Source of the DNA: a virus
IMG/VR virus record: IMGVR_UViG_3300027714_002832
Length of the DNA stretch: 64,000 bases
Reading direction: 5' to 3' (one strand)
Shown here: positions 1 to 64,000 of the stretch, piece by piece
Numbering within the stretch: the first letter of the stretch is position 1
Layout of the letters: the number at the start of each line of letters is the position of its first letter
Made by a program: the position numbers and the translations under genes
Notes under the pieces: model-generated
Seen by the model: the letters and a program-made list of their open reading frames with translations, nothing else
Told to the model about the DNA's origin: nothing
Database searches by the model: none

Positions 1-169
1 TCAAGGTGATATGTTCCCCGATTTAACCAATACGATACTGAGTGCATTAACTGCTCAAGTGGAAGAATTCGGTTATGATGATGATTTATTAACGATACAT
101 GAAAAATTAAAGTACAATAAGTAGGTTATTTTTATAGTATAAATAATACTATAGACAGGGAGAAAGATA

Positions 170-844
170 TTGTTCAAGGGAATATATAATCTTTTTAAGC
201 AGAAAGAAGAGCCTATAGCAGAGATGATTGAAATCCCTGTTAAAAAACCAGAATTACCTCATATTGTGTTTATACATGGTGCTGGATGTAGTCATCGCAG
301 TTGGAATTATATATTAGCAAAACTTAACCCTACTCGTTACACTATGTTAGAGTATTCGATAGATGATAAGTTTTATACTAATCTAAATAAACTGTCGACT
401 ATTGTTGGTCAAATACATGATAGGGATTTATTTATAATATCTCATTCTATGGGTGGCATATATGCATTGCATTTATGTCAGAGTTTTAGTCATAGAGTAA
501 TTGGTTCAATATCTATCGCGACTCCGTTTGCGGGATCTAGAACAGCAGATTTTGTAAAATATGTGTATCCATCGTACATGTTGTTTCGGGATGTTGGAGT
601 AAGAAGTGCGCCTATTATGAGGTGTCATGATATTACAATCAATGTACCTTGGACACAGATAGTTACGACAGATGGGTATGTACCGTGGCATAAGGGTGAG
701 AACGATGGTGTTGTGACGGTAGAAAGTCAGCGTCATCGTAAAGATATAGATTATGTAGAAATACATGTAACCCACCATGAAGCGTTGGTGAGTGATGAAG
801 CATTAGATATTATAAAAGAAAAATTAGATATCAAAAACGCTTGA
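170..844 (+). CDS. alpha/beta-fold hydrolase (esterase/lipase-like)
   Basis: 224-aa ORF with HG oxyanion motif (FIHGAG) and nucleophile elbow SHSMGG typical of alpha/beta hydrolases. Confidence 0.6.
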   Translation: MFKGIYNLFKQKEEPIAEMIEIPVKKPELPHIVFIHGAGCSHRSWNYILAKLNPTRYTMLEYSIDDKFYTNLNKLSTIVGQIHDRDLFIISHSMGGIYALHLCQSFSHRVIGSISIATPFAGSRTADFVKYVYPSYMLFRDVGVRSAPIMRCHDITINVPWTQIVTTDGYVPWHKGENDGVVTVESQRHRKDIDYVEIHVTHHEALVSDEALDIIKEKLDIKNA

Positions 845-869
845 CAGAACGCGTTACATAGTGTATAAT
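841..869 (+). promoter_or_regulatory. sigma70-like promoter upstream of tRNA cluster
   Basis: TTGACA 841-846, 17-nt spacer, TATAAT 864-869. Confidence 0.5.
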
Positions 870-918
870 AATTTATTAGATAAATAAAGTAGTAAGTATG
901 AAGTGGTTACATAACCGT

Positions 919-994
919 GGGGATATAGCTCAGTTGGGAGAGCGACTGCCTTGCACGCAGTAGGTCGTAGGTTCGATCCCTATTATCTCCACCA
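919..994 (+). tRNA. tRNA-Ala (anticodon UGC)
   Basis: 76 nt incl. CCA; acceptor GGGGATA/TATCTCC with G3:U70 Ala identity pair; anticodon loop CTTGCAC; T-loop TTCGATC. Confidence 0.85.
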
Positions 995-1043
995 TTATGT
1001 GACTATTAGTCTAATAAATAAAGTAGTAAGTATGAAGTACAAT

Positions 1044-1119
1044 GGGGATATAGCTCAGTTGGGAGAGCGACTGCCTTGCACGCAGTAGGTCGTAGGTTCG
1101 ATCCCTATTATCTCCACCA
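1044..1119 (+). tRNA. tRNA-Ala (anticodon UGC), second identical copy
   Basis: identical 76-nt sequence to 919-994. Confidence 0.85.
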
Positions 1120-1154
1120 TTTTAAAATTAAAGAGATATCAAATTTCTTTAAAA

Positions 1155-1230
<76 letters not shown>

Positions 1231-1241
1231 CTTATATAATA

Positions 1242-1263
1242 ACTCCCTTCGGGGAGTTTTTTG
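1242..1263 (+). terminator. rho-independent terminator after tRNA cluster
   Basis: ACTCCC-TTCG-GGGAGT hairpin followed by TTTTTTGTTT. Confidence 0.75.
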
Positions 1264-1308
1264 TTTCTGCAATAAATACAATTATGAAAATTTATAAGAA
1301 TAATCCGA

Positions 1309-2334
1309 ATGTATGACATTAAAACAATAGAATTGGAATTAGCAACTGTGTGCAATGCATATTGTCCCGTATGTATTCGCTATGATGCAAGAGACGAAGG
1401 TTTATTTTTAAACCCCAAAGCCAATCTTAATCAATTGATAGATCTAGATACTATCGACAAATGTTTTAAATCAGACAAAATACCCGATGACGTAGAAGTG
1501 AGTCTAGTTGGTACTTCTGGCGATCCACTTGCTCATCCTAAAATTTTAGATATTATCAAATTGATATTACATCATAAGTCGCATGCAACATTTAATATCC
1601 ATACTAATGGTGGACTTAGATCAACAAAATTATTCGCTGAACTTGCACATATATTAGGAGATGGCGATAGGTTTTGTTTTAGTTTAGATGGGTTAGCAGA
1701 TACCAACCATATATATCGAATAGGGGTTGACTTCAAGAAAGTAATATCTAATATGACTGCATTCATTGAAGCGGGCGGCACACCAATTTGGCAATTTGTG
1801 ATATTTGATTGGAACAAACATCAGATAGAAGAATGTAGAAAATATGCATTTGATTTAGGCTGTAGAGCATTTGAGTCTCGCGAAAATGTCAATCCCGGGC
1901 TTATAGATGTCGCCATCGCATCTGCAAATAAGCAGATAGTTAATGCTGTATCTCCATCGTTTTATTCTGATAGTATGGTCGAGTCTGATGACTATGATTA
2001 CATAGACGATGCGTGTATTCAAGAACAAGGAATATTCATGGCACCAGATGGTAAAGTATATCCTTGTTGTATGTTCTATGCGGAACGTGCGGGTCCAGGT
2101 TCTACATTGGTGTACGATACCATGTATAAGAAGTTTGGATATGATTGGAATGATTTAACTATATATTCACTAGATCAGATTCTAGATCATGCTTGGTGGG
2201 ATGAACTACATACCAGCATAGTTAAAAGTCCATGTGTTACATGCATCAATAACTGTGGTGCTGTTCGTGATGAACGTAGTAATTCTGACATAAACGAAAA
2301 GGCATATCAAAATATTTCAAGGACATTAATATGA
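1309..2334 (+). CDS. radical SAM enzyme with C-terminal SPASM/twitch-like Cys motifs
   Basis: CNAYCPVC (Cx3Cx2C) near N-term; C-terminal C..G....PCC and CVTCINNC; shares HTNG and DGLxDTxxIYR blocks with ORF 16049-17083. Confidence 0.8.
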   Translation: MYDIKTIELELATVCNAYCPVCIRYDARDEGLFLNPKANLNQLIDLDTIDKCFKSDKIPDDVEVSLVGTSGDPLAHPKILDIIKLILHHKSHATFNIHTNGGLRSTKLFAELAHILGDGDRFCFSLDGLADTNHIYRIGVDFKKVISNMTAFIEAGGTPIWQFVIFDWNKHQIEECRKYAFDLGCRAFESRENVNPGLIDVAIASANKQIVNAVSPSFYSDSMVESDDYDYIDDACIQEQGIFMAPDGKVYPCCMFYAERAGPGSTLVYDTMYKKFGYDWNDLTIYSLDQILDHAWWDELHTSIVKSPCVTCINNCGAVRDERSNSDINEKAYQNISRTLI

Positions 2335-2681
2335 CAGTACCATTATTCAATAAGACATTCAAATTATTTGTATTTAAGGGTGATAACGAAGTAAGTATAT
2401 CACTTAGAATCACCGATAAATGTTGTAGATCATTCATGATGCCATTAGAAGATTTCACGTATATCATTAACAATTGGCGCACAGGTGTTGATGGTAGAAA
2501 CATAGATGGTAATCGTTGGTGGTGGGAATACAGAGATTGTGGTCCGAGACCAGAAATAGCCCCAGCAGATTTTGTATCTATTAGTGTACATGGATGGAAC
2601 TGGCGCGTTACGGTAGCAGAGATGGAAGAGTTAGAAAGTGCATTTAATTTTCAGTTAATCAATAAAAATCATTGGGATTAA
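2331..2681 (+). CDS. hypothetical protein
   Basis: 116-aa ORF, ATGA overlap with upstream gene. Confidence 0.45.
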   Translation: MTVPLFNKTFKLFVFKGDNEVSISLRITDKCCRSFMMPLEDFTYIINNWRTGVDGRNIDGNRWWWEYRDCGPRPEIAPADFVSISVHGWNWRVTVAEMEELESAFNFQLINKNHWD

Positions 2682-2693
2682 CTAAATAAGTGT

Positions 2694-3185
2694 ATGGGAA
2701 AAATAATAAAATCAATTAGTCTAACACAACTCGTATTTACGTTGATATTTTTATCTATGTTTACGGCTATTGGCTTAAATATATATCTATATGTGAAGTT
2801 ACATCAAGCATGGCCATTAGAACATTTCAATGGTAATATAGAAACTCCTGTTGATATATCGGTTGATAAAACGATTGTTGCATCTGGTACATTTAATCGT
2901 CGTGTGGCATGTGAAATGTATAATTTCAGTTTGCAGTTACGAAATGTAGACACGAGAGATATAATTATATTAAATCCCGAACATTTAGCAACGGCACCTA
3001 CCACTACGATGTCACCAGCGAAAGATATAGATGTTAATTTTTCGCTACATATTCCAAGTAATCTATATGTTGGATTTTGGACACCTACATTCACTGGGCA
3101 CTATATCTGTAAAAGCGGTATGTTCACACAAAATAAGACTCAGCGCCTCGTCGTTGATTCATTCGAAGTAATCAAATCTAAATAA
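2694..3185 (+). CDS. hypothetical membrane-anchored protein
   Basis: 163 aa, N-terminal hydrophobic helix. Confidence 0.45.
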   Translation: MGKIIKSISLTQLVFTLIFLSMFTAIGLNIYLYVKLHQAWPLEHFNGNIETPVDISVDKTIVASGTFNRRVACEMYNFSLQLRNVDTRDIIILNPEHLATAPTTTMSPAKDIDVNFSLHIPSNLYVGFWTPTFTGHYICKSGMFTQNKTQRLVVDSFEVIKSK

Positions 3186-3202
3186 TCAAAAATAGGTAAT
3201 AT

Positions 3203-4066
3203 ATGAACTTATTAAAAAATATTGAATTGAAAGAAATTCAATCTACTGGTAGACCAGTGATTTTTAAGCACCCATCATTAATCGCCAACTTTCCTGACAG
3301 ACTAGACAAAGCAAAAACACTATTTGATCAGATGACAGTACCAATGTGTGAAAAATATAATAAATTTGATTTTGAAGATGAACATTTCAGAACAGATCAT
3401 TGGGAAGACGAAGAAGTACCTGATAAGATCTACGCACATCGCTATGGTGGTCCTGCATTCAGTTATGACATAGATACTATGGTAGGTCCTCAAGATTGGG
3501 AAGGTGATGGCGATGCTACCAAAGTAGGCGATCATGTGCTAAGACGTAAGATTTATCTGTATGATTGGACACGCGAGCGTATGAAAGATGGCAACATACA
3601 ACCAACCGCAGAAATGGAATATTTCTTGGACTTGCTTGATGTAGTTAAACCTATATTAGAACATTATAACAAAGAATGTTTATCAGATCAAACAGATAAA
3701 GTTAAGTTTTATCTTATTAAGATGATGTTGATCGAGTATAGCACACCGTGTGCGACAGATGATAATGTAGTAGAGCATAGGAAATTTAACACTGATCGTT
3801 TCGGTCCGTCTCATTGCGATGAAGCATTGTTGGGATTGCACGTTGGTGAGAGTATTAAAGAAATACAGACACGAAACCATGTTACTGGTGAATGGACTTA
3901 TTTACCAGATAATGAGACATCACTTCTATTGTTTGGCGAAGATGCTGCAAAGAGTGACTGGGACCCGACCTATCATCGTATGATTCACAATCCAAATGGT
4001 GGGTCATCAGATTCACGTTATGTGATTCTAATAGATTATCAAGCACGTTACAAAAATAATGATTAA
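3203..4066 (+). CDS. hypothetical protein
   Basis: 287-aa ORF, acidic, no motif recognised. Confidence 0.45.
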   Translation: MNLLKNIELKEIQSTGRPVIFKHPSLIANFPDRLDKAKTLFDQMTVPMCEKYNKFDFEDEHFRTDHWEDEEVPDKIYAHRYGGPAFSYDIDTMVGPQDWEGDGDATKVGDHVLRRKIYLYDWTRERMKDGNIQPTAEMEYFLDLLDVVKPILEHYNKECLSDQTDKVKFYLIKMMLIEYSTPCATDDNVVEHRKFNTDRFGPSHCDEALLGLHVGESIKEIQTRNHVTGEWTYLPDNETSLLLFGEDAAKSDWDPTYHRMIHNPNGGSSDSRYVILIDYQARYKNND

Positions 4067-4069
4067 GTG

Positions 4070-4098
4070 TTGACAAACAGCCACTTAGTTGATATAAT
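4070..4098 (+). promoter_or_regulatory. sigma70-like promoter upstream of clpP
   Basis: TTGACA 4070-4075, 17 nt, TATAAT 4093-4098. Confidence 0.55.
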
Positions 4099-4130
4099 AG
4101 TTCATAACCTAAATCGGAGTAGTAAATAAT

Positions 4131-4745
4131 ATGTTAGTACCAACAGTAGTAGAATCAACAGGACGTGGAGAACGCGCTTATGATATTTATAGTCGCTTGC
4201 TTCGTGATCGGATTATTATGCTCAATGGAGAAGTAAACGATCACACCGCAAACCTAATCGTAGCACAGATGTTATTTTTGGAATCAGAAAATCCATCAGA
4301 AGACATCAATTTTTACATCAATAGTGGCGGTGGTTCTGTCACCGCTGGACTTAGTATCTATGATACTATGCAGTATATCAATTCACCAGTGTCTACCATC
4401 GTAATGGGACAAGCGTGTTCAATGGGATCATTGTTATCGCAAGCGGGCGCTCCAGGAAAGCGATTTGTTTTACCTAACAGTCGTACTATGATTCATCGTG
4501 TTAGTTCGGGCACTCAGGGTACACGTGGTAGTATTCATGTACAAGAACTTGAGTTTGAAGATGCAAAGCGACATATGGATGAGTCAGTTAATTTGAACAA
4601 TCGTCTTACGCAGTTGTATGTAGATCATAGCAGCAAAGGAAAATCATTTGATGAGTTTTATGCTACTATGAAGCACGACACTTTCATGTCAGCACCAGAA
4701 GCAGTTGAATTTGGTCTTGCTGATAAAGTGATTGCTAAGATCTAG
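4131..4745 (+). CDS. clpP: ATP-dependent Clp protease proteolytic subunit ClpP
   Basis: [16 protein letters not shown]..., [21 protein letters not shown] (Ser), MIHRV (His) blocks of ClpP/S14. Confidence 0.9.
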
Positions 4746-4851
4746 ATTGATCAGAAGTTGGACAGTCAGTTCAACTTCATTTAGTCCCGCTAATGATAAA
4801 TATGTATATCAGTCATATTATTGTGACATTAATATAAAAGGAATTTAATCA

Positions 4852-5703
4852 ATGACGTACAGACACGACCACAAAGATCCAAATATGAGTGGATCACAAA
4901 AAGCATTAAAATATGACGTAGATGGTGAACCAACATTGCGCGTAAGCATTGAGGAGATGGCTTCTAATTTGGTTACGCCTGTTGGCTCAAACAAGCCATA
5001 CTTGCTAGAAGTAGCACAGGGATTAATTCCAGGATACGGTTGCAACCACAAGTTTGGTGCAGTGCCCACTATGAGTAATAACACCACAGGTAGTGTATGG
5101 GATGTTCCTAACACAGTATACCCATTTAACGCATTTGGTGCTGGTAGTGTTATCAACGTTGAACGTACTAATGCAGCAGATGTAGGTAGTGTAATTAGAA
5201 TGCAAGGCTTAGATGTAAACTTTAATTTCATCGAAGAAGACATCCCACTTAATGCGAGAGACCAAGTAGGCACACTGGTATTCATTAGATTAAACAGAGC
5301 GTTCATGGTTACTGATGGTGGATCAAACCTTGGCGACATTAATTTTGAAATTGGTGTACCAGGCGGTGTAACGATTGCTCGTATAACAGAAGGTTATGGA
5401 CAGACGCTTATGGCAGTGTACACAGTGCCTGCAGGCGTAACAGCATATTTACTTAATATTTCTGCTACTGCATCAGATGACGCAGATGCCACAATCTCAC
5501 TATTAAAACGTGAGCCTTCTAGTGACGTTTTTAGAATAATGACAACATTTGAATTACAACAACGTGGCGGCGGATTTACACAAGAGTTCCCTTGTGCACT
5601 AAAGATCGTAGAAATGACAGACATTGATTTGAGAGTTATTTCACGTGCAAGTGGCAAGCGTTTCACGGGAACATTTGATATGCTATTAGTAGATAATGTA
5701 TAA
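4852..5703 (+). CDS. hypothetical protein (possibly structural)
   Basis: 283-aa ORF, Gly/Val-rich, no catalytic motif. Confidence 0.45.
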   Translation: MTYRHDHKDPNMSGSQKALKYDVDGEPTLRVSIEEMASNLVTPVGSNKPYLLEVAQGLIPGYGCNHKFGAVPTMSNNTTGSVWDVPNTVYPFNAFGAGSVINVERTNAADVGSVIRMQGLDVNFNFIEEDIPLNARDQVGTLVFIRLNRAFMVTDGGSNLGDINFEIGVPGGVTIARITEGYGQTLMAVYTVPAGVTAYLLNISATASDDADATISLLKREPSSDVFRIMTTFELQQRGGGFTQEFPCALKIVEMTDIDLRVISRASGKRFTGTFDMLLVDNV

Positions 5704-5711
5704 ATAAGTAT

Positions 5712-6398
5712 ATGAGATTACATAATTTATTTGAAAACAACAAACCAATATTAGATGAGGGTCCAAAAGATCCTCATATCTTTAAATCAGTATTTCTTGC
5801 GGGCGGACCAGGTTCTGGTAAAAGTTTTGTAGCAGGTAAATTACTTAAAGGCGGCGGTCTTAAAGTAGTTAATTCTGATGATATTTACGAATACTTAATG
5901 AAACAGCAGAACTTAGAAATGGACCCAGAGACTATTTTTAGTCCTCAAGGTCAAGCAATTCGTGATAAAGCGAAAGGTCTAACAGGCATCCGTCAAGGCG
6001 GATTTCTAGATGGTCGTTTAGGTCTTGTTATAGACGGAACTGGTAAAGATACTGGTAAAGTAAAAAAGGAAAGTGATAAACTACGTGATTTAGGTTATGA
6101 TACGATGATGGTATTCGTTAATACTAGTTTAGAAGTAGCACAAGCGCGAAATCAAGCACGATCTAGAAAACTTGCACCAGAAGTAGTTGAGGCGATGTGG
6201 AATAAAGTTCAACAGAACATAATGAAATTCCAGCAAATCTTTGGCGCGGCGAACTTCCATGTTATTGATAATTCTGGTGGATTAGAAGACCCAGATAGAG
6301 CAGAGAATTTCGATACCGTATATAAAGAAATACAAAAGTTTATTAATACACCACCATCAAGTCATATTGCTAAAAAATGGCTAGATAATAATAAATAA
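5712..6398 (+). CDS. P-loop NTPase, nucleotide-kinase-like
   Basis: Walker A GGPGSGKSF near N-terminus, small size. Confidence 0.55.
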   Translation: MRLHNLFENNKPILDEGPKDPHIFKSVFLAGGPGSGKSFVAGKLLKGGGLKVVNSDDIYEYLMKQQNLEMDPETIFSPQGQAIRDKAKGLTGIRQGGFLDGRLGLVIDGTGKDTGKVKKESDKLRDLGYDTMMVFVNTSLEVAQARNQARSRKLAPEVVEAMWNKVQQNIMKFQQIFGAANFHVIDNSGGLEDPDRAENFDTVYKEIQKFINTPPSSHIAKKWLDNNK

Positions 6399-6502
6399 TT
6401 CTATAACATATTAAACCATCTTATAACTAAGAACTCATGTATTGCTAAATATAGATATATGGGTTTTTTTATGCCTGTAACATAATAAGAGGAACACATA
6501 TC

Positions 6503-6847
6503 ATGTATACATATCGTGTTAAATTAGTAAGAGTAATAGACGGTGACACCATTGATGCAGAAATCGATCTAGGCTTCAATGTGGTGATGAGACAGCGAAT
6601 TAGATTGTACGGTATAGCGACACCAGCGACTCACACAAAAGATTTAGAAGAAAAAGAGCGTGGTCTAGCATCAAAGCAGCGCCTGACCGAACTATTACCA
6701 AAAGAGTTTATTGTTGAAACAATATTAAACAAGCGTGGAAAGATTGGTAGAATAATGGGCATCGTGTATGTAGAAGAATATGATACGTCTATCAATATCA
6801 ATGATGTAATGGTTGAAGAAGGTCACGCAATTAGGTATAATAAGTAG
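6503..6847 (+). CDS. staphylococcal-nuclease (SNase/thermonuclease)-like protein
   Basis: VIDGDTID...RIRLYGIATPA resembles SNase V(I)DGDT and DTPE blocks. Confidence 0.5.
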   Translation: MYTYRVKLVRVIDGDTIDAEIDLGFNVVMRQRIRLYGIATPATHTKDLEEKERGLASKQRLTELLPKEFIVETILNKRGKIGRIMGIVYVEEYDTSININDVMVEEGHAIRYNK

Positions 6848-6857
6848 AGGATAAATT

Positions 6858-8414
6858 ATGAGATATTTTGGTATTTGGACAGTTTTTGTAGCATTAACTA
6901 TTAGCGTAGTAGCAGCGTATTATTCAATCATTGGACTAGTTGCTATATTCGCCGCATCAATGGTTCCTGTCATAATCATGGGCAGTGTATTAGAAGTAGG
7001 CAAAATAACAACCGCAGTATGGTTACATAAGTACTGGGATAAAGCAACATTCTTGATGAAATCTTATTTAACTATTGCTGTACTGTTACTCATGTTTATT
7101 ACTAGTATGGGTATTTTTGGTTTCCTATCTAAAGCACATATTGAACAGACAGCAATGGCTGGTGAAGGTGTAGCACAATTGGAACGTGTGGAAGCCGATA
7201 TTGCACGAAATCAATCAGTTATCGCTCGTGCAGATGATAAGATGATCAAACTAGAATCATCAGATGAAACAATAGATACCAATATTCAAACAAAGATTGC
7301 GACAGAAGAAAATCGTATCGCAGGGAAGTCACAGAGATTACAAACAGCAATAGCAGAACAAACAGCAGCGATAGAGTTAGCAGTTGCACCGTATATGACA
7401 CAGCAACAAGCAGCAGACAATGCACTCGCATTAATGAATGGGTTTGTTCAGAATAATGAAATTAAGAAGATACAAGGATTAATTGGCGAAGTACAAGATG
7501 GTTCATATGGAACAAAGACTGCCACTGGAGTTAAGGAATATAGAAATAACCTACTTGATGAACGTGCAACAGCCTTATCTATTGTCAATGAATTACGAGC
7601 AGATACCAGAACTGAAATCGCTAGACTACGTGCAAATTTTGAACAACAGGTAGAATCATCGAATGCACTGATTAGTCGAATGACAACTGAACTTAGCGTA
7701 GTTGAACGTGTAGACACAGAAGCAGACATAACTGCATTGCAATTGAAAATTAAGAATTCAGAAGAATCACTTGACAAACTCTATGAAACAAAGTATACTA
7801 TAGAGACTGAAAGCAGAAAGTTAGAAGCCGAAGTAGGACCTGTTAAATACATAGCAGCATTAATATATGGTGATGATCCTACTAAAGACACATTGGAAGA
7901 TGCTGTACGATGGATTATTATGATACTTGTAGTTGTGTTTGATCCGTTAGCCGTTGTATTAGTAATTGCGGGCATTTCTATTCTTGAGCAAAAGAAAGTG
8001 AACGTAGTACGTGATGATCAGGCTGAATACGATAGAGCAAGAGTACAGCGTATGGTTGATAATACACCTCATAAAGAAGTGGTGGTTGAGTCAATTGAAG
8101 TTGCTGAAAAAGAAACTTCAACAGTAGAAACAGAATTAGAGCGTGAGATTCGTGAATTAAATGAACAACGTGAATTAAATGAATCAAGTCGTAGCATACA
8201 AAAAGAAGCAAATCAGCAAGCATTATTGCTTGTTAAAGATATATCAAATCGCATGATTCAAAGCGGAAGTAATATCACATGTATCAGTGATGTAATAGCA
8301 TCAGACGATACAGGAACCCTGAAGCAGTTATTAGAGGGTGCTGATAAAGACACATTGAATGATGTACAAACTATTATAGCAAACACAATTAATCAAATAC
8401 AGGAAAGTAAATGA
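6858..8414 (+). CDS. membrane protein with long coiled-coil regions
   Basis: 518 aa; three N-terminal TM helices, heptad-rich middle, internal TM WIIMILVVVFDPLAVVLVIAGISIL, acidic C-term. Confidence 0.5.
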   Translation: MRYFGIWTVFVALTISVVAAYYSIIGLVAIFAASMVPVIIMGSVLEVGKITTAVWLHKYWDKATFLMKSYLTIAVLLLMFITSMGIFGFLSKAHIEQTAMAGEGVAQLERVEADIARNQSVIARADDKMIKLESSDETIDTNIQTKIATEENRIAGKSQRLQTAIAEQTAAIELAVAPYMTQQQAADNALALMNGFVQNNEIKKIQGLIGEVQDGSYGTKTATGVKEYRNNLLDERATALSIVNELRADTRTEIARLRANFEQQVESSNALISRMTTELSVVERVDTEADITALQLKIKNSEESLDKLYETKYTIETESRKLEAEVGPVKYIAALIYGDDPTKDTLEDAVRWIIMILVVVFDPLAVVLVIAGISILEQKKVNVVRDDQAEYDRARVQRMVDNTPHKEVVVESIEVAEKETSTVETELEREIRELNEQRELNESSRSIQKEANQQALLLVKDISNRMIQSGSNITCISDVIASDDTGTLKQLLEGADKDTLNDVQTIIANTINQIQESK

Positions 8415-8854
8415 AGCAAGACAACAGTAGTTATACAATAACAAATCCTGATCTATTTTTAACAAATGATGGGATTTCTGTATTAATCACGAGTACTAAC
8501 AAAGAATTCATTGACGAAGTAAAATTAATAGTAGAGCATCACATTGAACATAGTATTGTGTTTAATGTGCAGCCTTCTAGCACCACCGAAACAGGTGTTC
8601 CCTGGATGTGGTATGTGAGTCGTGCAGTTGACATTATGTTTGTTGATTTAGACACATGTGCTTGGGTAGACATTTGTACTGCATTGACAAAAGAACAGGA
8701 TGATAATCATGTTGTTGTGTTTTTTAGTGACAGGAACAAAAAACGCGATGCTATTAAATTGATAAATGCAACGAGTAAGTATATTATACTGAAAGATATT
8801 AAAGAGATCAGTGCATACATGGAAACACATGTTCAACTGTCTGCTCCTTTATGA
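8411..8854 (+). CDS. hypothetical protein
   Basis: 147-aa ORF, ATGA overlap. Confidence 0.45.
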   Translation: MKQDNSSYTITNPDLFLTNDGISVLITSTNKEFIDEVKLIVEHHIEHSIVFNVQPSSTTETGVPWMWYVSRAVDIMFVDLDTCAWVDICTALTKEQDDNHVVVFFSDRNKKRDAIKLINATSKYIILKDIKEISAYMETHVQLSAPL

Positions 8855-10080
8855 CAGAAATGTTAAAATGCGCATTTTGTCATAAGACACAAAAGCAAGT
8901 TTCTAAGTTACTTGCTGGTATAGACGAGCATATTTATATTTGTAATAAATGTGTTCATTTGTCACACAGCATTTTAGAGAAAGAAGATAAAACAAAAACA
9001 CTCAAAGATAAGAAACGTAAGTTACGTGATATTTTTGATACTGTCCCACCTAAACAAGTCCATGAATATTTAAACGAACATGTGATTGGTCAAGAAAAAG
9101 TTAAGAAAGGAATTAGTGTAGCAATATACAATCATTGTAAGAGAATCTTTAATGACACCGTTGTGCAAGTACAAAAATCAAATGTATTACTATTGGGTCC
9201 TACAGGTGTTGGTAAAACACTTATTGCACAAACGCTAGCAAGTTCAATGGATGTGCCATTCGTCATTACAGATGCAACTACGATTACTGAAAGTGGTTAT
9301 GCTGGAGATGATGCAGAAGTATTGATACATAAGTTATTCCAAAATTCTGATTATGATATTGCACGAACCGAGATTGGTATCATCTACGTAGATGAGATAG
9401 ACAAGAAAGCCAAGCGTAATGACATGGTAAGTTTAAGTCGTGATGTATCAGGCGAAGGTGTTCAACAAAGTTTACTGAAACTCATGGAAGGCACCACCAT
9501 CGCAGTACCTAATAAACATGATAGATCTCCTGAAAAAATAGATATAAATACAGAGAACATCTTATTCATTGTGGGCGGTGCTTTTATTGGATTAGAGAAA
9601 GTAGTTGAGCAGCGTCTAGGTAAATCAAAAATAGGATTTACTGGAAAAATGGCAAGCAAAGATTATAATTGGGAAGATGAACTTGAAACGAGTGATCTAG
9701 TTCAATATGGTCTAATACCAGAATTCTTAGGAAGATTACCATCAGTTAATGTATTACATGAATTATCTAAAGATGATTTGGTGCGTGTGTTGACTGAACC
9801 GAAAAATAGTATTGTAAAGCAATATCAAGCATTATTTGAATTAGATAATGTTAGTTTAGAATTTAAGCCATCTGCATTAAGAGCAATCGCAGAGACTTCT
9901 ATTAAGCAAGATCTAGGTGCAAGGGGATTACGCAAAATAATCGACAATGCACTCATTGATACACAATATGAATTACCCGACCTTGTAAGACAAGGCGTTC
10001 AGAAGATTATTATTAGTGAAGAAACTATAACTAGAGGAACAACACCACACATGATCAAAGGATCCATAAGTGAAAAATAA
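8851..10080 (+). CDS. clpX: ATP-dependent Clp protease ATP-binding subunit ClpX
   Basis: N-terminal C4 zinc finger CAFCHK...CNKC, Walker A LLGPTGVGKT, ClpX-type IGF/sensor blocks. Confidence 0.9.
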   Translation: MTEMLKCAFCHKTQKQVSKLLAGIDEHIYICNKCVHLSHSILEKEDKTKTLKDKKRKLRDIFDTVPPKQVHEYLNEHVIGQEKVKKGISVAIYNHCKRIFNDTVVQVQKSNVLLLGPTGVGKTLIAQTLASSMDVPFVITDATTITESGYAGDDAEVLIHKLFQNSDYDIARTEIGIIYVDEIDKKAKRNDMVSLSRDVSGEGVQQSLLKLMEGTTIAVPNKHDRSPEKIDINTENILFIVGGAFIGLEKVVEQRLGKSKIGFTGKMASKDYNWEDELETSDLVQYGLIPEFLGRLPSVNVLHELSKDDLVRVLTEPKNSIVKQYQALFELDNVSLEFKPSALRAIAETSIKQDLGARGLRKIIDNALIDTQYELPDLVRQGVQKIIISEETITRGTTPHMIKGSISEK

Positions 10081-10576
10081 AAAACCAATGTTGATGTTTA
10101 ATCAATTCATAACATTTCGCGAAGTACGTGTCAATTTTGAAGACGGCGAAAGTAAAGTACTAAATACAGTAGAGGCATTATCTATCGCAGAAGGTAGAGG
10201 ACTGGATTTGATTGTTATCAATGAAATTGCAGTTCCACCAGTATGTAAGATTGCTGATAAAAATAAGTTTTTGTATGAACAGAAACAAAAACAAAAAGAC
10301 ACTGCAAAAAAGGCAAGAGCCAGTACAGTAGAACATAAAGAAATCCGTATGGGTTTGAATATCGAAGAAAATGATATTACTGTTAAATCTAATAAGATTA
10401 AAACATTATTGGAAAAGAATTGCAGAGTTACTATTACCGTGACCTTGAAGGGTCGTGAACGAAGTAAGCAACATATAGCACGTGAACTAATCCAATCTAT
10501 TGCAGATCGATTAGGTGTTGAGTTGGAATTATTCGGTGCAAGTGGTAATAGAGTTAGTGCGAAAATAAAAGGTTAA
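10070..10576 (+). CDS. infC: translation initiation factor IF-3 homologue
   Basis: EVRVNFEDGE..VLNTVEALSIAEGRGLDLIVINEIAVPPVCKIADKNKFLYEQ and C-domain KEIRMGLNIEENDI...TLKGRE colinear with bacterial IF3. Confidence 0.8.
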   Translation: MKNKKPMLMFNQFITFREVRVNFEDGESKVLNTVEALSIAEGRGLDLIVINEIAVPPVCKIADKNKFLYEQKQKQKDTAKKARASTVEHKEIRMGLNIEENDITVKSNKIKTLLEKNCRVTITVTLKGRERSKQHIARELIQSIADRLGVELELFGASGNRVSAKIKG

Positions 10577-10578
10577 GA

Positions 10579-10821
10579 ATGGCATATAATAGAAATGAGC
10601 GTCAAGGTTTGACGGTTGCAGTATACAATGATAACATCGAACAAGCGTTGCGTAAATTTAAGAAGAAGATGACCACAGATGGTAAACTTCAAGAAGTAAA
10701 GGATCGCGCAGAATTTACACCAAAATTTGAAAAGCGTAAAGCATCACAAGCAGCAGCAAAGGCACGATTGCGCAAGCAATTGTCACAAGAGAATAATGTT
10801 ACTAAAAAGCGTTTATTCTAA
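10579..10821 (+). CDS. rpsU: ribosomal protein S21 homologue
   Basis: 80 aa, basic; ALRKFKKKMTTDGKLQEVKDRAEFTPKFEKRKASQAAAKARLRK matches bS21 pattern. Confidence 0.7.
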   Translation: MAYNRNERQGLTVAVYNDNIEQALRKFKKKMTTDGKLQEVKDRAEFTPKFEKRKASQAAAKARLRKQLSQENNVTKKRLF

Positions 10822-10850
10822 ATAGACAACTGGTAACTTTACACTAACAA

Positions 10851-10875
10851 AGGAGCATTAAATGCTCCTTTTTGC
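10851..10875 (+). terminator. rho-independent terminator
   Basis: AGGAGCAT-TAA-ATGCTCCT hairpin then TTTTG. Confidence 0.75.
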
Positions 10876-10904
10876 TTGCTTTATTATTAATTCCGTAGTA
10901 TAAT
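10876..10904 (+). promoter_or_regulatory. candidate sigma70-like promoter upstream of clpS
   Basis: TTGCTT 10876-10881, 17 nt, TATAAT 10899-10904. Confidence 0.4.
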
Positions 10905-10931
10905 ATATGTTAACCAATAAAGGAAATACCA

Positions 10932-11240
10932 ATGACACAATCATCAGCATCAACATCATCCGAACTAACACACACACGACTACGTGGCCCATCAAAGTAT
11001 AATGTTATCTTTTTAAATGATGACGCAACCTCTATGGAATTTGTTATTTCGGTACTAACTGCTATCTTTCATAAAGATGCAACAGAAGCAGCAGAAGTAG
11101 CAGTACACATTCATGAAAAAGGCAAGGCAATCGCTGGAACCTATCAGTATGAAGTAGCAGAACAGAAAGTAACTGAGACAGTATCTAATGCTCGTTCAGC
11201 AGGCTTTCCACTTTCATTAACGTTGGAAGAAGTTGAATAA
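10932..11240 (+). CDS. clpS: ClpS adaptor protein homologue
   Basis: YNVIFLNDDATSMEFVISVL...EAAEVAVHIHEKGKAIAGTYQYEVAEQKV matches ClpS core. Confidence 0.8.
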   Translation: MTQSSASTSSELTHTRLRGPSKYNVIFLNDDATSMEFVISVLTAIFHKDATEAAEVAVHIHEKGKAIAGTYQYEVAEQKVTETVSNARSAGFPLSLTLEEVE

Positions 11241-11244
11241 ACAC

Positions 11245-11273
11245 TTGACAAGTAAGAAGCCTTGGTATATAAT
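11245..11273 (+). promoter_or_regulatory. conserved phage promoter module
   Basis: ACACTTGACAAGTAAG..17 nt..TATAAT then GTTATATAAGTTAATTAAAG. Confidence 0.6.
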
Positions 11274-11307
11274 AGTTATATAAGTTAATTAAAGCAAGGA
11301 AGTTATT

Positions 11308-11673
11308 ATGGGTATGTTAGTCAGTGTTTATCGTAGTAATAAATTAGGCGATTGTACAAATGGCGGAGTATCTGCTAAGTTAGACCGATTCATCGTAGCG
11401 AATGTTGAAGGACCGTTTATGTCAGAACCGACTGCAACAGATGTGTTGGTTCTTGTACAAGGTCCGTTAGATAGTGCACGTTTAATTCCAGCAGTATATA
11501 ATGACTCAACTGATGCGTGGGAACCTATTAATAAGGCACTAGGTGAATGGGTAATGTTTGGTGGCAATTACGCTGGTACATCTGATTCACGATTCTGTGA
11601 GGCTACTAGTTTTCTCACTGGTGGTACACGACTTGATATTGTTAAAGTATTTGATAGGATTGAGGCTTTTTAA
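11308..11673 (+). CDS. hypothetical protein
   Basis: 121-aa ORF after promoter and RBS. Confidence 0.5.
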   Translation: MGMLVSVYRSNKLGDCTNGGVSAKLDRFIVANVEGPFMSEPTATDVLVLVQGPLDSARLIPAVYNDSTDAWEPINKALGEWVMFGGNYAGTSDSRFCEATSFLTGGTRLDIVKVFDRIEAF

Positions 11674-11894
11674 TGGAACAATCATTTAAGAAAGCAGTAT
11701 GTTATGCATTTCATGGCGAATCTGATGACGCTATTCTTGAAAGCGGATTCGTTGGCGATTTGATAGAAGTACATGAGTACGCACTAATGCTTGCTGAAAA
11801 ACTTTATGAAACAGATTATGATTTGCTTGAAGTATACGACTTTGTATATGCATGGTCTAAAAACGACGACATTAAATTTCCTTGGGAAACGTAA
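11673..11894 (+). CDS. hypothetical protein
   Basis: 73-aa acidic ORF, TAATG overlap. Confidence 0.45.
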   Translation: MEQSFKKAVCYAFHGESDDAILESGFVGDLIEVHEYALMLAEKLYETDYDLLEVYDFVYAWSKNDDIKFPWET

Positions 11895-11911
11895 TCAATT
11901 ACATTAAACCC

Positions 11912-11940
11912 TTGACAAGTAAGGCTTATTGTTATATAAT
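11912..11940 (+). promoter_or_regulatory. conserved phage promoter module
   Basis: CTTGACAAGTAAGG, 17 nt, TATAAT 11935-11940. Confidence 0.6.
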
Positions 11941-11971
11941 ATTTATATAATTTAATCAAAAGGAAGTTATC

Positions 11972-12115
11972 ATGGAATTATCAAACGCAGATCTTTTATC
12001 ATATGTAATGGTTTCAGCAATTCTTACGTATGCACTGTTTTGGATGCCTTATGTTATCATCAAGTCGATGTCGGCAAAGTGGAAACAAATCACTCAAGGA
12101 AAAGTAACAGAATAA
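11972..12115 (+). CDS. small membrane protein (47 aa)
   Basis: RBS AAGGAAG 6 nt before ATG; one predicted TM helix; below ORF-track cutoff. Confidence 0.4.
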   Translation: MELSNADLLSYVMVSAILTYALFWMPYVIIKSMSAKWKQITQGKVTE

Positions 12116-12143
12116 TGTACATTTTAACTCAAGGAATCATTTA

Positions 12144-13394
12144 ATGCAACCGTTTGAACTATTGGATAGGTTTGAACTGATGTACCCTAACAACAGTAAG
12201 TTATCAGATCTGCGTAGGGCATACATTGACAAAGATCTAAGTAGTATCTTTCGATTACTACCAGCAGGACATAACGACTTACGTAAGGCAGTGATAGAAC
12301 AAAACTTACATAGTATCTTTCGATTACTACCAGAAAAACATGAAGACTTACGTAAGGCGGTGATAGAACAAAACTTACATAGTATCTTTCGTTTGCTACC
12401 AGCAGAGCATGAAGAACTAGGCAGAGCAGTGATAGAACAAAACTTGCATAGTATCTTTCGATTACTACCAAATGTTAGTAATGATGATCTTGAAGACTTA
12501 CGTAAGGCAGTGATAGAACAAAACTTGCATAGTATCTTTCGTTTGCTACCAGACGAGCATGAAGAACTAGGTAGAGCAGCAATAGAACAAAACTTACATA
12601 GTATCTTTAGACTAGTAGACGATGAAGACTTGCGTAGAGCAGTGATAGAACAAAACTTGCATAGTATCTTTAGACTAGTAGATGATGAAGAATTACGCAA
12701 ACTACTATTAGAAGATAATATTTGGAAGTTATGGCCTGTGCTATCTAGATACACTGATACACAGTTCGTTGAAGCATTCAAAAACTTCTTTGTCAATGAT
12801 ACTGAGATATGGGATGATTGTTTCGCAAGAGGACAGTTAGAAAGTAAACTATGGTTAGTGCGTGAATTGCAACAATGTAATATACCACTAGGCACTGTGT
12901 TTATTTGTGCGGGCTGGTATGCAACTATCGCTACTATGTTGTTTGAGAGCGACATGGAAATAGATAAGATTCGCAGTTTTGATATTGATACTACTTGTGC
13001 AGAAATCGCAGAAGTGTTTAATAAGCCTTGGGTAGTAGATGGATGGAAGTTTAAAGCGGCTTACAAAGATATACACGATATTGATTTCACAGGAAAAACA
13101 CCCTATAGTGTTTATAAATCAAATGGCGAAGAGCAATTGTTATGTGATAGTCCAGACACTGTTATAAACACAAGTTGTGAGCATATTGATAACTTTGAAG
13201 CATGGTATTCCAAGATACCAGATGGTAAATTGGTGATATTACAAAGTAATAACTTCTATGAAGTGGATGAACACGTAAATTGTGTTGCAGATGTTGATGA
13301 ATTTATTGACACTGCGCCTATGAGTACTGTATTGTACAGTGGAGAATTAGAGTTGCCTAAGTATACTAGGTTTATGATAATTGGATATAAGTAA
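12144..13394 (+). CDS. tandem-repeat protein (N-terminal repeats of the AVIEQNLHSIFRLLP motif, C-terminal globular domain)
   Basis: 416 aa; RBS AAGGAA upstream; about 7 consecutive 21-22-aa repeats LRKAVIEQNLHSIFRLLPxxHE(D/E). Confidence 0.7.
   Translation: MQPFELLDRFELMYPNNSKLSDLRRAYIDKDLSSIFRLLPAGHNDLRKAVIEQNLHSIFRLLPEKHEDLRKAVIEQNLHSIFRLLPAEHEELGRAVIEQNLHSIFRLLPNVSNDDLEDLRKAVIEQNLHSIFRLLPDEHEELGRAAIEQNLHSIFRLVDDEDLRRAVIEQNLHSIFRLVDDEELRKLLLEDNIWKLWPVLSRYTDTQFVEAFKNFFVNDTEIWDDCFARGQLESKLWLVRELQQCNIPLGTVFICAGWYATIATMLFESDMEIDKIRSFDIDTTCAEIAEVFNKPWVVDGWKFKAAYKDIHDIDFTGKTPYSVYKSNGEEQLLCDSPDTVINTSCEHIDNFEAWYSKIPDGKLVILQSNNFYEVDEHVNCVADVDEFIDTAPMSTVLYSGELELPKYTRFMIIGYK
12213..12714 (+). repeat. 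in-frame tandem DNA repeats (about 63-66-bp units, about 7 copies) inside the CDS
   Basis: repeated GCAGTGATAGAACAAAACTT(A/G)CATAGTATCTTTCG(A/T)TT(A/G)CTACCAG units. Confidence 0.8.
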
Positions 13395-13517
13395 ATTAAT
13401 CAATAATATTGGAGAGTAACATGGATGACAAACATTTAATATGGGGTACTATTGTACTGTTTATTGCATTTTGGGGTGAGCCTGACTTGCTTGATAGTGC
13501 GATTTCTTATTTAACCT

Positions 13518-13859
13518 ATGCATCTGGCGGTAGGTAGTATGGACGAGTTAAAGAATGCAGGTGATGTGGTAGAGAGAGCATTATTACATGCATACCAGCA
13601 GTCGAGTCATAACATGGAGTCTACTATGCAAATAGACGCAATGTACCCACAAACTATCCATAATAGTGATGGTGTATCAGTTCAAAGATATACTGTCGTG
13701 GCTTCTACATTATCTGCATCTGGTAATACCACAGTGGTATGCTTTGGTATGGATTTACAGTATGTTATTACAACTCCTAATACCAAATTTTATAAAGACT
13801 TAAAAGATAATATATTGGTGCTGGATCAAGATGTTGCAGGATGGTTATATAATGATTGA
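13518..13859 (+). CDS. hypothetical protein
   Basis: 113-aa ORF. Confidence 0.4.
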   Translation: MHLAVGSMDELKNAGDVVERALLHAYQQSSHNMESTMQIDAMYPQTIHNSDGVSVQRYTVVASTLSASGNTTVVCFGMDLQYVITTPNTKFYKDLKDNILVLDQDVAGWLYND

Positions 13860-14136
13860 TCTAATGCAAGCGAATCCGCGATTAACTATTGTTTTACTTG
13901 CTACAATTGTATATGCATTGGCTTACTGGATGGGACGAAATTCTTGTCAAAGTATGATTGACGATGCGGTGCAAGCATCTGTTGCAGTCTCAATAAAAAT
14001 AACAACAGAAACGGTAGTCAATGAACTTATTGATGCTGGTTATATTTGCTGTCGTGAGGAAGAAGAAGATGGTGAGATTGTATCTTACATGATTACATAT
14101 GAAGAATATATTGCTTCAAATCCTCAAACTAAATAA
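13831..14136 (+). CDS. hypothetical small membrane protein
   Basis: 101 aa, one TM helix. Confidence 0.4.
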   Translation: MLQDGYIMIDLMQANPRLTIVLLATIVYALAYWMGRNSCQSMIDDAVQASVAVSIKITTETVVNELIDAGYICCREEEEDGEIVSYMITYEEYIASNPQTK

Positions 14137-14977
14137 TACTATGACAAGACTAGCAAAAGATAGTGTCGCACAAGATGACATTAAAGTAACCATTTTCAAT
14201 CCAACCGATATTACTGAAATAGCAGATACAGAGGAATTATATAATGCGTTTGAATCTGGTTGGCCCGTGGTCATATCTGGATTAAAGATCCCTGGCATTG
14301 ATTACGATTATTATAACGATTTGCCAGATTGGGTAATCGAAGATAATAAATGGATTGCACCTTGGTATCCAAGTGATATTCGTAAACGAGATAGGTTACG
14401 CAACGAGCGAGATTGGTCAGAAGAACAGATTGATGAATTCGCACAGCAACACAAAGAATCAAATAAAGCATGGAATAATTTCTTTGCTGAGTTGATGCCT
14501 CGTTATGCAAATGCAACGGGCAAAAGTGTTAGTCACCGATACAATATGTTAGTTGAAAACAATTTACACTTCGACGAACTAGACCAAGAGCATACTGGAC
14601 AAGAACAACAGATTCGTGTATTGACTAACATGGATAAACAACGCTGTCGTATTACTGCGGTAGGTCCTAACATAGAACAATTGTATAATAAATACTATGA
14701 TGAATTTAAGTTATGGGAATTAGATAAAGAAGACCCGCACGCATTCATTACAGAAATGCGCAATCGTTGTATTTGGAACGATAAAAATTGGTCACATTTC
14801 CACCACCCATTGCATTATATAACATGTGATCCAGGTGATATTTGGTTACTCAATGCACAGTGGGTATCACATCAAATTGTATTCGGAGCAAAGTTACAAG
14901 TATTCGAAGCAGATATTCAGAAAGAACACATGCTAAACCCAGAGTTGGTTATGGCAGAACGTATTAAAAATTTATAA
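14099..14977 (+). CDS. hypothetical protein
   Basis: 292-aa ORF; true start may be the internal ATG at 14141. Confidence 0.45.
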   Translation: MKNILLQILKLNNTMTRLAKDSVAQDDIKVTIFNPTDITEIADTEELYNAFESGWPVVISGLKIPGIDYDYYNDLPDWVIEDNKWIAPWYPSDIRKRDRLRNERDWSEEQIDEFAQQHKESNKAWNNFFAELMPRYANATGKSVSHRYNMLVENNLHFDELDQEHTGQEQQIRVLTNMDKQRCRITAVGPNIEQLYNKYYDEFKLWELDKEDPHAFITEMRNRCIWNDKNWSHFHHPLHYITCDPGDIWLLNAQWVSHQIVFGAKLQVFEADIQKEHMLNPELVMAERIKNL

Positions 14978-14987
14978 GGAATAACAT

Positions 14988-16052
14988 ATGAACGCAGTTA
15001 ACGCTTGGACAGAGTTTCAACCATTGAAGAAAGTAGTATTGGGTGCACCATTCCCAGAAACTGCATTTGATTGGCACGAAGATGAAGAGACACGAGACAC
15101 TATGCGACAAATCTTCCGTGAAACAGCCGAAGATATTGAAGTACTAGCACAACTATTAGAAGCACGTGGAATTGAAGTGGTACGTCCCAAGAACATCTTT
15201 ACAATCACTGGTGAAGAACAGATTCAATTACCGTGGGCTCATTGTGCGTTTCCGAACCATCCATTAATGCCGCGCGATACGTTGATGCCATATGGTCATT
15301 CAATTTTTGAATGCTTTACAGGCGGTGACAATCGTTACTTTGAAAACCTAGCATACTATGATCACGTAGTAGAATGGTTTAAACAAGGTGCTGATTGGAT
15401 TTCAATGCCTGGCTGCATGGTAGAAACTGGTAAAGGATATGATGAATACGTAGCAGAGCAGCGTGTACTGTATCATGCTGCAAATATGATCAAGTGTGGT
15501 GATACTATCTTATTCAGTCAACCATACGAAGGTGACAACAAGCGTGGACGTGGTACGAATTTGGGCAAGGAATGGATGCAAAGAGAAATCAAACAGCGTT
15601 ATCCTGATACTAAATTTATTGATATTCCAATTGGTGGTCACATAGATGGTAAGATTGCATTATTGAAGCCGGGTGTTCTTATGACGTGGAACAAAGCATG
15701 GGTCCCAGAAGAATTCAAGAATTGGACAATCATTGAAGTAGAAGATGATTTTGACATGCCAGCAGATTTTCAAAATACACGTAAGCGTAGATACTATAAA
15801 GAGTATGTACAGAAGTGGTTAAGTCATTGGGTAGGTTATGCAGACGAGTCTGTATTTGATGTTAATGTATTATCATTGGATGAAAAGACGGTAATCTGTA
15901 CAGGTAAAAACGATGCAGCATTTGCTGAAATGGAAGCAAACGGAATTGAACCAATTGTTTGGCGATTCCGTCATCAGTATTTTTGGGATGGTGGTATCCA
16001 TTGCTTGACTAGTGATATCGTACGTGAAGGTAATTGTGAGAATTATTTATGA
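14988..16052 (+). CDS. amidinotransferase / guanidino-group-modifying enzyme superfamily protein
   Basis: C-terminal GGIHCLTSDIVREG resembles the catalytic-Cys GGxHCxT motif of amidinotransferases/ADI/DDAH. Confidence 0.55.
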   Translation: MNAVNAWTEFQPLKKVVLGAPFPETAFDWHEDEETRDTMRQIFRETAEDIEVLAQLLEARGIEVVRPKNIFTITGEEQIQLPWAHCAFPNHPLMPRDTLMPYGHSIFECFTGGDNRYFENLAYYDHVVEWFKQGADWISMPGCMVETGKGYDEYVAEQRVLYHAANMIKCGDTILFSQPYEGDNKRGRGTNLGKEWMQREIKQRYPDTKFIDIPIGGHIDGKIALLKPGVLMTWNKAWVPEEFKNWTIIEVEDDFDMPADFQNTRKRRYYKEYVQKWLSHWVGYADESVFDVNVLSLDEKTVICTGKNDAAFAEMEANGIEPIVWRFRHQYFWDGGIHCLTSDIVREGNCENYL

Positions 16053-17083
16053 GTATGCTATGGCGTGATAATATACAAAGCCTACAAGTAGATGTTACTA
16101 GTTATTGTAATGCTAAGTGTGGTGGATGCGCTAGAAATGACGACGGTCATGAAACAAGACCGGGTCTTATTCTTGAAAACTTTGATGTTGATGTATGGAA
16201 TCGTATGGCAGAGCATGATACCAAAGATATTTTTATTAATGAACTGGTATTAAACGGGAATTGGGGTGACTCTATGATGCATCCTAAAATTAAAGATATG
16301 GTTACAACATTTGCAAAATTTCATCCAGAAGCGAGTTTATATATCCATACCAATGGCAGTATGCGCACGACCAAATTCTGGGCTTCTTTTGCCAAAGTTT
16401 GTCGTCAATTCTCAAATCATCGTGTAGTTTTTGCAGTAGACGGTCTAGAAGATACACATGCGATATATCGTCGTAATACCGACTTTCTTAAAATTATGGA
16501 GAATATTAAAGCATTCACCGATGCGAATGGACGAGCGAGTGTAACCATGACCCTATTTGAACACAATAAACATCAAGTAGAAGAAGTTAAAAAAATAGCA
16601 CAATCGCTTAATGCAGATTTTACCTTACGTTACAGTCATGGAGATGGACTAGAAGTAATTGCGCCTGGCGAAAATTATATGATATATGCATGTGATGAAT
16701 TGCCCGAAGAGGAGGTAGAAGTAGAGCATGATAATTATAGATTAAGTGATTTACCAAATTATATGGATAATCTAATTATATCAGATGCAATAGAACCTGT
16801 CGCATCAACATGTCCGTGGTTAGCAGATCGTCAAGTGCAAATTGATCCATGGGGTACGGTGTGGCCATGTTGTCATATTAGTAATCATGCAAATTCCTTT
16901 TCATCAGAGTATACTGGGATCGCCGCAACTGATGATAATTTCGATGAAGGTAAACTAGCAAATAACCTGAAGCATACGCCGTTATATGATATCCTTAGTA
17001 ATCGGTGGTATGCGGATGTGTTACCTGATGCGGTAAAACATGAAAAATGGCTAGTTTGTCGTGATTCATGCTTTAGTGATTAA
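16049..17083 (+). CDS. radical SAM enzyme with C-terminal SPASM/twitch-like motif
   Basis: CNAKCGGC (Cx3Cx2C); C-terminal CPW...GTVWPCCH and CRDSC; paralogue of ORF 1309-2334. Confidence 0.8.
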   Translation: MSMLWRDNIQSLQVDVTSYCNAKCGGCARNDDGHETRPGLILENFDVDVWNRMAEHDTKDIFINELVLNGNWGDSMMHPKIKDMVTTFAKFHPEASLYIHTNGSMRTTKFWASFAKVCRQFSNHRVVFAVDGLEDTHAIYRRNTDFLKIMENIKAFTDANGRASVTMTLFEHNKHQVEEVKKIAQSLNADFTLRYSHGDGLEVIAPGENYMIYACDELPEEEVEVEHDNYRLSDLPNYMDNLIISDAIEPVASTCPWLADRQVQIDPWGTVWPCCHISNHANSFSSEYTGIAATDDNFDEGKLANNLKHTPLYDILSNRWYADVLPDAVKHEKWLVCRDSCFSD

Positions 17084-17087
17084 AGTG

Positions 17088-17116
17088 TTGACATACACCA
17101 CCAATTGCTGTATAAT
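17088..17116 (+). promoter_or_regulatory. sigma70-like promoter
   Basis: TTGACA 17088-17093, 17 nt, TATAAT 17111-17116. Confidence 0.55.
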
Positions 17117-17146
17117 ATGTATATACATTAATAACTTGAGAGAAAT

Positions 17147-17500
17147 ATGAAGAAATATATAATAATTAACACTGTATTTGCACTCGCAATCTACTTAGGA
17201 TTATACAGTGGACTTGACAATGTGTTATCAAGTCTTGCGATTGGATACGCATATGCAAACGCATGGATCGTCATTGTGCTTGGTTTGCTTGTTGGTTGGT
17301 TTTTGTATGATGAAATGGTTGAACAAATACAAAATTCCGATGGTTGGAAACCACCTCTTTATTTTGATACATTATTCGACATAGCAGTTATCATAGCCTT
17401 TGCATATGTGGAATCTTATGTTACTGCGGTATTATATACGGCGCATTTACTTATGTGGAACGATATGCACAATACTGCAAGAAAATTAAATCTTAAATAG
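17147..17500 (+). CDS. hypothetical membrane protein
   Basis: 117 aa, 3 predicted TM helices. Confidence 0.5.
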   Translation: MKKYIIINTVFALAIYLGLYSGLDNVLSSLAIGYAYANAWIVIVLGLLVGWFLYDEMVEQIQNSDGWKPPLYFDTLFDIAVIIAFAYVESYVTAVLYTAHLLMWNDMHNTARKLNLK

Positions 17501-17513
17501 TATGTTATTAACT

Positions 17514-17541
17514 TGACATAATATATAAATAATAGTATAAT
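17514..17541 (+). promoter_or_regulatory. sigma70-like promoter
   Basis: TTGACA 17514-17519, 16 nt, TATAAT 17536-17541. Confidence 0.5.
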
Positions 17542-17564
17542 AACTTCTACGATAGGAATTACGA

Positions 17565-18011
17565 ATGGCATATTTTTCAAAAAAACACTATGGTCATAGC
17601 ATTGGGTTATCCTCAGTATTTAGACAGCCGAATGCAGATCATTCACATTGTCACCTACTACATGGGTATAGTTTAGCATTTACATTTACATTCGGTTGTA
17701 CAGAACTAGATGATAAGAACTGGGCTGTTGACTTCGGTGGATTAAAACCATTGAAGAAATGGCTTGAAGACAACTTTGATCATAAGACTGCAATTGACAA
17801 AGATGATCCGTTCTTAGCAAAGTTTATGGAACTTGAAGAATTAGGATTAGCAGAGATTGTAGTAATGAATGGTGTTGGTACAGAGAAGTTTGCTGAACAT
17901 GCATTTAACTTTGCAGATGATCTTGTTCGCAAGATGACTAGTGATCGTTGTTATTGTGTACGGGTAGAATGTGCAGAACATGACTCAAATTCAGCAGTAT
18001 ACGAACGATAG
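17565..18011 (+). CDS. 6-pyruvoyl-tetrahydropterin synthase / QueD-like protein
   Basis: HYGHS, HCHLLHGYS (Cys and His zinc ligands) and NWAVDFGGLKP blocks of PTPS/QueD family. Confidence 0.65.
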   Translation: MAYFSKKHYGHSIGLSSVFRQPNADHSHCHLLHGYSLAFTFTFGCTELDDKNWAVDFGGLKPLKKWLEDNFDHKTAIDKDDPFLAKFMELEELGLAEIVVMNGVGTEKFAEHAFNFADDLVRKMTSDRCYCVRVECAEHDSNSAVYER

Positions 18012-18045
18012 AAGTATTAATTAATAATATATTAGGAGAAGTAAA

Positions 18046-18267
18046 ATGTTACAAGCAATTTTAAAATGGTTAGGATTCCCATCAGCAAATACAATGGATA
18101 AGGTTGAACCTACATTCACATCATTACACACAGAAGATAGTTTATCTGGACTAACAAAGTCAAAATTAAAGACACTGGGTGAGACTAAATTTGATGTTGA
18201 ATTCAAATCAAGTGATCGTAAAGTTGAAATGATTATGCGTATCTTAGCAGCACAATCGGAAAAATAA
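18046..18267 (+). CDS. hypothetical protein
   Basis: 73-aa ORF with RBS GGAGAAG. Confidence 0.4.
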   Translation: MLQAILKWLGFPSANTMDKVEPTFTSLHTEDSLSGLTKSKLKTLGETKFDVEFKSSDRKVEMIMRILAAQSEK

Positions 18268-18633
18268 ATGACATATATCGTAGATGATTCTTGCATTAAA
18301 TGTAAGTACACGGACTGCGTAAGTGTGTGTCCCGTTGATTGCTTTTATGAAGGTGAAAACACTCTTGTAATTAATCCAGACGAATGTATCGACTGTGGTG
18401 TATGTGAACCCGAATGTCCAGCAGGTGCAATTCATCCTGATACTAACTTAGATCCCACGGGACCTGATTGGGTGGAGATTAATCGTAAGTATAGCGAAGA
18501 TCATAACTGGCCTGTTCTAACCGTACAGAAAGATGCATTACCAGATGCTGATTTGTTTAATCCAAAGAAAGGATACACGGGTCCAAGTAAGTTGATTGAT
18601 TTAATTGAAATGGCTGGTCCTGGAGATCAATAA
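18268..18633 (+). CDS. ferredoxin (2x[4Fe-4S] / 7Fe FdxA-like)
   Basis: [14 protein letters not shown] and [12 protein letters not shown] cluster motifs. Confidence 0.85.
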
Positions 18634-18923
18634 TGTCTAACAAAACTGATAATACAGATGTCTACGTAGGCGCATGGTTGCTTGTTACTGCGCTTATTCT
18701 CATACCTGCGTTGCTTCTCGGTGGCGGACCAGGTTGGTTGATAGGTGCACCAATCTTAGCGGCATGGGGCATGCTGATAGGTCACAGTGGCAACAATACT
18801 AATGATGACGATGATGATCATCGTGGACCTAGACGAAAATCATCATCTATAGGAAAAAAAGTTCTTATAGGTGGAGGTGCACTCGCAGCAGGATATGCGG
18901 TAGGTAAGAAATTAGAACTCTAA
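18633..18923 (+). CDS. hypothetical membrane protein
   Basis: 96 aa, Gly-rich TM helices, poly-Asp stretch. Confidence 0.45.
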   Translation: MSNKTDNTDVYVGAWLLVTALILIPALLLGGGPGWLIGAPILAAWGMLIGHSGNNTNDDDDDHRGPRRKSSSIGKKVLIGGGALAAGYAVGKKLEL

Positions 18924-18946
18924 GAGTTTATTAAGGTAGATCAGTA

Positions 18947-19468
18947 ATGAAATATAGTGACTTTATTAGAACAGTACCAAATTATCCAATTGATGGTGTT
19001 AATTTCTATGATGTGAATAGTCTATTCGCTGATAACAAATTGTTCAGTGTGATGATAGATGATATGGCAGATAAGTTATCACTTGTTGATGATAAGTACC
19101 CAACGCATATCGCAGGATTAGAAAGTCGTGGTTTTGTAATAGGTGCTGCATTGGCATACAAAATGGGATTACCATTCGTAATGATTCGAAAGAAAGGTGC
19201 GAAATATCCTGGCGATCTATTAGAACAAAGTTATGGTACAGAATATTCAACAGATACCATTGTATTACAAGAAGGGTTGCTAAGTCACACCGATCGTGTT
19301 ATACTAGCAGATGATCTAATCGCAACAGGCGGTAGTATGATGGCAGCACGCTCACTGGTTGAATCAACTGGCGCTAAAGTAGTAGGCATTGGTGTAATCA
19401 TTGATCTATTTTATGTGCATTGCAAAGAATATGACTTATTAAATGTCATAGCATTAGACACTGTATAA
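18947..19468 (+). CDS. apt: adenine phosphoribosyltransferase
   Basis: IAGLESRGFVIGAALA and PRPP-binding VILADDLIATGGSM motifs. Confidence 0.85.
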   Translation: MKYSDFIRTVPNYPIDGVNFYDVNSLFADNKLFSVMIDDMADKLSLVDDKYPTHIAGLESRGFVIGAALAYKMGLPFVMIRKKGAKYPGDLLEQSYGTEYSTDTIVLQEGLLSHTDRVILADDLIATGGSMMAARSLVESTGAKVVGIGVIIDLFYVHCKEYDLLNVIALDTV

Positions 19469-19503
19469 GGAAGACAGTGAGTAGTATATAAGGGAGAACG
19501 ATC

Positions 19504-19905
19504 ATGATTGAAATAACAAAAAAAGCACAAGAGTATATGACCACTATCGCGACAGGTGACAATGAAATAGTTAAACTTGCGCTTGAAGGTGGTGGTTGTT
19601 CTGGATTCCAATATTCGTGGAACATCATCGATAAAGATGGTATCGATGAAATGAGCGATGAGGTTATGACGTTTGAAGATGGTGGTGGACTAATCATAGA
19701 CGGTATGAGTCTGATGTATTTGTTCGGTAGTGAAATTTCATTAGAATCAAATCTAATGGGTACAAAACTAATCATAAGCAATCCACAAGTAACCAGTTCA
19801 TGTGGTTGTGGCGATAGCGTCAACATAGATACTGGAGCAGCATCTTGTCCCAAAGAAGAACCAGCAGCATATAATGCGGATATGTTTTACGATCCCTCAG
19901 AGTAG
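19504..19905 (+). CDS. IscA/HesB-family Fe-S cluster insertion protein
   Basis: GGGCSGFQY and C-terminal SCGCGDS Cys ligands. Confidence 0.8.
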   Translation: MIEITKKAQEYMTTIATGDNEIVKLALEGGGCSGFQYSWNIIDKDGIDEMSDEVMTFEDGGGLIIDGMSLMYLFGSEISLESNLMGTKLIISNPQVTSSCGCGDSVNIDTGAASCPKEEPAAYNADMFYDPSE

Positions 19906-19911
19906 TAAAAA

Positions 19912-20673
19912 ATGAAGAAAATAGCAATTATCGGTTGCTCACATAGTTATTATCTCGAATGTGATAAGAACTGGACAACTATGTTTCCAGAAGATTACAT
20001 TATTCACAACTATTCAGCGGCTGGTCATGGCGTTCAATATTTTGATTTTGTACTAAAGTATATTGTTGCAAATAAATTAGATTACGATTGCGTAATCATT
20101 CAACTGACAAGTAGTACACGTTGGCAATTTCCTATTACAGGACATACCTCAGATAAGTTACGAACAGATGAGATATCTGATAGATATATAAATTATTCAT
20201 TTAACTATGCACATGTACTCGCACATGAATCAATGGATTTTGAAGATTTATACGAAAATCATGAACTATCATTTCTCGATGACATTTCAATAATTAATGA
20301 CAGCATGATACAACCATGTGATAATATAGAAGATACCAATTTTAAAGAGTTCCCGATTAATAGGTCTACTAGCGACACATGGACCTCTGAATATTATAAT
20401 TTATTCACACAAACATTGCATATGTATGAACATCATTTTCCTAATGTATTTTGGTGGAGATTTGCAAATGAATCTATTAATAATATTGGTCATGATACCA
20501 CCGCATTAGAAACAGTAATAAAACATGAAGAATTATATGGTGATTTGAATGATATCATTGATGATACATTACATTTAACACCACTAGGATATCGTATTCT
20601 ATTTGATGAATACATAATGAAGAGTAAAATTGGCGATTACGTAAGGAGTAATACAAATGACAAATCCATTTAA
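19912..20673 (+). CDS. SGNH/GDSL-like hydrolase (paralogue 1)
   Basis: block I IAIIGCSHS, Gly block AAGHG, C-terminal DTLHLTPLGYRI (DxxH). Confidence 0.5.
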   Translation: MKKIAIIGCSHSYYLECDKNWTTMFPEDYIIHNYSAAGHGVQYFDFVLKYIVANKLDYDCVIIQLTSSTRWQFPITGHTSDKLRTDEISDRYINYSFNYAHVLAHESMDFEDLYENHELSFLDDISIINDSMIQPCDNIEDTNFKEFPINRSTSDTWTSEYYNLFTQTLHMYEHHFPNVFWWRFANESINNIGHDTTALETVIKHEELYGDLNDIIDDTLHLTPLGYRILFDEYIMKSKIGDYVRSNTNDKSI

Positions 20674-21013
20674 CGATGTAGACATGTTCCAAGAAGCATG
20701 TGATCAAGCACCAAGTGAAGCAAACTATAAAATGTATCTTGGTTTGATTGAAGAAGAAGTTGGTGAACTAAATGATGCGGTAGCAGATGATGATACTGTA
20801 GAACAATTAGATGCATTAGTAGACATTTTGGTCGTTACCATGGGCGCTATACGTGCCGCAGGGTGGGATGGCGAAGGTGCGTGGAAAGAAGTAATGAACA
20901 CTAACTTTGCGAAGGTAGATCCTACAACTGGTAAAGTTATTAAACGTGAAGACGGTAAAGTACTAAAACCAGAAGGCTGGTTAGCACCTCAACTTGCAAA
21001 ATTTGTATACTAA
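20657..21013 (+). CDS. MazG-like nucleotide pyrophosphohydrolase
   Basis: EEEVGELNDA...EQLDALVDILVV acidic helix pair typical of MazG/HisE NTP-PPase. Confidence 0.65.
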   Translation: MTNPFNDVDMFQEACDQAPSEANYKMYLGLIEEEVGELNDAVADDDTVEQLDALVDILVVTMGAIRAAGWDGEGAWKEVMNTNFAKVDPTTGKVIKREDGKVLKPEGWLAPQLAKFVY

Positions 21014-21022
21014 TACTAGATT

Positions 21023-21229
21023 ATGAAATTACTATCAGAGTATTATAGAGAAGATGGTGCAAGTGCAGAAGTACTTGCAATTGATGGTTTTTATGCTATA
21101 ATGTACTATAACGATGAAAACATGTTATGTGAACTATTAGAATTTAAAAACAGTTCATTGGTGCAAGTTGAAGAAGTCGCAGAAGATTGGGCTTTGGGAA
21201 TTAATAAGGAACCTATAGTACTATGTTAG
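21023..21229 (+). CDS. hypothetical protein
   Basis: 68-aa ORF. Confidence 0.4.
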   Translation: MKLLSEYYREDGASAEVLAIDGFYAIMYYNDENMLCELLEFKNSSLVQVEEVAEDWALGINKEPIVLC

Positions 21230-21492
21230 AATATGAAGGTAAACCACTTGATACATTATCATTAGAAGACACAATCGAGTTTGAGAAAGTTTTATTGAAA
21301 CGATTGCTTAGTGCTGGTATGATGAGTGAGCAAGTTCAAGATCAACTACAAATGTATGTTGAAGAAATTAGAATTCATAAGTCAGAGATGATTGCTCATT
21401 TACAATTTGATAATGTTACTACTAAAGATAAAGTAGAGACTACACTGAACATTGGCGATATCGATGGTGAATTCGATGATGATGAACAGTAA
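21223..21492 (+). CDS. hypothetical acidic protein
   Basis: 89-aa ORF. Confidence 0.4.
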   Translation: MLEYEGKPLDTLSLEDTIEFEKVLLKRLLSAGMMSEQVQDQLQMYVEEIRIHKSEMIAHLQFDNVTTKDKVETTLNIGDIDGEFDDDEQ

Positions 21493-21982
21493 TCAACAAA
21501 TGGTATTGACAGAGCGCGATGTAATTAGATCTTGGCTCTCAGATATACGCATCAACAAGGCGCAGTTTGAAGATATTGAACCAATTAATATCTATAATGA
21601 ATGGTGCACCGAGTATGAAATAGGAAATCCTATTGATGCTACCATAGCAGATGATTCAGATGGTTACGTTGAGAAATGCATTAACAATTGGCATATGCCC
21701 GATGAGTATCATCAATATAACATTCGCAATCATTTAGAGAATCTATGTAAAACAAAAGAAGAATTAACACGTGTTCGATATGAATTAGAATTGTATGAAG
21801 ATCGTGGATTGATAATTGCTCTTAATTTTCTAAGATATCTTGAACGAGTATGTGATGATAATGATATTGTATTGGGCGTAGGTCGTGGTAGTAGTGTATC
21901 TAGTTATTGTCTATATCTTCTAGGAATTCATAGAGTAAATAGTATTAAGTACGAACTAGACATAAAGGAGTTTTTAAAATGA
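21452..21982 (+). CDS. hypothetical protein
   Basis: 176-aa ORF. Confidence 0.45.
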   Translation: MAISMVNSMMMNSNQQMVLTERDVIRSWLSDIRINKAQFEDIEPINIYNEWCTEYEIGNPIDATIADDSDGYVEKCINNWHMPDEYHQYNIRNHLENLCKTKEELTRVRYELELYEDRGLIIALNFLRYLERVCDDNDIVLGVGRGSSVSSYCLYLLGIHRVNSIKYELDIKEFLK

Positions 21983-22437
21983 AAAGTGCAAAAACAGCGT
22001 TAGGTAGAACGATCAACATGGCAGCGTTAGCATCTAAAAATGAAACAACTCGTGCAGTGAGTAATATCCCTGTAAATGCGAGGGGTGATATTATTGATAA
22101 TCGTGGTAATGTTAAAATATCAAAAGAAACAATTGCTAAAGAATTCAATAAAGATGTTCTTACTGGTGTAGAAGAGAACATTAGCATCAAAGATGAAAAT
22201 TCAACTACCACACCTAAACAGAAAAAAACAGAATCCGCTATTGACACGGATGTGCTTGACGTGTATAATGATGATAGACTAAGTACACCAACTGATATAA
22301 GTAATTTATCACTTGATGAAACAGTTATCGAAGTGAATCGTACGCTACGTACACGTGAAGATGGTGCATCATATCATGAAATCGAATACTCAGATGGTAG
22401 CATGACAGAAGAGTTCTACACAGACGGTCCCATTTAA
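21979..22437 (+). CDS. hypothetical protein
   Basis: 152-aa ORF, ATGA overlap. Confidence 0.45.
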   Translation: MKSAKTALGRTINMAALASKNETTRAVSNIPVNARGDIIDNRGNVKISKETIAKEFNKDVLTGVEENISIKDENSTTTPKQKKTESAIDTDVLDVYNDDRLSTPTDISNLSLDETVIEVNRTLRTREDGASYHEIEYSDGSMTEEFYTDGPI

Positions 22438-23207
22438 TGACAAAGCGAATACTAATCGTTGGCACAAGTCATAGCATGGGTTGTTGTGAGGGGTATCGGT
22501 CTGACACTGAATACCTTAAACATGATGAGAGATGGCATGATTACTTTAAATCAGAGTTCGGATATGAAGTAGTAAATATTAGTATGAGCGGCTGTACTGC
22601 TCAACAACAAGTACTAGCAGTATACGCATATTTTCAAGATAATCCAACTGCTCATTTTGACTTAGCAATAGTTGAAGGTCGTGGAATTGAAGGAACTGTA
22701 TCAGACCCTATGCATTTTTTGGGCGGACCCCCATATGATATATTAAATCATCCGTCTGACGATGTATATGAGTTTGAAACGTATTATGCAAAGTGGTTAG
22801 ATTCATCAGTAGAAAACTTCTACTCTCCAACCACTGCATTGCCACCAGATCATGCTTATGATTATCAAAAGCGATACATGGCTTGGTATATTGAATATGT
22901 TTATAGCATGAATCATGCAGTTGATACATGGAGTGCAAATGTAACATTATGTAACTATATATCAAAATATAGCGATATAGTTAAATGGTTTACTTGGTCA
23001 TACTCAATAGATGAAGTGAGTGATCTAAAATTATCATTAGGTAAAGATTTATTATCCGAATATGCCATTGACTGGCCCATATTAGATAAAATGGAAGATA
23101 TTGGAACATATGATGTATCATGTGACTGTGGTCATTTCAATCCCGAAGGACATAAGATGGTTTGGGAACAAATTAAAGATAAACTAGAGAGAAGTAATAT
23201 ATTATGA
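22437..23207 (+). CDS. SGNH/GDSL-like hydrolase (paralogue 2)
   Basis: ILIVGTSHS block I, C-terminal DCGHFNPEGHKMV (DxxH). Confidence 0.5.
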   Translation: MTKRILIVGTSHSMGCCEGYRSDTEYLKHDERWHDYFKSEFGYEVVNISMSGCTAQQQVLAVYAYFQDNPTAHFDLAIVEGRGIEGTVSDPMHFLGGPPYDILNHPSDDVYEFETYYAKWLDSSVENFYSPTTALPPDHAYDYQKRYMAWYIEYVYSMNHAVDTWSANVTLCNYISKYSDIVKWFTWSYSIDEVSDLKLSLGKDLLSEYAIDWPILDKMEDIGTYDVSCDCGHFNPEGHKMVWEQIKDKLERSNIL

Positions 23208-23536
23208 AAGCAAAAGCAGTAGGTAATTGTGTGTTAGCGTCAATGGTTAAGGTAACTGGCGGACATAGAGTATTAGCAAGCGGTATTTTATTAGCAGATA
23301 AAGACATGACAGAATCGGGTATTCGTCCACGATGGTTTAAAGTAGAATCAGTTGGACCCGATGTGACATTCGTTGAGGAAGGACAGTTTGTATATGTTGA
23401 ACACGGTCGTTGGAGTAACGAGATCAAGATTCAACAGGGCAACGGTAACGAATCTACTAGCGTATGGTTATTAGATAATGAGAAGTGTCTGTTAGTATCA
23501 GATGATGACCCAGTAAACAGCGGATATGAGATGTAA
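23204..23536 (+). CDS. GroES/gp31-like co-chaperonin candidate
   Basis: 110 aa; SGILLADKDMTESGIRPR mobile-loop-like segment and VESVGPDV...EEGQFVYVEHGRWSNEIKI beta-core resemble GroES. Confidence 0.35.
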   Translation: MKAKAVGNCVLASMVKVTGGHRVLASGILLADKDMTESGIRPRWFKVESVGPDVTFVEEGQFVYVEHGRWSNEIKIQQGNGNESTSVWLLDNEKCLLVSDDDPVNSGYEM

Positions 23537-23538
23537 AT

Positions 23539-24219
23539 ATGCTATTTAATAAAGATGAAAAGAAGAAAAAGAAGTCACCAAAAAAAGAGATTCCTTCAGT
23601 AATTCCAGTACCCAAACAAGAACCAATGATGCCACCGCAGCCTGCTATGCCGATGCCTCCTGGACCTCCAAAGCAGCCGGGTGAACATTTACGCGATAAT
23701 GGTGTATTGTTCATGGATAAAGAATTCAATCAAGATAACTGTATGCCATTGGTAAAGATGATCATGGAATACAATCTCATGCCAGCAGATAAAGCACCAC
23801 AAGTTATTCACTTATATATCAATTCGCCTGGCGGGTATGTAGATTCGTGTATGCATCTGATTGATGTTGTAAAGCAATCCCGCATCCCTGTATATACATA
23901 CGGCATGGGTTCTATCGCTAGTTGTGGTGTAATGCTGATGATGTCTGGCGTTAAAGGACATCGTTATCTAACCCATAATACAGCAGTCATGTCACATGAA
24001 TTTAGTGGTGGCACTCGTGGTCAATATCACGATATGGTTGACAGTCAAAAACATATGGATTGGACAAATAAAAAATTGCTAGAACATTACAAGAAATGCA
24101 CTGGTAAGAATGAAAAATATATCCGTGAGTTTACACTAGCACCTAAGACAGATCATTGGTTAACACCAGAGCAAGCAGTAAAGCATGGTATCGCAGATCA
24201 TGTGATCGCAACATACTAA
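23539..24219 (+). CDS. ClpP-family (S14) serine peptidase, second paralogue with Pro-rich N-terminus
   Basis: INSPGGYVDS, GMGSIASCGVMLMMSG (Ser), AVMSHEFSGG (His); N-terminal KKKKK/PMMPPQPAMPMPPGPP. Confidence 0.75.
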   Translation: MLFNKDEKKKKKSPKKEIPSVIPVPKQEPMMPPQPAMPMPPGPPKQPGEHLRDNGVLFMDKEFNQDNCMPLVKMIMEYNLMPADKAPQVIHLYINSPGGYVDSCMHLIDVVKQSRIPVYTYGMGSIASCGVMLMMSGVKGHRYLTHNTAVMSHEFSGGTRGQYHDMVDSQKHMDWTNKKLLEHYKKCTGKNEKYIREFTLAPKTDHWLTPEQAVKHGIADHVIATY

Positions 24220-24229
24220 AGGTAGAATA

Positions 24230-24601
24230 ATGTTAAATAAAATATACAGCGTTATTGGTAACTTTTTTCTGAAACGTACTGATGAATATTGGCAAGAATG
24301 TGATTACGGCGAATGTGACGATGTTCCATTTAGTACTAGTAGGTTTGGGCGTAACGTTGGTGCCACTACTACGAAGTTGAAGAATCAAAGTCACCATCAA
24401 CTCACACCTGACACAGACCCATCATTCAATATCCGTATATATTCTGCAAAAGGTGGTCGCGTAGTTGAATGTCATACAACTACTAATCACGCTAATCAGC
24501 AATTCCAAGGTAGTAGTACAGACTTATATGTAATACCAGATGGTACTGATTTAGTTGATGAACTTGGTAAAATCTTAATGATGCACTCCTTGACAAAGTA
24601 G
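24230..24601 (+). CDS. hypothetical protein
   Basis: 123-aa ORF. Confidence 0.45.
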   Translation: MLNKIYSVIGNFFLKRTDEYWQECDYGECDDVPFSTSRFGRNVGATTTKLKNQSHHQLTPDTDPSFNIRIYSAKGGRVVECHTTTNHANQQFQGSSTDLYVIPDGTDLVDELGKILMMHSLTK

Positions 24602-24618
24602 TAAAACTAGTGTATAAT
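24590..24618 (+). promoter_or_regulatory. sigma70-like promoter
   Basis: TTGACA 24590-24595, 17 nt, TATAAT 24613-24618. Confidence 0.5.
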
Positions 24619-24650
24619 ATCTTATTAACAACTTAAATTAGGAATAGCAT

Positions 24651-25574
24651 ATGGCTAAGGAATTATGGGTAGAAAAGTATCGTCCCAATACAGTAAAAGA
24701 ATACGTATTCAAAGATAATACCCAACGTAAACAGGTACAGAACTGGATCAATGATGGTGGTATTCCACACTTATTGTTCAGTGGTAGTCCGGGAACTGGT
24801 AAGACGACAATTGCAAAAGTGCTTATCAATGAACTTTCTATTCAAGATGCTGATGTACTATATATTAACGCTAGTCGTGATAACGGTGTTGAAATGATTC
24901 GTAAGAAGATCACCGCATTCAGTGAGACTATGCCTTGGGGTGATTTCAAGGTTATCTTATTAGATGAGGCTGATCATATTTCACCAGAAGGTCAAGCAGC
25001 ATTGCGTGGCGTTATGGAACAATATCATGCGAGTGTTCGGTTTATCTTAACATGTAACTATCCTAACATGATTATTCCAGCATTGCATAGTCGTTGTCAA
25101 GGTTTCCATATTGAGAAACTAGATCAAACAGATTTCACAGTGCGTGTTGCAGAGATTTTAGCAGACAATGATGTTGAATTTGATATTGATACATTAGATG
25201 CAATGGTTCGTGCGAACTATCCCGACTTGCGTAAAACGATTAATACGGTACAGATGAGTATCGCAGACAATCTATTACAGAAGCCTGTTGATGATAGTGG
25301 TGCTAGTGCAGTCTGGCGTATGGAAATGATTGATCTATTCAAATCTGGTGACATCAAAAAAGCGCGTCAATTGATTGTGTCTAAAGCGCGTGCAGATGAG
25401 TATAATGAAATTTATACTTGGCTATATCGCAATATTGATTTGTATACATCAAATGATGACCAATATGATGCGTGTGTTCTTGCAATCCGTAATGGTTTAG
25501 TAAAGCATACTCAAGTGGCTGATGTAGAGATTAATTTATCTGCGACAATGATTGAACTAGCACGCGCATTATAA
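24651..25574 (+). CDS. clamp-loader ATPase subunit (T4 gp44 / RFC small-subunit homologue)
   Basis: WVEKYRP, Walker A GSPGTGKTT, DEAD-like LLDEADH, SRC motif; colinear with T4 gp44. Confidence 0.85.
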   Translation: MAKELWVEKYRPNTVKEYVFKDNTQRKQVQNWINDGGIPHLLFSGSPGTGKTTIAKVLINELSIQDADVLYINASRDNGVEMIRKKITAFSETMPWGDFKVILLDEADHISPEGQAALRGVMEQYHASVRFILTCNYPNMIIPALHSRCQGFHIEKLDQTDFTVRVAEILADNDVEFDIDTLDAMVRANYPDLRKTINTVQMSIADNLLQKPVDDSGASAVWRMEMIDLFKSGDIKKARQLIVSKARADEYNEIYTWLYRNIDLYTSNDDQYDACVLAIRNGLVKHTQVADVEINLSATMIELARAL

Positions 25575-25576
25575 TA

Positions 25577-26077
25577 ATGAAGTATGTAGATATCGTTAAA
25601 TCTTTCATTAGCAATCATACATTAAATGTGATCGCAAGCACCATGATGTTTATTTCTTTATGTATGATTGATGATAATAAAACTATTGTGTCATTATGGG
25701 ACGGGTTTGCATTTTTTATGTATATGCTAGGTATTATACTTATGATTAGCCCACTTCATTATAAATCATATAGAATATTATACAATATCTACAGTAGATT
25801 TCCAACTTGGTTACAGATTCATTCACCATCTATACCGATACATTTGCGTAGAACTTATCAGACTGACATACCTGATGCGTGGAGTACAGTTGTACTACCA
25901 GAAAGAAATATACATGATGATTACTTCTCGTACGCTGATTGGTGTGCTGAAAACGTGATAGGTAGATATTATGTGGGACAGTGTTATCTCAATCCAGATA
26001 ATGCAAGATTACATGGATTTAAGGTTTATTTTGAATGTGAAAAAGAAGCATTCATGTTTAGAATGGCAAATACATAA
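25577..26077 (+). CDS. hypothetical protein, member of the C-terminal FKMA-motif family
   Basis: 166 aa; N-terminal TM region; C-term ECEKEAFMFRMANT. Confidence 0.5.
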   Translation: MKYVDIVKSFISNHTLNVIASTMMFISLCMIDDNKTIVSLWDGFAFFMYMLGIILMISPLHYKSYRILYNIYSRFPTWLQIHSPSIPIHLRRTYQTDIPDAWSTVVLPERNIHDDYFSYADWCAENVIGRYYVGQCYLNPDNARLHGFKVYFECEKEAFMFRMANT

Positions 26078-26081
26078 CAAG

Positions 26082-26101
26082 GCTCCTACTGGAGTTTTTT
26101 T
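26082..26101 (+). terminator. weak rho-independent terminator candidate
   Basis: CTCC-TACT-GGAG short hairpin then TTTTTTT. Confidence 0.35.
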
Positions 26102-26141
26102 GCGTCTTAAACATAAATACTATTAACGGGAGAATATTGCA

Positions 26142-26579
26142 GTGACAAAAGATTTTTTATTATGGTGGTTGATTTTTGTAATTCAATTGCTTGCACTTGG
26201 TACGGCATACTATTATGATTTACATATATATGCATTTGAAAATGACCAAACATATATAACTTTTGTATTGTTGGCACTATGGTTTTTAACAAGTTTGAAA
26301 ATTGGTCATAGAATCTATAAAAATTCTACCACATCAGATGAAACATATTGGTTCATCGCAGAAACATGTATGTCTATTGGTATGATGGGCACAGTTCTTG
26401 GATTCATCCTCATGTTAGATGGTAGCGAATTAGGTTCGTTAGATCCATCAAATATTCAAGCAATGAAAGGCGTAATCGGACAATTGGCGAATGGCATGGC
26501 AACAGCATTGTTGACTACATTGGTTGGATTGATCGTGTCTGTTTCATTGCGATCTCAACTTATCTTACAGGATAGATAA
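26142..26579 (+). CDS. MotA/TolQ/ExbB-family proton-channel protein (short form)
   Basis: GMMGTVLGFI and GQLANGMATALLTTLVGLIVSV match the conserved TM2-TM3 core of ExbB/TolQ/MotA. Confidence 0.6.
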   Translation: MTKDFLLWWLIFVIQLLALGTAYYYDLHIYAFENDQTYITFVLLALWFLTSLKIGHRIYKNSTTSDETYWFIAETCMSIGMMGTVLGFILMLDGSELGSLDPSNIQAMKGVIGQLANGMATALLTTLVGLIVSVSLRSQLILQDR

Positions 26580-26581
26580 AA

Positions 26582-27205
26582 ATGAGAGAAAGATATAGTT
26601 CTAATCTCGCATTCAATGATATATTATTCAATGCATTGTTAGGCTTTGTAACTTTATTCATTCTAGTACTAGTTCTAGTAAATCCTATTTCAAAACAAAA
26701 TGATATACCTGCATATGCAGAAATAATGATAATACTTGAATGGGATGGTGAAGTGGTCGATGATCTAGATATATGGGTCATAGGTCCTGGCATGGAATTC
26801 CCATTGAGTTTCCAAAATAAAACTAGTGGCTTCATGCATCTTGATAGAGATGATTTGGGAACCTCATCTGATACAGTACTGATTGACGGTGTTACACAGA
26901 TAATAAAAATTAATAGAGAAGTAGTTAACATGCGTGGTATAATGCCAGGCGACTATTTTGTTAATGTACATGTATATAGTAGACCGACTACAACAGAACC
27001 AACATCATTCACAGTATCGTTAATAGATATTAATCCATATAAAGAAGCAATTCATGTACAGCATCATGTAACCATGCGTAACGAAGTATTCAAAATACCA
27101 GCGTTTACAGTAGACGCTGAAGGTAATATATCAGATATTTTTATTAGTGATAGGTTGATACCACGACTAAATGCTGCAAGTGAATCTTCAAATGGAAGGG
27201 GATAA
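26582..27205 (+). CDS. ExbD/TolR-like membrane protein with extended periplasmic domain
   Basis: N-terminal AFNDILFNALLGFVTLFILVLVLV resembles ExbD/TolR TM segment; adjacent to ExbB-like gene. Confidence 0.4.
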   Translation: MRERYSSNLAFNDILFNALLGFVTLFILVLVLVNPISKQNDIPAYAEIMIILEWDGEVVDDLDIWVIGPGMEFPLSFQNKTSGFMHLDRDDLGTSSDTVLIDGVTQIIKINREVVNMRGIMPGDYFVNVHVYSRPTTTEPTSFTVSLIDINPYKEAIHVQHHVTMRNEVFKIPAFTVDAEGNISDIFISDRLIPRLNAASESSNGRG

Positions 27206-27207
27206 TT

Positions 27208-27726
27208 ATGTATAATATAATAGACACAATGAATATAGATACCATGATCATGTTGTATGTAATTGGCTTGTTTTTATTAGTAGTAATATGTGTATATGCA
27301 TTAATACAGAGCAAAGCAAATAGATTATACACATTTATCATTATACCAGCATCACTGGTAATGTCACTATATAGTTGGCAAGCGATTACCGCGTTACAAG
27401 GACTCCCAATATACGGATTGCCATATGATAAAGAGATACAGATATTATATACATATGACGAAAAGCCTTGGATATACATCCTATTGTCAGAACCAAATAA
27501 AGGACCTATATTATATAAAACAGATTGGAGTAAAGCCAATTTGCAGAAGTTAAATGAATTATCAGGAGACAATGGTCAATCACAGGCTCAAGGTAAATTC
27601 AACAAAGGGTTAAATGGTGAAGCAGTATCATTTGAAATGTCAAACATATTGCCTAATGGTCAGAGCGCACTTAAACGACCACCCAAACCCCGTAGTATAA
27701 CAATAAACGAAGGAGGAGGTCTATAA
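27208..27726 (+). CDS. hypothetical membrane protein
   Basis: 172 aa, 2 TM helices. Confidence 0.45.
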   Translation: MYNIIDTMNIDTMIMLYVIGLFLLVVICVYALIQSKANRLYTFIIIPASLVMSLYSWQAITALQGLPIYGLPYDKEIQILYTYDEKPWIYILLSEPNKGPILYKTDWSKANLQKLNELSGDNGQSQAQGKFNKGLNGEAVSFEMSNILPNGQSALKRPPKPRSITINEGGGL

Positions 27727-27977
27727 TGGATGCACCACAAGCAGTATTATTAGTAGCACATTATGTAGTATCATTATTCGGAATGCAATTAGGCGGACCA
27801 GTAATGAAATCATATCCATATCCAACAATGGAAATTTGCGAAATATATAAAAAAGAGATGGAAGGTGATTTTAAACTTGACATGGAATATAGCCTAATCA
27901 CACGAACAGATTGTGTTACTATAGCAAAATTCAAAGAGATAACCGCGCCTAAGAAACAGGAGACTACTGATGAATAA
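27726..27977 (+). CDS. hypothetical small protein
   Basis: 83-aa ORF. Confidence 0.4.
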   Translation: MDAPQAVLLVAHYVVSLFGMQLGGPVMKSYPYPTMEICEIYKKEMEGDFKLDMEYSLITRTDCVTIAKFKEITAPKKQETTDE

Positions 27978-28854
27978 AATAATGAACGTATTCAAGATTG
28001 TGCTTGGATACATTAAACATATACCATTGGTTACATTGATAATCAGGTTATACAATAAAATATCACATAGTGTACCATTAGTAATAATGGCGATAATCAT
28101 ATTATTATTCTCTGCTAATCAAATACATACATGGTATTCCCATTACATGGTTCTTTATATTGAAGCAAATAAAGATAAAGAATCAGAAGAATCTAAGAAA
28201 GAACCTGGACTTGTATTCACTCAAATAGATGATAACTTATATACATTGACAGGCGCAGTGGGTGAAGGAGATTGCGAACGCATTGTTCCTGACTTACCAC
28301 AATCATTTACTGTTATTTTAGAAAGCCCAGGTGGTAGTCTATCAGAAGGTTCATGTCTTGCTGCACATTTTAAGTTACGTGATGTAGTTACAGTAGTACG
28401 TGGAACAGAAGTATTTAATGAAAATGGCAAAGTAATATACACGCCAGGCACAGTGAATTTAAACAGTGAAAATACAAAAGATAGCAACAAAGATAAGTCA
28501 ATGTGTGCATCTGCATGTGGTCTTTTATTTCTAGCAGGCGATAAACGATACTTAATAGGTGATGTCTTGTTCGGCATACACGGTCCACGCACACCATTAG
28601 AATCTATTACTAAAATGCACCCAGCAGCACTAGAAGCATCTGCATATCGCACAGCGGCAGCATTAATAAAACTATTAGAAAGACTAGGAGTTGATGAAGC
28701 ATTAAGATTGCTATTCATACAAATTCCATCCGCGTCAATGTATTGGTTACATCCAAGAGATTTTAACGCAAAACCAGAATTAGTTACAATTGCAACTAAT
28801 TACAAAAACTTCTGGAGTTATTCAGCATCAAACTCAGAAGCAGCCCTAAAATAG
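27970..28854 (+). CDS. membrane-anchored ClpP/S49-class (NfeD-like) serine protease candidate
   Basis: 2 N-terminal TM helices; ILESPGGSLSEG and SMCASACGLLFLAG blocks resemble ClpP-fold S49/NfeD proteases. Confidence 0.45.
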   Translation: MNKIMNVFKIVLGYIKHIPLVTLIIRLYNKISHSVPLVIMAIIILLFSANQIHTWYSHYMVLYIEANKDKESEESKKEPGLVFTQIDDNLYTLTGAVGEGDCERIVPDLPQSFTVILESPGGSLSEGSCLAAHFKLRDVVTVVRGTEVFNENGKVIYTPGTVNLNSENTKDSNKDKSMCASACGLLFLAGDKRYLIGDVLFGIHGPRTPLESITKMHPAALEASAYRTAAALIKLLERLGVDEALRLLFIQIPSASMYWLHPRDFNAKPELVTIATNYKNFWSYSASNSEAALK

Positions 28855-28865
28855 GAGAAGATTAA

Positions 28866-29930
28866 ATGTTAAAAAGTTTCTTTGGAACTAAAGAAAGCGC
28901 AGTATATGCATGGGTAATGCTTGCATTCTTGTTAGTTATTACTTGGTACAATGTACAAATATTAGTAGCATACAACTTGTGGAACAAAGAGTTCTATGAT
29001 TCAATTCAAACTCTTCAACAAGAAAGATTTTGGCAACTACTATGGGGATTTGATATGATCAGATTTACCGAGTTGCTAACATTAAAAGAAGACACCGTAC
29101 CATCATTCTTGGAAATTATAATCCTATATACACCAATGGCTACATACGTTATATGGCAGACACAGAGATATACATTCAGATGGCGTGAAGCGAATACACA
29201 TCACTATCTTAAACGATGGGAGAAATCTACCGCTAAGATAGAAGGTGGTTCACAGCGTATTCAAGAAGATTTAATGGTATTCGGTAAAACATTACAAGGT
29301 CTATTCACTGGATTCTTTAGTGCAATACTTGTATTATTTGCATTCTTACCTATCTTATGGGAATTATCAGAAGGTCTACCAGTTTGGAATGGTCAAATCA
29401 TTCCAGGATTCTTAGTGTGGGTAGCACTGACTATCTCAATCGGTGGCACATTGATCTCATTCATATTGGGTATGAAATTGCCTGGACTAGAATACAATAA
29501 CCAAGTGGTAGAAGCAAAATTCAGAAAGAAATTAGTTCATTCAGAAGATGATATAACGCAGCGTGTAACTGATGATTTATTTCCAATGTTCGCAGCAGTC
29601 AAGAAAAACTATTATCGCTTATTTAACTGGTATATGGGCTTTGGTGTATGGTCAACTGCATTCGGTTTAGCAGCGGGCAATATCGCAATCGTGGTATTAG
29701 CACCAAGTTACTTTGAGCAGTTAATCACATTAGGTGTTCTATTCCAAGTACTTAACGCATTTGGTAGAGTAGAAGGTTCAATGACATTCTTTATTGATAG
29801 ATGGACAACGATTGTTGACTTCCAATCAGTGATTAAACGATTGCGTGAATTCAACAAAGTATTGGATGAAGCAGAATTAAATCCTACACCACCAGTAAAG
29901 AAGAAACGAGCATATCGTAAGAAAGCATAA
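28866..29930 (+). CDS. SbmA/BacA-family inner-membrane peptide transporter homologue
   Basis: MLKSFF start, NLWNKEFYDSIQ, KIEGGSQRIQEDLMVF, LPGLEYNNQVVEAKFRKKLVHSEDD, VKKNYYRLFNWYMGF, VLNAFGRVEGS blocks colinear with E. coli SbmA. Confidence 0.75.
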   Translation: MLKSFFGTKESAVYAWVMLAFLLVITWYNVQILVAYNLWNKEFYDSIQTLQQERFWQLLWGFDMIRFTELLTLKEDTVPSFLEIIILYTPMATYVIWQTQRYTFRWREANTHHYLKRWEKSTAKIEGGSQRIQEDLMVFGKTLQGLFTGFFSAILVLFAFLPILWELSEGLPVWNGQIIPGFLVWVALTISIGGTLISFILGMKLPGLEYNNQVVEAKFRKKLVHSEDDITQRVTDDLFPMFAAVKKNYYRLFNWYMGFGVWSTAFGLAAGNIAIVVLAPSYFEQLITLGVLFQVLNAFGRVEGSMTFFIDRWTTIVDFQSVIKRLREFNKVLDEAELNPTPPVKKKRAYRKKA

Positions 29931-29946
29931 CACATCTTATGTAAAA

Positions 29947-29971
29947 AAAGACGCTAAATGCGTCTTTTTTA
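29947..29971 (+). terminator. rho-independent terminator
   Basis: AAGACGC-TAAAT-GCGTCTT hairpin then TTTTTT. Confidence 0.8.
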
Positions 29972-29994
29972 TTGCATTTATTTTACTCAAACAC

Positions 29995-30023
29995 TTGACA
30001 AGTAAGACGCATTGCGTTATAAT
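29995..30023 (+). promoter_or_regulatory. conserved phage promoter module
   Basis: ACACTTGACAAGTAAG, 17 nt, TATAAT then GTTACATAAGTTAATTAAAG. Confidence 0.6.
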
Positions 30024-30055
30024 AGTTACATAAGTTAATTAAAGCGAGAAAGATT

Positions 30056-30367
30056 ATGAAAGCAGTAGTTCGTATTGAAGTTTCAAAAGCCCATCCAACT
30101 GCAAAGTTTTTAACTGTTCGTGATTACCCTGTGCTAGTTGCAAATATCAAAGGCAAAGGTAAGGATGACATTCAGCGTAAAGTAGATCGTTTAACAGATA
30201 AAGTTCGTCGTGAAGAAGGTGTTCAGTATATGGGTTCTACTACTCTGTTCAACAAAGAAATGTCTGGGCTTGGCTTTATTAAGTACAGTAACAAAAACGG
30301 ATTTACTGGTAACTGGAGTAAGTGCAAAAAAGATTTGGAAATGTTTTCCACACTAAAGAGAGCATAA
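30056..30367 (+). CDS. hypothetical basic protein
   Basis: 103-aa ORF with RBS. Confidence 0.5.
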   Translation: MKAVVRIEVSKAHPTAKFLTVRDYPVLVANIKGKGKDDIQRKVDRLTDKVRREEGVQYMGSTTLFNKEMSGLGFIKYSNKNGFTGNWSKCKKDLEMFSTLKRA

Positions 30368-31251
30368 TGATAACAAATATTAATTCTAAAGACGATATCG
30401 CTAATCATAAAGATTACATACTTGAACAAGAACATTGGCTTGCTGATTTAAAAGATCCCGTCATACAACAACATATGGCAAAAAACTTTCAAAGTGCCGC
30501 AGTCTTTGACGAAGCATTCACCAAAGAAGAAATAGAGTGGATTTATGGCTTCGCTTTCAGTCGTTGTACCACAGTAAGACATAATGATAACGGTACTATG
30601 TTTATCAGTGGTAACTTACAAGGTGTTTATGAAAAGTTTGCTGATAGAATTAATCAAATGATTCCTGGAGCAGAAAACTCACCATGTGTAGGAGGTAACT
30701 TTTTCATTACTCCTAGTCAGTATGGTTTACACAATGATAGCACACGTGAAAGCGATTGGGTTCAAAGTTTAGAAAGAACACCTCGCGATAGCGATAGACG
30801 TAAATGGATTCCGTGGCGCAACATGATCATTCCACTATTTACTGCACCTAGTGGCATTGATAGTCATGCTACATTCTTTGATCAACGACATGCTGATTTT
30901 GCACACGTATATCATCATGGTAAGAAAGCAAATCAAACAGTTGCTACCACATATCCCATAGCAGATGATCACGGTAAACTAGATTTCCGCTTATTGGATG
31001 GTACAGTGCAATCAACAGAAGATAATCTACGTAAGTATAATGTTGAACACCATGAAGAGTATCTATATTATACCCCTTACAGGAGATTGACAGGACTTAC
31101 ACCAGAGTTAACATGCGAATGGAAACCAGCAAGTCCTATTGTATTTGATGCTGTACAATTACATGCAACCAATAAAGGATTCAAAGATCAAACTCATTGG
31201 ACTACTAAAATGGGATTGTTACTTACATTTATGAAAGAAGTACCACAATAA
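30367..31251 (+). CDS. hypothetical protein, possible cupin/2OG-Fe(II)-type oxygenase
   Basis: start moved to TAATG overlap (MITNINSKDD); GLHNDS (HxD) and later IDSHATFFD His; weak. Confidence 0.4.
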   Translation: MITNINSKDDIANHKDYILEQEHWLADLKDPVIQQHMAKNFQSAAVFDEAFTKEEIEWIYGFAFSRCTTVRHNDNGTMFISGNLQGVYEKFADRINQMIPGAENSPCVGGNFFITPSQYGLHNDSTRESDWVQSLERTPRDSDRRKWIPWRNMIIPLFTAPSGIDSHATFFDQRHADFAHVYHHGKKANQTVATTYPIADDHGKLDFRLLDGTVQSTEDNLRKYNVEHHEEYLYYTPYRRLTGLTPELTCEWKPASPIVFDAVQLHATNKGFKDQTHWTTKMGLLLTFMKEVPQ

Positions 31252-31269
31252 ATTAAAGAGAGCATTATT

Positions 31270-31509
31270 ATGACTGAATTTATATTATTAATTTTTTTGA
31301 CAGTGTCGTCCGAAGGGCATGATACCGCTTTAAACAAACCATATCCTCGTACGTTCGTGTCAAGAGAAGAATGTATCGCAATGACAGTCGATACTACCGC
31401 AAGAACACACCTTTATCGTTATTTGACAGAACAAATTATTGGTACTCAAACTATTGTTGATATGCGATTCAGTTGTCTACCAGTAACGAAGAAATCAGCC
31501 AATGGCTAG
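31270..31509 (+). CDS. hypothetical protein
   Basis: 79-aa ORF. Confidence 0.4.
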   Translation: MTEFILLIFLTVSSEGHDTALNKPYPRTFVSREECIAMTVDTTARTHLYRYLTEQIIGTQTIVDMRFSCLPVTKKSANG

Positions 31510-31865
31510 ATCTCCAAAAACTGATAAAAAGTTTTCAGTGTGTCGCACTATGGAAGAAGCACGTGGATAACATTAGAACACAATATATATGCAGACTATT
31601 CCCAAACGGTGTAATTAGAGAAGAGCAATGGGGATATGATCCGATAAATGCCGAGAATCATCGTGGAGACTATGAATACATAGTTAGGTGGCATCGCCTA
31701 GATGGACCGGCACATATCGTGTATAATAAGTTGGGTTATATCACGCGATATAAATGGTGGGTCAATGGTGAACTAATAACTAGTGACGTATTAGAAAAAT
31801 ACTTTGTGGATGCACTAAACCCAACAGACGAAGAGATATTTATATTTAAAATGGCTAAAGTATGA
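31473..31865 (+). CDS. hypothetical protein, WHxxDGPA/FKMA family
   Basis: WHRLDGPAHIVYNKLGYITRYKWWVNGE and C-term DEEIFIFKMAKV; paralogue of 59263-59514. Confidence 0.45.
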   Translation: MSTSNEEISQWLDLQKLIKSFQCVALWKKHVDNIRTQYICRLFPNGVIREEQWGYDPINAENHRGDYEYIVRWHRLDGPAHIVYNKLGYITRYKWWVNGELITSDVLEKYFVDALNPTDEEIFIFKMAKV

Positions 31866-32059
31866 TTAAAAATAAAATAAATCCTAGATGGTTTCGTGTA
31901 ACACGACCTATTGGTAGTTTGATAAGTCGTTCGGCAGATGTAGATGAGCATTGGTGCGAAAAAAATTGCATCGGTAAATTCACAAACTCTCCTATGGGAT
32001 CGAACTTCTGGTTTGAGAAAGAAGAAGATGCAATGATGTTTAAAATGGCAAACAGTTAA
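31862..32059 (+). CDS. hypothetical small protein, FKMA-motif family
   Basis: C-term FEKEEDAMMFKMANS matches 25577-26077 C-term. Confidence 0.45.
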   Translation: MIKNKINPRWFRVTRPIGSLISRSADVDEHWCEKNCIGKFTNSPMGSNFWFEKEEDAMMFKMANS

Positions 32060-32065
32060 AACTAG

Positions 32066-32094
32066 TTGACAAGTAACACTCGTCATGCTATAAT
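32066..32094 (+). promoter_or_regulatory. sigma70-like promoter upstream of prs
   Basis: TTGACAAGTAAC, 17 nt, TATAAT 32089-32094. Confidence 0.55.
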
Positions 32095-32127
32095 AACTGA
32101 CATCATGAATATAAAGGATTTAATAAA

Positions 32128-33099
32128 ATGAAAATTATTGCAGGTAACAGTAACAAAAAAATGGCACTTGCCATTGCAGAAAGGTGCTTTGCGTCACTCG
32201 TATCCGCAGATATCAAAACATTTGCAGATGGTGAATCAAGTGTACAGTTTAACGAGAACATTCGTGGCGAAGATGTTTTCATCATTCAATCAACGTCTAC
32301 TCCTGTTAATGACAATCTTATGGAATTGTTGGTTATGATTGACGCTGCAAAACGTAGCAGTGCAACTCGCATTACCGCAGTAATGCCATACTTTGGATAT
32401 GCACGCCAAGATCGTAAGAGTGCATCCCGTACTCCCATCACAGCAAAACTAGTAGCAGACTTACTAACAACAGCGGGCGCAGACAGAATCCTTACAATGG
32501 ACTTACACGCAGGACAAATACAGGGATTCTTTGATATTCCAGTCGATGATCTAACATCCCGTATTGCGTTTGCTAAAGATATTAAGAAGCAATTCTTCAA
32601 AGAAGGTGCTGACGTAACCGAGATTGAAACTGTATTTGTAAGCCCAGATGCAGGCGGTACAGTTCGTGCACGTAAGTTTGCTGACATGTTTGGTGGTGAT
32701 ATTGCCATTGTAGACAAGCGCAGACCACGTGCTGGTGAAAGTGAAGTTATGGGATTAATTGGCGATGTCAAAGGACAACACGCTATTCTAGTAGACGACA
32801 TTATTGACTCAGGTGGTACATTATGTAATGCTGCTCAAGCAATCATGGATGCTGGTGCACTTAGTGTTAGGGCATATATTACACATGGTGTACTTAGTGG
32901 TACTGCTTGTCAAAAAGTTGAAAAGAGTGTACTCACTGAACTAGTAATCACTGACAGCATTGAATTTAATTGTCCAGCAGATCATACAAAAACTAGAACA
33001 GTAAGTGTAAGTCAAATGTTTGGTGAAGCAATTCGTCGTGTCACTAACGAAGAAAGTGTCAGTAGTTTATTCACCCAACTAGTAAGACCTATAGTATGA
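32128..33099 (+). CDS. prs: ribose-phosphate pyrophosphokinase (PRPP synthetase)
   Basis: N-terminal [37 protein letters not shown] loop [11 protein letters not shown]. Confidence 0.9.
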
Positions 33100-33839
33100 A
33101 GATTAAGTATATGAGCGATCTTCATTTGGAGTTCGGTCAACTAAATGAAGAACCAACTGATAATGCAGATGTATTAATATTAGCAGGCGATATTAATATT
33201 AAGGGAAGAGTAGGTTGGATTAATGAACAAATTGAAAAATATAAGCACGTTATCTATGTTACTGGCAACCACGAATATTATAACTCTAATATTTCTCATC
33301 TCGATAGTAGATTAGAAGAAAATTTAGATCCACGTATACATTTCCTACAAAATAAATCAGTGAAGATAGAAGACACTATGTTTCATGGTTCTACTCTTTG
33401 GACTGATATGTCATCAGCTGATGAATACTTCATTAATAGAGGTATGTCGGATTTTAACGTCATTAGTATTAATAATGATGATGTAATTAATGATGGTTTT
33501 CGTAAATTCAGAACACATGACTCTAAAGTAGAACATTATGCTGCTATGGAATATCTAAAAGCGAATGTAAAGAAAGGTGATGTAGTGATTACTCACCATG
33601 CTCCATCATTCAAATCGTCGTTGGATTGCTTTATAGGAAGCACATTAAGTCCTGCTTTCGCAACTGATTTATCAGCATTCATTATGGACTACAGGCCTAA
33701 GTTCTGGATTCATGGTCATATGCATAATACATCAGATTATATGATTAGTGGCACTCGTATATTGTGTAATCCTAGAGGGTACATTCATGAAGAAAATCAT
33801 GAATTTGATGTTAACAAAACATTTGAAATAGGAGAATAG
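33096..33839 (+). CDS. calcineurin-like metallophosphoesterase
   Basis: [22 protein letters not shown] motifs. Confidence 0.75.
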
Positions 33840-33840
33840 T

Positions 33841-34056
33841 ATGATAACAATTTTTGAATTTTTAGCATTTGGTGTAGTTAGTGTTATGTGGTTTATGGTG
33901 GTTACATCATTAAGCACCATAATATATGGTAATAGGCCCACAGATAAACAAGTTCTTATTATATCAGTATTTGCAGGTCCATTTGCGTGGGCAATATTCG
34001 CCTCAATATACGCATATGAATATTATGATAAGATAGTATCAAAACTAGGTGAATAA
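33841..34056 (+). CDS. small membrane protein
   Basis: 71 aa, 2 TM helices. Confidence 0.45.
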   Translation: MITIFEFLAFGVVSVMWFMVVTSLSTIIYGNRPTDKQVLIISVFAGPFAWAIFASIYAYEYYDKIVSKLGE

Positions 34057-34294
34057 TCGTAGTAAAGCACGCAGTAAGAAACAAGAAAAACTACGTATTG
34101 AGCGAGAATATCCAATCATCATGGAAATTAATGTTGGTCAACATAGATCGATTGATTGGCGAGCAATTGATAAAGTAGTTGATTGTGTCTTTATATCTTA
34201 TGCATCTACTCGCATGCAGGCATCTTATCTACCATATGGTGTAATACGATTTAAAACAATACAAGATATGTTTCTAGTAAAACTAATATTATGA
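34049..34294 (+). CDS. hypothetical protein
   Basis: 81-aa ORF. Confidence 0.35.
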   Translation: MNNRSKARSKKQEKLRIEREYPIIMEINVGQHRSIDWRAIDKVVDCVFISYASTRMQASYLPYGVIRFKTIQDMFLVKLIL

Positions 34295-34312
34295 AAAAAG
34301 AGATATAATTTA

Positions 34313-34774
34313 ATGCACGATAAGATGTTTGACCACGTAGTTACTAGTACTATACTTGCTGATTTATGTGATGAAAGTTATTATGATGTATGTCCGTGTA
34401 CGATGACTGCTCCATTGATTAATACTAATGAGTGCCCATTATGTAATGGACATGGTGTGTTGATTATGACTGACTACGATGTCATATTAGCAGATACTTA
34501 TTTTACCAAAAAATCACTCACGCCAATTAACAAAGTGAGTCGCGCAGAAGTTGGTAGGTTTGATACGGTCACAATTGATGGTGTAGAACATGAATTTCAT
34601 AAACCTATATCCACTCATGAACAGACAGTGCGATTACGCATAGCGACAAGGGATGATGATATGGAACATATGTATCCAGAATTATTGAAAGAAAGTGAAA
34701 AACTAACAGCAGCAGAAAACGCATATAAGGATTTACTAGAAAAATGTGAATTACTTGAGAAATTAAAAAAATAG
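34313..34774 (+). CDS. hypothetical protein with CxxC/CxxH zinc-ribbon-like pair
   Basis: 153 aa; CPCT...CPLCNGH. Confidence 0.45.
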   Translation: MHDKMFDHVVTSTILADLCDESYYDVCPCTMTAPLINTNECPLCNGHGVLIMTDYDVILADTYFTKKSLTPINKVSRAEVGRFDTVTIDGVEHEFHKPISTHEQTVRLRIATRDDDMEHMYPELLKESEKLTAAENAYKDLLEKCELLEKLKK

Positions 34775-34776
34775 AC

Positions 34777-34805
34777 TTGACTTATCTTAAAGTCTTTGCT
34801 ATACT
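34777..34805 (+). promoter_or_regulatory. weaker sigma70-like promoter
   Basis: TTGACT 34777-34782, 17 nt, TATACT 34800-34805. Confidence 0.4.
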
Positions 34806-34847
34806 ACTACATGAGCAATATCGCTTATTAAAACTAAGGAATTAAAA

Positions 34848-35759
34848 ATGAACGAAACAACTCGAACACGTAGGTCCCCAGGAGCCAAAATCGCCATTGG
34901 TGCATTCACCGCAATCGTTGCAATTGTTGTGCTTATAGTCGCATTCAATGCATGGACAATTGTAGGTGTAGGTAAAGAGAAAGTAGGTGCTACTTTTGGT
35001 AAAGTGCACGAGTCTGCACTAGGATCAGGCTTCTATATTGTTAACCCACTTGCAGACTTTGAACGTTACGACTTGCAAGAAGTTACGTATACATGGGAAG
35101 ACTTGGGTGTACCAGCACAAGATAATCTAAAAACATCAATGGACGTTGCTATTACTGGTCATTTTATATCTGGTATGACAGCAAATGTACGTGAAAATAT
35201 TGGTTCTAGCGATGGATTTATGGCATCACAAGTAAATCGCAGGGTGCCTGCTATGATTGTTGAAGTAGGTAAAGAACTTGCTGTTGTTTCACAAGACTTT
35301 TATGGTGAAACTACTCTTGCACGTATGGAAACTGAAATCAAGTTCCGACTTAATAAAGAACTACAGCAACGTGGATATCAAATTACTACTGTGAAGTTCT
35401 CAGATATCAACTTACCACAAGTAGTAACAGCAGCAATCGTAAAAACTAAGCAACGTCAACAAGAAGTTAACGAGCAGTTGGCTAAGTTGAAAATCGCTGA
35501 CTTGCAAGCACAAGAGAAGACAGCAGAAGCACAGGCTGCATCTAAGTCTGCCGCATTTAATGCAACAGCAGCAGAGTTAACAGCAGATGCAGAATTATAT
35601 CGCATTCAACGGGTCGCAGAAGGTAACTTAGCACTATCAGCGTCAGTTACAGACAAATTGATTGAATTGAAAGAAGCAGAGGCAGGTCTATTGTGGAATG
35701 GTGTTATGCCAACTACCATGCTAGGTGCAACTCCAAATGTATTAATGAATCTTAAATAA
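34848..35759 (+). CDS. SPFH/band-7 (prohibitin/HflK-like) membrane protein
   Basis: N-terminal TM helix followed by SPFH-like core and C-terminal Ala/Gln coiled coil. Confidence 0.55.
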   Translation: MNETTRTRRSPGAKIAIGAFTAIVAIVVLIVAFNAWTIVGVGKEKVGATFGKVHESALGSGFYIVNPLADFERYDLQEVTYTWEDLGVPAQDNLKTSMDVAITGHFISGMTANVRENIGSSDGFMASQVNRRVPAMIVEVGKELAVVSQDFYGETTLARMETEIKFRLNKELQQRGYQITTVKFSDINLPQVVTAAIVKTKQRQQEVNEQLAKLKIADLQAQEKTAEAQAASKSAAFNATAAELTADAELYRIQRVAEGNLALSASVTDKLIELKEAEAGLLWNGVMPTTMLGATPNVLMNLK

Positions 35760-35773
35760 AAAGGAACTGTAAC

Positions 35774-36148
35774 ATGACAGAAGAGAATACCGTAGTTAAG
35801 TCAGTAGGTGAAATGATTAAAGAGGGTTCAATGAATCCTCGCGATATTCACTCAGAATGGGAAAATAACAAAGATGCACTCATTACAAAACTACAAGAAA
35901 GTATTGTAGAAGTTACATTCCTAAAAGTGAATGGTGACGAACGAGTTATGACGTGTACACTGCGCAACGATATTAAGCCTGCTGCAACTAAAAAAGATCC
36001 ATTGTCACAAGAAAAAGTTCGTAAGATTAGCGAAGAAGTTCTTAGTGTATGGGATGTTAAAGCAGAAGGTTGGCGATCATTTCGCTGGGGTTTAATTCGC
36101 GCTGTAAATGAAGCATCTAACGTAATTGTAGAAAAGGAACTAGTATAA
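35774..36148 (+). CDS. hypothetical protein
   Basis: 124-aa ORF. Confidence 0.45.
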   Translation: MTEENTVVKSVGEMIKEGSMNPRDIHSEWENNKDALITKLQESIVEVTFLKVNGDERVMTCTLRNDIKPAATKKDPLSQEKVRKISEEVLSVWDVKAEGWRSFRWGLIRAVNEASNVIVEKELV

Positions 36149-36393
36149 TGGGTAAAGTATTTACTATCATGAGTGAACAGAATCAGAATCCAGTGACTAC
36201 ACAATGTATTGACACTGATGATTCTACTAAATCTTGGACAGAAGCAGGTCAACAACGTACACGTAATGCACGTGACAAAATTCGTCTTGCACTAATTCAA
36301 GCTAGGAAAGACGGCGAAGCAGGTAACAAAGCGAAGGTATTAGAAGCAGCAGAATTGCGATTGCAACTAGTGGCATTTGATGCTGGTAAGTAA
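36148..36393 (+). CDS. hypothetical protein
   Basis: 81-aa ORF, ATGG overlap. Confidence 0.4.
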   Translation: MGKVFTIMSEQNQNPVTTQCIDTDDSTKSWTEAGQQRTRNARDKIRLALIQARKDGEAGNKAKVLEAAELRLQLVAFDAGK

Positions 36394-36908
36394 CCGTAAC
36401 ACATAAATTCGCAAAGAATTGCGATGTAATTAAATTAAAAAAGGTAGAATACAATGAACGAAATTCATCAACAAATCGTAGAAGCATATGAAGCATACTT
36501 AACAGAACATGCATCATGGGAAGATAAAGGCGTTAAGGCAGCAGCAGCGCGTGCACGTAAAGCACTTGGCGATCTTGGTAAACTTACCAAATCTCGACGC
36601 AGCGAAATCCAAGACAAAAAGAACGCAATGTAATTTACAGCAAATGATAAATATGAGGGTCAGTAATATGATCCTTATACAATCAAATTGCAACTCGACA
36701 CATTCGAGTGAAGGATCACTGATAATATAGTGAGGTTGAATTTAAAAAGGTTATGGGTTTGTTAGAAGTGGCATTTATGGTGTCTAGTTGTGGTGGAATT
36801 ATAGCATTACATGAGTATGTTATGTATAGAGAAGATGTCGATGAAAGCGATCGATACGATGAAGCAGATCAATACGAAGATTGATAAATAATTATATAGG
36901 TATACAAT

Positions 36909-37370
36909 ATGAAATTAAGTAAAAATTTCACAGTAAGTGAATACACAAAATCATCAACTGCAACTCGTAGGTGCATTGATAATTCAATGACTCCAGAACA
37001 TCTAGTAAGTGCTAAAGCCTTATTTGAAAATGTAGTTCAACCAGTAAGAGATCACTTTGGTCCTACTGTTATCACATCTGGATACCGATCAGATGCATTA
37101 AATGATGCAATTGGCGGTGCACGTGGTTCTCAACATTCAAAAGCAGAAGCCGCAGATTTTGAAACAAAATATTCTACAGTAGAAACTGCACAATGGATTG
37201 CAGATACTTTAGACTTTGATCAACTAATCTTGGAATTTTATGTTCCCGGTGACCCTAACTCAGGTTGGACTCATTGTAGTTATAAATCAAAGGCGGAAAA
37301 TAGAAACCAAATCTTAACCGCAGTCAAGGAAGATGGTAAAACCGTTTATAAACATGGAATCGTAACATAA
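36909..37370 (+). CDS. peptidase M15 family (L-Ala-D-Glu / D-Ala-D-Ala peptidase, endolysin-like)
   Basis: FTVSEY...ITSGYRS..LN..IGGARGSQHSKAEAADFE zinc-peptidase M15 motifs (H-x6-D ... H). Confidence 0.7.
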   Translation: MKLSKNFTVSEYTKSSTATRRCIDNSMTPEHLVSAKALFENVVQPVRDHFGPTVITSGYRSDALNDAIGGARGSQHSKAEAADFETKYSTVETAQWIADTLDFDQLILEFYVPGDPNSGWTHCSYKSKAENRNQILTAVKEDGKTVYKHGIVT

Positions 37371-37404
37371 TTAGAATTGGTATAATAACCCAAGGAAATA
37401 AAAT

Positions 37405-37611
37405 ATGAGTACATTAGATAGTTTAACACACCATAAAGAAGTACTAGAACAACGTCATCGTTTATTAGATAAGGTCATTGCTGACATGTATAAACAAAAT
37501 TCAGATGATGTATTACTACATACTATGAAAAAAGAAAAGTTACAACTACGTGACGAAATTGAAGTAATGAATATTCAATTGGAACAAAATAAATCAAAAA
37601 CTTTCAATTAA
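37405..37611 (+). CDS. hypothetical coiled-coil protein
   Basis: 68-aa ORF. Confidence 0.4.
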   Translation: MSTLDSLTHHKEVLEQRHRLLDKVIADMYKQNSDDVLLHTMKKEKLQLRDEIEVMNIQLEQNKSKTFN

Positions 37612-37614
37612 CAC

Positions 37615-37643
37615 TTGACAAGTAACTCATATTGTTATATAAT
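37615..37643 (+). promoter_or_regulatory. conserved phage promoter module
   Basis: ACACTTGACAAGTAAC, 17 nt, TATAAT 37638-37643. Confidence 0.6.
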
Positions 37644-37777
37644 ATCTATATTAAATAAGGAAGTAATTATGTTTTGGTTATTACACGCAGCAGCATTAAT
37701 CGTTATGCCTCTTGCATTATTTGTGACTATACCACTACATCTCATTTCTAATCAACTATAGTTAAGGAATTAACAAT

Positions 37778-38431
37778 ATGAAATTTTTACTTGTATGTTC
37801 ATTTTTGACGTTATTAGGTGCAGCGGCTTACGGTGAATTTGGAATGGCATCAGGAAAATTGCTCGTACCTGCAAAGATTGATTTATCAGAAGATGAGTCT
37901 TGGATAAAGATTCAAGGTCGTTCTGATAGAAAATTCTTTCTGACTAATCCAGAGAAGCATCCCCAAATCTTTTGCCTTGCAAAGAATATATATTTTGAAG
38001 CAGGTATTGATAGTCGCGCTGGCATGTACGCTGTGGCAGATGTAACATTAAATCGTGTAACAGACTCACGATGGGGTAATACAGTATGTGATGTTGTTCA
38101 TCATGGAGCAAAAAAAGAGAGTTGGAAAACAAAGCAAGATCCTACTCTTCCTGATTCATTACGAATATATTATCCTGTTAAGAACAAGTGTGCATTTTCA
38201 TGGTATTGTGACGGCAAGCCAGACACCATCCCTTATGGAAGCACCAACTGGATTAAATCACAACACATAGCATGGGATATTTACATGAATGGTAATTATA
38301 GTGGAATCACAGAAGGATCTACCCACTACCATGCATCGTATGCTACATTCGGACAAGGTGATTGGCGCAAAGATCGTGGCATGCAATTCATAAGTCTTAT
38401 AGGACAGCACATCTTTTATCGGTGGAACTAA
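37778..38431 (+). CDS. secreted cell-wall hydrolase (SleB/CwlJ Hydrolase_2 family)
   Basis: signal peptide MKFLLVCSFLTLLGAAAYG; CLAKNIYFEAG...GMYAVADVTLNRV...WGNTVCDVV blocks. Confidence 0.7.
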   Translation: MKFLLVCSFLTLLGAAAYGEFGMASGKLLVPAKIDLSEDESWIKIQGRSDRKFFLTNPEKHPQIFCLAKNIYFEAGIDSRAGMYAVADVTLNRVTDSRWGNTVCDVVHHGAKKESWKTKQDPTLPDSLRIYYPVKNKCAFSWYCDGKPDTIPYGSTNWIKSQHIAWDIYMNGNYSGITEGSTHYHASYATFGQGDWRKDRGMQFISLIGQHIFYRWN

Positions 38432-38589
38432 TTAATAAAGTGATCAAGTTAGTATATGGACAATGGTCACATTGGCGCAATACAACGAGACACCTTAATC
38501 AATTAAAAAATACATTATATGCATTAACATGCAGTGATAATGATAAATATTACTAAATACATCAGTATTACAATTTAAAGGAGAAACTT

Positions 38590-38907
38590 ATGTTTACTAG
38601 AACATCAACATATACTAACACAACAGGATCATGGACTACCATAGAAGAAGCACTCACAGAAATAGATGCACTATTATCCTCAACAAAAACTGATCAGGAT
38701 CAGATTAAGCTTGATGAGTTAAAGTCTACTAATGACTTGAGTTGGGCTGTGGAAACACTAAGTGAAGATAGAACAACCGTTTCTTGTGTTATAACGGCAA
38801 GTCAACATGCCCTAGATGTGTTTGAAGGATTAACAGCAACTGCTGGCAATATAGAGGCATCTTCAATTCACAAGTATCAGTCTGACTGGACACTAGTGGT
38901 CGAATAA
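38590..38907 (+). CDS. hypothetical protein
   Basis: 105-aa ORF with RBS GGAGAAA. Confidence 0.45.
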   Translation: MFTRTSTYTNTTGSWTTIEEALTEIDALLSSTKTDQDQIKLDELKSTNDLSWAVETLSEDRTTVSCVITASQHALDVFEGLTATAGNIEASSIHKYQSDWTLVVE

Positions 38908-39242
38908 TGACTCAATGGCATGGCGGCAAAGGTGATTTAAGACGCGCTTCTACCTACGGTTCTAAATTTGGTGATAATTATGACAAAATTTGGGGCAAAA
39001 AAGAAGCGACATTTGAGAAGACGAAGTCATCAGTGTCAGATGATGACTTACGTCCAATCGATGGAAGACTTGTCGAAGCAGATGAATGTGTGTGTCATAA
39101 ATGTATTACGGACAATAAATTAATTGATTCTAGTGGATTCTTAATAAGCGTCTCTGGTAGGGTAGTATGCCCAGAGTGCAAATCAACACGATGTGCTCAC
39201 GCACAAGATCATAATAACAAATGTGGTGGTTGGTCACTGTAA
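38907..39242 (+). CDS. hypothetical zinc-ribbon protein
   Basis: CVCHKC...CPECKSTRC; C-terminal codons lie in the 31-bp direct repeat. Confidence 0.45.
   Translation: MTQWHGGKGDLRRASTYGSKFGDNYDKIWGKKEATFEKTKSSVSDDDLRPIDGRLVEADECVCHKCITDNKLIDSSGFLISVSGRVVCPECKSTRCAHAQDHNNKCGGWSL
39208..39238 (+). repeat. 31-bp perfect direct repeat, copy 1
   Basis: ATCATAATAACAAATGTGGTGGTTGGTCACT, identical to 39886-39916. Confidence 0.9.
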
Positions 39243-39287
39243 TAGGTACCGTGACAGTACACCATGTATGAATAATGGGAAATTAGT

Positions 39288-39851
39288 ATGCAAGGAAGAA
39301 CAGAATACACGCACGACAAATTACATGAGACAATTCGATGCCAACGAAATTGGGATTGGGATAATCAAGTAACACCAGAGCATTTAGCAATTCTTGATGA
39401 ATATGTAGCAAAGCCTGCGCAACAACAAGGTGAACGAATGTTTAGTGTTGCACGAATTCATAATGATATGGAAAAAATATCTGACATACATGACAATTTA
39501 AACAAAAGTAATACTCAAGTACTGGCCCCTTTGGTGTATATTTGGTTTCCACTTGACGAACACGTCTGGGATCACCACCTTCAAGCAGGGTTTCATGCAG
39601 GAATTATATCTAAATTAGCAAACGAGTTGGGGTATGCTACTGGGTTTTGTGGTTGTGGAGCAAGTGAAAATAGTGAATGGTCTAGTATTACAGAAAAATA
39701 TAACCTAACACCAGTAGAAGATTATAAAAATCCTATTTTTATATTAAGTATAGGACACGGAAAACCTGATACTCCATACAACAAAGACCATCTTGAAAAT
39801 TTTATTCATACGCACCATCGATATGATCACGCACCAGTAAAAACAGTATAA
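39288..39851 (+). CDS. hypothetical protein (bracketed by 31-bp direct repeats)
   Basis: 187-aa ORF with RBS. Confidence 0.5.
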   Translation: MQGRTEYTHDKLHETIRCQRNWDWDNQVTPEHLAILDEYVAKPAQQQGERMFSVARIHNDMEKISDIHDNLNKSNTQVLAPLVYIWFPLDEHVWDHHLQAGFHAGIISKLANELGYATGFCGCGASENSEWSSITEKYNLTPVEDYKNPIFILSIGHGKPDTPYNKDHLENFIHTHHRYDHAPVKTV

Positions 39852-39885
39852 TTTAATATAGGCATATGCTACGTGACACTAGTAT

Positions 39886-39916
39886 ATCATAATAACAAAT
39901 GTGGTGGTTGGTCACT
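39886..39916 (+). repeat. 31-bp perfect direct repeat, copy 2
   Basis: identical to 39208-39238. Confidence 0.9.
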
Positions 39917-39970
39917 TTAAGATAAGTGGTCGACGATTCACAAAATTCGCAGTTACTAATGGAGATTAAA

Positions 39971-41185
39971 ATGTCGAATCCAACATATATGGATTATTCA
40001 TCAACGACCCCAGTAGATCCACAGGTCGCCAAAAAAATGGCAGATTGTTTAACAATGGAAGGCAACTTTGGCAATCCTGCATCACGTTCACATACGTACG
40101 GATGGGAAGCAGAAGCAGCCGTTGATAAAGCACGTAAACAAGTAGCAGATTTGATTGGAGCAGATACACGAGAGATTGTATGGACATCAGGCGCAACTGA
40201 ATCAAACAATCTAGCACTTAAAGGCATTGCTCAGTTTTATGCAAAACGTGGTAAGCATATTATTACGTTACGAACAGAACATAAAGCAATACTAGATACT
40301 TGTCGTCAACTAGAACGAGAAGGGTTTGAAGTAACTTACTTAGACCCAATGCCCAACGGTTTACTAGACATTGAAGTGTTTAAAAATACAATCAGAGAAG
40401 ACACCATTTTAGCATCATTTATGCATGTTAATAATGAGATTGGTGTTATACAAGACTTACACGCCATTGGTGATATCTGTAGAGAACATAAAGTATTCTT
40501 CCATGTTGACGCTGCTCAATCAGTAGGCAAAATGCCAATTGACTTAGCAACGCTCCCAGTAGATTTAATGAGTTTTTCCGCACATAAGATATACGGACCT
40601 AAAGGCATGGGTGCATTGTATGTATCACGTAAACCTAGAGTTCGTCTTGAAGCACAAATGCATGGTGGTGGACACGAACGCGGTATGCGATCTGGTACAT
40701 TAGCAACACATCAAATTGTTGGAATGGGTGAAGCATTTGCTATTGCACAAGAAATGATGGCAGAGGAAGAAGTTAGAACACGCGCACTCAGAGATAGGTT
40801 ATACGCGGGATTCTCAGATATGGAAGAAGTAGTAGTCAATGGTGATTTTGAACAGCGTATTGGCAGCAACTTAAATATCAGTTTCAATTACGTAGAGGGT
40901 GAATCTCTATTAATGGCAATCTCTAATATTGCAGTATCTTCTGGTTCTGCATGTACATCTGCAAGTCTTGAACCATCATACGTTCTTAGAGCGTTAGGAC
41001 TTAGTGACGAATTAGCACACAGTTCAATTCGATTTAGTGTTGGTCGTTATACAACAGAAAAAGATGTAGATGATGCAATTATTCTAGTACGACAGAAAGT
41101 AGAAAAATTAAGAGACTTATCACCATTATGGGACATGTACAAAGATGGTGTTGATTTAAGTACGGTACAATGGGCTGCTCACTAA
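39971..41185 (+). CDS. iscS: cysteine desulfurase IscS/NifS
   Basis: start set at [16 protein letters not shown] (RBS GGAGA); PLP Lys block [16 protein letters not shown]; active-site SSGSACTS. Confidence 0.9.
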
Positions 41186-41228
41186 TAAGCAACCCTAAAT
41201 AATAGTAAATTAACTAAGGAATATAATT

Positions 41229-41612
41229 ATGGCATACTCAGAAAAAGTGCTAGATCATTACGAAAACCCACGCAACGTAGGTAAGATGGATGAATCTGAT
41301 GAAAATGTAGGTACAGGAATGGTAGGTGCACCAGCATGTGGTGACGTAATGCGTCTACAAATCAAGGTTAGCGATGAAGGCATCATTGAAGATGCTAAGT
41401 TCAAAACCTATGGGTGTGGTTCTGCAATTGCATCAAGTTCATTGGTGACAGAAATATTAAAAGGTATGGATTTAGACGAAGCAGTTTCTATTTCTAATAG
41501 TGAAATTGCACAAGAACTTGCATTACCACCTGTTAAAATTCACTGTTCTGTATTAGCAGAAGACGCTATCAAAGCAGCAGTCGCAGATTATAAAGAAAAG
41601 CACGCCATCTAA
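41229..41612 (+). CDS. iscU: Fe-S cluster scaffold IscU/NifU
   Basis: YENPRNVG, GAPACGDVM, KTYGCGSAIASSS, LPPVKIHCS motifs. Confidence 0.9.
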   Translation: MAYSEKVLDHYENPRNVGKMDESDENVGTGMVGAPACGDVMRLQIKVSDEGIIEDAKFKTYGCGSAIASSSLVTEILKGMDLDEAVSISNSEIAQELALPPVKIHCSVLAEDAIKAAVADYKEKHAI

Positions 41613-41908
41613 TGTGGGACATCATACAAAGCATGTCATCAGATAGACTCTGGATATGGACTGCATTGGCTGGTAGTATTTTCGGTGCATTGTTTATAGC
41701 ATGGATTACTGATACTCGTGTCGCTCTATGGACTTATGGTAAATGGTCTACATTACTAAATTATCTAGTAACTAAATGGGGTTGGACATGGTTTCAAGAA
41801 GATCCCAATGCATGGAAAAAACTAAACCCTAACCTATCTAATAAGATAGTTGATCTAGAATCTCGCATTATCGAACTAGAAAACAAAAAAACATTAGAGG
41901 ACAAGTAA
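41612..41908 (+). CDS. hypothetical membrane protein
   Basis: 98 aa, 1 TM helix, ATGTGG overlap. Confidence 0.4.
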   Translation: MWDIIQSMSSDRLWIWTALAGSIFGALFIAWITDTRVALWTYGKWSTLLNYLVTKWGWTWFQEDPNAWKKLNPNLSNKIVDLESRIIELENKKTLEDK

Positions 41909-42691
41909 TTGGCAACCACATATGAAACTGTGTTAGAAGTAATTCATTACACAGACGAATTATTTTATTTCAAAACAACACGTAATCCAGGATTCAGATT
42001 TAAAGATGGTGAATTCGTTATGATGGGTTTAGATCATTTCTCAGAAAAACTTCAAAAGAATAAACCTATATTGAGAGCATACAGTATTGCTTCTCCATCG
42101 TACGCTGAATACTTAGAATTCTATAGTATCAAAGTACAAGATGGTCCGTTAACAAGTAAATTACAGCATGTTAAAGTAGGTGACAAAATCCTAGTAGGTA
42201 CTAAACCAACTGGTACATTAGTCCCAGATAATGTCAAGCCAGGTCGTAATCTATATATGTTAAGTTCGGGCACTGGCGTAGCACCATTTATGGGGTTAGC
42301 ACGTAGTCTTGATATTTACGACAACTATGATAATGTAATATTGGTACACGGTACTAGAAAGATCGAAGATTTAGTTTGGAAAGATATGTGGTTAGGTCTT
42401 AACGAACACGAATTGTATGGTGAGTTAGTGCAGAATAAATTCCATTATTACGCAACGGTTTCTCGTGAAGAATATGAGAATGAAGGCAGAGTAACTACCG
42501 CACTATTCGATCATTCGATAGAAGACAAGTTACAGTTACCACATCTTGATTCTGAATTCGATAGAGTTATGATTTGCGGGTCTATTCCATTCAATGAGGA
42601 TTTACAAAATCATCTACTTGAAAAAGGATTCGTTGAAGGTAACATGAGTGATCCAGGCACATTCGTAGTAGAACGTGCATTCGTAGGATAA
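41909..42691 (+). CDS. ferredoxin/flavodoxin-NADP(+) reductase (Fpr-like)
   Basis: FAD-binding RAYSIASP, NAD-binding LYMLSSGTGVAPF blocks of plant-type FNR family. Confidence 0.75.
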   Translation: MATTYETVLEVIHYTDELFYFKTTRNPGFRFKDGEFVMMGLDHFSEKLQKNKPILRAYSIASPSYAEYLEFYSIKVQDGPLTSKLQHVKVGDKILVGTKPTGTLVPDNVKPGRNLYMLSSGTGVAPFMGLARSLDIYDNYDNVILVHGTRKIEDLVWKDMWLGLNEHELYGELVQNKFHYYATVSREEYENEGRVTTALFDHSIEDKLQLPHLDSEFDRVMICGSIPFNEDLQNHLLEKGFVEGNMSDPGTFVVERAFVG

Positions 42692-42695
42692 CAAT

Positions 42696-42720
42696 AGCCC
42701 AGTTTAACTGGGCTTTTTTA
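42696..42720. terminator. bidirectional rho-independent terminator between convergent genes
   Basis: AGCCCAGTT-TAA-CTGGGCT hairpin flanked by A and T runs. Confidence 0.75.
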
Positions 42721-43524
42721 TTTGCGTTGTTTAATCTTTTCAATATAATTAGTACTTAGGTGATCATAAATCCCATCAAAAAATTGAAACTTACTCCATG
42801 CTTTAAATGTACCTTTTACTTTATCAACAAATCGTTGCCACCAAGTAAGATCAGTTAATATTTTAAAATCATAAGTTATATAATTTAACTGTCCAACATG
42901 ACGATAATATCCTAATATCGGAACTTGTGGTATAATGTCATTATTGTTTACGAAGCGATATGCTTCTATGTTATCAAACTGTACACCCCATTCCTTATTG
43001 CCTGTTCTTGGGCATCCATATGTATACAATACCAAATCTGCGTCTAATTTAGCCACCCTACTTGCAAGGATAGTTGCCATTGCAGCACCTAGACTATGTC
43101 CTGTTATAACAAGTTTTTTAGTGGTTACTCGCTTACCTAACCATTTAATAATTGATGGGTATAACTTATCAATTTCTGTTTTAAATCCATAGTGTACATA
43201 ACCAACTGTTTCACTATCGGATGGCCATGCTTTAATGTCTGCTAACATATCTTTTGCTTGTGTTGGCTCGGTTCCTCGTAATGCTATAACTATATAGTCT
43301 GGCATAACAATACCATATCCTTGTGCACTATCGTTTGTAAAAAACTTGATACTAGAATATTTTATATTATTATCTTTTAAGTATGCAGACATTCTTGCTT
43401 TATCATAATATGCTTCATCGCATAAATGTGCACATAATTCTGCAATTTTCCAATCTACTTCTTTATTTTGTGGCATGTAATATCTCCAATTATGTATATA
43501 TTTAGTCAAATAAAGTGTTGACAA
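42718..43524 (-). CDS. class-3 lipase (alpha/beta hydrolase)
   Basis: nucleophile elbow ITGHSLGAAMATILA, Lipase_3-like context. Confidence 0.7.
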   Translation of the reverse strand: MSTLYLTKYIHNWRYYMPQNKEVDWKIAELCAHLCDEAYYDKARMSAYLKDNNIKYSSIKFFTNDSAQGYGIVMPDYIVIALRGTEPTQAKDMLADIKAWPSDSETVGYVHYGFKTEIDKLYPSIIKWLGKRVTTKKLVITGHSLGAAMATILASRVAKLDADLVLYTYGCPRTGNKEWGVQFDNIEAYRFVNNNDIIPQVPILGYYRHVGQLNYITYDFKILTDLTWWQRFVDKVKGTFKAWSKFQFFDGIYDHLSTNYIEKIKQRK

Positions 43525-43546
43525 GTAAGGCTTCTTATTGTATAAT
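43518..43546 (+). promoter_or_regulatory. conserved phage promoter module
   Basis: GTGTTGACAAGTAAGG, 17 nt, TATAAT then GGTTACATAAGTTAAT. Confidence 0.6.
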
Positions 43547-43577
43547 GGTTACATAAGTTAATAAAGAGAGCAAGACT

Positions 43578-43718
43578 ATGAACAATGAAGAAATCATGCA
43601 GAAGATTGAACAGGCTGAACGTTACGTAAATTCATTACATGGCAATACATCTGATATTAAGATGAAGAAGTATGCTATCAACAAAAAAATTAATAAATTA
43701 AAAGCACAATTAGTATAA
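43578..43718 (+). CDS. small hypothetical protein (46 aa)
   Basis: RBS AAGAGAG upstream; below ORF-track cutoff. Confidence 0.35.
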   Translation: MNNEEIMQKIEQAERYVNSLHGNTSDIKMKKYAINKKINKLKAQLV

Positions 43719-43725
43719 TTAGGGG

Positions 43726-43754
43726 TTGACACGTAAGGCTCCTTATAGTATAAT
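43726..43754 (+). promoter_or_regulatory. conserved phage promoter module
   Basis: GGTTGACACGTAAGG, 17 nt, TATAAT then GGTTACATAAGTTAATTAAT. Confidence 0.6.
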
Positions 43755-43793
43755 GGTTACATAAGTTAATTAATGAAAGAAAGAGAGAACGAT

Positions 43794-44186
43794 ATGAGTA
43801 CTAGAAGCGCAATTGGTTACATGACTCCAAACGGTAGTGTTCGTGCAGTATATTGTCATTTCGATGGCTACGTTACTAACGGTGTTGGCGAAACACTAGT
43901 TACCGAATGGCAGTCGGCTTATCGTGTAGCACAGTTAGTTGAATCAGGTGATATGAGTGAACTAGGATACGATCTTACAGATTGCATCATATATGGTCGT
44001 GATCGTGGTGAAACTGATGCATCTACTAATGAATTTGAGTCAGTACTTGAATACATCAAGTTTTATGATGATTGTGAATACTTCTACTTATATACTCGTG
44101 ACGGTTGGTTAGTTCAGACTGAGGCAGGCGGAAGATTTACTCGCGTTGACACATATCTACAAGCAGAAAAAAACATGGCGGTATAA
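43794..44186 (+). CDS. hypothetical protein
   Basis: start chosen at MSTRSAIGY (RBS AAGAGAG); ORF-track start 43773 is too close to the promoter. Confidence 0.5.
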   Translation: MSTRSAIGYMTPNGSVRAVYCHFDGYVTNGVGETLVTEWQSAYRVAQLVESGDMSELGYDLTDCIIYGRDRGETDASTNEFESVLEYIKFYDDCEYFYLYTRDGWLVQTEAGGRFTRVDTYLQAEKNMAV

Positions 44187-44188
44187 TA

Positions 44189-44743
44189 ATGAGTAAAGAA
44201 ATCTTGGCAGAAACGGTTGCTCACACTGCTCATGCAGCAGTCGGACAATTAAGGAAATACAGTGATGAACCATACATTGTTCATCCTCGTGAAGTAGCAG
44301 AGATTGTTAGGTTTTACGGTGGATCTACTATTCAAATTCAAGCCGCATTCCTTCATGACGTGGTAGAAGATACTTCACTTACAGTTGATTTCATATCTAA
44401 AATGTTTGGTACAGAAGTCGCTACAATGGTAGATTGGCTAACTGATGTATCTGTTCCCGACGATGGTAACAGGAAAATTAGAAAAGCACTTGATCGCGCA
44501 CACTTAGCAGATGCTCCTTTAGAGGCTCAATTTGTAAAAGTTGCTGACTTGATTTCAAACACCAAATCTATATGCGAGGCTAATGAAGGGTTCGCAATAG
44601 TCTATATGCAAGAAAAAGAATTATTGTTACGTGACATGACCAAAATTCACGGGACTGACATATACAATCGTGCAATGCGATTACTAGAACAATATTATGT
44701 GGGAACACCACATGAACCGTTATTAACAGGAGAACTCAAATGA
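44189..44743 (+). CDS. HD-domain (p)ppGpp hydrolase (small alarmone hydrolase / Mesh1-like)
   Basis: YIVHPREVAEIV and AAFLHDVVEDT: canonical RelA/SpoT-type HD hydrolase motif, no synthetase domain. Confidence 0.7.
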   Translation: MSKEILAETVAHTAHAAVGQLRKYSDEPYIVHPREVAEIVRFYGGSTIQIQAAFLHDVVEDTSLTVDFISKMFGTEVATMVDWLTDVSVPDDGNRKIRKALDRAHLADAPLEAQFVKVADLISNTKSICEANEGFAIVYMQEKELLLRDMTKIHGTDIYNRAMRLLEQYYVGTPHEPLLTGELK

Positions 44744-44988
44744 CTAAACTAGAAGAACTTAAAGCTGCTCGTGATGCTTATGTTGCTCGTGATGCTGTTT
44801 ATGATGCTTATTATGCTGTTCGTGATTCTGATGCGCGTGATGCTTTTGCAGATAACCAAGAACTTCCAAAAATAACTCGTGTAGAAGTTATTGGAAATGA
44901 TGGTAGATTGCTTGTTAAGTATGTTAAGAATGCTAGAATCAGTATGCAAGATGATTACAGCACTTTAAAGATATTCTTAGAAGAATGA
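44740..44988 (+). CDS. hypothetical protein with ARDA-type internal repeats
   Basis: ARDAYVARDAVYDAYYAVRDSDARDAF encoded by imperfect 12-nt GCTCGTGATGCT repeats. Confidence 0.4.
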   Translation: MTKLEELKAARDAYVARDAVYDAYYAVRDSDARDAFADNQELPKITRVEVIGNDGRLLVKYVKNARISMQDDYSTLKIFLEE

Positions 44989-45033
44989 GCATGATGCAGA
45001 AAGAGTTTAAACTCAAAGCAAAAAGAAGAAACA

Positions 45034-45477
45034 ATGGGGAAATTTTTAATGACTATGTCACTAGTAGGTCCAGGACTAACAACTACATCTTATAAGAAGC
45101 GTAAGCAAACTAATCGTACTAAAGTGCAGCAATCTATATTTGAAAACCAACATCGAGATCACAATAAGCGTATGAAGCAAAGTGGTGCACATGATCAAAT
45201 GATGTCGTTAGCAGAATATGATTTGTATGTACGTGGTAACTACAAACCTAAAGCAAAGAAGTTCAAGGAACTTGTTCCATCGGCTGCATTTCAGCGTGAT
45301 ACAAAACAATATCCTAGCAAGGGAACTGGCATTGGTGTAGCATCTAAAAAAGAATCGCCTGCGTATACTGGTGAACAAAAACTACTTGGCATCGCTACAA
45401 TGCATAAAAGTAACATGGTTCCTATATTTGAAGATAACAAACAGATGGCAATTGAAATTGCAAGGATGAGACGATGA
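45034..45477 (+). CDS. hypothetical basic protein
   Basis: 147-aa ORF. Confidence 0.45.
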   Translation: MGKFLMTMSLVGPGLTTTSYKKRKQTNRTKVQQSIFENQHRDHNKRMKQSGAHDQMMSLAEYDLYVRGNYKPKAKKFKELVPSAAFQRDTKQYPSKGTGIGVASKKESPAYTGEQKLLGIATMHKSNMVPIFEDNKQMAIEIARMRR

Positions 45478-45698
45478 GCGATATTAAATTTACAACAGCA
45501 GGTGATTATATGAAGGATGTAGACATGATCGAAGAAGAAACAATTAATGAAGTAATGACAGAAAAGGCAGCAGCAGAACGTTTGCGCAAAAGTGAAGCGG
45601 CTCGTGCTAAACGCAAAGCAGTAAAAGAAAAAAAGGAATTAAACCGTGGTGTTTTTGATAAATCAAAACTAACCTATACAGATGGAGATAACACATAA
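45474..45698 (+). CDS. hypothetical protein
   Basis: 74-aa ORF, ATGA overlap. Confidence 0.4.
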   Translation: MSDIKFTTAGDYMKDVDMIEEETINEVMTEKAAAERLRKSEAARAKRKAVKEKKELNRGVFDKSKLTYTDGDNT

Positions 45699-45946
45699 TG
45701 ATACAAACTATTTTTGGGGTAATGTTGCTAGTTGGTGTGGGATTCGTATTTGGCGTTAGCGAATCAACAGTTAGAACTACACTACCAGATTACGAAATGG
45801 CAGTTGGTTTATGCGTTTTCAACGATGGTGTCGATTTCATGACAATTAATAGCGAAGCTAATAACGATGATTATATGGAATTAGTTACTTGCAACAACGG
45901 TGCTGAATTCAAACTGAAGCCACCATCGAAATATTTTGATGAATAA
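45698..45946 (+). CDS. hypothetical protein
   Basis: 82-aa ORF, TAATG overlap. Confidence 0.4.
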   Translation: MIQTIFGVMLLVGVGFVFGVSESTVRTTLPDYEMAVGLCVFNDGVDFMTINSEANNDDYMELVTCNNGAEFKLKPPSKYFDE

Positions 45947-46661
45947 AGATCAAGTAATTAAATCAAATTGGTTTGATAAATTTCATATCGGCAATGACAA
46001 ACCCGGCACTTATCACTTTCGTGAAGAAGGAGAAAAACGTGTCTGGGAATCAAATAAAATAGAAGCAACTAAATTAGGATGGAGTGAACACAATGTTACG
46101 TACAATATTAACGAACATGGTTATAGAGGCGCAATTGAACCAGGAGTGGGTGTTGCTGCCGCTTTCGGTTGTAGTTTTACATTTGGTTCAAGCGTAGACG
46201 AAAATCAACATTGGCCCTATATATTAGACATTGCAAACTGTGGTCAACCCGGCAGTTCTAATGACAAAATTGCACGACTCGCAATTAGTTATATAAATAC
46301 TTTTAAGCCTACTGATATCTATGTCTGCTGGACATTTCCACAACGTAGAGAATGGGTAGATGAAAAAGGCAATGTGATTGCATTTAAGAATGTAACACCC
46401 GTAGAAGCCTCTCAAATGTTATCACAAACTTGGGTAAGTTGGGATAACGCACTATTGTATCTTAGTAATGATTTGTGGGATGAATATAATTATATCAAGA
46501 ACATAATGCTACTAGAAGGTGTTTGTTCTATGAATAATATCAAATTACACCAAACAAGTGTATTAGATATGAACCACACACAATACCCATACGGAAGGGA
46601 TTTAACCCATCCAGGACCTGATTGGCATGTTATCATCGCAGAACAATTTCTCAATAATTAA
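45936..46661 (+). CDS. SGNH/GDSL-like hydrolase candidate (paralogue 3)
   Basis: AAFGCSFTFGSS block I-like, C-terminal DLTHPGPDWH (DxxH) aligning with DTLHLTPLGY of ORF 19912. Confidence 0.4.
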   Translation: MMNKDQVIKSNWFDKFHIGNDKPGTYHFREEGEKRVWESNKIEATKLGWSEHNVTYNINEHGYRGAIEPGVGVAAAFGCSFTFGSSVDENQHWPYILDIANCGQPGSSNDKIARLAISYINTFKPTDIYVCWTFPQRREWVDEKGNVIAFKNVTPVEASQMLSQTWVSWDNALLYLSNDLWDEYNYIKNIMLLEGVCSMNNIKLHQTSVLDMNHTQYPYGRDLTHPGPDWHVIIAEQFLNN

Positions 46662-47310
46662 TAACTGGTTTAATAACCATATCTCATTAGGTGGCAGTGT
46701 TCATATAGTACATGACACTGTTTCACTTATCGGTTCGCCCAAACCATATCTAACTGATATCTATGATAGATTCTCAAAACTAACATTCGAAGATGTAGAG
46801 CATTTCATGGGCTCTCGTATCTTAGACAATTCAATGCCCAATCGTGCATTGATCGAAGATGCAACTAAGTTGTATTATCTAGAAGAACAAATCAAACAAG
46901 ACAAACTAATATTCAAACCGCAACTATTACACGAACCTTGGGCAGATAGATATCGTGTTCATCCTGGTTCGGGTCGTATCGCAGCAATGTGGAAATGTGA
47001 TCCCATAAAACCTATAGAAAGCATCTATATTCACTTCAATGAAGACATATTTACTATCCCTCAGAATAGCACCGAAGTGAGGTCCTCAGAGGCTTTCTTA
47101 GACGCAATCACGTATAAGGCGACTAATAGCATAGATTGTACAGTGGAAACAGCGTTAAAACGTACGGAACGAGACACCGAATGGAATCCAACAATAGTAA
47201 GTACCGTAAATTGGGAATTCATTCGTTATAGTGAAGGGAAATATTTCTTGGAATATAAGCAAGCATGGCGTGACTACGCACTCGACTTATGGTTACTACT
47301 TAATCGCTAG
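46627..47310 (+). CDS. hypothetical protein
   Basis: 227-aa ORF. Confidence 0.45.
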   Translation: MLSSQNNFSIINNWFNNHISLGGSVHIVHDTVSLIGSPKPYLTDIYDRFSKLTFEDVEHFMGSRILDNSMPNRALIEDATKLYYLEEQIKQDKLIFKPQLLHEPWADRYRVHPGSGRIAAMWKCDPIKPIESIYIHFNEDIFTIPQNSTEVRSSEAFLDAITYKATNSIDCTVETALKRTERDTEWNPTIVSTVNWEFIRYSEGKYFLEYKQAWRDYALDLWLLLNR

Positions 47311-48000
47311 ATTAGATCTAACCCAGTCATGCATTTCAGGCGTGTTATGCGCATTGATAACTAACCAATAACTATCTTTAGTACTTGCATTAAATAATGC
47401 ATGCTCTAATGTAGTGTTCACTGCATATAGTTGGCCCATTTCAAAATAAAGCGGCTTATCTTCTAACATAAATCTAAACCACGGATTTGTAGTATTAGAT
47501 AACGCCATTATTAATCTAAACGTATCCACATTTTCACCACGACTATCTCGATGTGGTGGGAAATAACCGCCTGGCGATACTCTCAATATATGCGTTCTAC
47601 CACATAAATGTAATATATCACCAAGTAACTCTTTCATTGAAGTGAGATCATACACAGGGGTAGTTTTATCAAAATCTTTTTCACTGTAATCTGTATTATA
47701 TTTTCTATTCCATTCATACAGACTATTCAATGCGGGACCAGATTGATTTAAACCACTTTCATTTATTACACATAGACCGTCTCGCTTAATATGTGGTTTA
47801 AATTCATTGTATTGTTCCCATTTATCGTCAAACTGTGATAGTTCTTCCATAAATCTGCTAGTATTAATACTCTTATCTAATAAGATTTGATTTCCTAAAT
47901 TAAAAATTACAGACATATAACTATTCCTTAAAAGATTTATCGCCGGGAAACAATGGTAATTGTGTACCTGGCGCACGCTTAGGTATCTTACTATCTGCAC
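47296..48000 (-). CDS. cupin / 2OG-Fe(II)-oxygenase-like protein (candidate)
   Basis: GGYFPPHRDSRGE (HxD) and downstream LEHALFN His; first gene of minus-strand island. Confidence 0.4.
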   Translation of the reverse strand: MQIVRYLSVRQVHNYHCFPAINLLRNSYMSVIFNLGNQILLDKSINTSRFMEELSQFDDKWEQYNEFKPHIKRDGLCVINESGLNQSGPALNSLYEWNRKYNTDYSEKDFDKTTPVYDLTSMKELLGDILHLCGRTHILRVSPGGYFPPHRDSRGENVDTFRLIMALSNTTNPWFRFMLEDKPLYFEMGQLYAVNTTLEHALFNASTKDSYWLVINAHNTPEMHDWVRSNLAIK

Positions 48001-49090
48001 TACTCACGCACGCATTAGTCGTACATACTGTGGGTGCATCAAATAACTTGAAACCTGTTTCTATATTTCCTAACGGCTGATCTACGCAACTATAACTACG
48101 CTTCACACTACCATCTGGTTCTCTGATAATAATACTACGATGACCAGATGAACATTCCCAGCCCTTGAATTTATTAAAACCAAATGCGTTGAATCGTTCA
48201 GCCTGATCCATGAACCAATGCTTGTTATCTTTATCCATGAACTCAACTTGAAAATGCTGAGGCACTGTTACATTCTCTTCCCAATACAACGGATCCCCAT
48301 CTTTCTTAAATGTAGGTGTCGGGCGTGTAACCAACTGAGTCTTTTTCGCTTTATCTTCTGTATAACCACGCTGTGGCATACCGTTGTGTAATCGCTCCAT
48401 CTGCTCTGCGGTGTAACCATCTACTATCTTACTAGCAGTAGGATCAGACATAGGCTTTAATGTACAGTTGATTCCCTGATTATGAAAGAATAACGCATTA
48501 TCCCAATCTCGCTCAAACCATTCTGGAACCATCACTTGATTGATAGTTACTTGTACATCATGTTCTTGACAGAATATTAACTTATCAGCAAAGACTTGCA
48601 TCTTTTCTCTAGTGTCTAAATGCTCTGTGTGCAAACTTGCTGTAATACTTGCTCTATGAAATGGTGCGACATTCTTAACATAAGTCTCAAACCACTTCAT
48701 GGGACGTGACATATTAGTTGTCATGTGAACTGATGTGTAATTAGTGTTATCTACATCATCTGCAAGGTGTTTCATTATATCCAAATATCCCGGATGGAAT
48801 GTTGGTTCACCCCCGCTTAAACTAAAGTGAAAACTATTGAAACCATTGTCTCGTGCTTGACGCTTAATCTCGTCAACTGTACGTAAACATAACTCAGTAG
48901 GTCTAAAGTCTTTCTTATCACTACGAGCGTAAGGCCAGCAGTAACTACAACGATAGTTACAATAGCGTCCCAGTAACCAACTAATACTGAATAAATCGCG
49001 ATGAAGCATTGTGCGTTGCCCTACTCTTACTAAATCATCAAATGGTATTTTAGTAAAATCGTATGTACTGTATTTTAAATCTTCGCTCAT
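47921..49090 (-). CDS. radical SAM enzyme with C-terminal twitch/SPASM-like Cys region
   Basis: CNYRCSYC (Cx3Cx2C); C-terminal WECSSGHRS...SYSCVD...CTTNAC; start set at MSEDLKY (49090) 1 nt after upstream stop; ORF-track start is 49138. Confidence 0.75.
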   Translation of the reverse strand: MSEDLKYSTYDFTKIPFDDLVRVGQRTMLHRDLFSISWLLGRYCNYRCSYCWPYARSDKKDFRPTELCLRTVDEIKRQARDNGFNSFHFSLSGGEPTFHPGYLDIMKHLADDVDNTNYTSVHMTTNMSRPMKWFETYVKNVAPFHRASITASLHTEHLDTREKMQVFADKLIFCQEHDVQVTINQVMVPEWFERDWDNALFFHNQGINCTLKPMSDPTASKIVDGYTAEQMERLHNGMPQRGYTEDKAKKTQLVTRPTPTFKKDGDPLYWEENVTVPQHFQVEFMDKDNKHWFMDQAERFNAFGFNKFKGWECSSGHRSIIIREPDGSVKRSYSCVDQPLGNIETGFKLFDAPTVCTTNACVSSADSKIPKRAPGTQLPLFPGDKSFKE

Positions 49091-49091
49091 T

Positions 49092-49529
49092 TTAGATGCA
49101 CCATGAAATCTTTTTATCGCCATAATATTCTCTAGCAAAGCCTTCTGCTATGAGCATGTGTCTTAAACTCTTGCCATCTATAATGATATCACCAAGTACT
49201 CGACCACCATACTTGTCCCATTTATAAATGGCTACTTGTATAACCGTTGCTGCATTTAACATATCTTTAGTAAACTGTGACGCTTCTTCACCCCATGCTG
49301 CTTCTTTAGGACATTCTGCTCTCCAACTTTTTTCTGGAGTATCTACACCATATACACGAATACTTAATTCCTGCTTCAATGGTGCTGGTAAAAAGGTAGC
49401 TTCAAATGCAACGGTGTCGCCATCAATCACTCTTGTAATATTATAATCGTAGATGGTCATCTCTACTTCTTTTGCCATTGCTGGCATTGTTGATAGTATT
49501 GCAATTAATAAAATTATAATCGTTCTCAT
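49092..49529 (-). CDS. secreted staphylococcal-nuclease (SNase)-like nuclease
   Basis: signal peptide MRTIIILLIAILSTMPAMA; VIDGDTVAF...RVYGVDTPE SNase catalytic blocks. Confidence 0.6.
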   Translation of the reverse strand: MRTIIILLIAILSTMPAMAKEVEMTIYDYNITRVIDGDTVAFEATFLPAPLKQELSIRVYGVDTPEKSWRAECPKEAAWGEEASQFTKDMLNAATVIQVAIYKWDKYGGRVLGDIIIDGKSLRHMLIAEGFAREYYGDKKISWCI

Positions 49530-50464
49530 GCTGTCTCTCCGTTAATGTAGTATTTATTATAAAGTATATCGTATGCGTCTACGACCTGTTTGTAACGCCT
49601 ACCATATATCTGTGCTGCTTCTTTTAATATATCACTGTTACTTACACCTAAGTAATCAAGTATAACATCTGTATTTTTAAACCATTCAACGTCTACTACT
49701 AAATGATCAATTTTATCTTCTTCTATATAGGATAATGACTCATTTTGAACAAACACATCTTCGTAATCGTGTTTTTCTTCAAATAGCCTATGGAACGAAT
49801 ACTCAAATTCAAAAATACCATCACCAGTGTTATCGTCTATGTGACTTAGCGATTTCTTCAAATCCCAATGTGCAAAATTTAATTGCCACATATATTTCAA
49901 CTTACCATCGTGAAAATCCTCTATACATTTGTCGTGATAATCTCTATACCAAACTTCTTTCCATTTGCCAATAATATCTCCGTCCATTAGCATGTGATCT
50001 TCCCACCACAACTGCGTTTGTTCAATTATCTCATCTTCTGTTAATTCAATAAATGCATATTGCGTTATATAGAACATTGCACTTTGTTCGGTTGTGACTT
50101 GGGTGAATATGAGTTTGTCAGCAATTGGTGCGAACCTTGAATCATATGTAGCACCGAAATAATTACTCCACACTTTATATTGAAAATCTTCATTAAATTT
50201 AAAATATTCGGAAAGGCAATCAATCCCACCATCTGTTTCTGTTTTATTTTCCATCATTCTAAGCGTTTCTTGATGACTATAATATAAATCTTGATCAATA
50301 AGATGGGTATATCGGTTCTCTTCAACTATGGTTCCAATTGCTAGTCGTTCAGGTGTTGGCTTTAATCCAGAATAGATTTGAGGACCAAATCTATGATCTT
50401 GTGCAAGCCACCAATGAATCGCAGGTGCATGTGCATTTACTACTTGATATATTCCGATGTTCAT
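49526..50464 (-). CDS. hypothetical protein
   Basis: 312 aa, acidic, Trp/Tyr-rich, no motif recognised. Confidence 0.5.
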   Translation of the reverse strand: MNIGIYQVVNAHAPAIHWWLAQDHRFGPQIYSGLKPTPERLAIGTIVEENRYTHLIDQDLYYSHQETLRMMENKTETDGGIDCLSEYFKFNEDFQYKVWSNYFGATYDSRFAPIADKLIFTQVTTEQSAMFYITQYAFIELTEDEIIEQTQLWWEDHMLMDGDIIGKWKEVWYRDYHDKCIEDFHDGKLKYMWQLNFAHWDLKKSLSHIDDNTGDGIFEFEYSFHRLFEEKHDYEDVFVQNESLSYIEEDKIDHLVVDVEWFKNTDVILDYLGVSNSDILKEAAQIYGRRYKQVVDAYDILYNKYYINGETA

Positions 50465-50580
50465 AGTGCAAGGTAATTAGGCATAGCCATGATAGGCGAT
50501 GATGTTAAAATTATAGCCAATGTGACTGTCGCCACTTTAGCCAATAGCACTACTGCTTGCTTAATATATATTTTCATAAT
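50461..50580 (-). CDS. small hydrophobic peptide (39 aa)
   Basis: MKIYIKQAVVLLAKVATVTLAIILTSSPIMAMPNYLAL; below ORF-track cutoff. Confidence 0.25.
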   Translation of the reverse strand: MMKIYIKQAVVLLAKVATVTLAIILTSSPIMAMPNYLAL

Positions 50581-50586
50581 TATTCC

Positions 50587-51237
50587 TTAATTTTTTGAAC
50601 GGTTAATCCATTCTTCATCTGTCACCTGTATAGGATCAATACTTAATTCATTCAATGACAAATGTTCAGGCAATATCATCGCATATTCAATACAATCAAC
50701 CGCTTCTTCAAATGTCATCAACTTGCGTCCTGGATGCTTGTCTGCGTTATTCGGCAATGTACCAAACGTAACATAACTCACCTTTGGGCCACCTTGCCAG
50801 ATACTTTTCAATCCCATAGCGTTACTCGCACTACGTAATGCTTTCTTCTCTTGTTGATATGTCCAATCCGACCCTTTTGTTGCCCTGTCCGTGGTGGACC
50901 CGACAGACACTATATGTAGGGATTTCCGGGCACTCTGTGCGGTTTTATATACTACATCTAGTAGCAGTGCCTGATGGTACTGCCATAGTGCACTACAGTT
51001 AATAAAAATGTCGTATTCTAGTGCTTTATTTGCAACAGTTTTTTTCACATGATTCAATGTTAGATCATGGTCACTGATGCTTTGACTAATAAAATCTGTC
51101 TGTGGATATCGTTTTAATATCTCACTCGCTAGACCAATCTCTGGATTACCTGTACATAATATTTTCTTATTAGTTAAATCAATCACTTTACTTTCCTTTT
51201 TACTACTGGACGCAACGTCCATATTTCTTTTGTACAT
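50587..51237 (-). CDS. short-chain dehydrogenase/reductase-like NAD(P)-binding protein
   Basis: ILCTGNPEIGLA Rossmann turn, INCSAL (NNAG-like), YQQEK (YxxxK). Confidence 0.45.
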   Translation of the reverse strand: MYKRNMDVASSSKKESKVIDLTNKKILCTGNPEIGLASEILKRYPQTDFISQSISDHDLTLNHVKKTVANKALEYDIFINCSALWQYHQALLLDVVYKTAQSARKSLHIVSVGSTTDRATKGSDWTYQQEKKALRSASNAMGLKSIWQGGPKVSYVTFGTLPNNADKHPGRKLMTFEEAVDCIEYAMILPEHLSLNELSIDPIQVTDEEWINRSKN

Positions 51238-51288
51238 CGGTGTGGCATATCGTCAACGTAGGTACCACAATATGGGCATAGAATCTGA

Positions 51289-52551
51289 TTAGTTATTGTC
51301 ATTGATTTGTCCTTTAAATTCTGGACATGATTCTACTAACGTACCACGTTGCAATTCATCCATCTTCAAATTATAATCAATAAATTCTTGCCAGTGTTCA
51401 GCATGTGTATTCCCAGCATTTAAATACTTAATCACATCGTCTACCTTAGGCCATGCTTTATGACTTTTTAAATTATACAATGCCAACGTCTTTAAATGAT
51501 GTGGCAATACTTGTATATTCATACTACGCGGATGGTTTAATATATTGAAATATAACTGATCATGTTCTAATCCACGTGATTCCGCAAACTCGATAACCTC
51601 GTGTAGTGCACATACATTCAATGCTTGTACCGTACAATGAATCTGAATATATACATTATCCAATTTAGATAATTCATCAAAATTCTTTTCTACTATATGC
51701 CAATGACTAGGGTAACGAATATATCTGTCACGCGCACCAATTGCATCAATTGAGCAATTTAATTGTACACGCTTGAAATGTGACCAATATTCGATCATCT
51801 TCGGTGGCACATTAGTTAGGTTGGTGTTGTACTTTAAACGAATGCCCGATGCAAGATCATTTTCAATACAATAGTCTAACAACTTATATTGACTAACTGC
51901 CAATGTAGGCTCACCACCAGTTAAATAAATTTCTTCAACCGTATGAGCAATTTCAGTGAATGTAATACCTGTCTTTTCCCAATCTGGCCATTCAGTCATG
52001 GTATTCATGAATTCTAATGTGTCTTCATCCAATTTCTTTGGTGGATCTAAATATGCTGCATCAACTACTTTATTCCAATCTTTAACCCACATGCTACTTG
52101 CCCACGGATTACACATGCGACATTTTAGGTTACATAAGTTACCCAAACGTAAGTCAACATATTTCACATCAACTGGAATTTCAACATCTATCTTCACATC
52201 TTCTTTCAGCCACTTTTCATTAAATCCTGCTCGCGCACTACGAATGCCAGCATCTTCTTCTCTGAAACAACGCGCACACATATCTGGTCGCTCACCATCG
52301 ATGAACTGTTTTCTGATAGTTGTATAGGTTGGGCTATTCCATACTTCATCTAAATCATGCTTGTAGATTTTATATGGCTTGCCATTCTCTTGTAATATTG
52401 TGTTCTCACCGGGCGTGCTATTACAGCATACTCGATAAGATCCCGCAGCATTAGTTGCTACGTGCATAAAGGGTAAAACACAGAACGTGTCACTTACTTT
52501 TTTTGTCATTTGTTTAAATCCATTTTGTATAATCTTTGCCATCACTATCAT
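51289..52551 (-). CDS. radical SAM enzyme with N-terminal twitch-like Cys motif
   Basis: N-term CVLPFMHVATNAAGSYRVCCNS ... CARCF then CNLKCRMC (Cx3Cx2C). Confidence 0.8.
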   Translation of the reverse strand: MIVMAKIIQNGFKQMTKKVSDTFCVLPFMHVATNAAGSYRVCCNSTPGENTILQENGKPYKIYKHDLDEVWNSPTYTTIRKQFIDGERPDMCARCFREEDAGIRSARAGFNEKWLKEDVKIDVEIPVDVKYVDLRLGNLCNLKCRMCNPWASSMWVKDWNKVVDAAYLDPPKKLDEDTLEFMNTMTEWPDWEKTGITFTEIAHTVEEIYLTGGEPTLAVSQYKLLDYCIENDLASGIRLKYNTNLTNVPPKMIEYWSHFKRVQLNCSIDAIGARDRYIRYPSHWHIVEKNFDELSKLDNVYIQIHCTVQALNVCALHEVIEFAESRGLEHDQLYFNILNHPRSMNIQVLPHHLKTLALYNLKSHKAWPKVDDVIKYLNAGNTHAEHWQEFIDYNLKMDELQRGTLVESCPEFKGQINDNN

Positions 52552-53446
52552 CTAGTATCATTACATGATCAATCAATTGTTGTTTATTATCTTGATCATC
52601 CAATGCACCCGGAGCCATGTATGCGGGACTAATCAAATCACTCGCTCTATTGAAGTGAATATCGTGACTTGTCGCCCAATCATTCACTTCGTGAATGTTA
52701 TTAATATTTAGTACACTTGGTAAACACGTAATACATATACTCGTATTATCAGGTGAACTCTTGTGTATGTCAATGATATTATTACTTACTTGTTCCCAGT
52801 TTGCTCCTCGTCTAAGGTATTCAAAACGCTCACCTATGGCATCTACACTTGCAACTATTATAACACGTTTAAACGATTCGAACAAGGGATAATATGCATT
52901 AATATCTATTGTTCCATTAGTAATGAATTGTAATTCAATCGTAGATGAAACGTCTGCATCGATCAGATATTTAATTATCTTCTTTACTTGTGGTATCATG
53001 AATGGTTCACCACCTGTAAATTTAAGAATCTTTGCAAAATGCAATTGTGGGTATATCTGCTCAATATCTTTGTGCCAACCTGTATTTGCTTTGCGCTTAC
53101 CAGTTTTTACTGCCCACGAACTTGAACTATAACTATCACATGAGACGCACGTGAGATTACACGTGTTGTTAATCTTTAAGTCCCATTGCTCTGTGCCAAT
53201 GCTATCTGCTAGTACATCATTCATATACATTCGATAACTCTTACCATTTGATTCTTCATCTTGTTGGCACTCTATGCATTCAGGCAACCAACCTCGCAAT
53301 GACTCAACATAGTATTTGTTGTGCAACGATTCCCAATCATCGGTAATTGCAACACCAGATGATGCCGCATTCCAAGCACAGCATGGTCTAACTTCGCCTG
53401 TTACGCCTATCGTTACTGCATGTTTAAACGCCAAGCATTTTGGCAT
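52514..53446 (-). CDS. radical SAM enzyme with N-terminal twitch-like Cys motif
   Basis: N-term CLAFKHAVTIGVTGEVRPCCAW ... CIEC then CNLTCVSC. Confidence 0.8.
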   Translation of the reverse strand: MPKCLAFKHAVTIGVTGEVRPCCAWNAASSGVAITDDWESLHNKYYVESLRGWLPECIECQQDEESNGKSYRMYMNDVLADSIGTEQWDLKINNTCNLTCVSCDSYSSSSWAVKTGKRKANTGWHKDIEQIYPQLHFAKILKFTGGEPFMIPQVKKIIKYLIDADVSSTIELQFITNGTIDINAYYPLFESFKRVIIVASVDAIGERFEYLRRGANWEQVSNNIIDIHKSSPDNTSICITCLPSVLNINNIHEVNDWATSHDIHFNRASDLISPAYMAPGALDDQDNKQQLIDHVMILDDSDGKDYTKWI

Positions 53447-54179
53447 AGCCGCGATTCACCTGTTGTTTAAATTCATCACTAGGACCACCATCAAAGATCA
53501 TATGTATCCTTGGTTCTTCACTTTTATTCCATACAGAATGCTTATATCCTGTATTCAATTTCATCACTGAACCTGCTTCAAATGGAACAATACCCATACC
53601 TTCAAATACGAATTCGCATCCATCTGGATTGTTTAATGCTACATTAGTTGCACCTACTCCAACTGGATTAGGTCTATCGTTGTGAATGCCCAACCAACCA
53701 TCTGGTAACAGTGCCATGAACCTTACACGAGCAAACTGGTTGTACAACATTTCATCTTGCATCCATTGTACTGTTTTAGGGCAAAATTTAGCAATATCAG
53801 TCCAGTCACTATGGGTTTCTTCATAATCATCTGGTAAGTTATAATCTTCTGCACAATTAGTATGTACACTGCTTATTCCATGAATCGACAAACTCAACCA
53901 CCCCGAACTACAAGGACGGTGTGCAGTAAAGCATGACGTATATAACAAATGATTTGCTTCTTCAAACAAATCCTTGTGTGGTACATTAATTTCTGGTATC
54001 GATATATATGGAAAACGGGTATTGTCCATGATGTAATCAACATCGTGCTCACTTTCTTCTAAAAAATTCCCTGCATCTAATATTTTAAAATCAGGTTTAA
54101 TAATTCTATTTTCTTCATGCCATATAATTGATTCATCATCAATTTCTTCCCTATCTAAAGGTGATCCTTCAAACCACAT
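53424..54179 (-). CDS. aspartyl/asparaginyl beta-hydroxylase-like cupin oxygenase (candidate)
   Basis: WLGIHNDRPNP (HxD) and YKHSVWN (distal His) in a beta-rich C-terminal half. Confidence 0.45.
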   Translation of the reverse strand: MWFEGSPLDREEIDDESIIWHEENRIIKPDFKILDAGNFLEESEHDVDYIMDNTRFPYISIPEINVPHKDLFEEANHLLYTSCFTAHRPCSSGWLSLSIHGISSVHTNCAEDYNLPDDYEETHSDWTDIAKFCPKTVQWMQDEMLYNQFARVRFMALLPDGWLGIHNDRPNPVGVGATNVALNNPDGCEFVFEGMGIVPFEAGSVMKLNTGYKHSVWNKSEEPRIHMIFDGGPSDEFKQQVNRGYAKMLGV

Positions 54180-54189
54180 AATTTATCTC

Positions 54190-55749
54190 CTATTGTTCAA
54201 ATGTTAATGTTTCATTATTGGTTGTACTTATAATAGCCCTTGATGGACATGTTAAGTCGTTATCGTTTATATCAGTGCCCGAAAACCAACAATCATCATG
54301 CAATTCATTTAATTTAGTTATTAAACTAATGAAACTCAATTCCATTGCAAACGGTTTACTAAGCATCTTTGGCACAATATAACTATAGATATTAGATGTC
54401 CACATCAATGTTCTTTTATTTTCTACTGCTTCAAATAATTTATCATGTCCATATATTAAATCACATTCAATTACTTCCCAGTTGCTCTGTCTGATTCTAT
54501 CCCATACTGATAACCAATTAGTATCTCCATCAAATTGCTGTATTACGTTAGGCCATCTCTCAACAGTCAAGTCTCTTAAATTTCCATTTGCATCTGGATG
54601 CTGTTCAATCCATGCATCGACAAACTCAGGATAGTTTATACCATTCCATTGTTCTAGCATATCTCGTTTAAATTTACAACTCAATGGATCAAAATCATAT
54701 AACACAAATTTCGTGTCTTTTGTAAAACCATACTTGTATGCATAGTAGAATAATTTAAAGCCCGCAGTGGCACCGACATATTGATCAAATACCGTTCCTT
54801 CAATTTGTTCTGCAATACCAGGCTGACTAGATTCTGTATTTACAAAATATATAGGACTATCTGGTGCGAACATCTCTCTTATCATTCGATTTGCTTGAAA
54901 TGTTAGTTTATCACTGTCAAACGGTAAACCTTGTATAGCCTTCTCAAATTCAATTGAACCAACATGCGGCTTCATCGTGGCTAAACAATTCATAAAATCT
55001 GCACTCAATCCTGGGACAATTAGTTCTTGTCGCAATGACCATGTCAATAACGGATTGCACAATTTATGATGGTATTGTTCATTAAATTCTTCGTGTGTTA
55101 TCCACGGATTCCATGTAGCATGTTTGATATTTAATCGTGCAGCGCCTAGTTTTACAATACCAAATAAACTATCCTCAAAATCTTCAACTATTCCTTGTTT
55201 TCTAGTAACCCAATTGTCACTTGGCTTTTCATGTCGTGTACCTTGACGAGAATACCGATCTGCGGGATCTTGATTGTATAATACATCAGCGGGATCTTGT
55301 GCACCTTGCTCATACCACGTATCTAAATTAATCAGTATGATGTTTCTTTCAAAATGAGAATATCTTTCATCATCGGTTTGTAATATATTTCCTGCAACTA
55401 TCCATTTAGTGATATCAAATTCTTCATTAATACGATTTATTTCATCAAGTAATTTTAAGTTAACATCATCAGATGCTGACCAAGTGCCGTCAAACCACAT
55501 ACATACATAACGATATCCTAATTTGCGCATAGCGATCATCCAACTAATTTCGGATTGTCCTACAATGTTAACTATGCCTCCACGAAGATGATTATTATGT
55601 TCTACCTCTGCTATTTCACGTAACTTTTGCTTTAATATAGGTGTGTCACTTAATTCAATACTATCAGTGTTATTTGAATTGAATGCGTGAACTATTGGCC
55701 ATGAATTTTCTCCATGATAATAATTCCACAGACTCTGTCCTTTCTTCAT
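54190..55749 (-). CDS. large hypothetical protein (possible Rossmann/methyltransferase-like segment)
   Basis: 519 aa; Gly-rich YVGATAGFKLFYYAYKYG followed by acidic LYDFDPL, weak. Confidence 0.5.
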   Translation of the reverse strand: MKKGQSLWNYYHGENSWPIVHAFNSNNTDSIELSDTPILKQKLREIAEVEHNNHLRGGIVNIVGQSEISWMIAMRKLGYRYVCMWFDGTWSASDDVNLKLLDEINRINEEFDITKWIVAGNILQTDDERYSHFERNIILINLDTWYEQGAQDPADVLYNQDPADRYSRQGTRHEKPSDNWVTRKQGIVEDFEDSLFGIVKLGAARLNIKHATWNPWITHEEFNEQYHHKLCNPLLTWSLRQELIVPGLSADFMNCLATMKPHVGSIEFEKAIQGLPFDSDKLTFQANRMIREMFAPDSPIYFVNTESSQPGIAEQIEGTVFDQYVGATAGFKLFYYAYKYGFTKDTKFVLYDFDPLSCKFKRDMLEQWNGINYPEFVDAWIEQHPDANGNLRDLTVERWPNVIQQFDGDTNWLSVWDRIRQSNWEVIECDLIYGHDKLFEAVENKRTLMWTSNIYSYIVPKMLSKPFAMELSFISLITKLNELHDDCWFSGTDINDNDLTCPSRAIISTTNNETLTFEQ

Positions 55750-55758
55750 TTTTCGTCC

Positions 55759-56985
55759 TTATATATCATTATTGATGTCTATTAAAAAATCAGTAAGTGG
55801 CATATCAAGATATTGTTCTATCATCTCACTTAATTTAATCTTAGGATTGTATCTATTTTCTAAATCACGTGTGTACTTACGCATCTTAGTATATTGTATA
55901 TAATCTCGTTGATTATTTTCCATATAAGTAGCAAATGTATCCATCTCTGGATGTTCTTTTTCATGCTTTCGTAATTTATTAATAATAGCCGATCTATAAG
56001 GCTCAGGCCATATCGCTGGGCTTAGTATCTTTGGTGTATGTAATATGTTAGCAGTAATGAATGTCAATTCAATGTCACTCTGCTTCCAGTATTCATAAAA
56101 TTCTGGCATCTGAAATATATTATGTGCTTGTATAGTAATACCCAATGCTAAGTCTATATGCTCTATGTCATTCAATACACTCAGATTAGATTCTACTGTA
56201 CTCCAATCACCACCTTCACGAATGTAATCATAAACATCATTGACACCATCAAGTGATACTTTGATATTAACATGCTTGAATTGACTCCAAATTTCTAGCA
56301 AATTATATTTTTTAAATGTTAGATGACTCAGATTAGTAGCATATCGCAATTTGATCGTAGATCGTAGATGCTCTGGTATCGATTCAAGTAAGTCGTAATG
56401 CTCTTGATTAATGATAGGTTCGCCACCAGTGAATTGTAATACTTTAACTGTATCCCAGAACCCATCCCATTTGCCTATGCTATCAAACAACGTAGTTGGT
56501 CGTAGGAGACGTGTTTCGTGATGCTCTGTACCCATATACTTCTCAATGATGTCTAAGTCCTGTACGCGCTTGTACGAACTATGTGTACTACACATAATAC
56601 ATTTCAAATTACAGAAGTTAGAAACCTTCAACTCTATCCACAATGGTGGATTATCTACAGAGTAATCATCATTGAGTTTGATCAAGTCTTTATAATTATC
56701 CCAATCATCGTCAAACCATTGCTGTCTATTTGATACAACACCACTTGCTTCATTATGCCAACATACATCACACTCTGATGGTATCTCATTGCTAGTGAGT
56801 GCCCTACGAAGTTCTTTGTAGTTGTCATTATTCCATGTGTCTTCAATAGCAGCACCCGGCTCATTGAAAATCTTAGTTTGTGCTTCACAGCAAGGTACTA
56901 TATCGCCGCCCGCTGAACCGTACGTATGCATGAATGGTATCATACAAAATGATGTTGTTTTGGCTAGTTCATTAATATCTTTCAT
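55759..56985 (-). CDS. radical SAM enzyme with N-terminal twitch-like Cys motif
   Basis: N-term CMIPFMHTYGSAGGDIVPCCEA ... CDVC then CNLKCIMC. Confidence 0.8.
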   Translation of the reverse strand: MKDINELAKTTSFCMIPFMHTYGSAGGDIVPCCEAQTKIFNEPGAAIEDTWNNDNYKELRRALTSNEIPSECDVCWHNEASGVVSNRQQWFDDDWDNYKDLIKLNDDYSVDNPPLWIELKVSNFCNLKCIMCSTHSSYKRVQDLDIIEKYMGTEHHETRLLRPTTLFDSIGKWDGFWDTVKVLQFTGGEPIINQEHYDLLESIPEHLRSTIKLRYATNLSHLTFKKYNLLEIWSQFKHVNIKVSLDGVNDVYDYIREGGDWSTVESNLSVLNDIEHIDLALGITIQAHNIFQMPEFYEYWKQSDIELTFITANILHTPKILSPAIWPEPYRSAIINKLRKHEKEHPEMDTFATYMENNQRDYIQYTKMRKYTRDLENRYNPKIKLSEMIEQYLDMPLTDFLIDINNDI

Positions 56986-58105
56986 TTAATAATTTCTTAT
57001 ATCCTTGTATATATTCTTCTGCATCATTATTACGTAAATCAAACAATTCGTACATTTGATCTAAATAAATTTTACTATTATCTTCTGCGTTATTTGTTTT
57101 ACACAATGAAATTAATAATGTATATGCTTTCTTTAATTTCCAGTGACAGTCTTTATATTGCTCTTCTACTATCAATCTCAAATTATTCTTGAATGTATCT
57201 GTCTGATGTGCGATACTCAACCAGTCTGGCTCATGTATAGTTTGCAACATTACCTGCACACCTATCTCAAATCTTGCCCATCTCATTAGATCTATTAACA
57301 CTGGTGCATTTAATACACCAACTGTGCAAGCGACAAATACTTCTACCTTGTCGTATTTAGTTCCCAATTCTGTCCATTGCTTCAGTACAGATTCAATAGC
57401 AGGGAATTTGGATGGGTGACGTAATATATCGTTTAATTCGCCAACTGCATCTATACTATTCGTAATTCGCAAGTTATTGAATTCTAATAGATAATCTAAG
57501 TTCATCTTCGCTGGCCAGTATGTGCAATTCGTAAATATCTCAATATCGATCTGAGGTGCAATACCACTATCTACCAATCGTTTAATGAATCGTAAAAACT
57601 GCTTATGCATGAACGGCTCACCACCTGTCACTTTCATATATTTCAAATGAGATAGTTGATCCATGGATAGTGCATCTAAATCATATTCTCTATTCTTTGC
57701 AAAATGTTCTAATACTTCAACCATCACTAAATCAATCGCTAGTGCGTCTTTATCCCATGTATGACTATACTCAGGTCCGCAACCAACACATGCAAGATTA
57801 CATAGATTGCCCACTGTAATCTCTAGATATTCTAATTGGATTGAATCTGTGAAATCATCAAAGAATTCGTCTGCTTCTGTTCGCATACTAGTAAGACCAG
57901 TATCTTCATCGGCTTTGCATTTCCAGCAACCCTCATGCCATTCGTTCCTTAACATCGTCTCGCGAATATCTTTAAACACATACTTGTTATCATCATCAGA
58001 TAAGTAACGATCATGAAATTTACAACATGGTGTAGCGGGAGTACCGTTTGCAAGCATTGCTGCTTTGAACGGATATGCACAAGCGTTACTCGGCAAATTT
58101 GCCAT
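56972..58105 (-). CDS. radical SAM enzyme with N-terminal twitch-like Cys motif
   Basis: N-term CAYPFKAAMLANGTPATPCCKF ... CWKC then CNLACVGC. Confidence 0.8.
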   Translation of the reverse strand: MANLPSNACAYPFKAAMLANGTPATPCCKFHDRYLSDDDNKYVFKDIRETMLRNEWHEGCWKCKADEDTGLTSMRTEADEFFDDFTDSIQLEYLEITVGNLCNLACVGCGPEYSHTWDKDALAIDLVMVEVLEHFAKNREYDLDALSMDQLSHLKYMKVTGGEPFMHKQFLRFIKRLVDSGIAPQIDIEIFTNCTYWPAKMNLDYLLEFNNLRITNSIDAVGELNDILRHPSKFPAIESVLKQWTELGTKYDKVEVFVACTVGVLNAPVLIDLMRWARFEIGVQVMLQTIHEPDWLSIAHQTDTFKNNLRLIVEEQYKDCHWKLKKAYTLLISLCKTNNAEDNSKIYLDQMYELFDLRNNDAEEYIQGYKKLLNERY

Positions 58106-59003
58106 TATTTTTATACCTCTTTAGTGCTTTCGCTAAGTTGATGCGATTGTATGCGCGATCACGATGGAACATATCCCATTCTGGTGTATCAGGTGCTTGG
58201 GCAATATGTATCGTATTAGTCTCTTGCAATCCATAATGTTCACATACAATTTTATGTGCTTCTCTATATTTGTTAGGCATAGTATCTGGGCTGAACTTTT
58301 TCATTAACGCATTAGACAATGCTACATTCAAATGAATACCGTGATTCCATTCTGTCTGCACTCGCATACCACAACGCTCTTCATCTAAACGACTGAACAC
58401 AATACCAGCACGCCAGTTACCACCACTTAATCCTTTACCAGTGCTGAATGCAACCATCTTAATACAATCATGTGACAAATCAACATCAATATCAAAACAA
58501 GTTCCAAACCATGCACAATCTACCAGAATAGGAATATTCTTTGCTGTACACTCTTCAATCAACCAATCCCATCGCTCGTGCTTGCGTCCGTTACCACTGA
58601 ATGGAATACTAACGATAACCGCATCACCTACGGATAACCCAGTATCGTCAATGCTATCTGACCAATTCATTTCTGGTCCCAACCATACATCACGGTTATA
58701 CGGATATTCACCACGGAACACCTTTAAGTTCTGTCCAGTAGCGATGCACCAATACTGCCACCATTCTAATGCTTGTGTAGTACCTAAACTAACATAACGA
58801 TCAGGATATGTATCTAACCCAGTAAAGTTATTTAATTTGCTGCTTTGTATCCATTTGGGATATAATTCTAAGAATTCTGCTGGGGCTGTACCAACTCCTG
58901 CTAAATTCATATTTGGCAATACTTCATCTTGTATATAGTCAATAAATGGTTGATTCCAAATACTGTTGCCTGTCTTACCAAAATCGGGGTTGTTACTCAT
59001 CAT
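58086..59003 (-). CDS. truncated PLP-dependent aminotransferase-like protein
   Basis: AFSTGKGLSGGNWRAGIVFS resembles fold-type-I aminotransferase SxSKxxGxxGxRxG block; only 305 aa. Confidence 0.4.
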   Translation of the reverse strand: MMSNNPDFGKTGNSIWNQPFIDYIQDEVLPNMNLAGVGTAPAEFLELYPKWIQSSKLNNFTGLDTYPDRYVSLGTTQALEWWQYWCIATGQNLKVFRGEYPYNRDVWLGPEMNWSDSIDDTGLSVGDAVIVSIPFSGNGRKHERWDWLIEECTAKNIPILVDCAWFGTCFDIDVDLSHDCIKMVAFSTGKGLSGGNWRAGIVFSRLDEERCGMRVQTEWNHGIHLNVALSNALMKKFSPDTMPNKYREAHKIVCEHYGLQETNTIHIAQAPDTPEWDMFHRDRAYNRINLAKALKRYKNNGKFAE

Positions 59004-59263
59004 GTATTCCTTGTTAGTCCTAGTGCTATTGCATTATCAAATGTAATAGGATGTGCGCTTACAACGAGCATAAAGAAATCTCTCGCTTCATCGTAATCAT
59101 TAAATATAGATTCAAATACTATTTCACTTGTTGTACCACTAAGTGTAACACTATATTTGTCTGTAATTGTTTCATCCGAATATGTGAGTATAACTAAATC
59201 GTTATTAGCACCCATATTGTCTTTGAAGTCTTCTGTCGTTTTTATATATTGTCGTTTTATCAT
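59000..59263 (-). CDS. hypothetical small protein
   Basis: 87-aa ORF, ATGA overlap. Confidence 0.4.
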   Translation of the reverse strand: MIKRQYIKTTEDFKDNMGANNDLVILTYSDETITDKYSVTLSGTTSEIVFESIFNDYDEARDFFMLVVSAHPITFDNAIALGLTRNT

Positions 59264-59514
59264 TATAAATATGCCATCTTTAATAAAAATATTTCTTCAT
59301 CTGGTAGGTCAACTAGAGTAACCCATTCATTGAATGTATAATTAATTCCATCAATCCACCATGCAGCGTGACCATCAGGCCATATAACCGCAGGTCCAAT
59401 CTCATTATGCCATATACACTCATCGTCGTATATGTAGCCGCAATATTCTCTATGATGTACGATCACGATACCATCGGTTGTTACTACAAATGTGCAAGTT
59501 GCACTATCTGACAT
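59263..59514 (-). CDS. hypothetical small protein, WHxxDGPA/FKMA family
   Basis: WHNEIGPAVIWPDGHAAWWIDGINYTFNEW and C-term DEEIFLLKMAYL; paralogue of 31473-31865. Confidence 0.45.
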   Translation of the reverse strand: MSDSATCTFVVTTDGIVIVHHREYCGYIYDDECIWHNEIGPAVIWPDGHAAWWIDGINYTFNEWVTLVDLPDEEIFLLKMAYL

Positions 59515-60754
59515 AACTCTCGATTTCTGGTATATACTGCAATGTGTCTGTTTTTCGTAATCTATCTAAATCGTCAGTGTACCTTAGAAACCAATTCCAT
59601 TGCTTATCAGATTCTTGATCATCTTCGTTTGAAAACATTAACCCATTACGAATGGATTCAATACCTGTCTGATATCCACCTTCATCTGAGTTTGCACTAG
59701 TAAGTGGCCACATTTCTAAATTAGGGATATGCTTTATTTTATCATACGCCAATGCTTTCAACTCTTCTGGCATATTTCCTATATTCAAATAGCCAGGATG
59801 AACTACCACGTTACTCATCGAAATACTTGCACGATGCGCATGATGGGTAGCAAACCATTCCCAGACTTTATCTAAATTAAATATATTGGTAATCATTACC
59901 GTAACAGCAAACACTACCTCTACATTTGGGATATCGTAGAATTTTTCTATGTTCTCGTTCAATTGATCCCATGTGTAACTAGGACCGCCACGAATAATAC
60001 TATATAATTCATCAGTTGCTTCTACACTAATTAATAATTCTACATGCTTAAAGTGACTGAATAATTCTCTAAATTCTTCTTTGAATACGGTTGCATTTGT
60101 ACTGATGTCTAATGATACGCTACTTGCAATACCATTGTCTACAAACCATTGCAATACTGATAAACAGATTTCATCATACAACGGCTCACCACCACGCAGT
60201 GCCACCCATTGCAGATTGCGAAAATACTCTGGATTCTTAAATAGATTATCCATGAAGTCTATACTTGCACCATGATAACCTATTGGCTGTTTACTCCAAT
60301 ATTCTGGCTTTTCTCTATTAAGAGATTTACCATCTTTAGTCCAGCCTGTACTTACGAACGGATCACAATGAATACATGCTAGATTACATTTATTACTAAG
60401 AGTAAAATCAAGATACCTAATATCAGGAACAGAATCTACTGTAAGATCTTTACTCGCAACCTTTGTTTCATGATCAATTCTATCCCAGAAATATAAACGA
60501 CGACTGCGCCCAACTTTCTCTTTCTTCACGCAACCCTGACATGATTCTGGAATCTCACGCTTACGATGTGATTCTCTCAATTCAGTGTATGCATCTCCCT
60601 CTAGTATTTCACGCAATGATTGCTTACCAATATTACCTAATTTACCTTTATAGATAATGTCTGGGATGACGTTACCACCCCATTTAACAGTTAATGCGTG
60701 CCAAGGTGCTAAACAGGTAGGTAGATCTTTTCTATTTACGAATGTGTTTTTCAT
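59504..60754 (-). CDS. radical SAM enzyme with N-terminal Cys-rich region
   Basis: N-term CLAPWH...CQGC then CNLACIHC (Cx3Cx2C). Confidence 0.8.
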   Translation of the reverse strand: MKNTFVNRKDLPTCLAPWHALTVKWGGNVIPDIIYKGKLGNIGKQSLREILEGDAYTELRESHRKREIPESCQGCVKKEKVGRSRRLYFWDRIDHETKVASKDLTVDSVPDIRYLDFTLSNKCNLACIHCDPFVSTGWTKDGKSLNREKPEYWSKQPIGYHGASIDFMDNLFKNPEYFRNLQWVALRGGEPLYDEICLSVLQWFVDNGIASSVSLDISTNATVFKEEFRELFSHFKHVELLISVEATDELYSIIRGGPSYTWDQLNENIEKFYDIPNVEVVFAVTVMITNIFNLDKVWEWFATHHAHRASISMSNVVVHPGYLNIGNMPEELKALAYDKIKHIPNLEMWPLTSANSDEGGYQTGIESIRNGLMFSNEDDQESDKQWNWFLRYTDDLDRLRKTDTLQYIPEIESYVR

Positions 60755-61519
60755 TTAATTTATAGAACCTATGTTACGCCTGTTTATTTCCTTTAATTTT
60801 TCATAAGATATACGTGCTGCTGTTTCTATGTTAATCTCACAATCATCTAATACAGTATTATACGTTAATTTTTTATAAACGTCATATGTACTATTATAAT
60901 ACTCAAACAGCAAATTATAGTCAGCGCCAATCTTTGCGGCTTCATACAAAGTTTCTACAGCATCTATTACTAGGCATTCACCTATGTATTGTGAATCGTG
61001 AATTTGACCAAGAATGCAATCATCCCAATCAATAATAATCCAATCACCAATATCAAACTGCAATATATTACTACGTCCGCCGTCAACATTACAATAAGGA
61101 AATATCTTCAGATTTGTTTCTATATATTTTGGAAATACGTGTTTATTATACATATCCATATCGTTGTATATTGAGGATAATGGGTTAGAGTCATTCTCCA
61201 ACCAAGATAAATTTTTGTCTAATTCAAACCCGTAAGGAACTCTTGTCATTTTATACTTAATAAAAGAATTTGAGTTTGACTCATTACCATTCCAAGAATA
61301 ATCTAGTCTTTCAATAATTTCCCAATCATCATGTATTAGTTTTTTAGGGTGTAATGAATTTATTAGATCAATTTGTCCTTGAATACATTCTTCACCAATA
61401 GCTGCAGGTATTATTTTTACAATAAAATTACCATCGTCATATGCCCACCTTGGCATATGACATGATCTCTCATTAGGATCACCGGGTTCGAACTTATCTG
61501 GCATTAATTTCTTATACAT
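60755..61519 (-). CDS. hypothetical protein, possible APH/choline-kinase-like fold
   Basis: 254 aa; NVDGGRSNILQFD and IIDWDDCILGQ loosely resemble kinase catalytic and DFG-like loops. Confidence 0.35.
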   Translation of the reverse strand: MYKKLMPDKFEPGDPNERSCHMPRWAYDDGNFIVKIIPAAIGEECIQGQIDLINSLHPKKLIHDDWEIIERLDYSWNGNESNSNSFIKYKMTRVPYGFELDKNLSWLENDSNPLSSIYNDMDMYNKHVFPKYIETNLKIFPYCNVDGGRSNILQFDIGDWIIIDWDDCILGQIHDSQYIGECLVIDAVETLYEAAKIGADYNLLFEYYNSTYDVYKKLTYNTVLDDCEINIETAARISYEKLKEINRRNIGSIN

Positions 61520-61521
61520 TA

Positions 61522-61752
61522 TTAAAACAGTTCTCTTAATAATTTCTCTTCTGCTTTCTTCTTTGTACGACGATTTACGTCTGCTGCTGCAATTTCTCGC
61601 TGCATGTAATCTTCAAACATATTTTTCAGTTCATTCTCTTCTAAATTCACAATCTGTGATTTAATTGAAGATAACACTTTTGTTACACTCATATCTGTAC
61701 TTTTATTAATCTCATCTTGGATGATATTTGTTACTACGTCTGCATTAATCAT
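61522..61752 (-). CDS. hypothetical small protein
   Basis: 76 aa, first gene downstream of candidate minus-strand promoter. Confidence 0.4.
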   Translation of the reverse strand: MINADVVTNIIQDEINKSTDMSVTKVLSSIKSQIVNLEENELKNMFEDYMQREIAAADVNRRTKKKAEEKLLRELF

Positions 61753-61807
61753 GGTAATCCCCTATAAGTTTTATATATGTATATGTATGTATTATAACAT
61801 TGATACT

Positions 61808-61838
61808 ATTATATACTATGTTTATATGTTCTGTCAAG
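61808..61838 (-). promoter_or_regulatory. candidate sigma70-like promoter for minus-strand island
   Basis: minus-strand TTGACA (61838-61833), 16-18 nt, TATATAAT (about 61815-61808). Confidence 0.4.
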
Positions 61839-61842
61839 GTAT

Positions 61843-62844
61843 TTATTTACGAATTATTACTTCAAATGGCGTGATACCATCTCTCCAGGTCCCAGCAAAA
61901 TCTTTTATAATTACATCACAATTATTAGATTCCATAAATTTAGTTACACCATCTAGATCTGCTACTACTTCGGATAGTGTAATTAAATAACAAGGATCTG
62001 CATTCTTATCTGCTGCTAAGAACATCATATGTTCTATACCATTGTATCGCCAGTTATATCCTATACGGGTATCTTCATACTGCACAAATCCATCATGTCG
62101 TATAGAATCCCATAAGTAGAATCTGATATCTGCGACATCTGCTGACATAATATCATTCATTGTAGTACCTACTACATTCATGTTATCATCTACAACTACT
62201 GCACACCCATCAAACACTGTAGTGCCAGACTGTGTCAATATCTTAAACTGATCTGCACATACGTCAACCTTATGGATGAACTCGCCAGATACACTCCTAA
62301 ATTCTACCACTTCGCCACGAACAATAATATTCAATCGTACACCGTCCATCATCTGTTGTACCACGCAAGGAAACGAGATGTTTTTCATATTCTCTTCCGT
62401 GTATTCACTAGCACATTGCACTGGATAACCTTTTATTAAATTATTCCATACAGTGTTGATAGTATCTGCATCAAGTCCCCAATCGCATTCGTTTTTCATG
62501 ATTGCGACAAATATTGGCACTTCTTGATCGTTCATATGTGTCACTGCTAGATTACATGCGAATTTTGCTTCTGATGGTGTGTATTTGTTATTTAAAATTT
62601 CTTCAAATAAATGCATGAATCTTGGGATTCCCATGCCATGCATTTTGCCAGCGTTCAGTGGTGTCCAATCTTTCATATCAAATTGAAGCATTGGATCATA
62701 TGCAAAGGTAACTAACATTTTGATCAATGAGTTTTCTTCATATTTTTCTAATATTAATAATTTTTCTTCTTGAGTTGTCGCTAATGTCAATGCATCTGCG
62801 ACTCTACGTATTGTTGCTATTCTATTCATAACAGTATTTAGCAT
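61843..62844 (-). CDS. ATP-dependent DNA ligase, T4 gp30 homologue (motif-I Lys replaced by Met)
   Basis: N-term MLNTVMNRIATIRRVADA...KLLILEKYEENSLIKML parallels T4 Lig start; FPCVVQQMMDGVRL at the KxDG position; motif III VFDGCAVV; motif V DVIIKDFAGTWRDG. Confidence 0.7.
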   Translation of the reverse strand: MLNTVMNRIATIRRVADALTLATTQEEKLLILEKYEENSLIKMLVTFAYDPMLQFDMKDWTPLNAGKMHGMGIPRFMHLFEEILNNKYTPSEAKFACNLAVTHMNDQEVPIFVAIMKNECDWGLDADTINTVWNNLIKGYPVQCASEYTEENMKNISFPCVVQQMMDGVRLNIIVRGEVVEFRSVSGEFIHKVDVCADQFKILTQSGTTVFDGCAVVVDDNMNVVGTTMNDIMSADVADIRFYLWDSIRHDGFVQYEDTRIGYNWRYNGIEHMMFLAADKNADPCYLITLSEVVADLDGVTKFMESNNCDVIIKDFAGTWRDGITPFEVIIRK

Positions 62845-62881
62845 GAATAAATACCTATATAATTATAGGAGATAAACTATA

Positions 62882-63160
62882 TTGAAATATTATATTTTGA
62901 TTGACCCACACAAACCAGACTACTGTAAATTGGGTATCACGAAAGATCCAGAACAACGCATAAAGGCATACCGAACGGCTGCGCCAGATTGTTACTTCAA
63001 GAAAATATATGACATCCCCGACATTATACATGAGCGTACAATACTAAAACTATTGAAAGAATCATTCAAAGTTAATAGAGAGTATGTACATTGTAACCCT
63101 ATCATCGTACAGAATATAATAGAAGGTTATTTTACCGATGTTGATATAGCATACACTTAA
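62882..63160 (+). CDS. GIY-YIG / T5orf172-like small protein (TTG start)
   Basis: YYILIDPHKPDYCKLGITKDPEQRIKAYRT resembles GIY...YIG...R core; RBS AGGAG 10 nt upstream of TTG. Confidence 0.4.
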   Translation: MKYYILIDPHKPDYCKLGITKDPEQRIKAYRTAAPDCYFKKIYDIPDIIHERTILKLLKESFKVNREYVHCNPIIVQNIIEGYFTDVDIAYT

Positions 63161-63282
63161 TTTAAAGACGAGAGAATGCACTTAGTAGTTAATCTGATTG
63201 ATGACAAAAAATAGACAATAAAAAAGGCGCAATAAGCACCTATTTTTTAAATTCGTTTATATCAGTAATGATTTACACGTTT

Positions 63283-63429
63283 CTGATATGGCGCAGAACC
63301 ACGTTGAATGTTTTGCTGTCTATGTTCAAGATTAGATAAACTAGATGCACTTGACAGATACTGCTCTTCCTGTGTTGGTGTATGTAATTTTTTATTCAAT
63401 CGCTTCAGTACTCGTTTGATTCTACTCAT
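63283..63429 (-). CDS. small hypothetical basic protein (48 aa)
   Basis: minus-strand ORF MSRIKRVLKRLNKKLHTPTQEEQYL..., TAATG overlap with upstream small ORF. Confidence 0.3.
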
Positions 63430-63602
63430 TATGATAATTCCTCTTTTGATGGGGCTTTGCCCTTGTTGTTTAACATATGGTTATATACCATTTGCCAATC
63501 GTTCTTGTATTCAATTCTCGCCCAGCTTTCCAATTCTCTATTAGCCTTGGTAATAGCAGAGCGTTTTGCGAATTTTGTTCGCACTCTTTGTAATATTGAC
63601 AT
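63429..63602 (-). CDS. small hypothetical protein (57 aa)
   Basis: minus-strand ORF MSILQRVRTKFAKRSAITKANRELESWARIEYK...; below ORF-track cutoff. Confidence 0.3.
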   Translation of the reverse strand: MSILQRVRTKFAKRSAITKANRELESWARIEYKNDWQMVYNHMLNNKGKAPSKEELS

Positions 63603-64000
63603 TGTATGTCCCTCCAGTATGATTTAATAATCAGTACACATTACAGCATACTAACACCTTTATTTATACTAAAGTATTACATAAATGGTAGTTATATAGT
63701 ATATACTTGTTATTCATACCATTTATATAGACTGAGAATATCATGTTTTTTATTTTACTAAATACAAGTGATGATTTAAGAACATGTTTCTAAGAAAATC
63801 AGACATCTATGCAAAGCGCAATATAACACCAACTCGGGAGGTGAGAACCGCACGCGCTTTTGTAGTCACATATGTTGATCTCGCATAGATGTTACTTCTC
63901 ACGCAATATAGAAGGAAGTATGTTTTCAAAATGCTCTACCACCAATATATTTTGTTGATGGTATTTCTCTATCGTATTACATATATCTTTTAATTCAACC

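Follow-up and report, generated by a model that had tools for sequence, protein, structure and literature searches.

Why would a bacteriophage carry genes for building iron-sulfur (Fe-S) clusters and supplying low-potential electrons, and which enzymes would such genes serve? The question is raised by a 64,000-nt stretch of viral DNA (hereafter the window; IMG/VR record IMGVR_UViG_3300027714_002832), which encodes a ferredoxin, an A-type cluster carrier, the cysteine desulfurase IscS, the scaffold IscU, a ferredoxin-NADP(+) reductase (Fpr) and radical-SAM (rSAM) proteins (Table 1). The original prediction was that this virus brings the whole support chain for its own rSAM enzymes.

The clamp loader encoded in the window matched phrog_168 (2.7e-80) and was 53% identical to that of the Pseudomonas jumbo phage PA5oct; the g36-chaperonin-clamp loader order was colinear with PA5oct, and ClpP was 63% identical. 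On these sequence grounds we assign the window to a marine relative of PA5oct. This relative probably infects Candidatus Thioglobus (SUP05/Arctic96BD-19 group). Near-identical sequence was present on IMG/VR contigs and on metagenome contigs of 148-318 kb, and a 25-kb megablast query had no match among deposited phages. Matches in the phage collection to "Acinetobacter phage MD-2021a", Salmonella and similar entries were set aside as probably mislabelled bacterial DNA, because of their bacterial names and annotation.

Table 1. Genes and putative transcription signals of the window discussed in the text.
Feature	Coordinates	Strand	Remarks
Radical SAM, C-terminal SPASM-like	1309..2334	+	Candidate client
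Radical SAM/SPASM	16049..17083	+	Candidate client; same paralogue family as 1309-2334
Perfect sigma-70 consensus promoter-like site, TTGACA-17-TATAAT	17513..17541	+	24 nt upstream of PTPS gene
PTPS/QueD-family protein	17565..18011	+	Pfam PTPS 1.5e-15; QueD equivalog below cutoff
73-aa ORF	18046..18267	+	Stop abuts fdxA start
fdxA, 7Fe ferredoxin ([3Fe-4S]+[4Fe-4S] predicted)	18268..18633	+	121 aa
96-aa Gly-rich membrane ORF	18633..18923	+	Between fdxA and apt
Adenine phosphoribosyltransferase (apt)	18947..19468	+	NCBIfam NF002636, 162 bits, cutoff 125
ErpA-like A-type Fe-S cluster carrier	19504..19905	+	133 aa; PF01521, 3e-14
Perfect sigma-70 consensus promoter-like site	37615..37643	+	Nearest such site upstream of iscS-iscU-fpr
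IscS cysteine desulfurase	39971..41185	+	404 aa (start placed at 39971); NF010611, 735 bits, cutoff 548
IscU scaffold	41229..41612	+	127 aa; TIGR01999, 223 bits, cutoff 192
98-aa membrane/coiled-coil protein	41612..41908	+	Kept between IscU and Fpr in relatives
Fpr, subclass-I bacterial ferredoxin-NADP(+) reductase	41909..42691	+	260 aa; TTG start
Bidirectional intrinsic-terminator-like hairpin	42696..42714	.	Directly 3' of fpr
Radical SAM	47921..49123	-	Candidate client
N-terminal-twitch radical SAM	51289..52551	-	Candidate client; NF033640, 375 bits, cutoff 170
N-terminal-twitch radical SAM	52514..53446	-	NF033640, 186 bits, cutoff 170
N-terminal-twitch radical SAM	55759..56985	-	NF033640, 313 bits
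N-terminal-twitch radical SAM	56972..58105	-	NF033640, 224 bits
N-terminal-twitch radical SAM	59504..60754	-	NF033640, 255 bits
Perfect sigma-70 consensus promoter-like site	61808..61837	-	Head of tightly packed minus-strand rSAM island

The ferredoxin and carrier ORFs had been placed correctly, and each protein matches its family strongly. Pfam assigned Fer4 and the C-terminal domain DUF3470 (PF11953, 1.2e-10) to the ferredoxin, which also passed the cutoff of the NCBIfam model FdxA_Protbact (NF045490; 150.8 bits, cutoff 135). Azotobacter vinelandii 7Fe ferredoxin I (FdI) aligned with it end to end (E=3e-33), including all nine Cys, which are invariant (9/9) across 66 distinct viral ferredoxins. 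Its second motif is C-x2-C-x2-C-x3-C-P, and its first is C-x2-C-x4-C-x3-C-P; because of this four-residue spacer between Cys 2 and Cys 3, the protein is predicted to be a [3Fe-4S][4Fe-4S] ferredoxin of the Azotobacter FdI/FdxA type. The earlier designation as 2x[4Fe-4S] was therefore wrong, and the sequence does not fit a clostridial-type ferredoxin, which requires two C-x2-C-x2-C-x3-C-P motifs. A rough neighbor-joining tree grouped the phage FdxA with viral sequences only, in a clade of 33.

The carrier passed the A-type family model (TIGR00049; 68.2 bits, cutoff 58.8) and scored below the cutoffs of three equivalogs: ErpA (77.2 vs 117), IscA (46 vs 150) and SufA (56 vs 136). Its previous description as an IscA/HesB A-type carrier thus holds for the family and fails for IscA proper, the best equivalog, though below cutoff, being ErpA. 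The closest solved structure was H. influenzae HI1723, and a C-terminal tail of ~26 aa is lineage-specific. The ligands Cys32, Cys100 and Cys102, in the motifs GGGCSGF and SSCGCGDS (C...C-G-C), were all invariant in 49 viral carriers. Since all three are retained, we rejected a DsrR-like regulatory role, and the combined invariance of the nine ferredoxin and three carrier Cys argues that neither gene is there by chance. A word-indexed protein search with the carrier gave few matches, and a single-sequence scan of viral contigs recovered only the same genome.

We compared related phages to assess the conservation of this neighborhood. The phage ferredoxin has relatives on at least 595 IMG/VR contigs. 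The carrier was found in 17 of 65 distinct non-self ferredoxin loci, within 3 kb in 16 of these; at several loci the two genes are immediate neighbors, with the carrier at +355 to +376 nt. Among loci with clamp-loader identity of at least ~70% and adequate upstream flank, nearly all have Fdx-(APRT)-carrier 5-9 kb upstream of the clamp loader. The PTPS/QueD gene is a conserved 5' neighbor of fdxA in many related phages, and apt separates fdxA from the carrier here and in several relatives; one relative (L132) has the order QueD-Fdx-IscS-APRT-carrier. The two small ORFs around fdxA are less constant. The 73-aa ORF is restricted to near-identical genomes and is not a conserved part of the module, and the 96-aa ORF is an insertion/deletion cassette, flanked by the repeat GAGATCA(A/G)TAATG and missing from 99%-identical genomes. 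We conclude that fdxA and the carrier are old, vertically inherited genes of this phage clade, kept in position and often adjacent.

Three further observations concern the same neighborhood. A PRPP synthase gene lies just downstream of fdxA-apt-carrier. In another relative, L127, no hidden ferredoxin was found between QueD, Fpr and the carrier. A ferredoxin serving a QueE beside QueD was considered and rejected, as none of the rSAM genes in the window reaches the QueE cutoff.

The iscS and iscU genes have a different history. Both proteins score above their equivalog cutoffs, which confirms their identities; IscS is 88.6% identical in amino acids to that of Ca. Thioglobus sp. NP1, and IscU is 75.8% identical to that of Thioglobus. 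The phage genes aligned contiguously with the Thioglobus isc operon over 1631 nt at 74.6% nucleotide identity, and iscS is missing from the same site in a ~90%-identical relative. We read iscS-iscU as a recent capture from the isc operon of a Thioglobus-like host. In Ca. Thioglobus sp. NP1 that operon runs IscR-IscS-IscU-IscA-HscB-HscA-Fdx; the phage has copied its first two biosynthetic genes, but its copy ends after iscU, where the membrane ORF and fpr follow, and the host-type IscA is absent from the window. HscA, HscB, the [2Fe-2S] ISC ferredoxin and IscR were found neither in the window by tblastn with Thioglobus queries (E<=1) nor in the Pfam gene lists; the window covers 64 kb of a genome of probably at least 270 kb. 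Within this stretch, the chain that had been called whole is therefore incomplete. Phage C48C1 has a protein other than Fpr after IscU.

The predicted reductase proved to be an intact subclass-I Fpr. It matched several structures over its full length (PDB 6rr3, 1.7e-78; 2qdx, 1.4e-73; 1a8p, 9e-73; also 2bgi), at 248-267 bits for subclass I against 83 bits for the subclass-II enzyme 1fdr. FAD and NADPH binding, whose loss had been named as a reason to doubt the electron chain, is represented by the motifs RAYSIAS (FAD, R-x-Y-S) and GTGVAPF (NADP, G-T-G-x-A-P), and in the C-terminal ERAFV (AFV) an Ala instead of a Tyr faces the flavin. Subclass signatures have been proposed for both partners (Tondo et al. 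2011, PMC3212534): the reductase C-terminus is VEK in subclass IA and (V/A)G(E/D)G(I/V) in IB, and the triad of the partner ferredoxin is Glu-Asp-Glu in IA and Asp-Thr-Glu in IB. The phage Fpr ends in AFVG, which is IB-like but truncated three residues short of the IB motif, and in the phage ferredoxin the Glu-Asp-Glu of A. vinelandii FdI is replaced by Asp-Thr-Asn; the viral homologues mostly have AFVG/AFVS and P-D-T-x, respectively. The two phage proteins thus appear matched, in that their signatures resemble those of a subclass-IB reductase/ferredoxin pair.

The position of fpr suggests an alternative use for these electrons, namely that Fpr and FdxA feed Fe-S cluster assembly itself and not rSAM turnover. 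The electrons might serve to reduce persulfide on IscS/IscU, to reduce and mobilise ferric iron, or to fuse two [2Fe-2S] clusters reductively into one [4Fe-4S] cluster, either on IscU or on the carrier; FdxA would substitute for the missing ISC ferredoxin, so that this explanation partly overlaps with the one we favor below. Mitochondrial FDX2 supports reductive cluster fusion on ISCA1-ISCA2, which counts for it. So does the gene order: fpr lies within the iscS-iscU operon, with only the 98-aa ORF between iscU and fpr and a terminator-like hairpin after it, an order repeated in relatives; the side-by-side pairing of fdxA with the carrier is conserved; and in L132 IscS lies between the two. In vitro, ferredoxin, FNR and NADPH power cluster assembly by IscS/IscU (PMC4547094), and P. 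aeruginosa FprB is under IscR control and is required for [4Fe-4S] biogenesis (PMC4521836). On the other hand, fdxA and fpr are 23 kb apart in the window, and in fetched flanks of up to 10 kb no Fpr homologue was found near non-self Fdx loci and no Fdx near Fpr loci. Moreover, the ISC system is known to receive its electrons from a [2Fe-2S] ferredoxin, which the presumed host has in its isc operon, and we know of no 7Fe ferredoxin shown to act in that role. We consider an assembly-only use of the electrons possible but doubtful.

All eight rSAM genes predicted for the window were recovered, each encoding CxxxCxxC, and five of the proteins are twitch-domain members. In relatives, homologues of the rSAM gene at 16049..17083 lie flush against Fpr or IscU. 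Flush orders included IscS-IscU-rSAM (L131, L133) and Fpr-IscS-rSAM (L105), and rSAM genes abut Fpr in four loci (L093, L096, L097, L100) and Fdx in others (L056/L058, L057, L071). In a control anchored on the clamp loader, however, about 10 of 17 related loci had rSAM genes no more than 10 kb away. Because rSAM genes are dense throughout the clade, general proximity says little, and we dropped distance from Fdx, Fpr or IscU as evidence of coupling. Only the flush adjacencies are informative; they are suggestive, and possibly of shared ancestry. The proposal that the phage services its own rSAM enzymes therefore draws support from these adjacencies but not from rSAM genes lying nearby, which are common near ordinary genes as well, and this support is circumstantial.

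Viral contigs encoding Fdx, IscU or the carrier in fact mostly have no rSAM gene nearby: in the fetched flanks (up to 10 kb) none was present at 85% of the distinct Fdx loci or at 86% of those for IscU. This is consistent with host-directed auxiliary metabolic genes, which would sustain Fe-S-rich host energy metabolism (e.g., Thioglobus sulfur oxidation, or respiration) in iron-poor seawater, with the phage rSAM enzymes as incidental beneficiaries. Thioglobus/SUP05 viruses with Fe-S cluster proteins and ferredoxin genes were published in 2023 and read in this way, as boosting host sulfur oxidation (PMC10721903), and IscS and IscU of the phage closely copy their host counterparts. The carrier, however, is only 24.5% identical to Ca. 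Thioglobus IscA, and keeps its three ligand Cys, unlike the Cys-less DsrR of sulfur-oxidation control (PMC10721903). The virus-only clade of FdxA also speaks against a host-directed role, as does the unusually large number of viral Fe-S enzymes that accompany the toolkit in this phage clade. We judge this explanation unlikely.

A third alternative, modelled on roles proposed for Azotobacter and Xanthomonas, is a role for Fpr and FdxA in redox homeostasis, either responding to oxidative stress or serving as an NADPH sink, with the Fe-S genes repairing damaged clusters. Superoxide stress induces subclass-I FNRs, which can also complement the loss of fpr in E. coli (PMC3212534), and 7Fe ferredoxins, considered O2-tolerant, are found preferentially in aerobes (PMC7039249). 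The conserved fdxA-carrier pairing and the flush rSAM adjacencies would then be left unexplained, and no further antioxidant genes lie beside the toolkit genes in the window. We therefore regard redox homeostasis as highly improbable.

Promoter-like sites offered a view of when these genes may be expressed. The window contains 21 sites with at least 11 of 12 consensus matches, compared with 3.4+-1.6 in shuffled sequences; 14 of the sites are perfect, and all but one of these (13/14) lie between genes, in the orientation of the gene that follows. Identical perfect TTGACA-N17/18-TATAAT sites precede the fdx/carrier, iscS-iscU-fpr and rSAM operons. The site ahead of the PTPS gene is the predicted start of the operon with fdxA and the carrier, and no terminator-like site intervenes between the site at 37615..37643 and iscS-iscU-fpr. 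As consensus matches only, these identical sites predict that the three operons belong to one temporal class and are co-expressed.

Taken together, we favor, with slightly better than even confidence, the explanation that FdxA, the carrier, the host-derived iscSU and Fpr form a modular Fe-S toolkit mainly for the phage's own Fe-S enzymes. Host RNA polymerase would transcribe the toolkit early, from the consensus sigma-70 promoters. IscS would mobilise sulfur and clusters would be built on IscU, a step leaning on host HscBA and probably also on the host [2Fe-2S] ferredoxin; the carrier would then hand [4Fe-4S] clusters to apo-proteins. Single electrons would pass from NADPH through Fpr to FdxA. 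We infer that the main beneficiaries would be phage Fe-S enzymes, including the eight rSAM proteins of the window, most with an auxiliary cluster, which would have to be loaded with clusters and, for reductive SAM cleavage, supplied with electrons by a one-electron donor. The couples of A. vinelandii FdI lie at about -425 mV ([3Fe-4S]) and about -650 mV ([4Fe-4S]); reduction of such a ferredoxin by NADPH is therefore uphill, and we know of no demonstration of a 7Fe ferredoxin activating an rSAM enzyme.

A narrower version would make the genes a self-contained rSAM service module of this marine jumbo phage clade, comprising the virus-specific FdxA and its matched Fpr, the virus-specific carrier and the captured IscS/IscU, in support of a battery of twitch rSAM proteins. 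FdxA and its NADPH reductase would be a dedicated activating system and the carrier would insert clusters; APRT and PRPP synthase could recycle adenine from the by-product 5'-deoxyadenosine, and the twitch-domain enzymes would make a virus-specific modification. We hold this version only as a tentative possibility.

If the broader toolkit works as proposed, some phages bring a sulfur donor and an NADPH-to-ferredoxin reductant pair, beyond Fe-S scaffolds, for their own radical chemistry, and infected cells would be iron- and NADPH-hungry "virocells" in iron-poor oceans. Fpr, the 7Fe ferredoxin and the carrier would also be a compact, probably oxygen-tolerant partner set for reconstituting uncharacterised viral rSAM enzymes. 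The contrast between the long-resident fdxA/carrier and the recently captured iscSU shows how such a toolkit gets assembled.

Each part has counterparts in known systems. The Cys pattern and DUF3470 tail of the phage ferredoxin are those of A. vinelandii FdI, although its C-terminus is ~15 aa longer; the phage Fpr aligns over its full length, including the C-terminus with Ala facing the flavin, with A. vinelandii NADPH:ferredoxin reductase and Rhodobacter capsulatus FPR. FdII and FPR of R. capsulatus make a pair comparable to the phage FdxA and Fpr, but the phage pair is virus-encoded. The E. coli Fpr-flavodoxin (or ferredoxin) system, which reduces rSAM clusters, likewise couples an NADPH-dependent FNR-family reductase to a small one-electron carrier, whereas the phage Fpr belongs to subclass I, not II, and a 7Fe ferredoxin takes the place of the flavodoxin. 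Cyanophages also encode a low-potential electron carrier, the PetF-type [2Fe-2S] ferredoxin; it differs from FdxA in fold and cluster type, and its partners are photosystem I and bilin reductases, not Fpr or Fe-S assembly genes.

The closest precedent is a set of marine T4-like viral genomes that carry the carrier/IscU and up to 12 rSAM genes, for which the idea that assembly genes serve viral Fe-S proteins was already put forward (Nishimura 2017, PMC5332604). The window belongs among such viral Fe-S gene sets: it comes from a large marine tailed phage and combines the carrier and IscU with many rSAM genes and so with several viral Fe-S enzymes. With comparable sets already published, the investment is less unusual than had been claimed. 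Neither a ferredoxin nor a cysteine desulfurase is named in the main text and Fe-S gene tables of that paper, and the Fe-S genes listed there include no ferredoxin reductase; the flagship genome has a G+C content of 54%, against 36% in the window. Relative to the set so described, the window adds IscS, FdxA and Fpr, and both a phage-encoded Fpr/FdxA pair and a phage-encoded IscS appear to be undescribed. The window is thus a fuller example of the published viral gene sets, and not a new principle.

Open reading frames for a ferredoxin (fdxA) and an A-type Fe-S carrier are both present exactly where the original prediction placed them (see table). The ferredoxin matched the Pfam Fer4 families and DUF3470, cleared the 135-bit cutoff of the NCBIfam equivalog 'ferredoxin FdxA' with 150.8 bits, and aligned from end to end with 7Fe ferredoxin I of Azotobacter vinelandii (FdI; E=3e-33), every Cys in register. 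Its first cluster motif is C-x2-C-x4-C-x3-C-P, the hallmark of [3Fe-4S][4Fe-4S] ferredoxins, and its earlier typing as a 2x[4Fe-4S] protein was therefore wrong; motif, equivalog score and alignment all identify an FdxA-type 7Fe ferredoxin. Relatives are encoded on at least 595 IMG/VR contigs, and the nine Cys were invariant across 66 distinct viral sequences. An identical ferredoxin was found in 45 blocks of the contig index, the four matches listed all being JGI metagenome contigs, and on a 192-kb IMG/VR contig. In a rough neighbor-joining tree with 80 cellular FdxA proteins from among the matches listed (mostly alphaproteobacterial, 60-73% identity), the phage protein belonged to a 33-member clade made up solely of viral sequences. 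7Fe ferredoxins occur preferentially in aerobes and are regarded as O2-tolerant (PMC7039249), a property that suits an oxic ocean host.

The carrier matched PF01521 (3e-14) and exceeded the TIGR00049 cutoff, upholding the A-type assignment; the name IscA did not hold, as the protein scored far below the IscA cutoff and was nearest to ErpA, yet below that cutoff too. Among solved structures its best match is H. influenzae HI1723, its three ligand Cys were invariant in 49 viral carriers, and it shares just 24.5% identity with host-type (Thioglobus) IscA. Carriers were present in 17 of 65 distinct non-self ferredoxin loci, no more than 3 kb away in 16 of the 17, and in several ferredoxin loci the carrier directly followed the ferredoxin. 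Among relatives with adequate upstream flank and clamp-loader identity of at least ~70%, nearly all had Fdx-(APRT)-carrier 5-9 kb upstream of the clamp loader. This conserved synteny leads us to conclude that fdxA and the carrier have long been resident in the phage clade as a vertically inherited pair. In the window they are kept apart by apt (adenine phosphoribosyltransferase, APRT) and a cassette bordered by the direct repeat GAGATCA(A/G)TAATG, which some 99%-identical metagenome genomes have and others lack. Relatives keep both apt and the nearby PRPP synthase gene in synteny; in addition to serving nucleotide salvage for replication, their products could recycle adenine from 5'-deoxyadenosine, the radical-SAM (rSAM) by-product. 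No nucleosidase was seen within the 64-kb window.

IscS, IscU and a ferredoxin-NADP reductase (Fpr) were verified as predicted. Phage IscS is 88.6% identical to that of Candidatus Thioglobus sp. NP1, iscS-iscU aligned contiguously with the NP1 isc operon (74.6% nucleotide identity over 1631 nt), and the window is similar to NP1 in base composition; these likenesses point to Thioglobus, or some closely related gammaproteobacterium, as probable host and donor. Of the Thioglobus operon, which reads IscR-IscS-IscU-IscA-HscB-HscA-Fdx[2Fe-2S], the window has counterparts of IscS and IscU alone. IscR, HscB, HscA and Fdx[2Fe-2S] were not found in these 64 kb, contrary to the predicted whole support chain; it follows that the phage must depend on the co-chaperones of its host, unless other parts of its genome encode them. 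In contrast to fdxA and the carrier, iscS is mobile: it is missing at the window's site in a ~90%-identical relative, and in other relatives it lies between fdxA and apt (L132), after fpr (L105) or before iscU-rSAM (L131 and L133). An insertion polymorphism surrounds it (39288-41185; L087/L136, L299/L300), the ~90%-identical relative lacking both iscS and a 187-aa ORF, and relatives with 96%-identical IscS keeping iscS and lacking the ORF. IscU-carrier pairs were common in other marine viral contigs, occurring in 20 of 44 distinct loci.

G+C content in the window is 33-39%, and its genes run in long co-directional blocks; it encodes a T4-type clamp loader (phrog_168, 2.7e-80) 53% identical to that of the cultured jumbo phage PA5oct. 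A DNA-pol-III-like ORF, a chaperonin and the clamp loader follow one another in the window in an order colinear with PA5oct, and ClpP is 63% identical to the PA5oct ClpP. Relatives sharing gene order and 96%-identical IscS lie on contigs of 148-318 kb. These sizes, the exact ferredoxin on the 192-kb contig and the PA5oct colinearity establish that the source virus is a jumbo phage. The window also encodes a proteostasis and translation set, and a membrane block that includes four unassigned membrane ORFs; this block may be a phage-brought uptake system, with a possible link to iron or cofactor supply.

Features of the window discussed in the text
Feature	Position	Strand	Remarks
tRNA cluster	841-1270 (region with its promoter)
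Perfect sigma-70 consensus promoter	841-869		predicted to drive tRNA cluster
tRNA-Ala(TGC), two copies	919-994, 1044-1119
tRNA-Thr(TGT)	1155-1230
rSAM/SPASM gene	1309
Two small ORFs	2331-2681, 2694-3185
ClpP	4131-4745
ClpX	8851-10080
IF3	10088-10576
Ribosomal protein S21	10579-10821
ClpS	10932-11240
Perfect site	11912		heads operon ending in rSAM gene at 16049
Perfect site	17513		heads QueD-fdxA-apt-carrier operon
fdxA	18268-18633	+	121 aa
Cassette	18633-18946		314 bp, single gene; 96-aa Gly-rich membrane ORF, between fdxA and apt
apt	18947-19468
Carrier	19504-19905	+	133 aa
Second ClpP-like	23539-24219
Membrane block	26142-29930
ExbB/MotA/TolQ-family proton-channel protein	26142-26579
SbmA/BacA-family inner-membrane transporter	28866-29930		270 bits
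PRPP synthase	32128-33099
Perfect site	37615		heads block ending iscS-iscU-fpr and terminator
187-aa ORF	39288-39851
iscS	39971 (true start)		404 aa
iscU	41229 (start)
fpr	41909-42691		260 aa
Terminator	42696-42714
rSAM operon	50587-61752	-	~11 kb
Asp/Asn beta-hydroxylase-like cupin	53424-54179
Perfect site	61837	-	heads rSAM island
Further perfect sites	4070, 11245, 17088, 22241, 24590, 29995, 32066, 43518, 43726

Fpr gave full-length matches to solved subclass-I bacterial FNRs (Brucella, 1.7e-78; P. aeruginosa FprA, 1.4e-73; A. vinelandii, 9e-73), and it retains the RAYSIAS, GTGVAPF and C-terminal AFV motifs, which speaks against the concern that the protein might lack FAD/NADPH binding. Relatives occurred on 43 viral contigs. 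Among 50,697 deposited phage records there was no convincing Fpr carrier, the nine matches being records with bacterial names or annotation, or short unannotated ones. Subclass-I reductases fall into type IA, with a C-terminal VEK and partner ferredoxins bearing Glu-Asp-Glu, and type IB, with (V/A)G(E/D)G(I/V) and partners bearing Asp-Thr-Glu (Tondo et al., PMC3212534). Phage Fpr ends in AFVG (AFVG or AFVS in most viral homologs), an IB-like motif cut short, and at the matching position the ferredoxin reads Asp-Thr-Asn (P-D-T-x in most viral homologs); the two may be a co-adapted IB-like pair, a tentative reading given the truncation. The [3Fe-4S] couple of FdI (~ -425 mV) is comparable to the flavodoxin couple used by E. 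coli for rSAM activation; the [4Fe-4S] couple (~ -650 mV) is beyond NADPH's reach. A putative NADPH->Fpr->FdxA role in rSAM activation is plausibly feasible on thermodynamic grounds.

Electrons from Fpr and FdxA, or Fe(II), might instead go into cluster assembly itself. This main rival, partly compatible with service to rSAM enzymes, seems to us unlikely; in its favor are the placement of fpr in the iscSU operon, the pairing of fdxA with the carrier, the driving of IscS/IscU in vitro by ferredoxin/FNR/NADPH (PMC4547094) and the need for FprB in [4Fe-4S] biogenesis in P. aeruginosa (PMC4521836). A role in redox stress would be in line with the Azotobacter and Xanthomonas literature (PMC3212534), and we consider it very improbable.

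Of 14 perfect TTGACA-N17/18-TATAAT sites in the window, 13 are intergenic and point the same way as the gene that follows; 21 sites had at least 11 of 12 matches, against 3.4±1.6 in shuffles. This excess suggests heavy use of the host sigma-70 holoenzyme across the region, and shared regulation is predicted for the fdxA/carrier, iscS-iscU-fpr and rSAM operons.

All eight predicted rSAM genes were counted, each with CxxxCxxC; five are members of the N-terminal twitch-domain family NF033640. These five paralogs lie in the tightly packed minus-strand operon with the cupin and several ORFs without a family match; within the deposited phage collection, Vibrio phages K566/K567 and Ralstonia phage RsoM2USA were alone in having weak homologs. 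Between tRNA-Thr(TGT) and the rSAM/SPASM gene, just ahead of the latter, lie a GC-rich hairpin and a T-run. On many related contigs (FNR loci L090-L104), the two small ORFs after that gene are found again, a few kb downstream of Fpr and accompanied by a paralogous rSAM gene; rSAM gene and ORFs may constitute a conserved module in which the small proteins are partners of the enzyme.

The proposal that the chain services phage rSAM enzymes has partial, circumstantial support. It is favored by the predicted shared promoters, by flush adjacencies in relatives (IscS-IscU-rSAM, Fpr-IscS-rSAM, rSAM touching Fpr, rSAM touching Fdx) and by clade-level co-occurrence of the toolkit and many rSAM genes. 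Mere proximity is uninformative, since in ~10 of the 17 related loci of a control anchored on the clamp loader an rSAM gene lay within 10 kb of that gene. Most Fdx and IscU loci of other viral lineages have no rSAM gene nearby. A toolkit directed at the host, as has been proposed for Thioglobus viruses (PMC10721903), appears quite unlikely. We favor, with modest confidence, a viral Fe-S toolkit of modular build: early in infection, it would raise both Fe-S cluster and one-electron supply, and the main users would be the rSAM enzymes that the phage itself encodes.

Viral Fe-S gene sets as such are already known, and the apparent novelty rests on Fpr, the 7Fe FdxA-carrier pair and the host-derived IscS. 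The searched literature yielded no phage-encoded bacterial-type Fpr, no viral ferredoxin recognized as a 7Fe FdxA in a conserved pair with the carrier, and no host-derived IscS joined to FdxA/carrier/Fpr. Thioglobus viruses with ferredoxin and Fe-S genes have been reported (PMC10721903). Marine viromes with Fe-S assembly genes have been published as well, and the same paper describes a T4-like genome of 183 kb that carries 12 rSAM genes and a carrier gene, and already proposes that the Fe-S genes serve viral proteins (PMC5332604).

Follow-up and report, generated by a model that had tools for sequence, protein, structure and literature searches.

A six-gene envelope operon of a marine jumbo phage combining a minimal MotA/ExbB-type gene triplet with a candidate peptidase and an SbmA-type transporter

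Organization of the six-gene unit

The window analyzed here is a 64,000-nucleotide stretch of viral DNA. It contains a group of six envelope genes with flanking signals, given below; all six open reading frames were confirmed at the coordinates reported earlier.

26081..26101, plus strand: weak hairpin CTCC-tact-GGAG with a run of seven T residues, read from the sequence
26112..26119, plus strand: promoter-like motif CATAAATA, of the NATAAATA type, T4-late-like
26128-26133, plus strand: ribosome binding site GGGAGA
26142-29930, plus strand: six-gene envelope unit
26142..26579, plus strand: A, minimal MotA/ExbB/TolQ-family protein, 145 aa, GTG start (Pfam PF01618)
26582..27205, plus strand: B, single-pass, N-in membrane protein, 207 aa, with a transmembrane (TM) Asp and a predicted periplasmic beta-sandwich
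27208..27726, plus strand: C, membrane protein (family alignment)
27726..27977, plus strand: D, exported or anchored protein, 83 aa (17 distinct homologues aligned)
27970..28854, plus strand: Pep, membrane-anchored ClpP-fold Ser/His peptidase candidate (profile transitivity)
28866..29930, plus strand: SbmA/BacA-family (SLiPT) transporter, core TM1-6 (PF05992)
29944..29970, plus strand: intrinsic terminator, 11-bp stem and T run, closing the operon
29995-30023: perfect sigma-70 promoter for the next gene

Neighboring genes within the group were separated by gaps of at most 11 nt or overlapped, and the signals followed the order hairpin, NATAAATA motif, six genes, strong terminator, and then sigma-70 promoter. 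This layout argues that 26142-29930 is one tightly packed transcription unit of six envelope genes from a marine jumbo phage, all of them cotranscribed. The hairpin, directly past the stop codon of the preceding gene, marks the upstream boundary of the operon. Its position was conserved in loci L002, L032, L034, L037, L038, L041-L043, L048, and L067, and hairpins at the equivalent site in related loci were much stronger than the one found here. The distance from CATAAATA to the GTG start of A is 23 nt (22 intervening bases), and most related loci also have a NATAAATA-type motif 5' of the A gene. ATAAATA occurs 26 times in the window; 12 of the 26 copies are intergenic, with intergenic DNA making up 8%, and 10 of these 12 are sense oriented and lie 25 to 85 nt 5' of a gene or tRNA. 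The NATAAATA motif is found 5' of tRNA and rSAM genes as well, so that it does not establish "late" timing.

Proteins A and B

The first-pass annotation had placed a MotA/ExbB-like channel at 26142, and this was borne out. Protein A matched Pfam MotA_ExbB (PF01618) over residues 68 to 134 with 30 bits (gathering score, 22.9) and an E value of 4.9e-7, a precomputed match to the same family was present in 94 of 95 database homologues, and the best PDB matches for the A family profile were ExbB, ZorA, TolQ, and MotA. Four TM helices were read from the sequence (three segments by a simple hydropathy scan), and the cytoplasmic loop comprises only about 14 residues. The conserved motifs are GMMGT (T84) and GMATALLTT (T125/T126); in the family alignment, G80, G83, G129, D35, and T37 were invariant and T84 and T125/126 nearly so. 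These results identify A as a true MotA/ExbB-family protein cut down to four TM helices.

Protein B has one N-terminal TM helix, in which D13 (motif AFNDILFN) was invariant among 25 sequences of 26 to 80% identity. Its TM motif, F-x-D-[IV]-[LM], is similar to PFIDVML, the verified motif of E. coli ExbD, and we infer an N-in/C-out topology of the ExbD/MotB type with an essential-looking Asp. The C-terminal domain of about 150 aa was modeled by AF2 as a beta-sandwich (pLDDT 80) with an invariant acidic cluster (D61, D63, D90, D91, and E113; HLDRDDLG) and has the look of a domain that binds Ca2+ or glycans. It is predicted to be a TerD-like beta-sandwich, neither of the ExbD fold nor OmpA-like; profile comparisons of B with ExbD/TolR and with TerD gave no profile-level similarity. 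The stator-type pair suggested earlier is thus present, namely a channel protein of the MotA/ExbB family and a partner with one TM helix and an invariant Asp.

Like MotA-MotB and PomAB, the phage pair combines a four-TM A protein with a B protein that has an Asp in its TM helix and a periplasmic domain of the anchoring type, but A lacks the large cytoplasmic loop through which MotA contacts the rotor, B lacks an OmpA-like peptidoglycan-binding domain, and the flagellar context is absent. ZorAB share the MotA/ExbB-type TM core with the phage pair, and weak PADLOC and NCBIfam ZorA matches (best E value, 1e-6) would fit the suggestion of a miniature Zorya-like or superinfection-exclusion module that senses envelope perturbation by a second phage. 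However, the NCBIfam ZorA scores were 15 to 19 bits versus cutoffs of 100 to 500, and the matches covered only the TM core common to the superfamily. At 145 aa, A lacks a ZorA-type cytoplasmic tail; a ZorB-type domain is likewise missing from B, and effector (ZorC/D/E-like) genes are absent. The suggestion is unsupported and very improbable. The triplet also differs from ZorAB in being encoded by phages and, beside an amidase, on an Azospirillum chromid (see below).

Distribution of the module

At least 86 distinct viral loci were counted, as defined by B, with the presence of other genes judged within the fetched flank. Of the 86 distinct B loci, 85 had A and 82 had C, and the stop codon of one gene usually overlapped the start codon of the next. 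SbmA was found in the flank of 29; the other 57 carried the triplet without a flanking SbmA, and the link between the stator genes and SbmA that had been proposed is thus not obligate. Genes of the cluster recurred together across dozens of viral contigs in two gene orders, and in gene order B the SbmA stop codon overlaps or abuts the A start codon. Since the genes recur together in dozens of contigs and in two orders, their grouping is not due to chance, although part of the synteny could be explained by the shared ancestry of the phages. On one 342-kb contig the A-B-C and SbmA modules lay about 31 kb apart. The cluster consists of two separable modules, A-B-C and D-Pep-SbmA. We found no description of this module in the literature.

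The A-B-C genes were also present in cultured Rhizobium phages (RL2RES_110-112, EVB99_065-067, and EVB91_122-124) and on the Azospirillum chromid NZ_CP012915.1 (B, 36% identity, E value 4e-25; A, E value 6e-10; C, E value 1e-5). The divergent neighbor of the Azospirillum triplet encodes an AmiA/AmiC-type amidase (PDB 3ne8, E value 1e-51); other neighbors, read by eye, were stress related, namely a PhyR-like regulator and a protein with a BON domain. The triplet of T4-like and Rhizobium phages lay among replication/recombination genes. These last two contexts, together with the separability of the modules, are consistent with a Tol-like role in which A-B-C would preserve the integrity of the infected cell's outer layers through a long jumbo-phage cycle, with Pep-SbmA independent and sharing the promoter only through ancestry. 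Conversely, the operon linkage survives rearrangement, and a maintenance role would need separate explanations for the recurrent fusion or adjacency to three wall-hydrolase classes and for the complementary loss of Hydrolase_2 described below; we consider it improbable.

Protein C and wall hydrolases

The two open reading frames between B and Pep (27208-27726 and 27726-27977) encode conserved membrane or exported proteins. The first of these, C, has two hydrophobic segments, one strong and the other weaker; it also has a periplasmic region that is conserved, a charged linker, and a short motif at the C terminus, and it matched no family in any profile library searched. C belongs with the stator pair A-B, a connection missed in the first-pass annotation.

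A GH24 lysozyme was fused C terminally to C in 10 distinct loci/lineages of related phages (Pfam Phage_lysozyme, E value 1.2e-47; PDB lysozyme, E value 1.5e-37), and the catalytic motif E-X8-D-X5-T was intact in all 16 fusion open reading frames found. In 7 further lineages, other wall hydrolases lay within 2.5 kb of the triplet; a T4-e-like lysozyme or an M15 peptidase was encoded one or two genes 5' of A in other lineages. Among syntenic phages, C is unfused in L009 and L004, which encode Hydrolase_2 separately, whereas in L006 and L014 C is fused to lysozyme and the Hydrolase_2 gene is absent from the matching slot. This repeated tie to peptidoglycan hydrolases, also missed in the first-pass annotation, suggests a role in lysis or at the cell wall and not in transport. 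Counting against it, only 20 of the 86 loci had a wall hydrolase in the fetched flank, and none adjoined the triplet in the Rhizobium phages or in the window, where the nearest candidates, possible clients of the triplet, lie about 9 kb away:

36909..38431, plus strand: candidate wall-hydrolase cluster of this phage
36909-37370, plus strand: Peptidase_M15_3, with its own NATAAATA motif
37615-37761, plus strand: 48-aa TM open reading frame
37778-38431, plus strand: Hydrolase_2 (SleB-like), with an N-terminal hydrophobic segment

Building on the homologies, the synteny and operon structure, the fusions to lysozyme, and the cellular counterpart, we tentatively propose, with somewhat less than even confidence, that A-B-C is a transducer of the Tol/Exb type that couples the PMF to peptidoglycan hydrolysis and is joined here to a periplasmic peptidase and a peptide importer. 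In such a complex, A would surround the TM helices of B, and protons would pass via Asp13 of B and conserved Thr residues in A. As A lacks a cytoplasmic domain, any output has to be periplasmic and would pass through the B beta-sandwich to C, which occupies the gene position of TolA/TonB and would position or gate a peptidoglycan hydrolase. The PMF would thereby set the time and place of wall cutting, which the phage may use late in infection. In some phages the client hydrolase would be the domain fused to C, in others the product of a neighboring gene, and in Azospirillum it may be the AmiC-type amidase.

The gene order is that of TolQ-TolR-TolA and ExbB-ExbD-TonB (channel protein, single-TM Asp protein, and third membrane-anchored periplasmic protein); A falls in the same Pfam family with Thr/Gly conserved in the last two TM helices, and B shares the probable N-in/C-out arrangement and the essential-looking Asp in F-x-D-[IV]-[LM]. 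The phage proteins differ from those systems in that A has four TM helices and essentially no cytoplasmic domain, the periplasmic part of B is predicted to form a beta-sandwich and not the alpha/beta fold of ExbD/TolR, and C shows no similarity to TolA or TonB, has a probable second hydrophobic segment, and in some phages bears a lysozyme; partners such as Pal, TolB, or a TonB-dependent receptor were not seen. FtsEX-EnvC-amidase and pinholin/SAR-endolysin offer a functional analogy only, in that an inner-membrane energy or PMF device governs a periplasmic wall hydrolase, which is membrane tethered in some lineages; there is no sequence relationship, and here ions flowing through a channel of the MotA/ExbB type would supply the energy.

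The same hydrolases could instead be released or activated, as tethered or signal-anchored enzymes, by a gated A-B proton leak that collapses the PMF late in infection, as a pinholin analogue would. MotAB stators leak protons and stop growth when unplugged, and the membership of A in the MotA/ExbB family, the invariant B Asp, the membrane-tethered C-lysozyme, the hydrophobic N termini of the Hydrolase_2 proteins, and the T4-late-like promoter motif 5' of the operon all fit such a device. However, no plug helix was evident in the AF2 model of B, the 48-aa TM open reading frame beside the hydrolases could be a conventional holin, and the Azospirillum chromosomal copy adjoins a housekeeping amidase, which argues against a purely lethal device. 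Depolarization is accordingly an explanation in which we place little confidence.

D, Pep, and the SbmA-type transporter

Protein D has a hydrophobic N terminus and two invariant Cys residues in the 17 distinct homologues; its gene lies between those for C and Pep and is confined to gene order A. In the Pep family (A2 alignment), ESPGG (118-122), CASACG (S181), GIHGP (H204), and four Cys residues were invariant. A direct Pfam search with Pep gave no match. By hhalign, A2 matched an alignment of distant relatives (A4) at 99.9% (E value 2e-33), A4 matched ClpP at 97% (E value 8e-11), and A2 matched ClpP directly at 64% (E value 6.5e-5); 9 of the 42 distant relatives matched Pfam CLP_protease and 2 matched NfeD1b_N. 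The AF2 model of Pep was poor and unreliable (pLDDT 52). We infer through this intermediate family that Pep, a candidate peptidase, has a ClpP fold with an invariant Ser and His; it is probably periplasmic and anchored by one TM helix. Pep shares with ClpP (S14), SppA (S49), and the NfeD N terminus the SPGG oxyanion-loop motif and the aligned catalytic Ser and His, but it has a CxSxC motif and the four invariant Cys residues, lacks a direct HMM match, and does not conserve the ClpP triad Asp. The first-pass description as a ClpP/S49-fold membrane protease thus holds for the ClpP link via intermediates, whereas the label "NfeD-like" was inaccurate: no C-terminal NfeD (OB) domain was detected in Pep, and the SPFH gene at 34848, about 5 kb downstream, is not an adjacent partner and is not conserved nearby.

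The SbmA/BacA homologue reported at 28866 was confirmed. It scored 270 bits against Pfam SbmA_BacA (PF05992), a full-length core match, and 303 bits against NCBIfam PRK12369, below the cutoff of 385, and it matched the E. coli SbmA structure 7p34 (E value 3e-56) over SbmA residues 91 to 396. In a residue check against PMC8442886, most glutamate-ladder and gate residues were kept (E193, E276, E287, R190, R280, K281, D288, and Y116, with E378 replaced by D), whereas E203, the proposed first proton site, was replaced by Gln, Y285 by H, and Y368 by F. These comparisons indicate a genuine, core-only SbmA/BacA homologue without the TM0 (TM0a/0b) domain of the E. coli protein. Its closest cellular relatives were SAR11 proteins (about 40% identity), and short PRK12369-type SAR11 proteins and their relatives are of similar length. 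The phage gene always has Pep contiguous and 5' of it, whereas SAR11 SbmA loci lack a Pep gene.

SbmA is a proton-driven importer (PMC8442886), which, together with the location of all six genes in one operon, the joint occurrence of the modules in two gene orders, and an A-B-C order that mirrors tolQ-tolR-tolA, would suit energized import, the main suggestion of the first-pass annotation: A-B(-C), like ExbB-ExbD-TonB, would drive peptide or solute uptake across the outer layers, Pep would process the substrate, and SbmA would carry it across the inner membrane. Against this, the triplet lacks a flanking SbmA in the 57 loci mentioned above, in the Rhizobium phages, and in Azospirillum, the modules are about 31 kb apart in the 342-kb contig, neither an outer-membrane receptor nor a TonB-like C-terminal domain was found, and the C-lysozyme fusions misfit a pure transport role. 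There was also no association with rSAM genes elsewhere, and the earlier idea of a peptide from an rSAM island fell away, as the module occurs in phages with no rSAM gene among the annotated neighbors. We judge energized import unlikely, and the earlier interpretation as a whole is partly supported. Under the preferred wall-hydrolysis reading, the D-Pep-SbmA module would comprise an anchored periplasmic ClpP-fold Ser/His peptidase and a proton-coupled SbmA-type importer, which most likely would cleave periplasmic proteins or peptides and import the products.

A second ClpP-type gene lies outside the six-gene unit:

23539..24219, plus strand: ClpP, cytoplasmic type (Pfam CLP_protease, E value 3e-32)

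No signal peptide was found in this protein. ClpP was within the flank of 33 of the 86 distinct B loci, where its gene often overlaps C or lies immediately 5' of A.

Gene organization and expression signals of the operon

The six ORFs of the operon either overlapped or were separated by gaps of no more than 11 nt, and signals were found on both sides of them:

26081-26101, small hairpin and T run after the stop of the upstream gene
26112-26119, CATAAATA motif, followed by an RBS and the GTG start at 26142
26142-26579 (+), A, MotA/ExbB-type channel protein of 145 aa
26582-27205 (+), B, single-TM partner of A
27208-27726 (+), C
27726-27977 (+), D
27970-28854 (+), Pep, ClpP-fold peptidase candidate
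28866-29930 (+), SbmA/BacA-type transporter
29944-29970, terminator with an 11-bp stem, followed by the TTGACA-17-TATAAT promoter of the next gene

In sequence, the motif upstream of A resembles the T4-type late promoter. Enrichment of TATAAATA was rejected since the strict 8-mer was not enriched overall, but the relaxed form ATAAATA was strongly concentrated in intergenic DNA, with 12 of its 26 copies in the window falling within the 8% that is intergenic. Ten of these 12 copies were sense oriented and preceded a gene or tRNA by 25 to 85 nt, the M15 peptidase gene at 36909 being one such gene. In most of the related loci, A was preceded by a terminator and then (N)ATAAATA. Two tRNA-Ala(TGC) genes and one tRNA-Thr(TGT) gene lie at 919-1230, and ATAAATA was present approximately 30 to 40 nt upstream of each tRNA-Ala gene. 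The window also contains three perfect (12/12) sigma-70 consensus promoters of the form TTGACA-17-TATAAT, which stand apart from the NATAAATA class of motif that precedes the operon:

24590-24618, upstream of the clamp loader gene
29995-30023, upstream of ORF 30056
32066-32094, upstream of the PRPP synthetase gene

A and B as a MotA/ExbB-family protein and its single-TM partner

MotA/ExbB-type complexes power flagella, TonB and Tol transport, gliding, and Zorya defense. Protein A matched PF01618 (MotA_ExbB) at 30 bits, above the Pfam gathering score of 22.9, and the same match was found in all but one of 95 A homologues; that of the Rhizobium phage copy was weak (E 0.028). The best PDB matches of the A family profile were ExbB, ZorA, TolQ, and MotA, and the placement of A in the MotA/TolQ/ExbB family by the first-pass annotation is upheld. 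Across 25 diverse sequences, with identities down to 20%, G80, G83, and G129 were invariant, and T84 and T125/T126 were at least 90% conserved, so that ORF 26142 does possess the conserved Thr residues expected of such a channel. The last two TM helices of these 25 sequences kept the motifs G-x-x-G-T and G-M-x-T-A-L-x-T-T-x-x-G-L, which align with GLFGTVWG and GIAEALLATAIGL of ExbB. The loop between helices 2 and 3, as read from the sequence, has only approximately 14 residues, and A therefore has no cytoplasmic output domain. The earlier suggestion of a miniature Zorya-like module was rejected on architecture: Zorya combines a ZorA with a long cytoplasmic tail, a peptidoglycan-binding ZorB, and ZorC/D/E genes, whereas A is only 145 aa long and scored 15 to 19 bits against the NCBIfam ZorA models, far under their cutoffs of 100 to 500, and none of the other five proteins of the operon had a PADLOC match.

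The gene directly downstream of A, an adjacency found in 85 of the 86 distinct viral B loci, encodes a single-TM protein with a conserved Asp. In the AF2 model of B, the N-terminal helix spans residues 2 to 33, forming a single TM segment of N-in orientation, and the Asp in this helix, D13, was invariant in the B family alignment. The surrounding motif is AFNDILF in B versus PFIDVML in ExbD. The description of B as ExbD/TolR-like therefore stands for the N-in TM helix with its invariant Asp but not for the remainder of the protein, which had no PF02472 match and whose periplasmic domain was predicted by AF2 to be a beta-sandwich rather than the alpha/beta domain of ExbD/TolR. Neither B nor 21 of its homologues had a Pfam match even at an E value of 10, and the hhalign probability of B against ExbD (checked against 6tyi) plus TolR was 0.4%. 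TerD membership was defined by a beta-sandwich fold together with sequence homology, including the Ca-binding motif GDN(R)TGEGDGDDE; the predicted fold of B is a TerD-like beta-sandwich, and at the sequence level hhalign of B against TerD (checked against 2kxt) was negative. Fold comparison of the B model with BFVD gave no significant match, and a sequence-profile search of the PDB gave no match for B. Relatives of B were encoded on at least 290 IMG/VR stretches. A rival explanation for A and B is that they would form a depolarizing channel.

The A-B-C triplet and the Pep-SbmA module

Iterative searches provided 165 fetched loci, of which 86 were distinct B loci. A-B-C was an almost invariant contiguous triplet, 85 of the 86 having A and 82 having C, and Pep-SbmA was contiguous in every case among the 165 fetched loci. 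The two modules were joined in two gene orders, A-B-C-D-Pep-SbmA (order A) and Pep-SbmA-A-B-C-ClpP (order B), and lay approximately 31 kb apart in one 342-kb contig. In 33 of 86 loci ClpP adjoined the triplet, and in some of these it overlapped C. The triplet was also carried by cultured Rhizobium phages, in which all three genes are annotated as hypothetical, and by Azospirillum chromids, in an ordinary chromosomal context; because it is present in both, genetics is possible now. A DNA-level search of positions 26000 to 30000 against cultured phages gave no match.

Loci L021 and L112 both derive from the 23-kb contig IMGVR_UViG_3300006947_000085, in which A-B (at approximately 2 kb) and C-D-Pep-SbmA (at approximately 20 kb) appear approximately 17 kb apart; DNA may have been inserted here between B and C. 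A 106-kb contig labeled "Gammaproteobacteria MAG" (L070, PBDY01000027.1) carried the viral Pep-SbmA-A-B-C-ClpP block, with an SbmA identity of 79%.

Association of the triplet with peptidoglycan hydrolases

Proteins C and D were conserved, and neither matched a described family. In 10 distinct marine T4-like loci, C carried a C-terminal GH24 lysozyme domain with an intact E-X8-D-X5-T motif, and in 7 further loci a GH24, M15, or Hydrolase_2 gene lay within 2.5 kb. Syntenic relatives with an unfused C had a separate Hydrolase_2 gene, and the same slot was empty of Hydrolase_2 in the fusion genomes. In other lineages a T4-e-like lysozyme or an M15 peptidase was encoded one or two genes upstream of A, and the divergent neighbor of the Azospirillum triplet was an AmiA/AmiC-type amidase. 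The association between the triplet and hydrolases is recurrent and involves four enzyme classes, but it is not universal: a wall hydrolase of any kind was present in the flanks of 20 of the 86 loci, and none was adjacent to the triplet in the window or in the Rhizobium phages. The M15_3 and Hydrolase_2 genes of the window lie 7 to 8.5 kb downstream of the operon end, in the following region:

36909-38431, Peptidase_M15_3, 68-aa coiled ORF, 48-aa single-TM ORF, and Hydrolase_2 (SleB-like) with an N-terminal hydrophobic segment

This region is probably a lysis cluster. For the triplet, likeness to a phage lysis cassette (holin/endolysin/spanin) was judged by the clustering of membrane-protein genes with the endolysin gene and by interchangeable endolysin types; the fusions, the nearby hydrolase genes, and the complementary loss of Hydrolase_2 bear on it, as does the lack of adjacency in the window and the Rhizobium phages.

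The homology and synteny statements on the operon are well supported. We infer a functional model from gene order, topology, the lysozyme fusions, and the cellular neighbor; in it, A-B-C would be a Tol/Exb-like PMF transducer whose third component, C, would position or gate a wall hydrolase. A rival role for A-B-C would be envelope maintenance. Under the transducer model it is conceivable, if rather unlikely, that A-B-C belongs to the 5:2 ion-driven motor superfamily as a branch not described before, with mechanical control of peptidoglycan hydrolases as its output, that Alphaproteobacteria use it with AmiC-type amidases, and that phages captured it to set the time or place of wall breakdown, a third route alongside holins and pinholins, with a muramidase bolted onto the transducer in some of them. 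If true, this would make A-B-C the first stator-type motor known from a virus. A minimal phage-borne MotA/ExbB machine that has new partner domains and is linked to wall hydrolases would extend the known motor outputs by one and would suggest a new principle of lysis control. A literature search on phage MotA/ExbB-like proteins or triplets, phage SbmA, and ExbB-like lysis genes returned nothing relevant. B, C, D, and Pep have no annotation in any library used; these four proteins gave nothing above noise in Pfam, PHROGs, NCBIfam, or PADLOC, and a look-up of cluster members returned no informative names.

Several other genes were observed in these loci. A lipoprotein of the 17-kDa antigen/glycine-zipper family with an LTGC lipobox (L009:14415-14840) adjoins the Hydrolase_2 gene of T4-like phages, and this gene and a 73-aa ORF are missing from genomes with the C-lysozyme fusion. 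In L006 (12-2033), an adenylate/guanylate cyclase domain is fused to a large CHASE2 sensor domain; the gene lies a few genes upstream of ClpP-A-B-C and has homologues in L009 and L016, all marine T4-like phages.

The transporter and the peptidase candidate

The SbmA/BacA homology proposed earlier was confirmed, with a PF05992 match of 270 bits over the whole core (profile positions 5 to 314 of 315) and an E value of 3e-56 against PDB 7p34. The glutamate ladder and gate residues of SbmA are E193, E203, E276, E287, E378, R190, R280, K281, Y285, and D288 (PMC8442886). When the alignment was read against these, the transporter kept E193, E276, E287, R190, R280, K281, and D288 and had the substitutions E378 to D, E203 to Q, and Y285 to H, which suggests that most of the proton-relay residues are retained. 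The TM0 domain (TM0a/0b) of E. coli SbmA/BacA is absent from the phage transporter, in which the alignment begins at SbmA residue 91, and the best NCBIfam model was the short PRK12369 type (303 bits versus a cutoff of 385). Its nearest cellular relatives were Pelagibacteraceae proteins of approximately 40% identity, and the other module proteins were not detected at those SbmA loci. The sbmA of "Acinetobacter phage MD-2021a" (L066, CAKLQH020000002.1) was rejected as a cultured-phage SbmA because it lies in an ordinary bacterial chromosomal context; this record and L070 are probably mislabeled. A homologue 54% identical to the phage protein was found in a "Nanoarchaeia MAG" (L071, DATDUI010000117.1), and the other module proteins were not detected in the flanks fetched. 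No report of a phage-encoded SbmA was found in the literature search.

An exhaustive HMM search found an intermediate family bridging Pep and ClpP. In profile comparisons, the Pep family matched these distant relatives at 99.9%, and they in turn matched ClpP at 97% (E 8e-11, 160 columns) with SPGG, Ser, and His aligned, whereas the direct comparison of Pep with ClpP gave only 64%. A CLP_protease match was present in 9 of the 42 intermediates. ESPGG, Ser181, and His204 were invariant in the Pep family, and the third triad residue was not conserved. By fold-level homology with aligned Ser and His, Pep is a candidate serine peptidase of the ClpP/crotonase fold. Its relatives carry Sel1, SH3, or PAN domains, which fits a periplasmic location for the family. 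The PDB sequence-profile search gave no match for Pep, and its AF2 model was poor (pLDDT 52). An NfeD-like membrane protease, as first proposed, was not borne out: NfeD proteases are partners of SPFH proteins and are marked by an OB-fold domain at the C terminus and a neighboring SPFH/stomatin gene, but Pfam gave no NfeD match for Pep, and the nearest SPFH/Band 7 (stomatin-like) gene, at 34848-35759 (Pfam E 5.5e-15, phrog_200) and approximately 5 kb downstream of the cluster end, recurred within the fetched flanks only in the near-identical contig. An NfeD-SPFH pairing was therefore rejected.

Module 2 (D-Pep-SbmA) would, in this phage, add a periplasmic peptidase and a peptide importer to the A-B-C transducer. 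That the operon as a whole would be an import device is a rival reading. SbmA was present in the flanks of only 29 of the 86 distinct B loci. Because a conserved, predicted periplasmic ClpP-fold peptidase always precedes SbmA, the arrangement suggests that phages in nutrient-poor oceans may import peptides or recycle protein from the periplasm.

The phage and the remainder of the window

The window is gene dense, AT rich (approximately 36% GC), and phage-like, and its proteins were approximately 98 to 100% identical to those of the 192-kb contig IMGVR_UViG_3300031647_000750. The same six-gene block sits in marine contigs of 190 to 326 kb, and a marine jumbo myovirus is for this reason the best description of the source. 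The closest cultured relatives of the RFC-type clamp loader were in the Pseudomonas jumbo phage PA5oct group (53% identity). DNA ligase and three tRNAs are also encoded, together with ClpX, ClpP, and auxiliary metabolic genes:

8851-10080, ClpX (zinc finger and AAA)
23539-24219, ClpP
32128-33099, PRPP synthetase
39926-41185, class-V aminotransferase/IscS-like enzyme
41909-42691, NAD-binding oxidoreductase domain
44189-44743, HD_4 (RelA/SpoT-type HD) protein

Radical-SAM/SPASM paralogues occur in large number at 47921-60754 (-), 1309-2334 (+), and 16049-17083 (+). At least six ORFs had a radical-SAM match, four of these had both Radical_SAM and SPASM Pfam matches, and SPASM was often N-terminal to the rSAM domain. 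A tblastn search of ORF 54190-55749 against cultured phages gave no match, and the proposed link between the operon and a peptide from this island found no support. Unannotated ORFs of 400 to 520 aa lie among these paralogues. The otherwise different ORFs 25577-26077 and 31862-32059 share a C-terminal motif (...YFECEKEAFMFRMANT and ...WFEKEEDAMMFKMANS), which looks like a small C-terminal domain. At approximately 47300, the coding strand changes from + to -, and the GC skew reverses its sign there as well.

Follow-up and report, generated by a model that had tools for sequence, protein, structure and literature searches.

The perfect 31-bp direct repeat that brackets a single gene in the window (the whole 64-kb stretch of phage DNA analysed here) bounds an indel polymorphism at a variable spot of an early operon; it is an ordinary recombination scar, not a mobile element. 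We propose that the right copy of the repeat is a relic scar refreshed by gene conversion and that the repeats promote recurrent deletion, and we regard this combination, taken as a whole, as the probable explanation of the locus. The locus provides a natural series of the holding and loss of an accessory gene in a large uncultured marine phage: occupied with a perfect repeat, occupied with a decayed repeat, two deletion alleles and, in a sister lineage, a scar cut short. There is also a practical caution for interpretation: since gene conversion is able to restore the identity of an old scar, perfect short direct repeats on either side of a gene do not necessarily mean that the insertion is recent.

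Anatomy of the repeat and its operon

The window contains exactly two copies of the 31-mer, ATCATAATAACAAATGTGGTGGTTGGTCACT, at the positions that the first-pass annotation had reported (39208-39238 and 39886-39916), and both lie on the + strand. No further copy is found in the window at up to three mismatches (shuffles expect 0), and the suggested search for the 31-mer elsewhere found no third copy in a 192-kb sister contig, where it is present at these two places only. With one mismatch allowed the repeat extends to 35 nt, CTG TAA against CTT TAA, which reads Leu and stop either way. Also as first described, the left copy (R1) codes for the C-terminal HNNKCGGWSL of a 111-aa ORF at 38907-39242 (gene111), and the right copy (R2) is non-coding and lies in the leader of iscS, 54 nt 5' of the ATG at 39971; R2 retains the gene111 reading frame and includes its stop codon. 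A degenerate tail follows each copy, GTAATAGGTACCGTGAC on the left and TTAAGATAAGTGGTC on the right, and the duplicated segment in the window measures 31-35 nt, or about 48 nt counting the tail (a range of 31-50 nt). The 678 bp previously placed between the copies is their start-to-start spacing; the true gap is 647 bp (39239-39885), and it does hold a single ORF, 39288-39851. The features of the locus are as follows.

37615..42714, + strand: enclosing transcription unit, from early promoter to terminator hairpin
38907..39242, + strand: gene111; cysteine-rich product of 111 aa, function unknown; the left repeat is made up of its final 10 codons and the stop codon
39208..39242, + strand: R1, left repeat; 31-mer followed by G TAA, at the coding 3' end of gene111
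39218..39270, + strand: predicted stem-loop at R1 (-19.5 kcal/mol, z -2.45)
39243..39287, + strand: ORF187 leader; its first 15 or about 26 nt persist in deletion alleles
39288..39851, + strand: ORF187, predicted nitroreductase-fold (FMN-type) accessory protein; sole gene between the repeats
39819..39837, + strand: 19-nt in-frame patch at the 3' end of ORF187, identical at 16 of 19 positions to 39189-39207, just 5' of R1
39852..39885, + strand: ORF187 trailer, non-coding, from the ORF187 stop to R2; identical in the occupied haplotype L125
39886..39920, + strand: R2, right repeat, the 31-mer plus T TAA; putative non-coding relic of the gene111 3' end
39900..39942, + strand: predicted stem-loop at R2 (-16.6 kcal/mol, z -2.74)
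39971..41185, + strand: iscS, cysteine desulfurase (Pfam Aminotran_5, E 3e-84); first gene 3' of R2

The repeat is real and not an artefact of assembly. A separate genome, IMGVR_UViG_3300031647_000750, which is 96-99% identical to the window, carries the same two copies at the same spacing, and at least 24 contigs of JGI and ENA origin encode the ORF187 protein, with both perfect copies present in five of the five loci fetched. The artefact that the first-pass annotation had named as a possible refutation is excluded by these loci.

What is the bracketed gene? ORF187 belongs to no family in Pfam (E<=0.1) or PHROGs, and a PDB sequence search with its family profile gave no match. Its AlphaFold2 model (pLDDT 69.6, moderate confidence; pTM 0.71) has 166 Foldseek matches in the PDB at E<=0.001, and all 50 of the 166 that were listed are flavoproteins of the nitroreductase or iodotyrosine-deiodinase type, the best being 3e10, 2fre, 3kwk and 5j6c (probability 1.00, TM 0.55-0.65). 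Judged by this model, ORF187 is a nitroreductase-fold, flavoenzyme-like protein; its homologues share 44-69% aa identity, and its conserved cysteines are C18, C121 and C123. Pfam, PHROG and Foldseek searches reveal no transposase, integrase or nuclease in the bracketed segment, and no GIY-YIG, HNH, LAGLIDADG or similar nuclease domain in ORF187. Likewise, no tyrosine or serine recombinase Pfam family is found in the cassette or within ±3 kb, and a scan of 39100-40000 detects no inverted repeats at the insert ends, the best perfect inverted pair being one of 10 nt (39266/39802) internal to the insert. The promoter and terminator scan assigns the cassette neither a promoter nor a terminator of its own, and the GC and GC3 of ORF187 match those of neighbouring genes. 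Neither a megablast search with the region nor a tblastn search with ORF187 matched any GenBank phage. A search of all fetched loci for a donor context of the ORF187 leader and trailer gave only chance 11-16-mers, and the trailer has no match elsewhere among those loci.

The flanking gene111 has no Pfam or PHROG family (it and orf105 give sub-threshold Pfam matches only), a single weak Arthrobacter phage match in GenBank phages, and no match for the window's exact protein in the context look-up; its full-length homologues (70-95% aa identity) all end in ...HNNKCxGW(S/T)L. The transcription unit begins at a consensus early promoter, TTGACA-17-TATAAT, at 37615-37643 and ends at a terminator hairpin at 42696-42714, with no terminator called by the scan in between. 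Internal promoter-like matches are all weaker than the 37615 site, the best (10/12) lying inside iscS, and in total they do not outnumber those in shuffled sequence. R1 and R2 overlap no promoter-like site on the + strand and only weak matches (9/12) on the - strand.

Each copy of the repeat contributes to a predicted stem-loop. The R1 hairpin forms between the distal half of R1, as 5' arm, and the initial ~25 nt of the ORF187 leader, as 3' arm; in the R2 hairpin the distal half of R2 pairs with AAGTGGTCGAC in the iscS leader. An R1-type hairpin is also predicted in three relatives (L125, L121 and L054), with some pairs changed. The hairpins at both copies lack a U-tract and are not called by the terminator scan, and Rfam on 38400-40400 yields sub-threshold chance matches only. 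The pattern GTCAC-N8-16-GTGAC occurs once in the window, and hence it is not a genome-wide repeated stem-loop motif there. Finally, we note that the 19-nt patch (shuffle p about 0.007 by local alignment) reads YDHAP in lineage-A ORF187, including that of L125, and Y(N/E)W in 11 homologues from outside lineage A; it may, tentatively, be a small conversion patch.

Occupied and empty alleles

ORF187 is observed at the same site and in the same orientation in two lineages, A, which includes the window, and B. Between them nucleotide identity is 80-83% for ORF187, about 81% for gene111 and about 78% for hyd217; since the A-B divergence of ORF187 equals that of the flanking genes, ORF187 is an old resident of the site. 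Both occupied and empty alleles are found in lineages A and B, and the repeats thus bracket a single dispensable gene. Close relatives with a single 31-mer and no ORF187, which the first-pass annotation had suggested looking for, do exist: in L054/L055 gene111 is followed directly by iscS, with one repeat copy. In L121-L124 and L127 both ORF187 and iscS are missing; iscS is also missing in L008/L076/L077, L056 and L063/L064.

These alleles without ORF187 retain part of its leader, namely its first 15 nt in L054/L055 and about 26 nt in L121-L124 and L127. Moreover, their gene111 nests among the gene111 sequences of occupied genomes: the window and L125 differ at 15 positions, L054 and L125 at eight, and L127 and L125 at three. 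Because of these leader remnants and the nested gene111, the variants without ORF187 look like deletions and not like pre-insertion sites. The gene111 haplotypes are mosaic and the phages recombine, so that the polarity of gain and loss read from trees is not rigorous, and in lineage B the empty sites equally fit never having carried ORF187.

Where do the deletions join? Recombination between R1 and R2 is predicted to give the junction GCTCACGCACAAGATCATAATAACAAATGTGGTGGTTGGTCACTTTAAGATAAGTGGTCGACG. The observed L054-type junction reads ...CACTGTAATAG(G/A)TAC(C/A)GTGGTCGACG and matches the junction predicted for L054 with three substitutions. The deletion of the cassette foreseen from the repeat geometry is borne out by natural variants, but the lineage-A variant that lacks ORF187 alone is joined in the degenerate repeat tail, outside the 31-mer. 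In L008-type relatives two short copies lie 5 nt apart with no gene between them, an arrangement that the relic and conversion model leaves unexplained.

Origin of the repeat and of its identity

How did the repeat arise, and why are its two copies identical in the window? By its sequence, R2 is an old relic of the 3' end of gene111. R1 is the true gene111 3' end, and we propose that R2 is a copy of the last 10 codons, the stop and part of a stem-loop arm. Unequal or illegitimate recombination would have placed ORF187 between gene111 and iscS, leaving the R2 relic, in a common ancestor of two or more lineages of marine phages that measure roughly 190 kb and carry iron-sulfur cluster genes. The cassette would since have been passive cargo in the early operon, without mobility machinery. 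R2 would have decayed in other lineages, and in the window's sublineage it would recently have been overwritten by R1 through a short gene-conversion tract that spanned at least repeat positions 19-26 and stopped before position 32, giving the perfect 31-mer. Both repeat modules and nearby microhomologies would serve as substrates for recurrent deletion. Of the two deletions observed, one takes out 675 bp, with ORF187 as the only gene lost, and is joined at (A/C)GTG within the repeat tails; the other takes out ORF187 plus iscS (about 1.9 kb). The direction in both cases is assigned by parsimony, whereas the anatomy, the junction sequences, the presence or absence of ORF187 in two lineages, and the form of R2 in L125 and lineage B are direct observations.

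The proposal of conversion is supported by the state of R2 elsewhere. The sister sublineage L125 is occupied, and its R2, ATCATAATAACAAATGTGtTaGTTGaTCACTTTAA, differs from R1 at three of 31 positions: 19, 21 and 26. At position 19 (GTT) it has the lineage-B gene111 codon, and at position 26 (GTTGATCACT) it has the same change as the lineage-B relic, in which R2 is reduced to about 11 nt, (G)GTTGATCACTTTAA. As a rough estimate, two of the three L125 states would coincide with lineage B by chance with a probability of about 1e-3. Over the 133 nt around R2 (39838-39970), the window and L125 differ at the three R2 positions and at one other. Three mismatches in 31 nt at 4.4% divergence have a P of about 0.14, a clustering statistic that is not significant alone, so that the conversion argument rests on the character states. 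In addition, the tails beyond the 31-mer are already diverged and are alike in the window and L125, and the sharp edge of identity is therefore likely to be a recombination boundary and not the product of uniform decay. Recent gene conversion from the left copy therefore best explains the perfect identity in the window. A single divergent occupied haplotype, L125, carries the case for conversion; degenerate-pattern searches of IMG/VR for further occupied haplotypes or for an R1xR2 product returned the sister contig only, and the lineage-B relic pattern had 0 matches there.

The perfect 31-mer and the polymorphism could also be accounted for by excision and re-integration via a small circle (a PeSL-type mini-circle or a Campbell-type single crossover), which we consider unlikely. 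Recombination between R1 and R2 would excise a circle with ORF187 and one repeat, its expected junction being ...CGTGACACTAGTAT-31-mer-GTAATAGGTACCGTGACAG, and this circle would re-enter an ORF187-less genome by a single crossover in the 3' end of gene111, regenerating identical repeats across the crossover. The single-crossover geometry is exact, with the gene made whole by the proximal copy and only a fragment at the distal one; the R2 tail looks like the native join of gene111 to iscS seen in other lineages (CACTTTAA.AT), from which the R1 tail differs; and the coexistence of occupied and empty alleles in both lineages is as expected. Furthermore, PeSL-like promoter cassettes are present elsewhere in this genome, and mini-circle formation between short flanking repeats has been demonstrated in T4-type phages (PMC2839356). 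However, neither the sister contig nor the IMG/VR pattern search contains a product of crossover inside the 31-mer, and the sole lineage-A allele missing just ORF187 keeps leader sequence. With only two repeat copies there are no alternative landing sites, and ORF187 homologues in other, unrelated phage contexts (L003, L006) have no convincing flanking repeats of this kind.

Less probable again is that R2 has been kept like R1 by selection, and not by conversion, as the 5' arm of a stem-loop in the iscS leader needed for the processing, stability or translation of the iscS-iscU-FNR messenger. It is true that lineage-A iscS is always preceded by a hairpin with the 3' arm AGTGGTCGAC, the 5' arm being R2 in the window and L125 and R1 in L054 (z -2.7 to -4.1), and that in L125 a G-to-A change in R2 turns a G-U pair into A-U in a hairpin of -18.4 kcal/mol (z -4.07). 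Selection on this hairpin could give the G-to-A change at position 26 independently in two lineages. Nevertheless, the inner stem pairs only the last ~11 nt of R2, which leaves unexplained the identity of the first ~18 nt to R1 as well as the match of the window's R2 to the lineage-A-specific Gly codon (GGT). Lineages B and C do without the hairpin, the 3'-arm segment being entirely missing, and the sequences are too few for a covariation test.

We consider it very improbable that ORF187 entered an L054-like empty site recently, in the window's sublineage, by a transposition-like event or two staggered illegitimate joins that freshly duplicated 31-46 nt of target. Such an insertion, which the first-pass annotation had proposed, would be indicated by a lineage-A genome with gene111 followed by CACTTTAAGATAAGTGGTCGAC and no leader remnant, together with a donor genome that carries ORF187 with the same leader and trailer elsewhere. 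The gene order and single repeat of L054/L055 fit an empty target, and as far as GTG the tail of the left copy, GTAATAGGTACCGTG, agrees with the spacer of L054; between the R2 tail and this presumed target, by comparison, about 5 of 15 positions disagree, and within the 31-mer 0. L125, 4.4% diverged, has the same architecture with a decayed R2, and this occupied haplotype largely refutes a recent event. The shared site, co-divergence with neighbours and matched base composition of ORF187 also contradict recency, as do the L121-type alleles, in which ORF187 is missing but 26 nt of its leader persist. The insert has neither a mobility gene nor inverted ends, and the duplication far exceeds known target-site duplications and varies in length between lineages.

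An assembly artefact, with the repeat collapsed or duplicated in a de Bruijn graph, has virtually no likelihood: the window and every relative are metagenome assemblies judged from contigs alone, but we dismiss it because the same architecture recurs in at least 24 independent contigs across samples and pipelines (JGI; ENA MEGAHIT k141), 31 nt is far under the final k-mer sizes in the contig names (k119, k141), and the divergent JGI haplotype L125 has the same 678-nt spacing yet non-identical copies.

Comparison with known systems

The locus adds no new mechanism and represents a known kind of feature; it is a possible test case for estimating rates of repeat-mediated deletion and conversion in phage populations from metagenomic reads. 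The target-site duplications of transposons and insertion sequences have a fixed length per element, typically 2-14 bp. Here the duplication at one and the same site is 31-35 nt (about 48 nt with the tail) in lineage A and about 11 nt in lineage B, and this variation, together with the lack of a transposase, integrase or nuclease and of inverted ends, argues against the target-site duplication first suggested for the locus.

Deletion between direct repeats in phage T7 was reportedly studied experimentally by Pierce, Kong and Masker in 1991 (Nucleic Acids Res 19:3901). In outline, that system and the present locus share direct repeats of tens of bases, a nearby palindromic element and dispensable DNA, the deletion variants here being natural ones. 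Unlike the experimental T7 work, the deletions here are known from natural alleles, and the lineage-A junction lies in the degenerate tail, outside the 31-mer.

Similarly, the locus resembles the attL/attR scars of Campbell-type integration, for example those of elements targeting tRNA or tmRNA genes, in that the 3' end of the target gene is present twice, once proximally, where it keeps the gene intact, and once beyond the insert, as a fragment without function. In contrast to such scars, no integrase or excisionase is found in the 0.65-kb insert or nearby, the copies sit in a lytic-type phage genome and not in a chromosome, and they are decayed or trimmed in sister lineages. Like the lambdoid morons, ORF187 is one extra gene between two genes that are adjacent in relatives; morons, however, come with a promoter and a terminator of their own (Hendrix et al. 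2000, as summarised in PMC2839356), whereas ORF187 lacks both and is read along with the rest of the operon.

Finally, the locus can be compared with the PeSL (promoter-early stem-loop) cassettes that T4-type phages carry (Arbiol et al. 2010, PMC2839356; Comeau et al. 2014, PMC4122927), whose loss and gain are proposed to proceed via recombination between flanking repeats. PeSLs are dispersed in many copies in hyperplastic regions, and here the window and the 192-kb sister contig have two copies each. A PeSL includes a sigma-70-like early promoter and a stem-loop that acts as a terminator; the scan calls neither a promoter nor a terminator in the present repeat, whose left copy is coding sequence. 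In both systems short direct repeats surround one accessory ORF within a variable part of the early region of a large lytic phage, the ORF is present or absent between close relatives, and each repeat module includes a stem-loop, here a predicted one. It is conceivable, although we hold it to be rather doubtful, that a gene 3' end plus stem-loop could act as a promoter-less counterpart of the PeSL, by which single metabolic genes (ORF187, and perhaps iscS) of marine T4-like phages would undergo reversible excision as circles and re-integration behind gene111, the boundaries being kept matched, and the switch usable, by gene conversion.

The repeat pair and the gene it encloses

The first-pass annotation described a 31-mer, ATCATAATAACAAATGTGGTGGTTGGTCACT, present twice, with the left copy (R1) coding and the right copy (R2) 5′ of iscS, the cysteine desulfurase gene. 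An exact search of the window confirms this and finds exactly two copies. No further copy with up to three mismatches occurs in the window (none is expected from shuffles).

38907-39242, gene111, an ORF of 111 amino acids
39208-39238, R1, coding 3′ end of gene111
39288-39851, ORF187, the single ORF between the copies
39886-39916, R2, 54 nt upstream of the iscS ATG at 39971
39971-41185, iscS

The R1-R2 match runs 4 bases beyond the 31-mer with one synonymous difference (CTG TAA vs CTT TAA), and since this extension includes the stop, R2 reproduces the final ten codons of gene111 plus its stop codon. The first-pass annotation placed one gene in 678 bp between the copies; the one-gene content stands, while 678 nt is the start-to-start spacing and the intervening DNA measures 647 nt. 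An assembly artefact is ruled out by a distinct 192-kb sister contig (IMGVR_UViG_3300031647_000750, 96-99% identical to the window), which carries both copies at equal spacing and no third along its full length, and by at least 24 contigs, drawn from many samples and assemblers, that encode the ORF187 protein. In five of five fetched ORF187 loci, gene111, ORF187, R2, iscS and both perfect 31-mers are present.

The ORF187 sequence has zero matches in Pfam, PHROG and PDB. Its AlphaFold2 model, built with 11 homologues as input (pLDDT 69.6, pTM 0.71), gives 166 Foldseek matches in PDB at E<=0.001, and among the matches listed 50 of 50 belong to the FMN-dependent nitroreductase or iodotyrosine-deiodinase type. 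Judged by this predicted fold, ORF187 is enzyme-like cargo, neither nuclease nor recombinase. Homologues with 60% amino acid identity lie on IMG/VR contigs (L003-L006) between large ORFs whose size and sequence suggest structural genes belonging to an unrelated type of phage; the nitroreductase-fold gene thus seems to have moved between phage lineages over longer timescales. We also note that 39819-39837, in frame at the ORF187 3′ end, is identical at 16 of 19 nt to gene111 39189-39207, directly upstream of R1 (shuffle p about 0.007). The residues there are YDHAP in lineage A and Y(N/E)W in 11 homologues from outside it, and the stretch may reflect a short conversion tract copied from gene111.

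Age of the segment and alleles lacking it

Relatives were sorted into lineages by gene111: lineage A, which includes the window, has at least 94% amino acid identity to the window gene111, and lineage B has 77-79% (iscS, 93-96%).

States of the locus among related marine phages (L-numbers, fetched loci on metagenome contigs)
Lineage A, ORF187 present, R2 perfect: window, L001, L057-L061, L067
Lineage A, ORF187 present, R2 decayed: L125
Lineage A, ORF187 present, contig ends before R2: L126
Lineage A, gene111 then iscS directly: L054, L055
Lineage A, gene111 then iscU directly: L121-L124, L127
Lineage B, majority, gene111 then iscS directly: L065, L069-L075
Lineage B, three contigs, ORF187 homologue (68-73% amino acid identity): L062, L066, L068
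Lineage C, gene111 then iscU, without ORF187 and iscS: L008/L076/L077, L056, L063/L064

The suggestion of a recent insertion is not supported. When lineages A and B are compared, ORF187 shows 80-83% nucleotide identity, gene111 about 81%, the hydrolase about 78% and iscS 88-90%; ORF187 occupies the same site in the same orientation in both, and its GC and GC3 equal those of neighbouring genes. From these comparisons we infer that ORF187 is an old resident that co-diverged with its neighbours and was not recently imported.

What is the history of R2? The sister-sublineage locus L125 differs from the window by 4.4% over 861 aligned nt and has the same layout and 678-nt spacing, and its two copies are non-identical (R1, ATCATAATAACAAATGTGGTGGTTGGTCACTTTAA; R2, ATCATAATAACAAATGTGtTaGTTGaTCACTTTAA). 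Two of the three differing states in its R2 agree with lineage B: a T at position 19 makes the codon GTT, as in gene111 of lineage B (Val; Gly GGT in lineage A), and A at position 26 gives GTTGATCACT, a variant seen in the lineage-B relic. In that lineage GTTGATCACTTTAATATTAATC directly follows the stop codon of ORF187. Apart from the three R2 positions, 39838-39970 has a single difference between the window and L125; three mismatches in 31 nt are not unusual alone (P about 0.14). Past the 31-mer, the tails in the window and L125, (G/T)TAATAGGTAC(C/A)GTGAC 3′ of R1 and TTAAGATAAGTGGTC 3′ of R2, have already diverged from each other, in the same way in both sublineages. We propose, as the most economical reading and with the weight on shared character states, that R2 is an old relic overwritten by R1 in the window's sublineage. 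The partial duplication would predate the split of lineages A and B, the relic would decay or be trimmed outside the window's sublineage, and the overwriting tract would include positions 19-26 and stop before position 32 (G in R1, T in R2).

Comparison with relatives, as the first-pass annotation proposed, reveals L054 and L055, in which ORF187 is absent and gene111 is joined straight to iscS. Their sequence, GGTCACT GTAATAGATACAGTG joined to GTCGACGATTC, is R1 plus the opening 15 nt of the ORF187 leader followed by the iscS leader. Removing 39254-39928 (675 nt) from the window yields this sequence apart from three substitutions; the junction, (A/C)GTG, falls at matching points of the degenerate tail in each repeat module, outside the 31-mer. 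In L121-L124 and L127 (TAATAGTACAGTGACAGCATACCAT joined to ATCG...ATG of iscU) about 26 nt of the ORF187 leader remain, and ORF187, R2 and iscS are all missing. A (TA)n run at this junction upstream of iscU varies in length on the L121, L124 and L127 contigs (TATATATAGG, TATATATATAGG, TATATATATATATAGG). By gene111 nucleotide differences (window-L125, 15; L054-L125, 8; L127-L125, 3), the lineage-A alleles lacking ORF187 nest among occupied ones, and in lineage B occupied L068 and empty L069 differ at 5 positions. The variants without ORF187 look like deletions; their leader remnants and nesting support the earlier view of a deletable cassette bracketed by repeats. A search of IMG/VR for a crossover product inside the 31-mer found none. 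Lineage-B empty sites take two forms, CACTTTAATATT and CACTATAATATT, each of which would be the expected product of joining 11-nt copies at slightly differing points; a never-occupied history is equally compatible with them. In lineage C, L008 (6322-6355), L076 and L077 read GGTTGGTCACTTTAA TATGT TGGTTGGTCACTTTTA: the last 14-16 nt of gene111 are doubled, 5 nt apart, with the second copy directly upstream of the iscU leader, which could be a deleted-cassette scar or a slippage duplication.

A quasi-palindrome, predicted to form a stem-loop, adjoins each repeat. In lineage A the structure at R1 (39218-39270; -19.5 kcal/mol, z -2.45) is formed by the repeat's distal half and the opening ~25 nt of the ORF187 leader; the one at R2 (39900-39942; -16.6 kcal/mol, z -2.74) joins the distal half of that copy to AAGTGGTCGAC in the iscS leader. 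In L125 the R2 hairpin is more stable (-18.4, z -4.07), since a G-to-A change replaces a G-U pair by A-U, and the junction of the L054 deletion restores a stem of 13 bp (-20.2, z -3.73). Folding gives no comparable stem-loop in lineages B and C. The predicted stem-loop leaves room for a functional reason behind R2 retention. In phage T7, deletion between direct repeats is favoured by a palindrome nearby.

Genomic setting

Genes annotated within ±3 kb of the cassette encode a cell-wall hydrolase, DUF465, peptidase M15, IscS, IscU, an NAD-binding reductase and a lipase, with no integrase or transposase among them. Scans found neither inverted repeats bordering the inserted segment nor a promoter or terminator belonging to the cassette itself. 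The unit that encloses it begins with a consensus TTGACA-17-TATAAT promoter at 37615 and closes with a terminator hairpin at 42696. Just 5′ of gene111, orf105 (38590-38907) is hypervariable: the window and L001/L057/L067 share 64% amino acid (74% nucleotide) identity there though flanking genes are 99-100% identical, and 111-aa or 120-aa ORFs take its position in L054 and L125/L126. Variable DNA therefore lies on both sides of gene111. Dozens of marine phage contigs that otherwise differ share the conserved N-terminal ~45 residues of its product (MTQWHGGKGDLRR..YG.KFGD.YD.IWG); the cysteine-rich C-terminal half is confined to the present phage group.

Elsewhere in this genome we observe:

919-994 and 1044-1119, two identical tRNA-Ala(TGC) genes, then 1155-1230, tRNA-Thr(TGT) (together 919-1230)
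12203-12680, a 69-nt unit repeated in tandem about six times (copies 77-100% identical), within long ORF 12144-13394 (+), therefore a repeated 23-aa protein motif
11239-11302, 11906-11969, 29989-30052, 32066-32098, 37609-37672, 43512-43575 and 43720-43783, conserved early-promoter cassettes of ~65 nt (AAACACTTGACAAGTAAG..TATAAT..TTAyATAAGTTAATTAAAG..AGGAAG..ATG)
47921-49138, 51289-52551, 55759-56985, 56972-58105 and 59504-60754 (- strand), ORFs matching radical-SAM PHROGs

At least one early-promoter cassette, that at 29989, has a terminator-like hairpin with a T-run just before it, and the family looks like genuine PeSL-type (promoter-early stem-loop) elements. The radical-SAM ORFs, at least five within 47921-60754, lie near the phage-encoded IscS, IscU and NAD-binding reductase (39971-42691), a set resembling that of T4-like marine viral genomes rich in Fe-S-related genes (PMC5332604).

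Comparison with known systems

The closest described system is the PeSL cassette of T4-type phages, in which ORFans are bracketed by short repeats comprising an early promoter and a terminator stem-loop; deletions, insertions and mini-circles arise when the repeats exchange (PMC2839356). The window locus behaves similarly and lacks the parts that define a PeSL: scans call neither a promoter nor a terminator in its repeat, and there are just two copies, one of them coding sequence. We consider it unlikely that the gene 3′ end and stem-loop module is a promoter-less PeSL analogue with reversible gain and loss via circles. The geometry likewise matches attL/attR scars of integration into a gene 3′ end, but a recombinase is absent here. 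Target-site duplication, which the first-pass annotation offered, fails as a transposon origin on every tested feature, there being no transposase and no inverted ends. Given these mismatches, we class the locus as a recombination scar and an indel polymorphism with direct repeats at its borders. Features of this kind are known, and this one is a well-documented case of apparent homogenisation.
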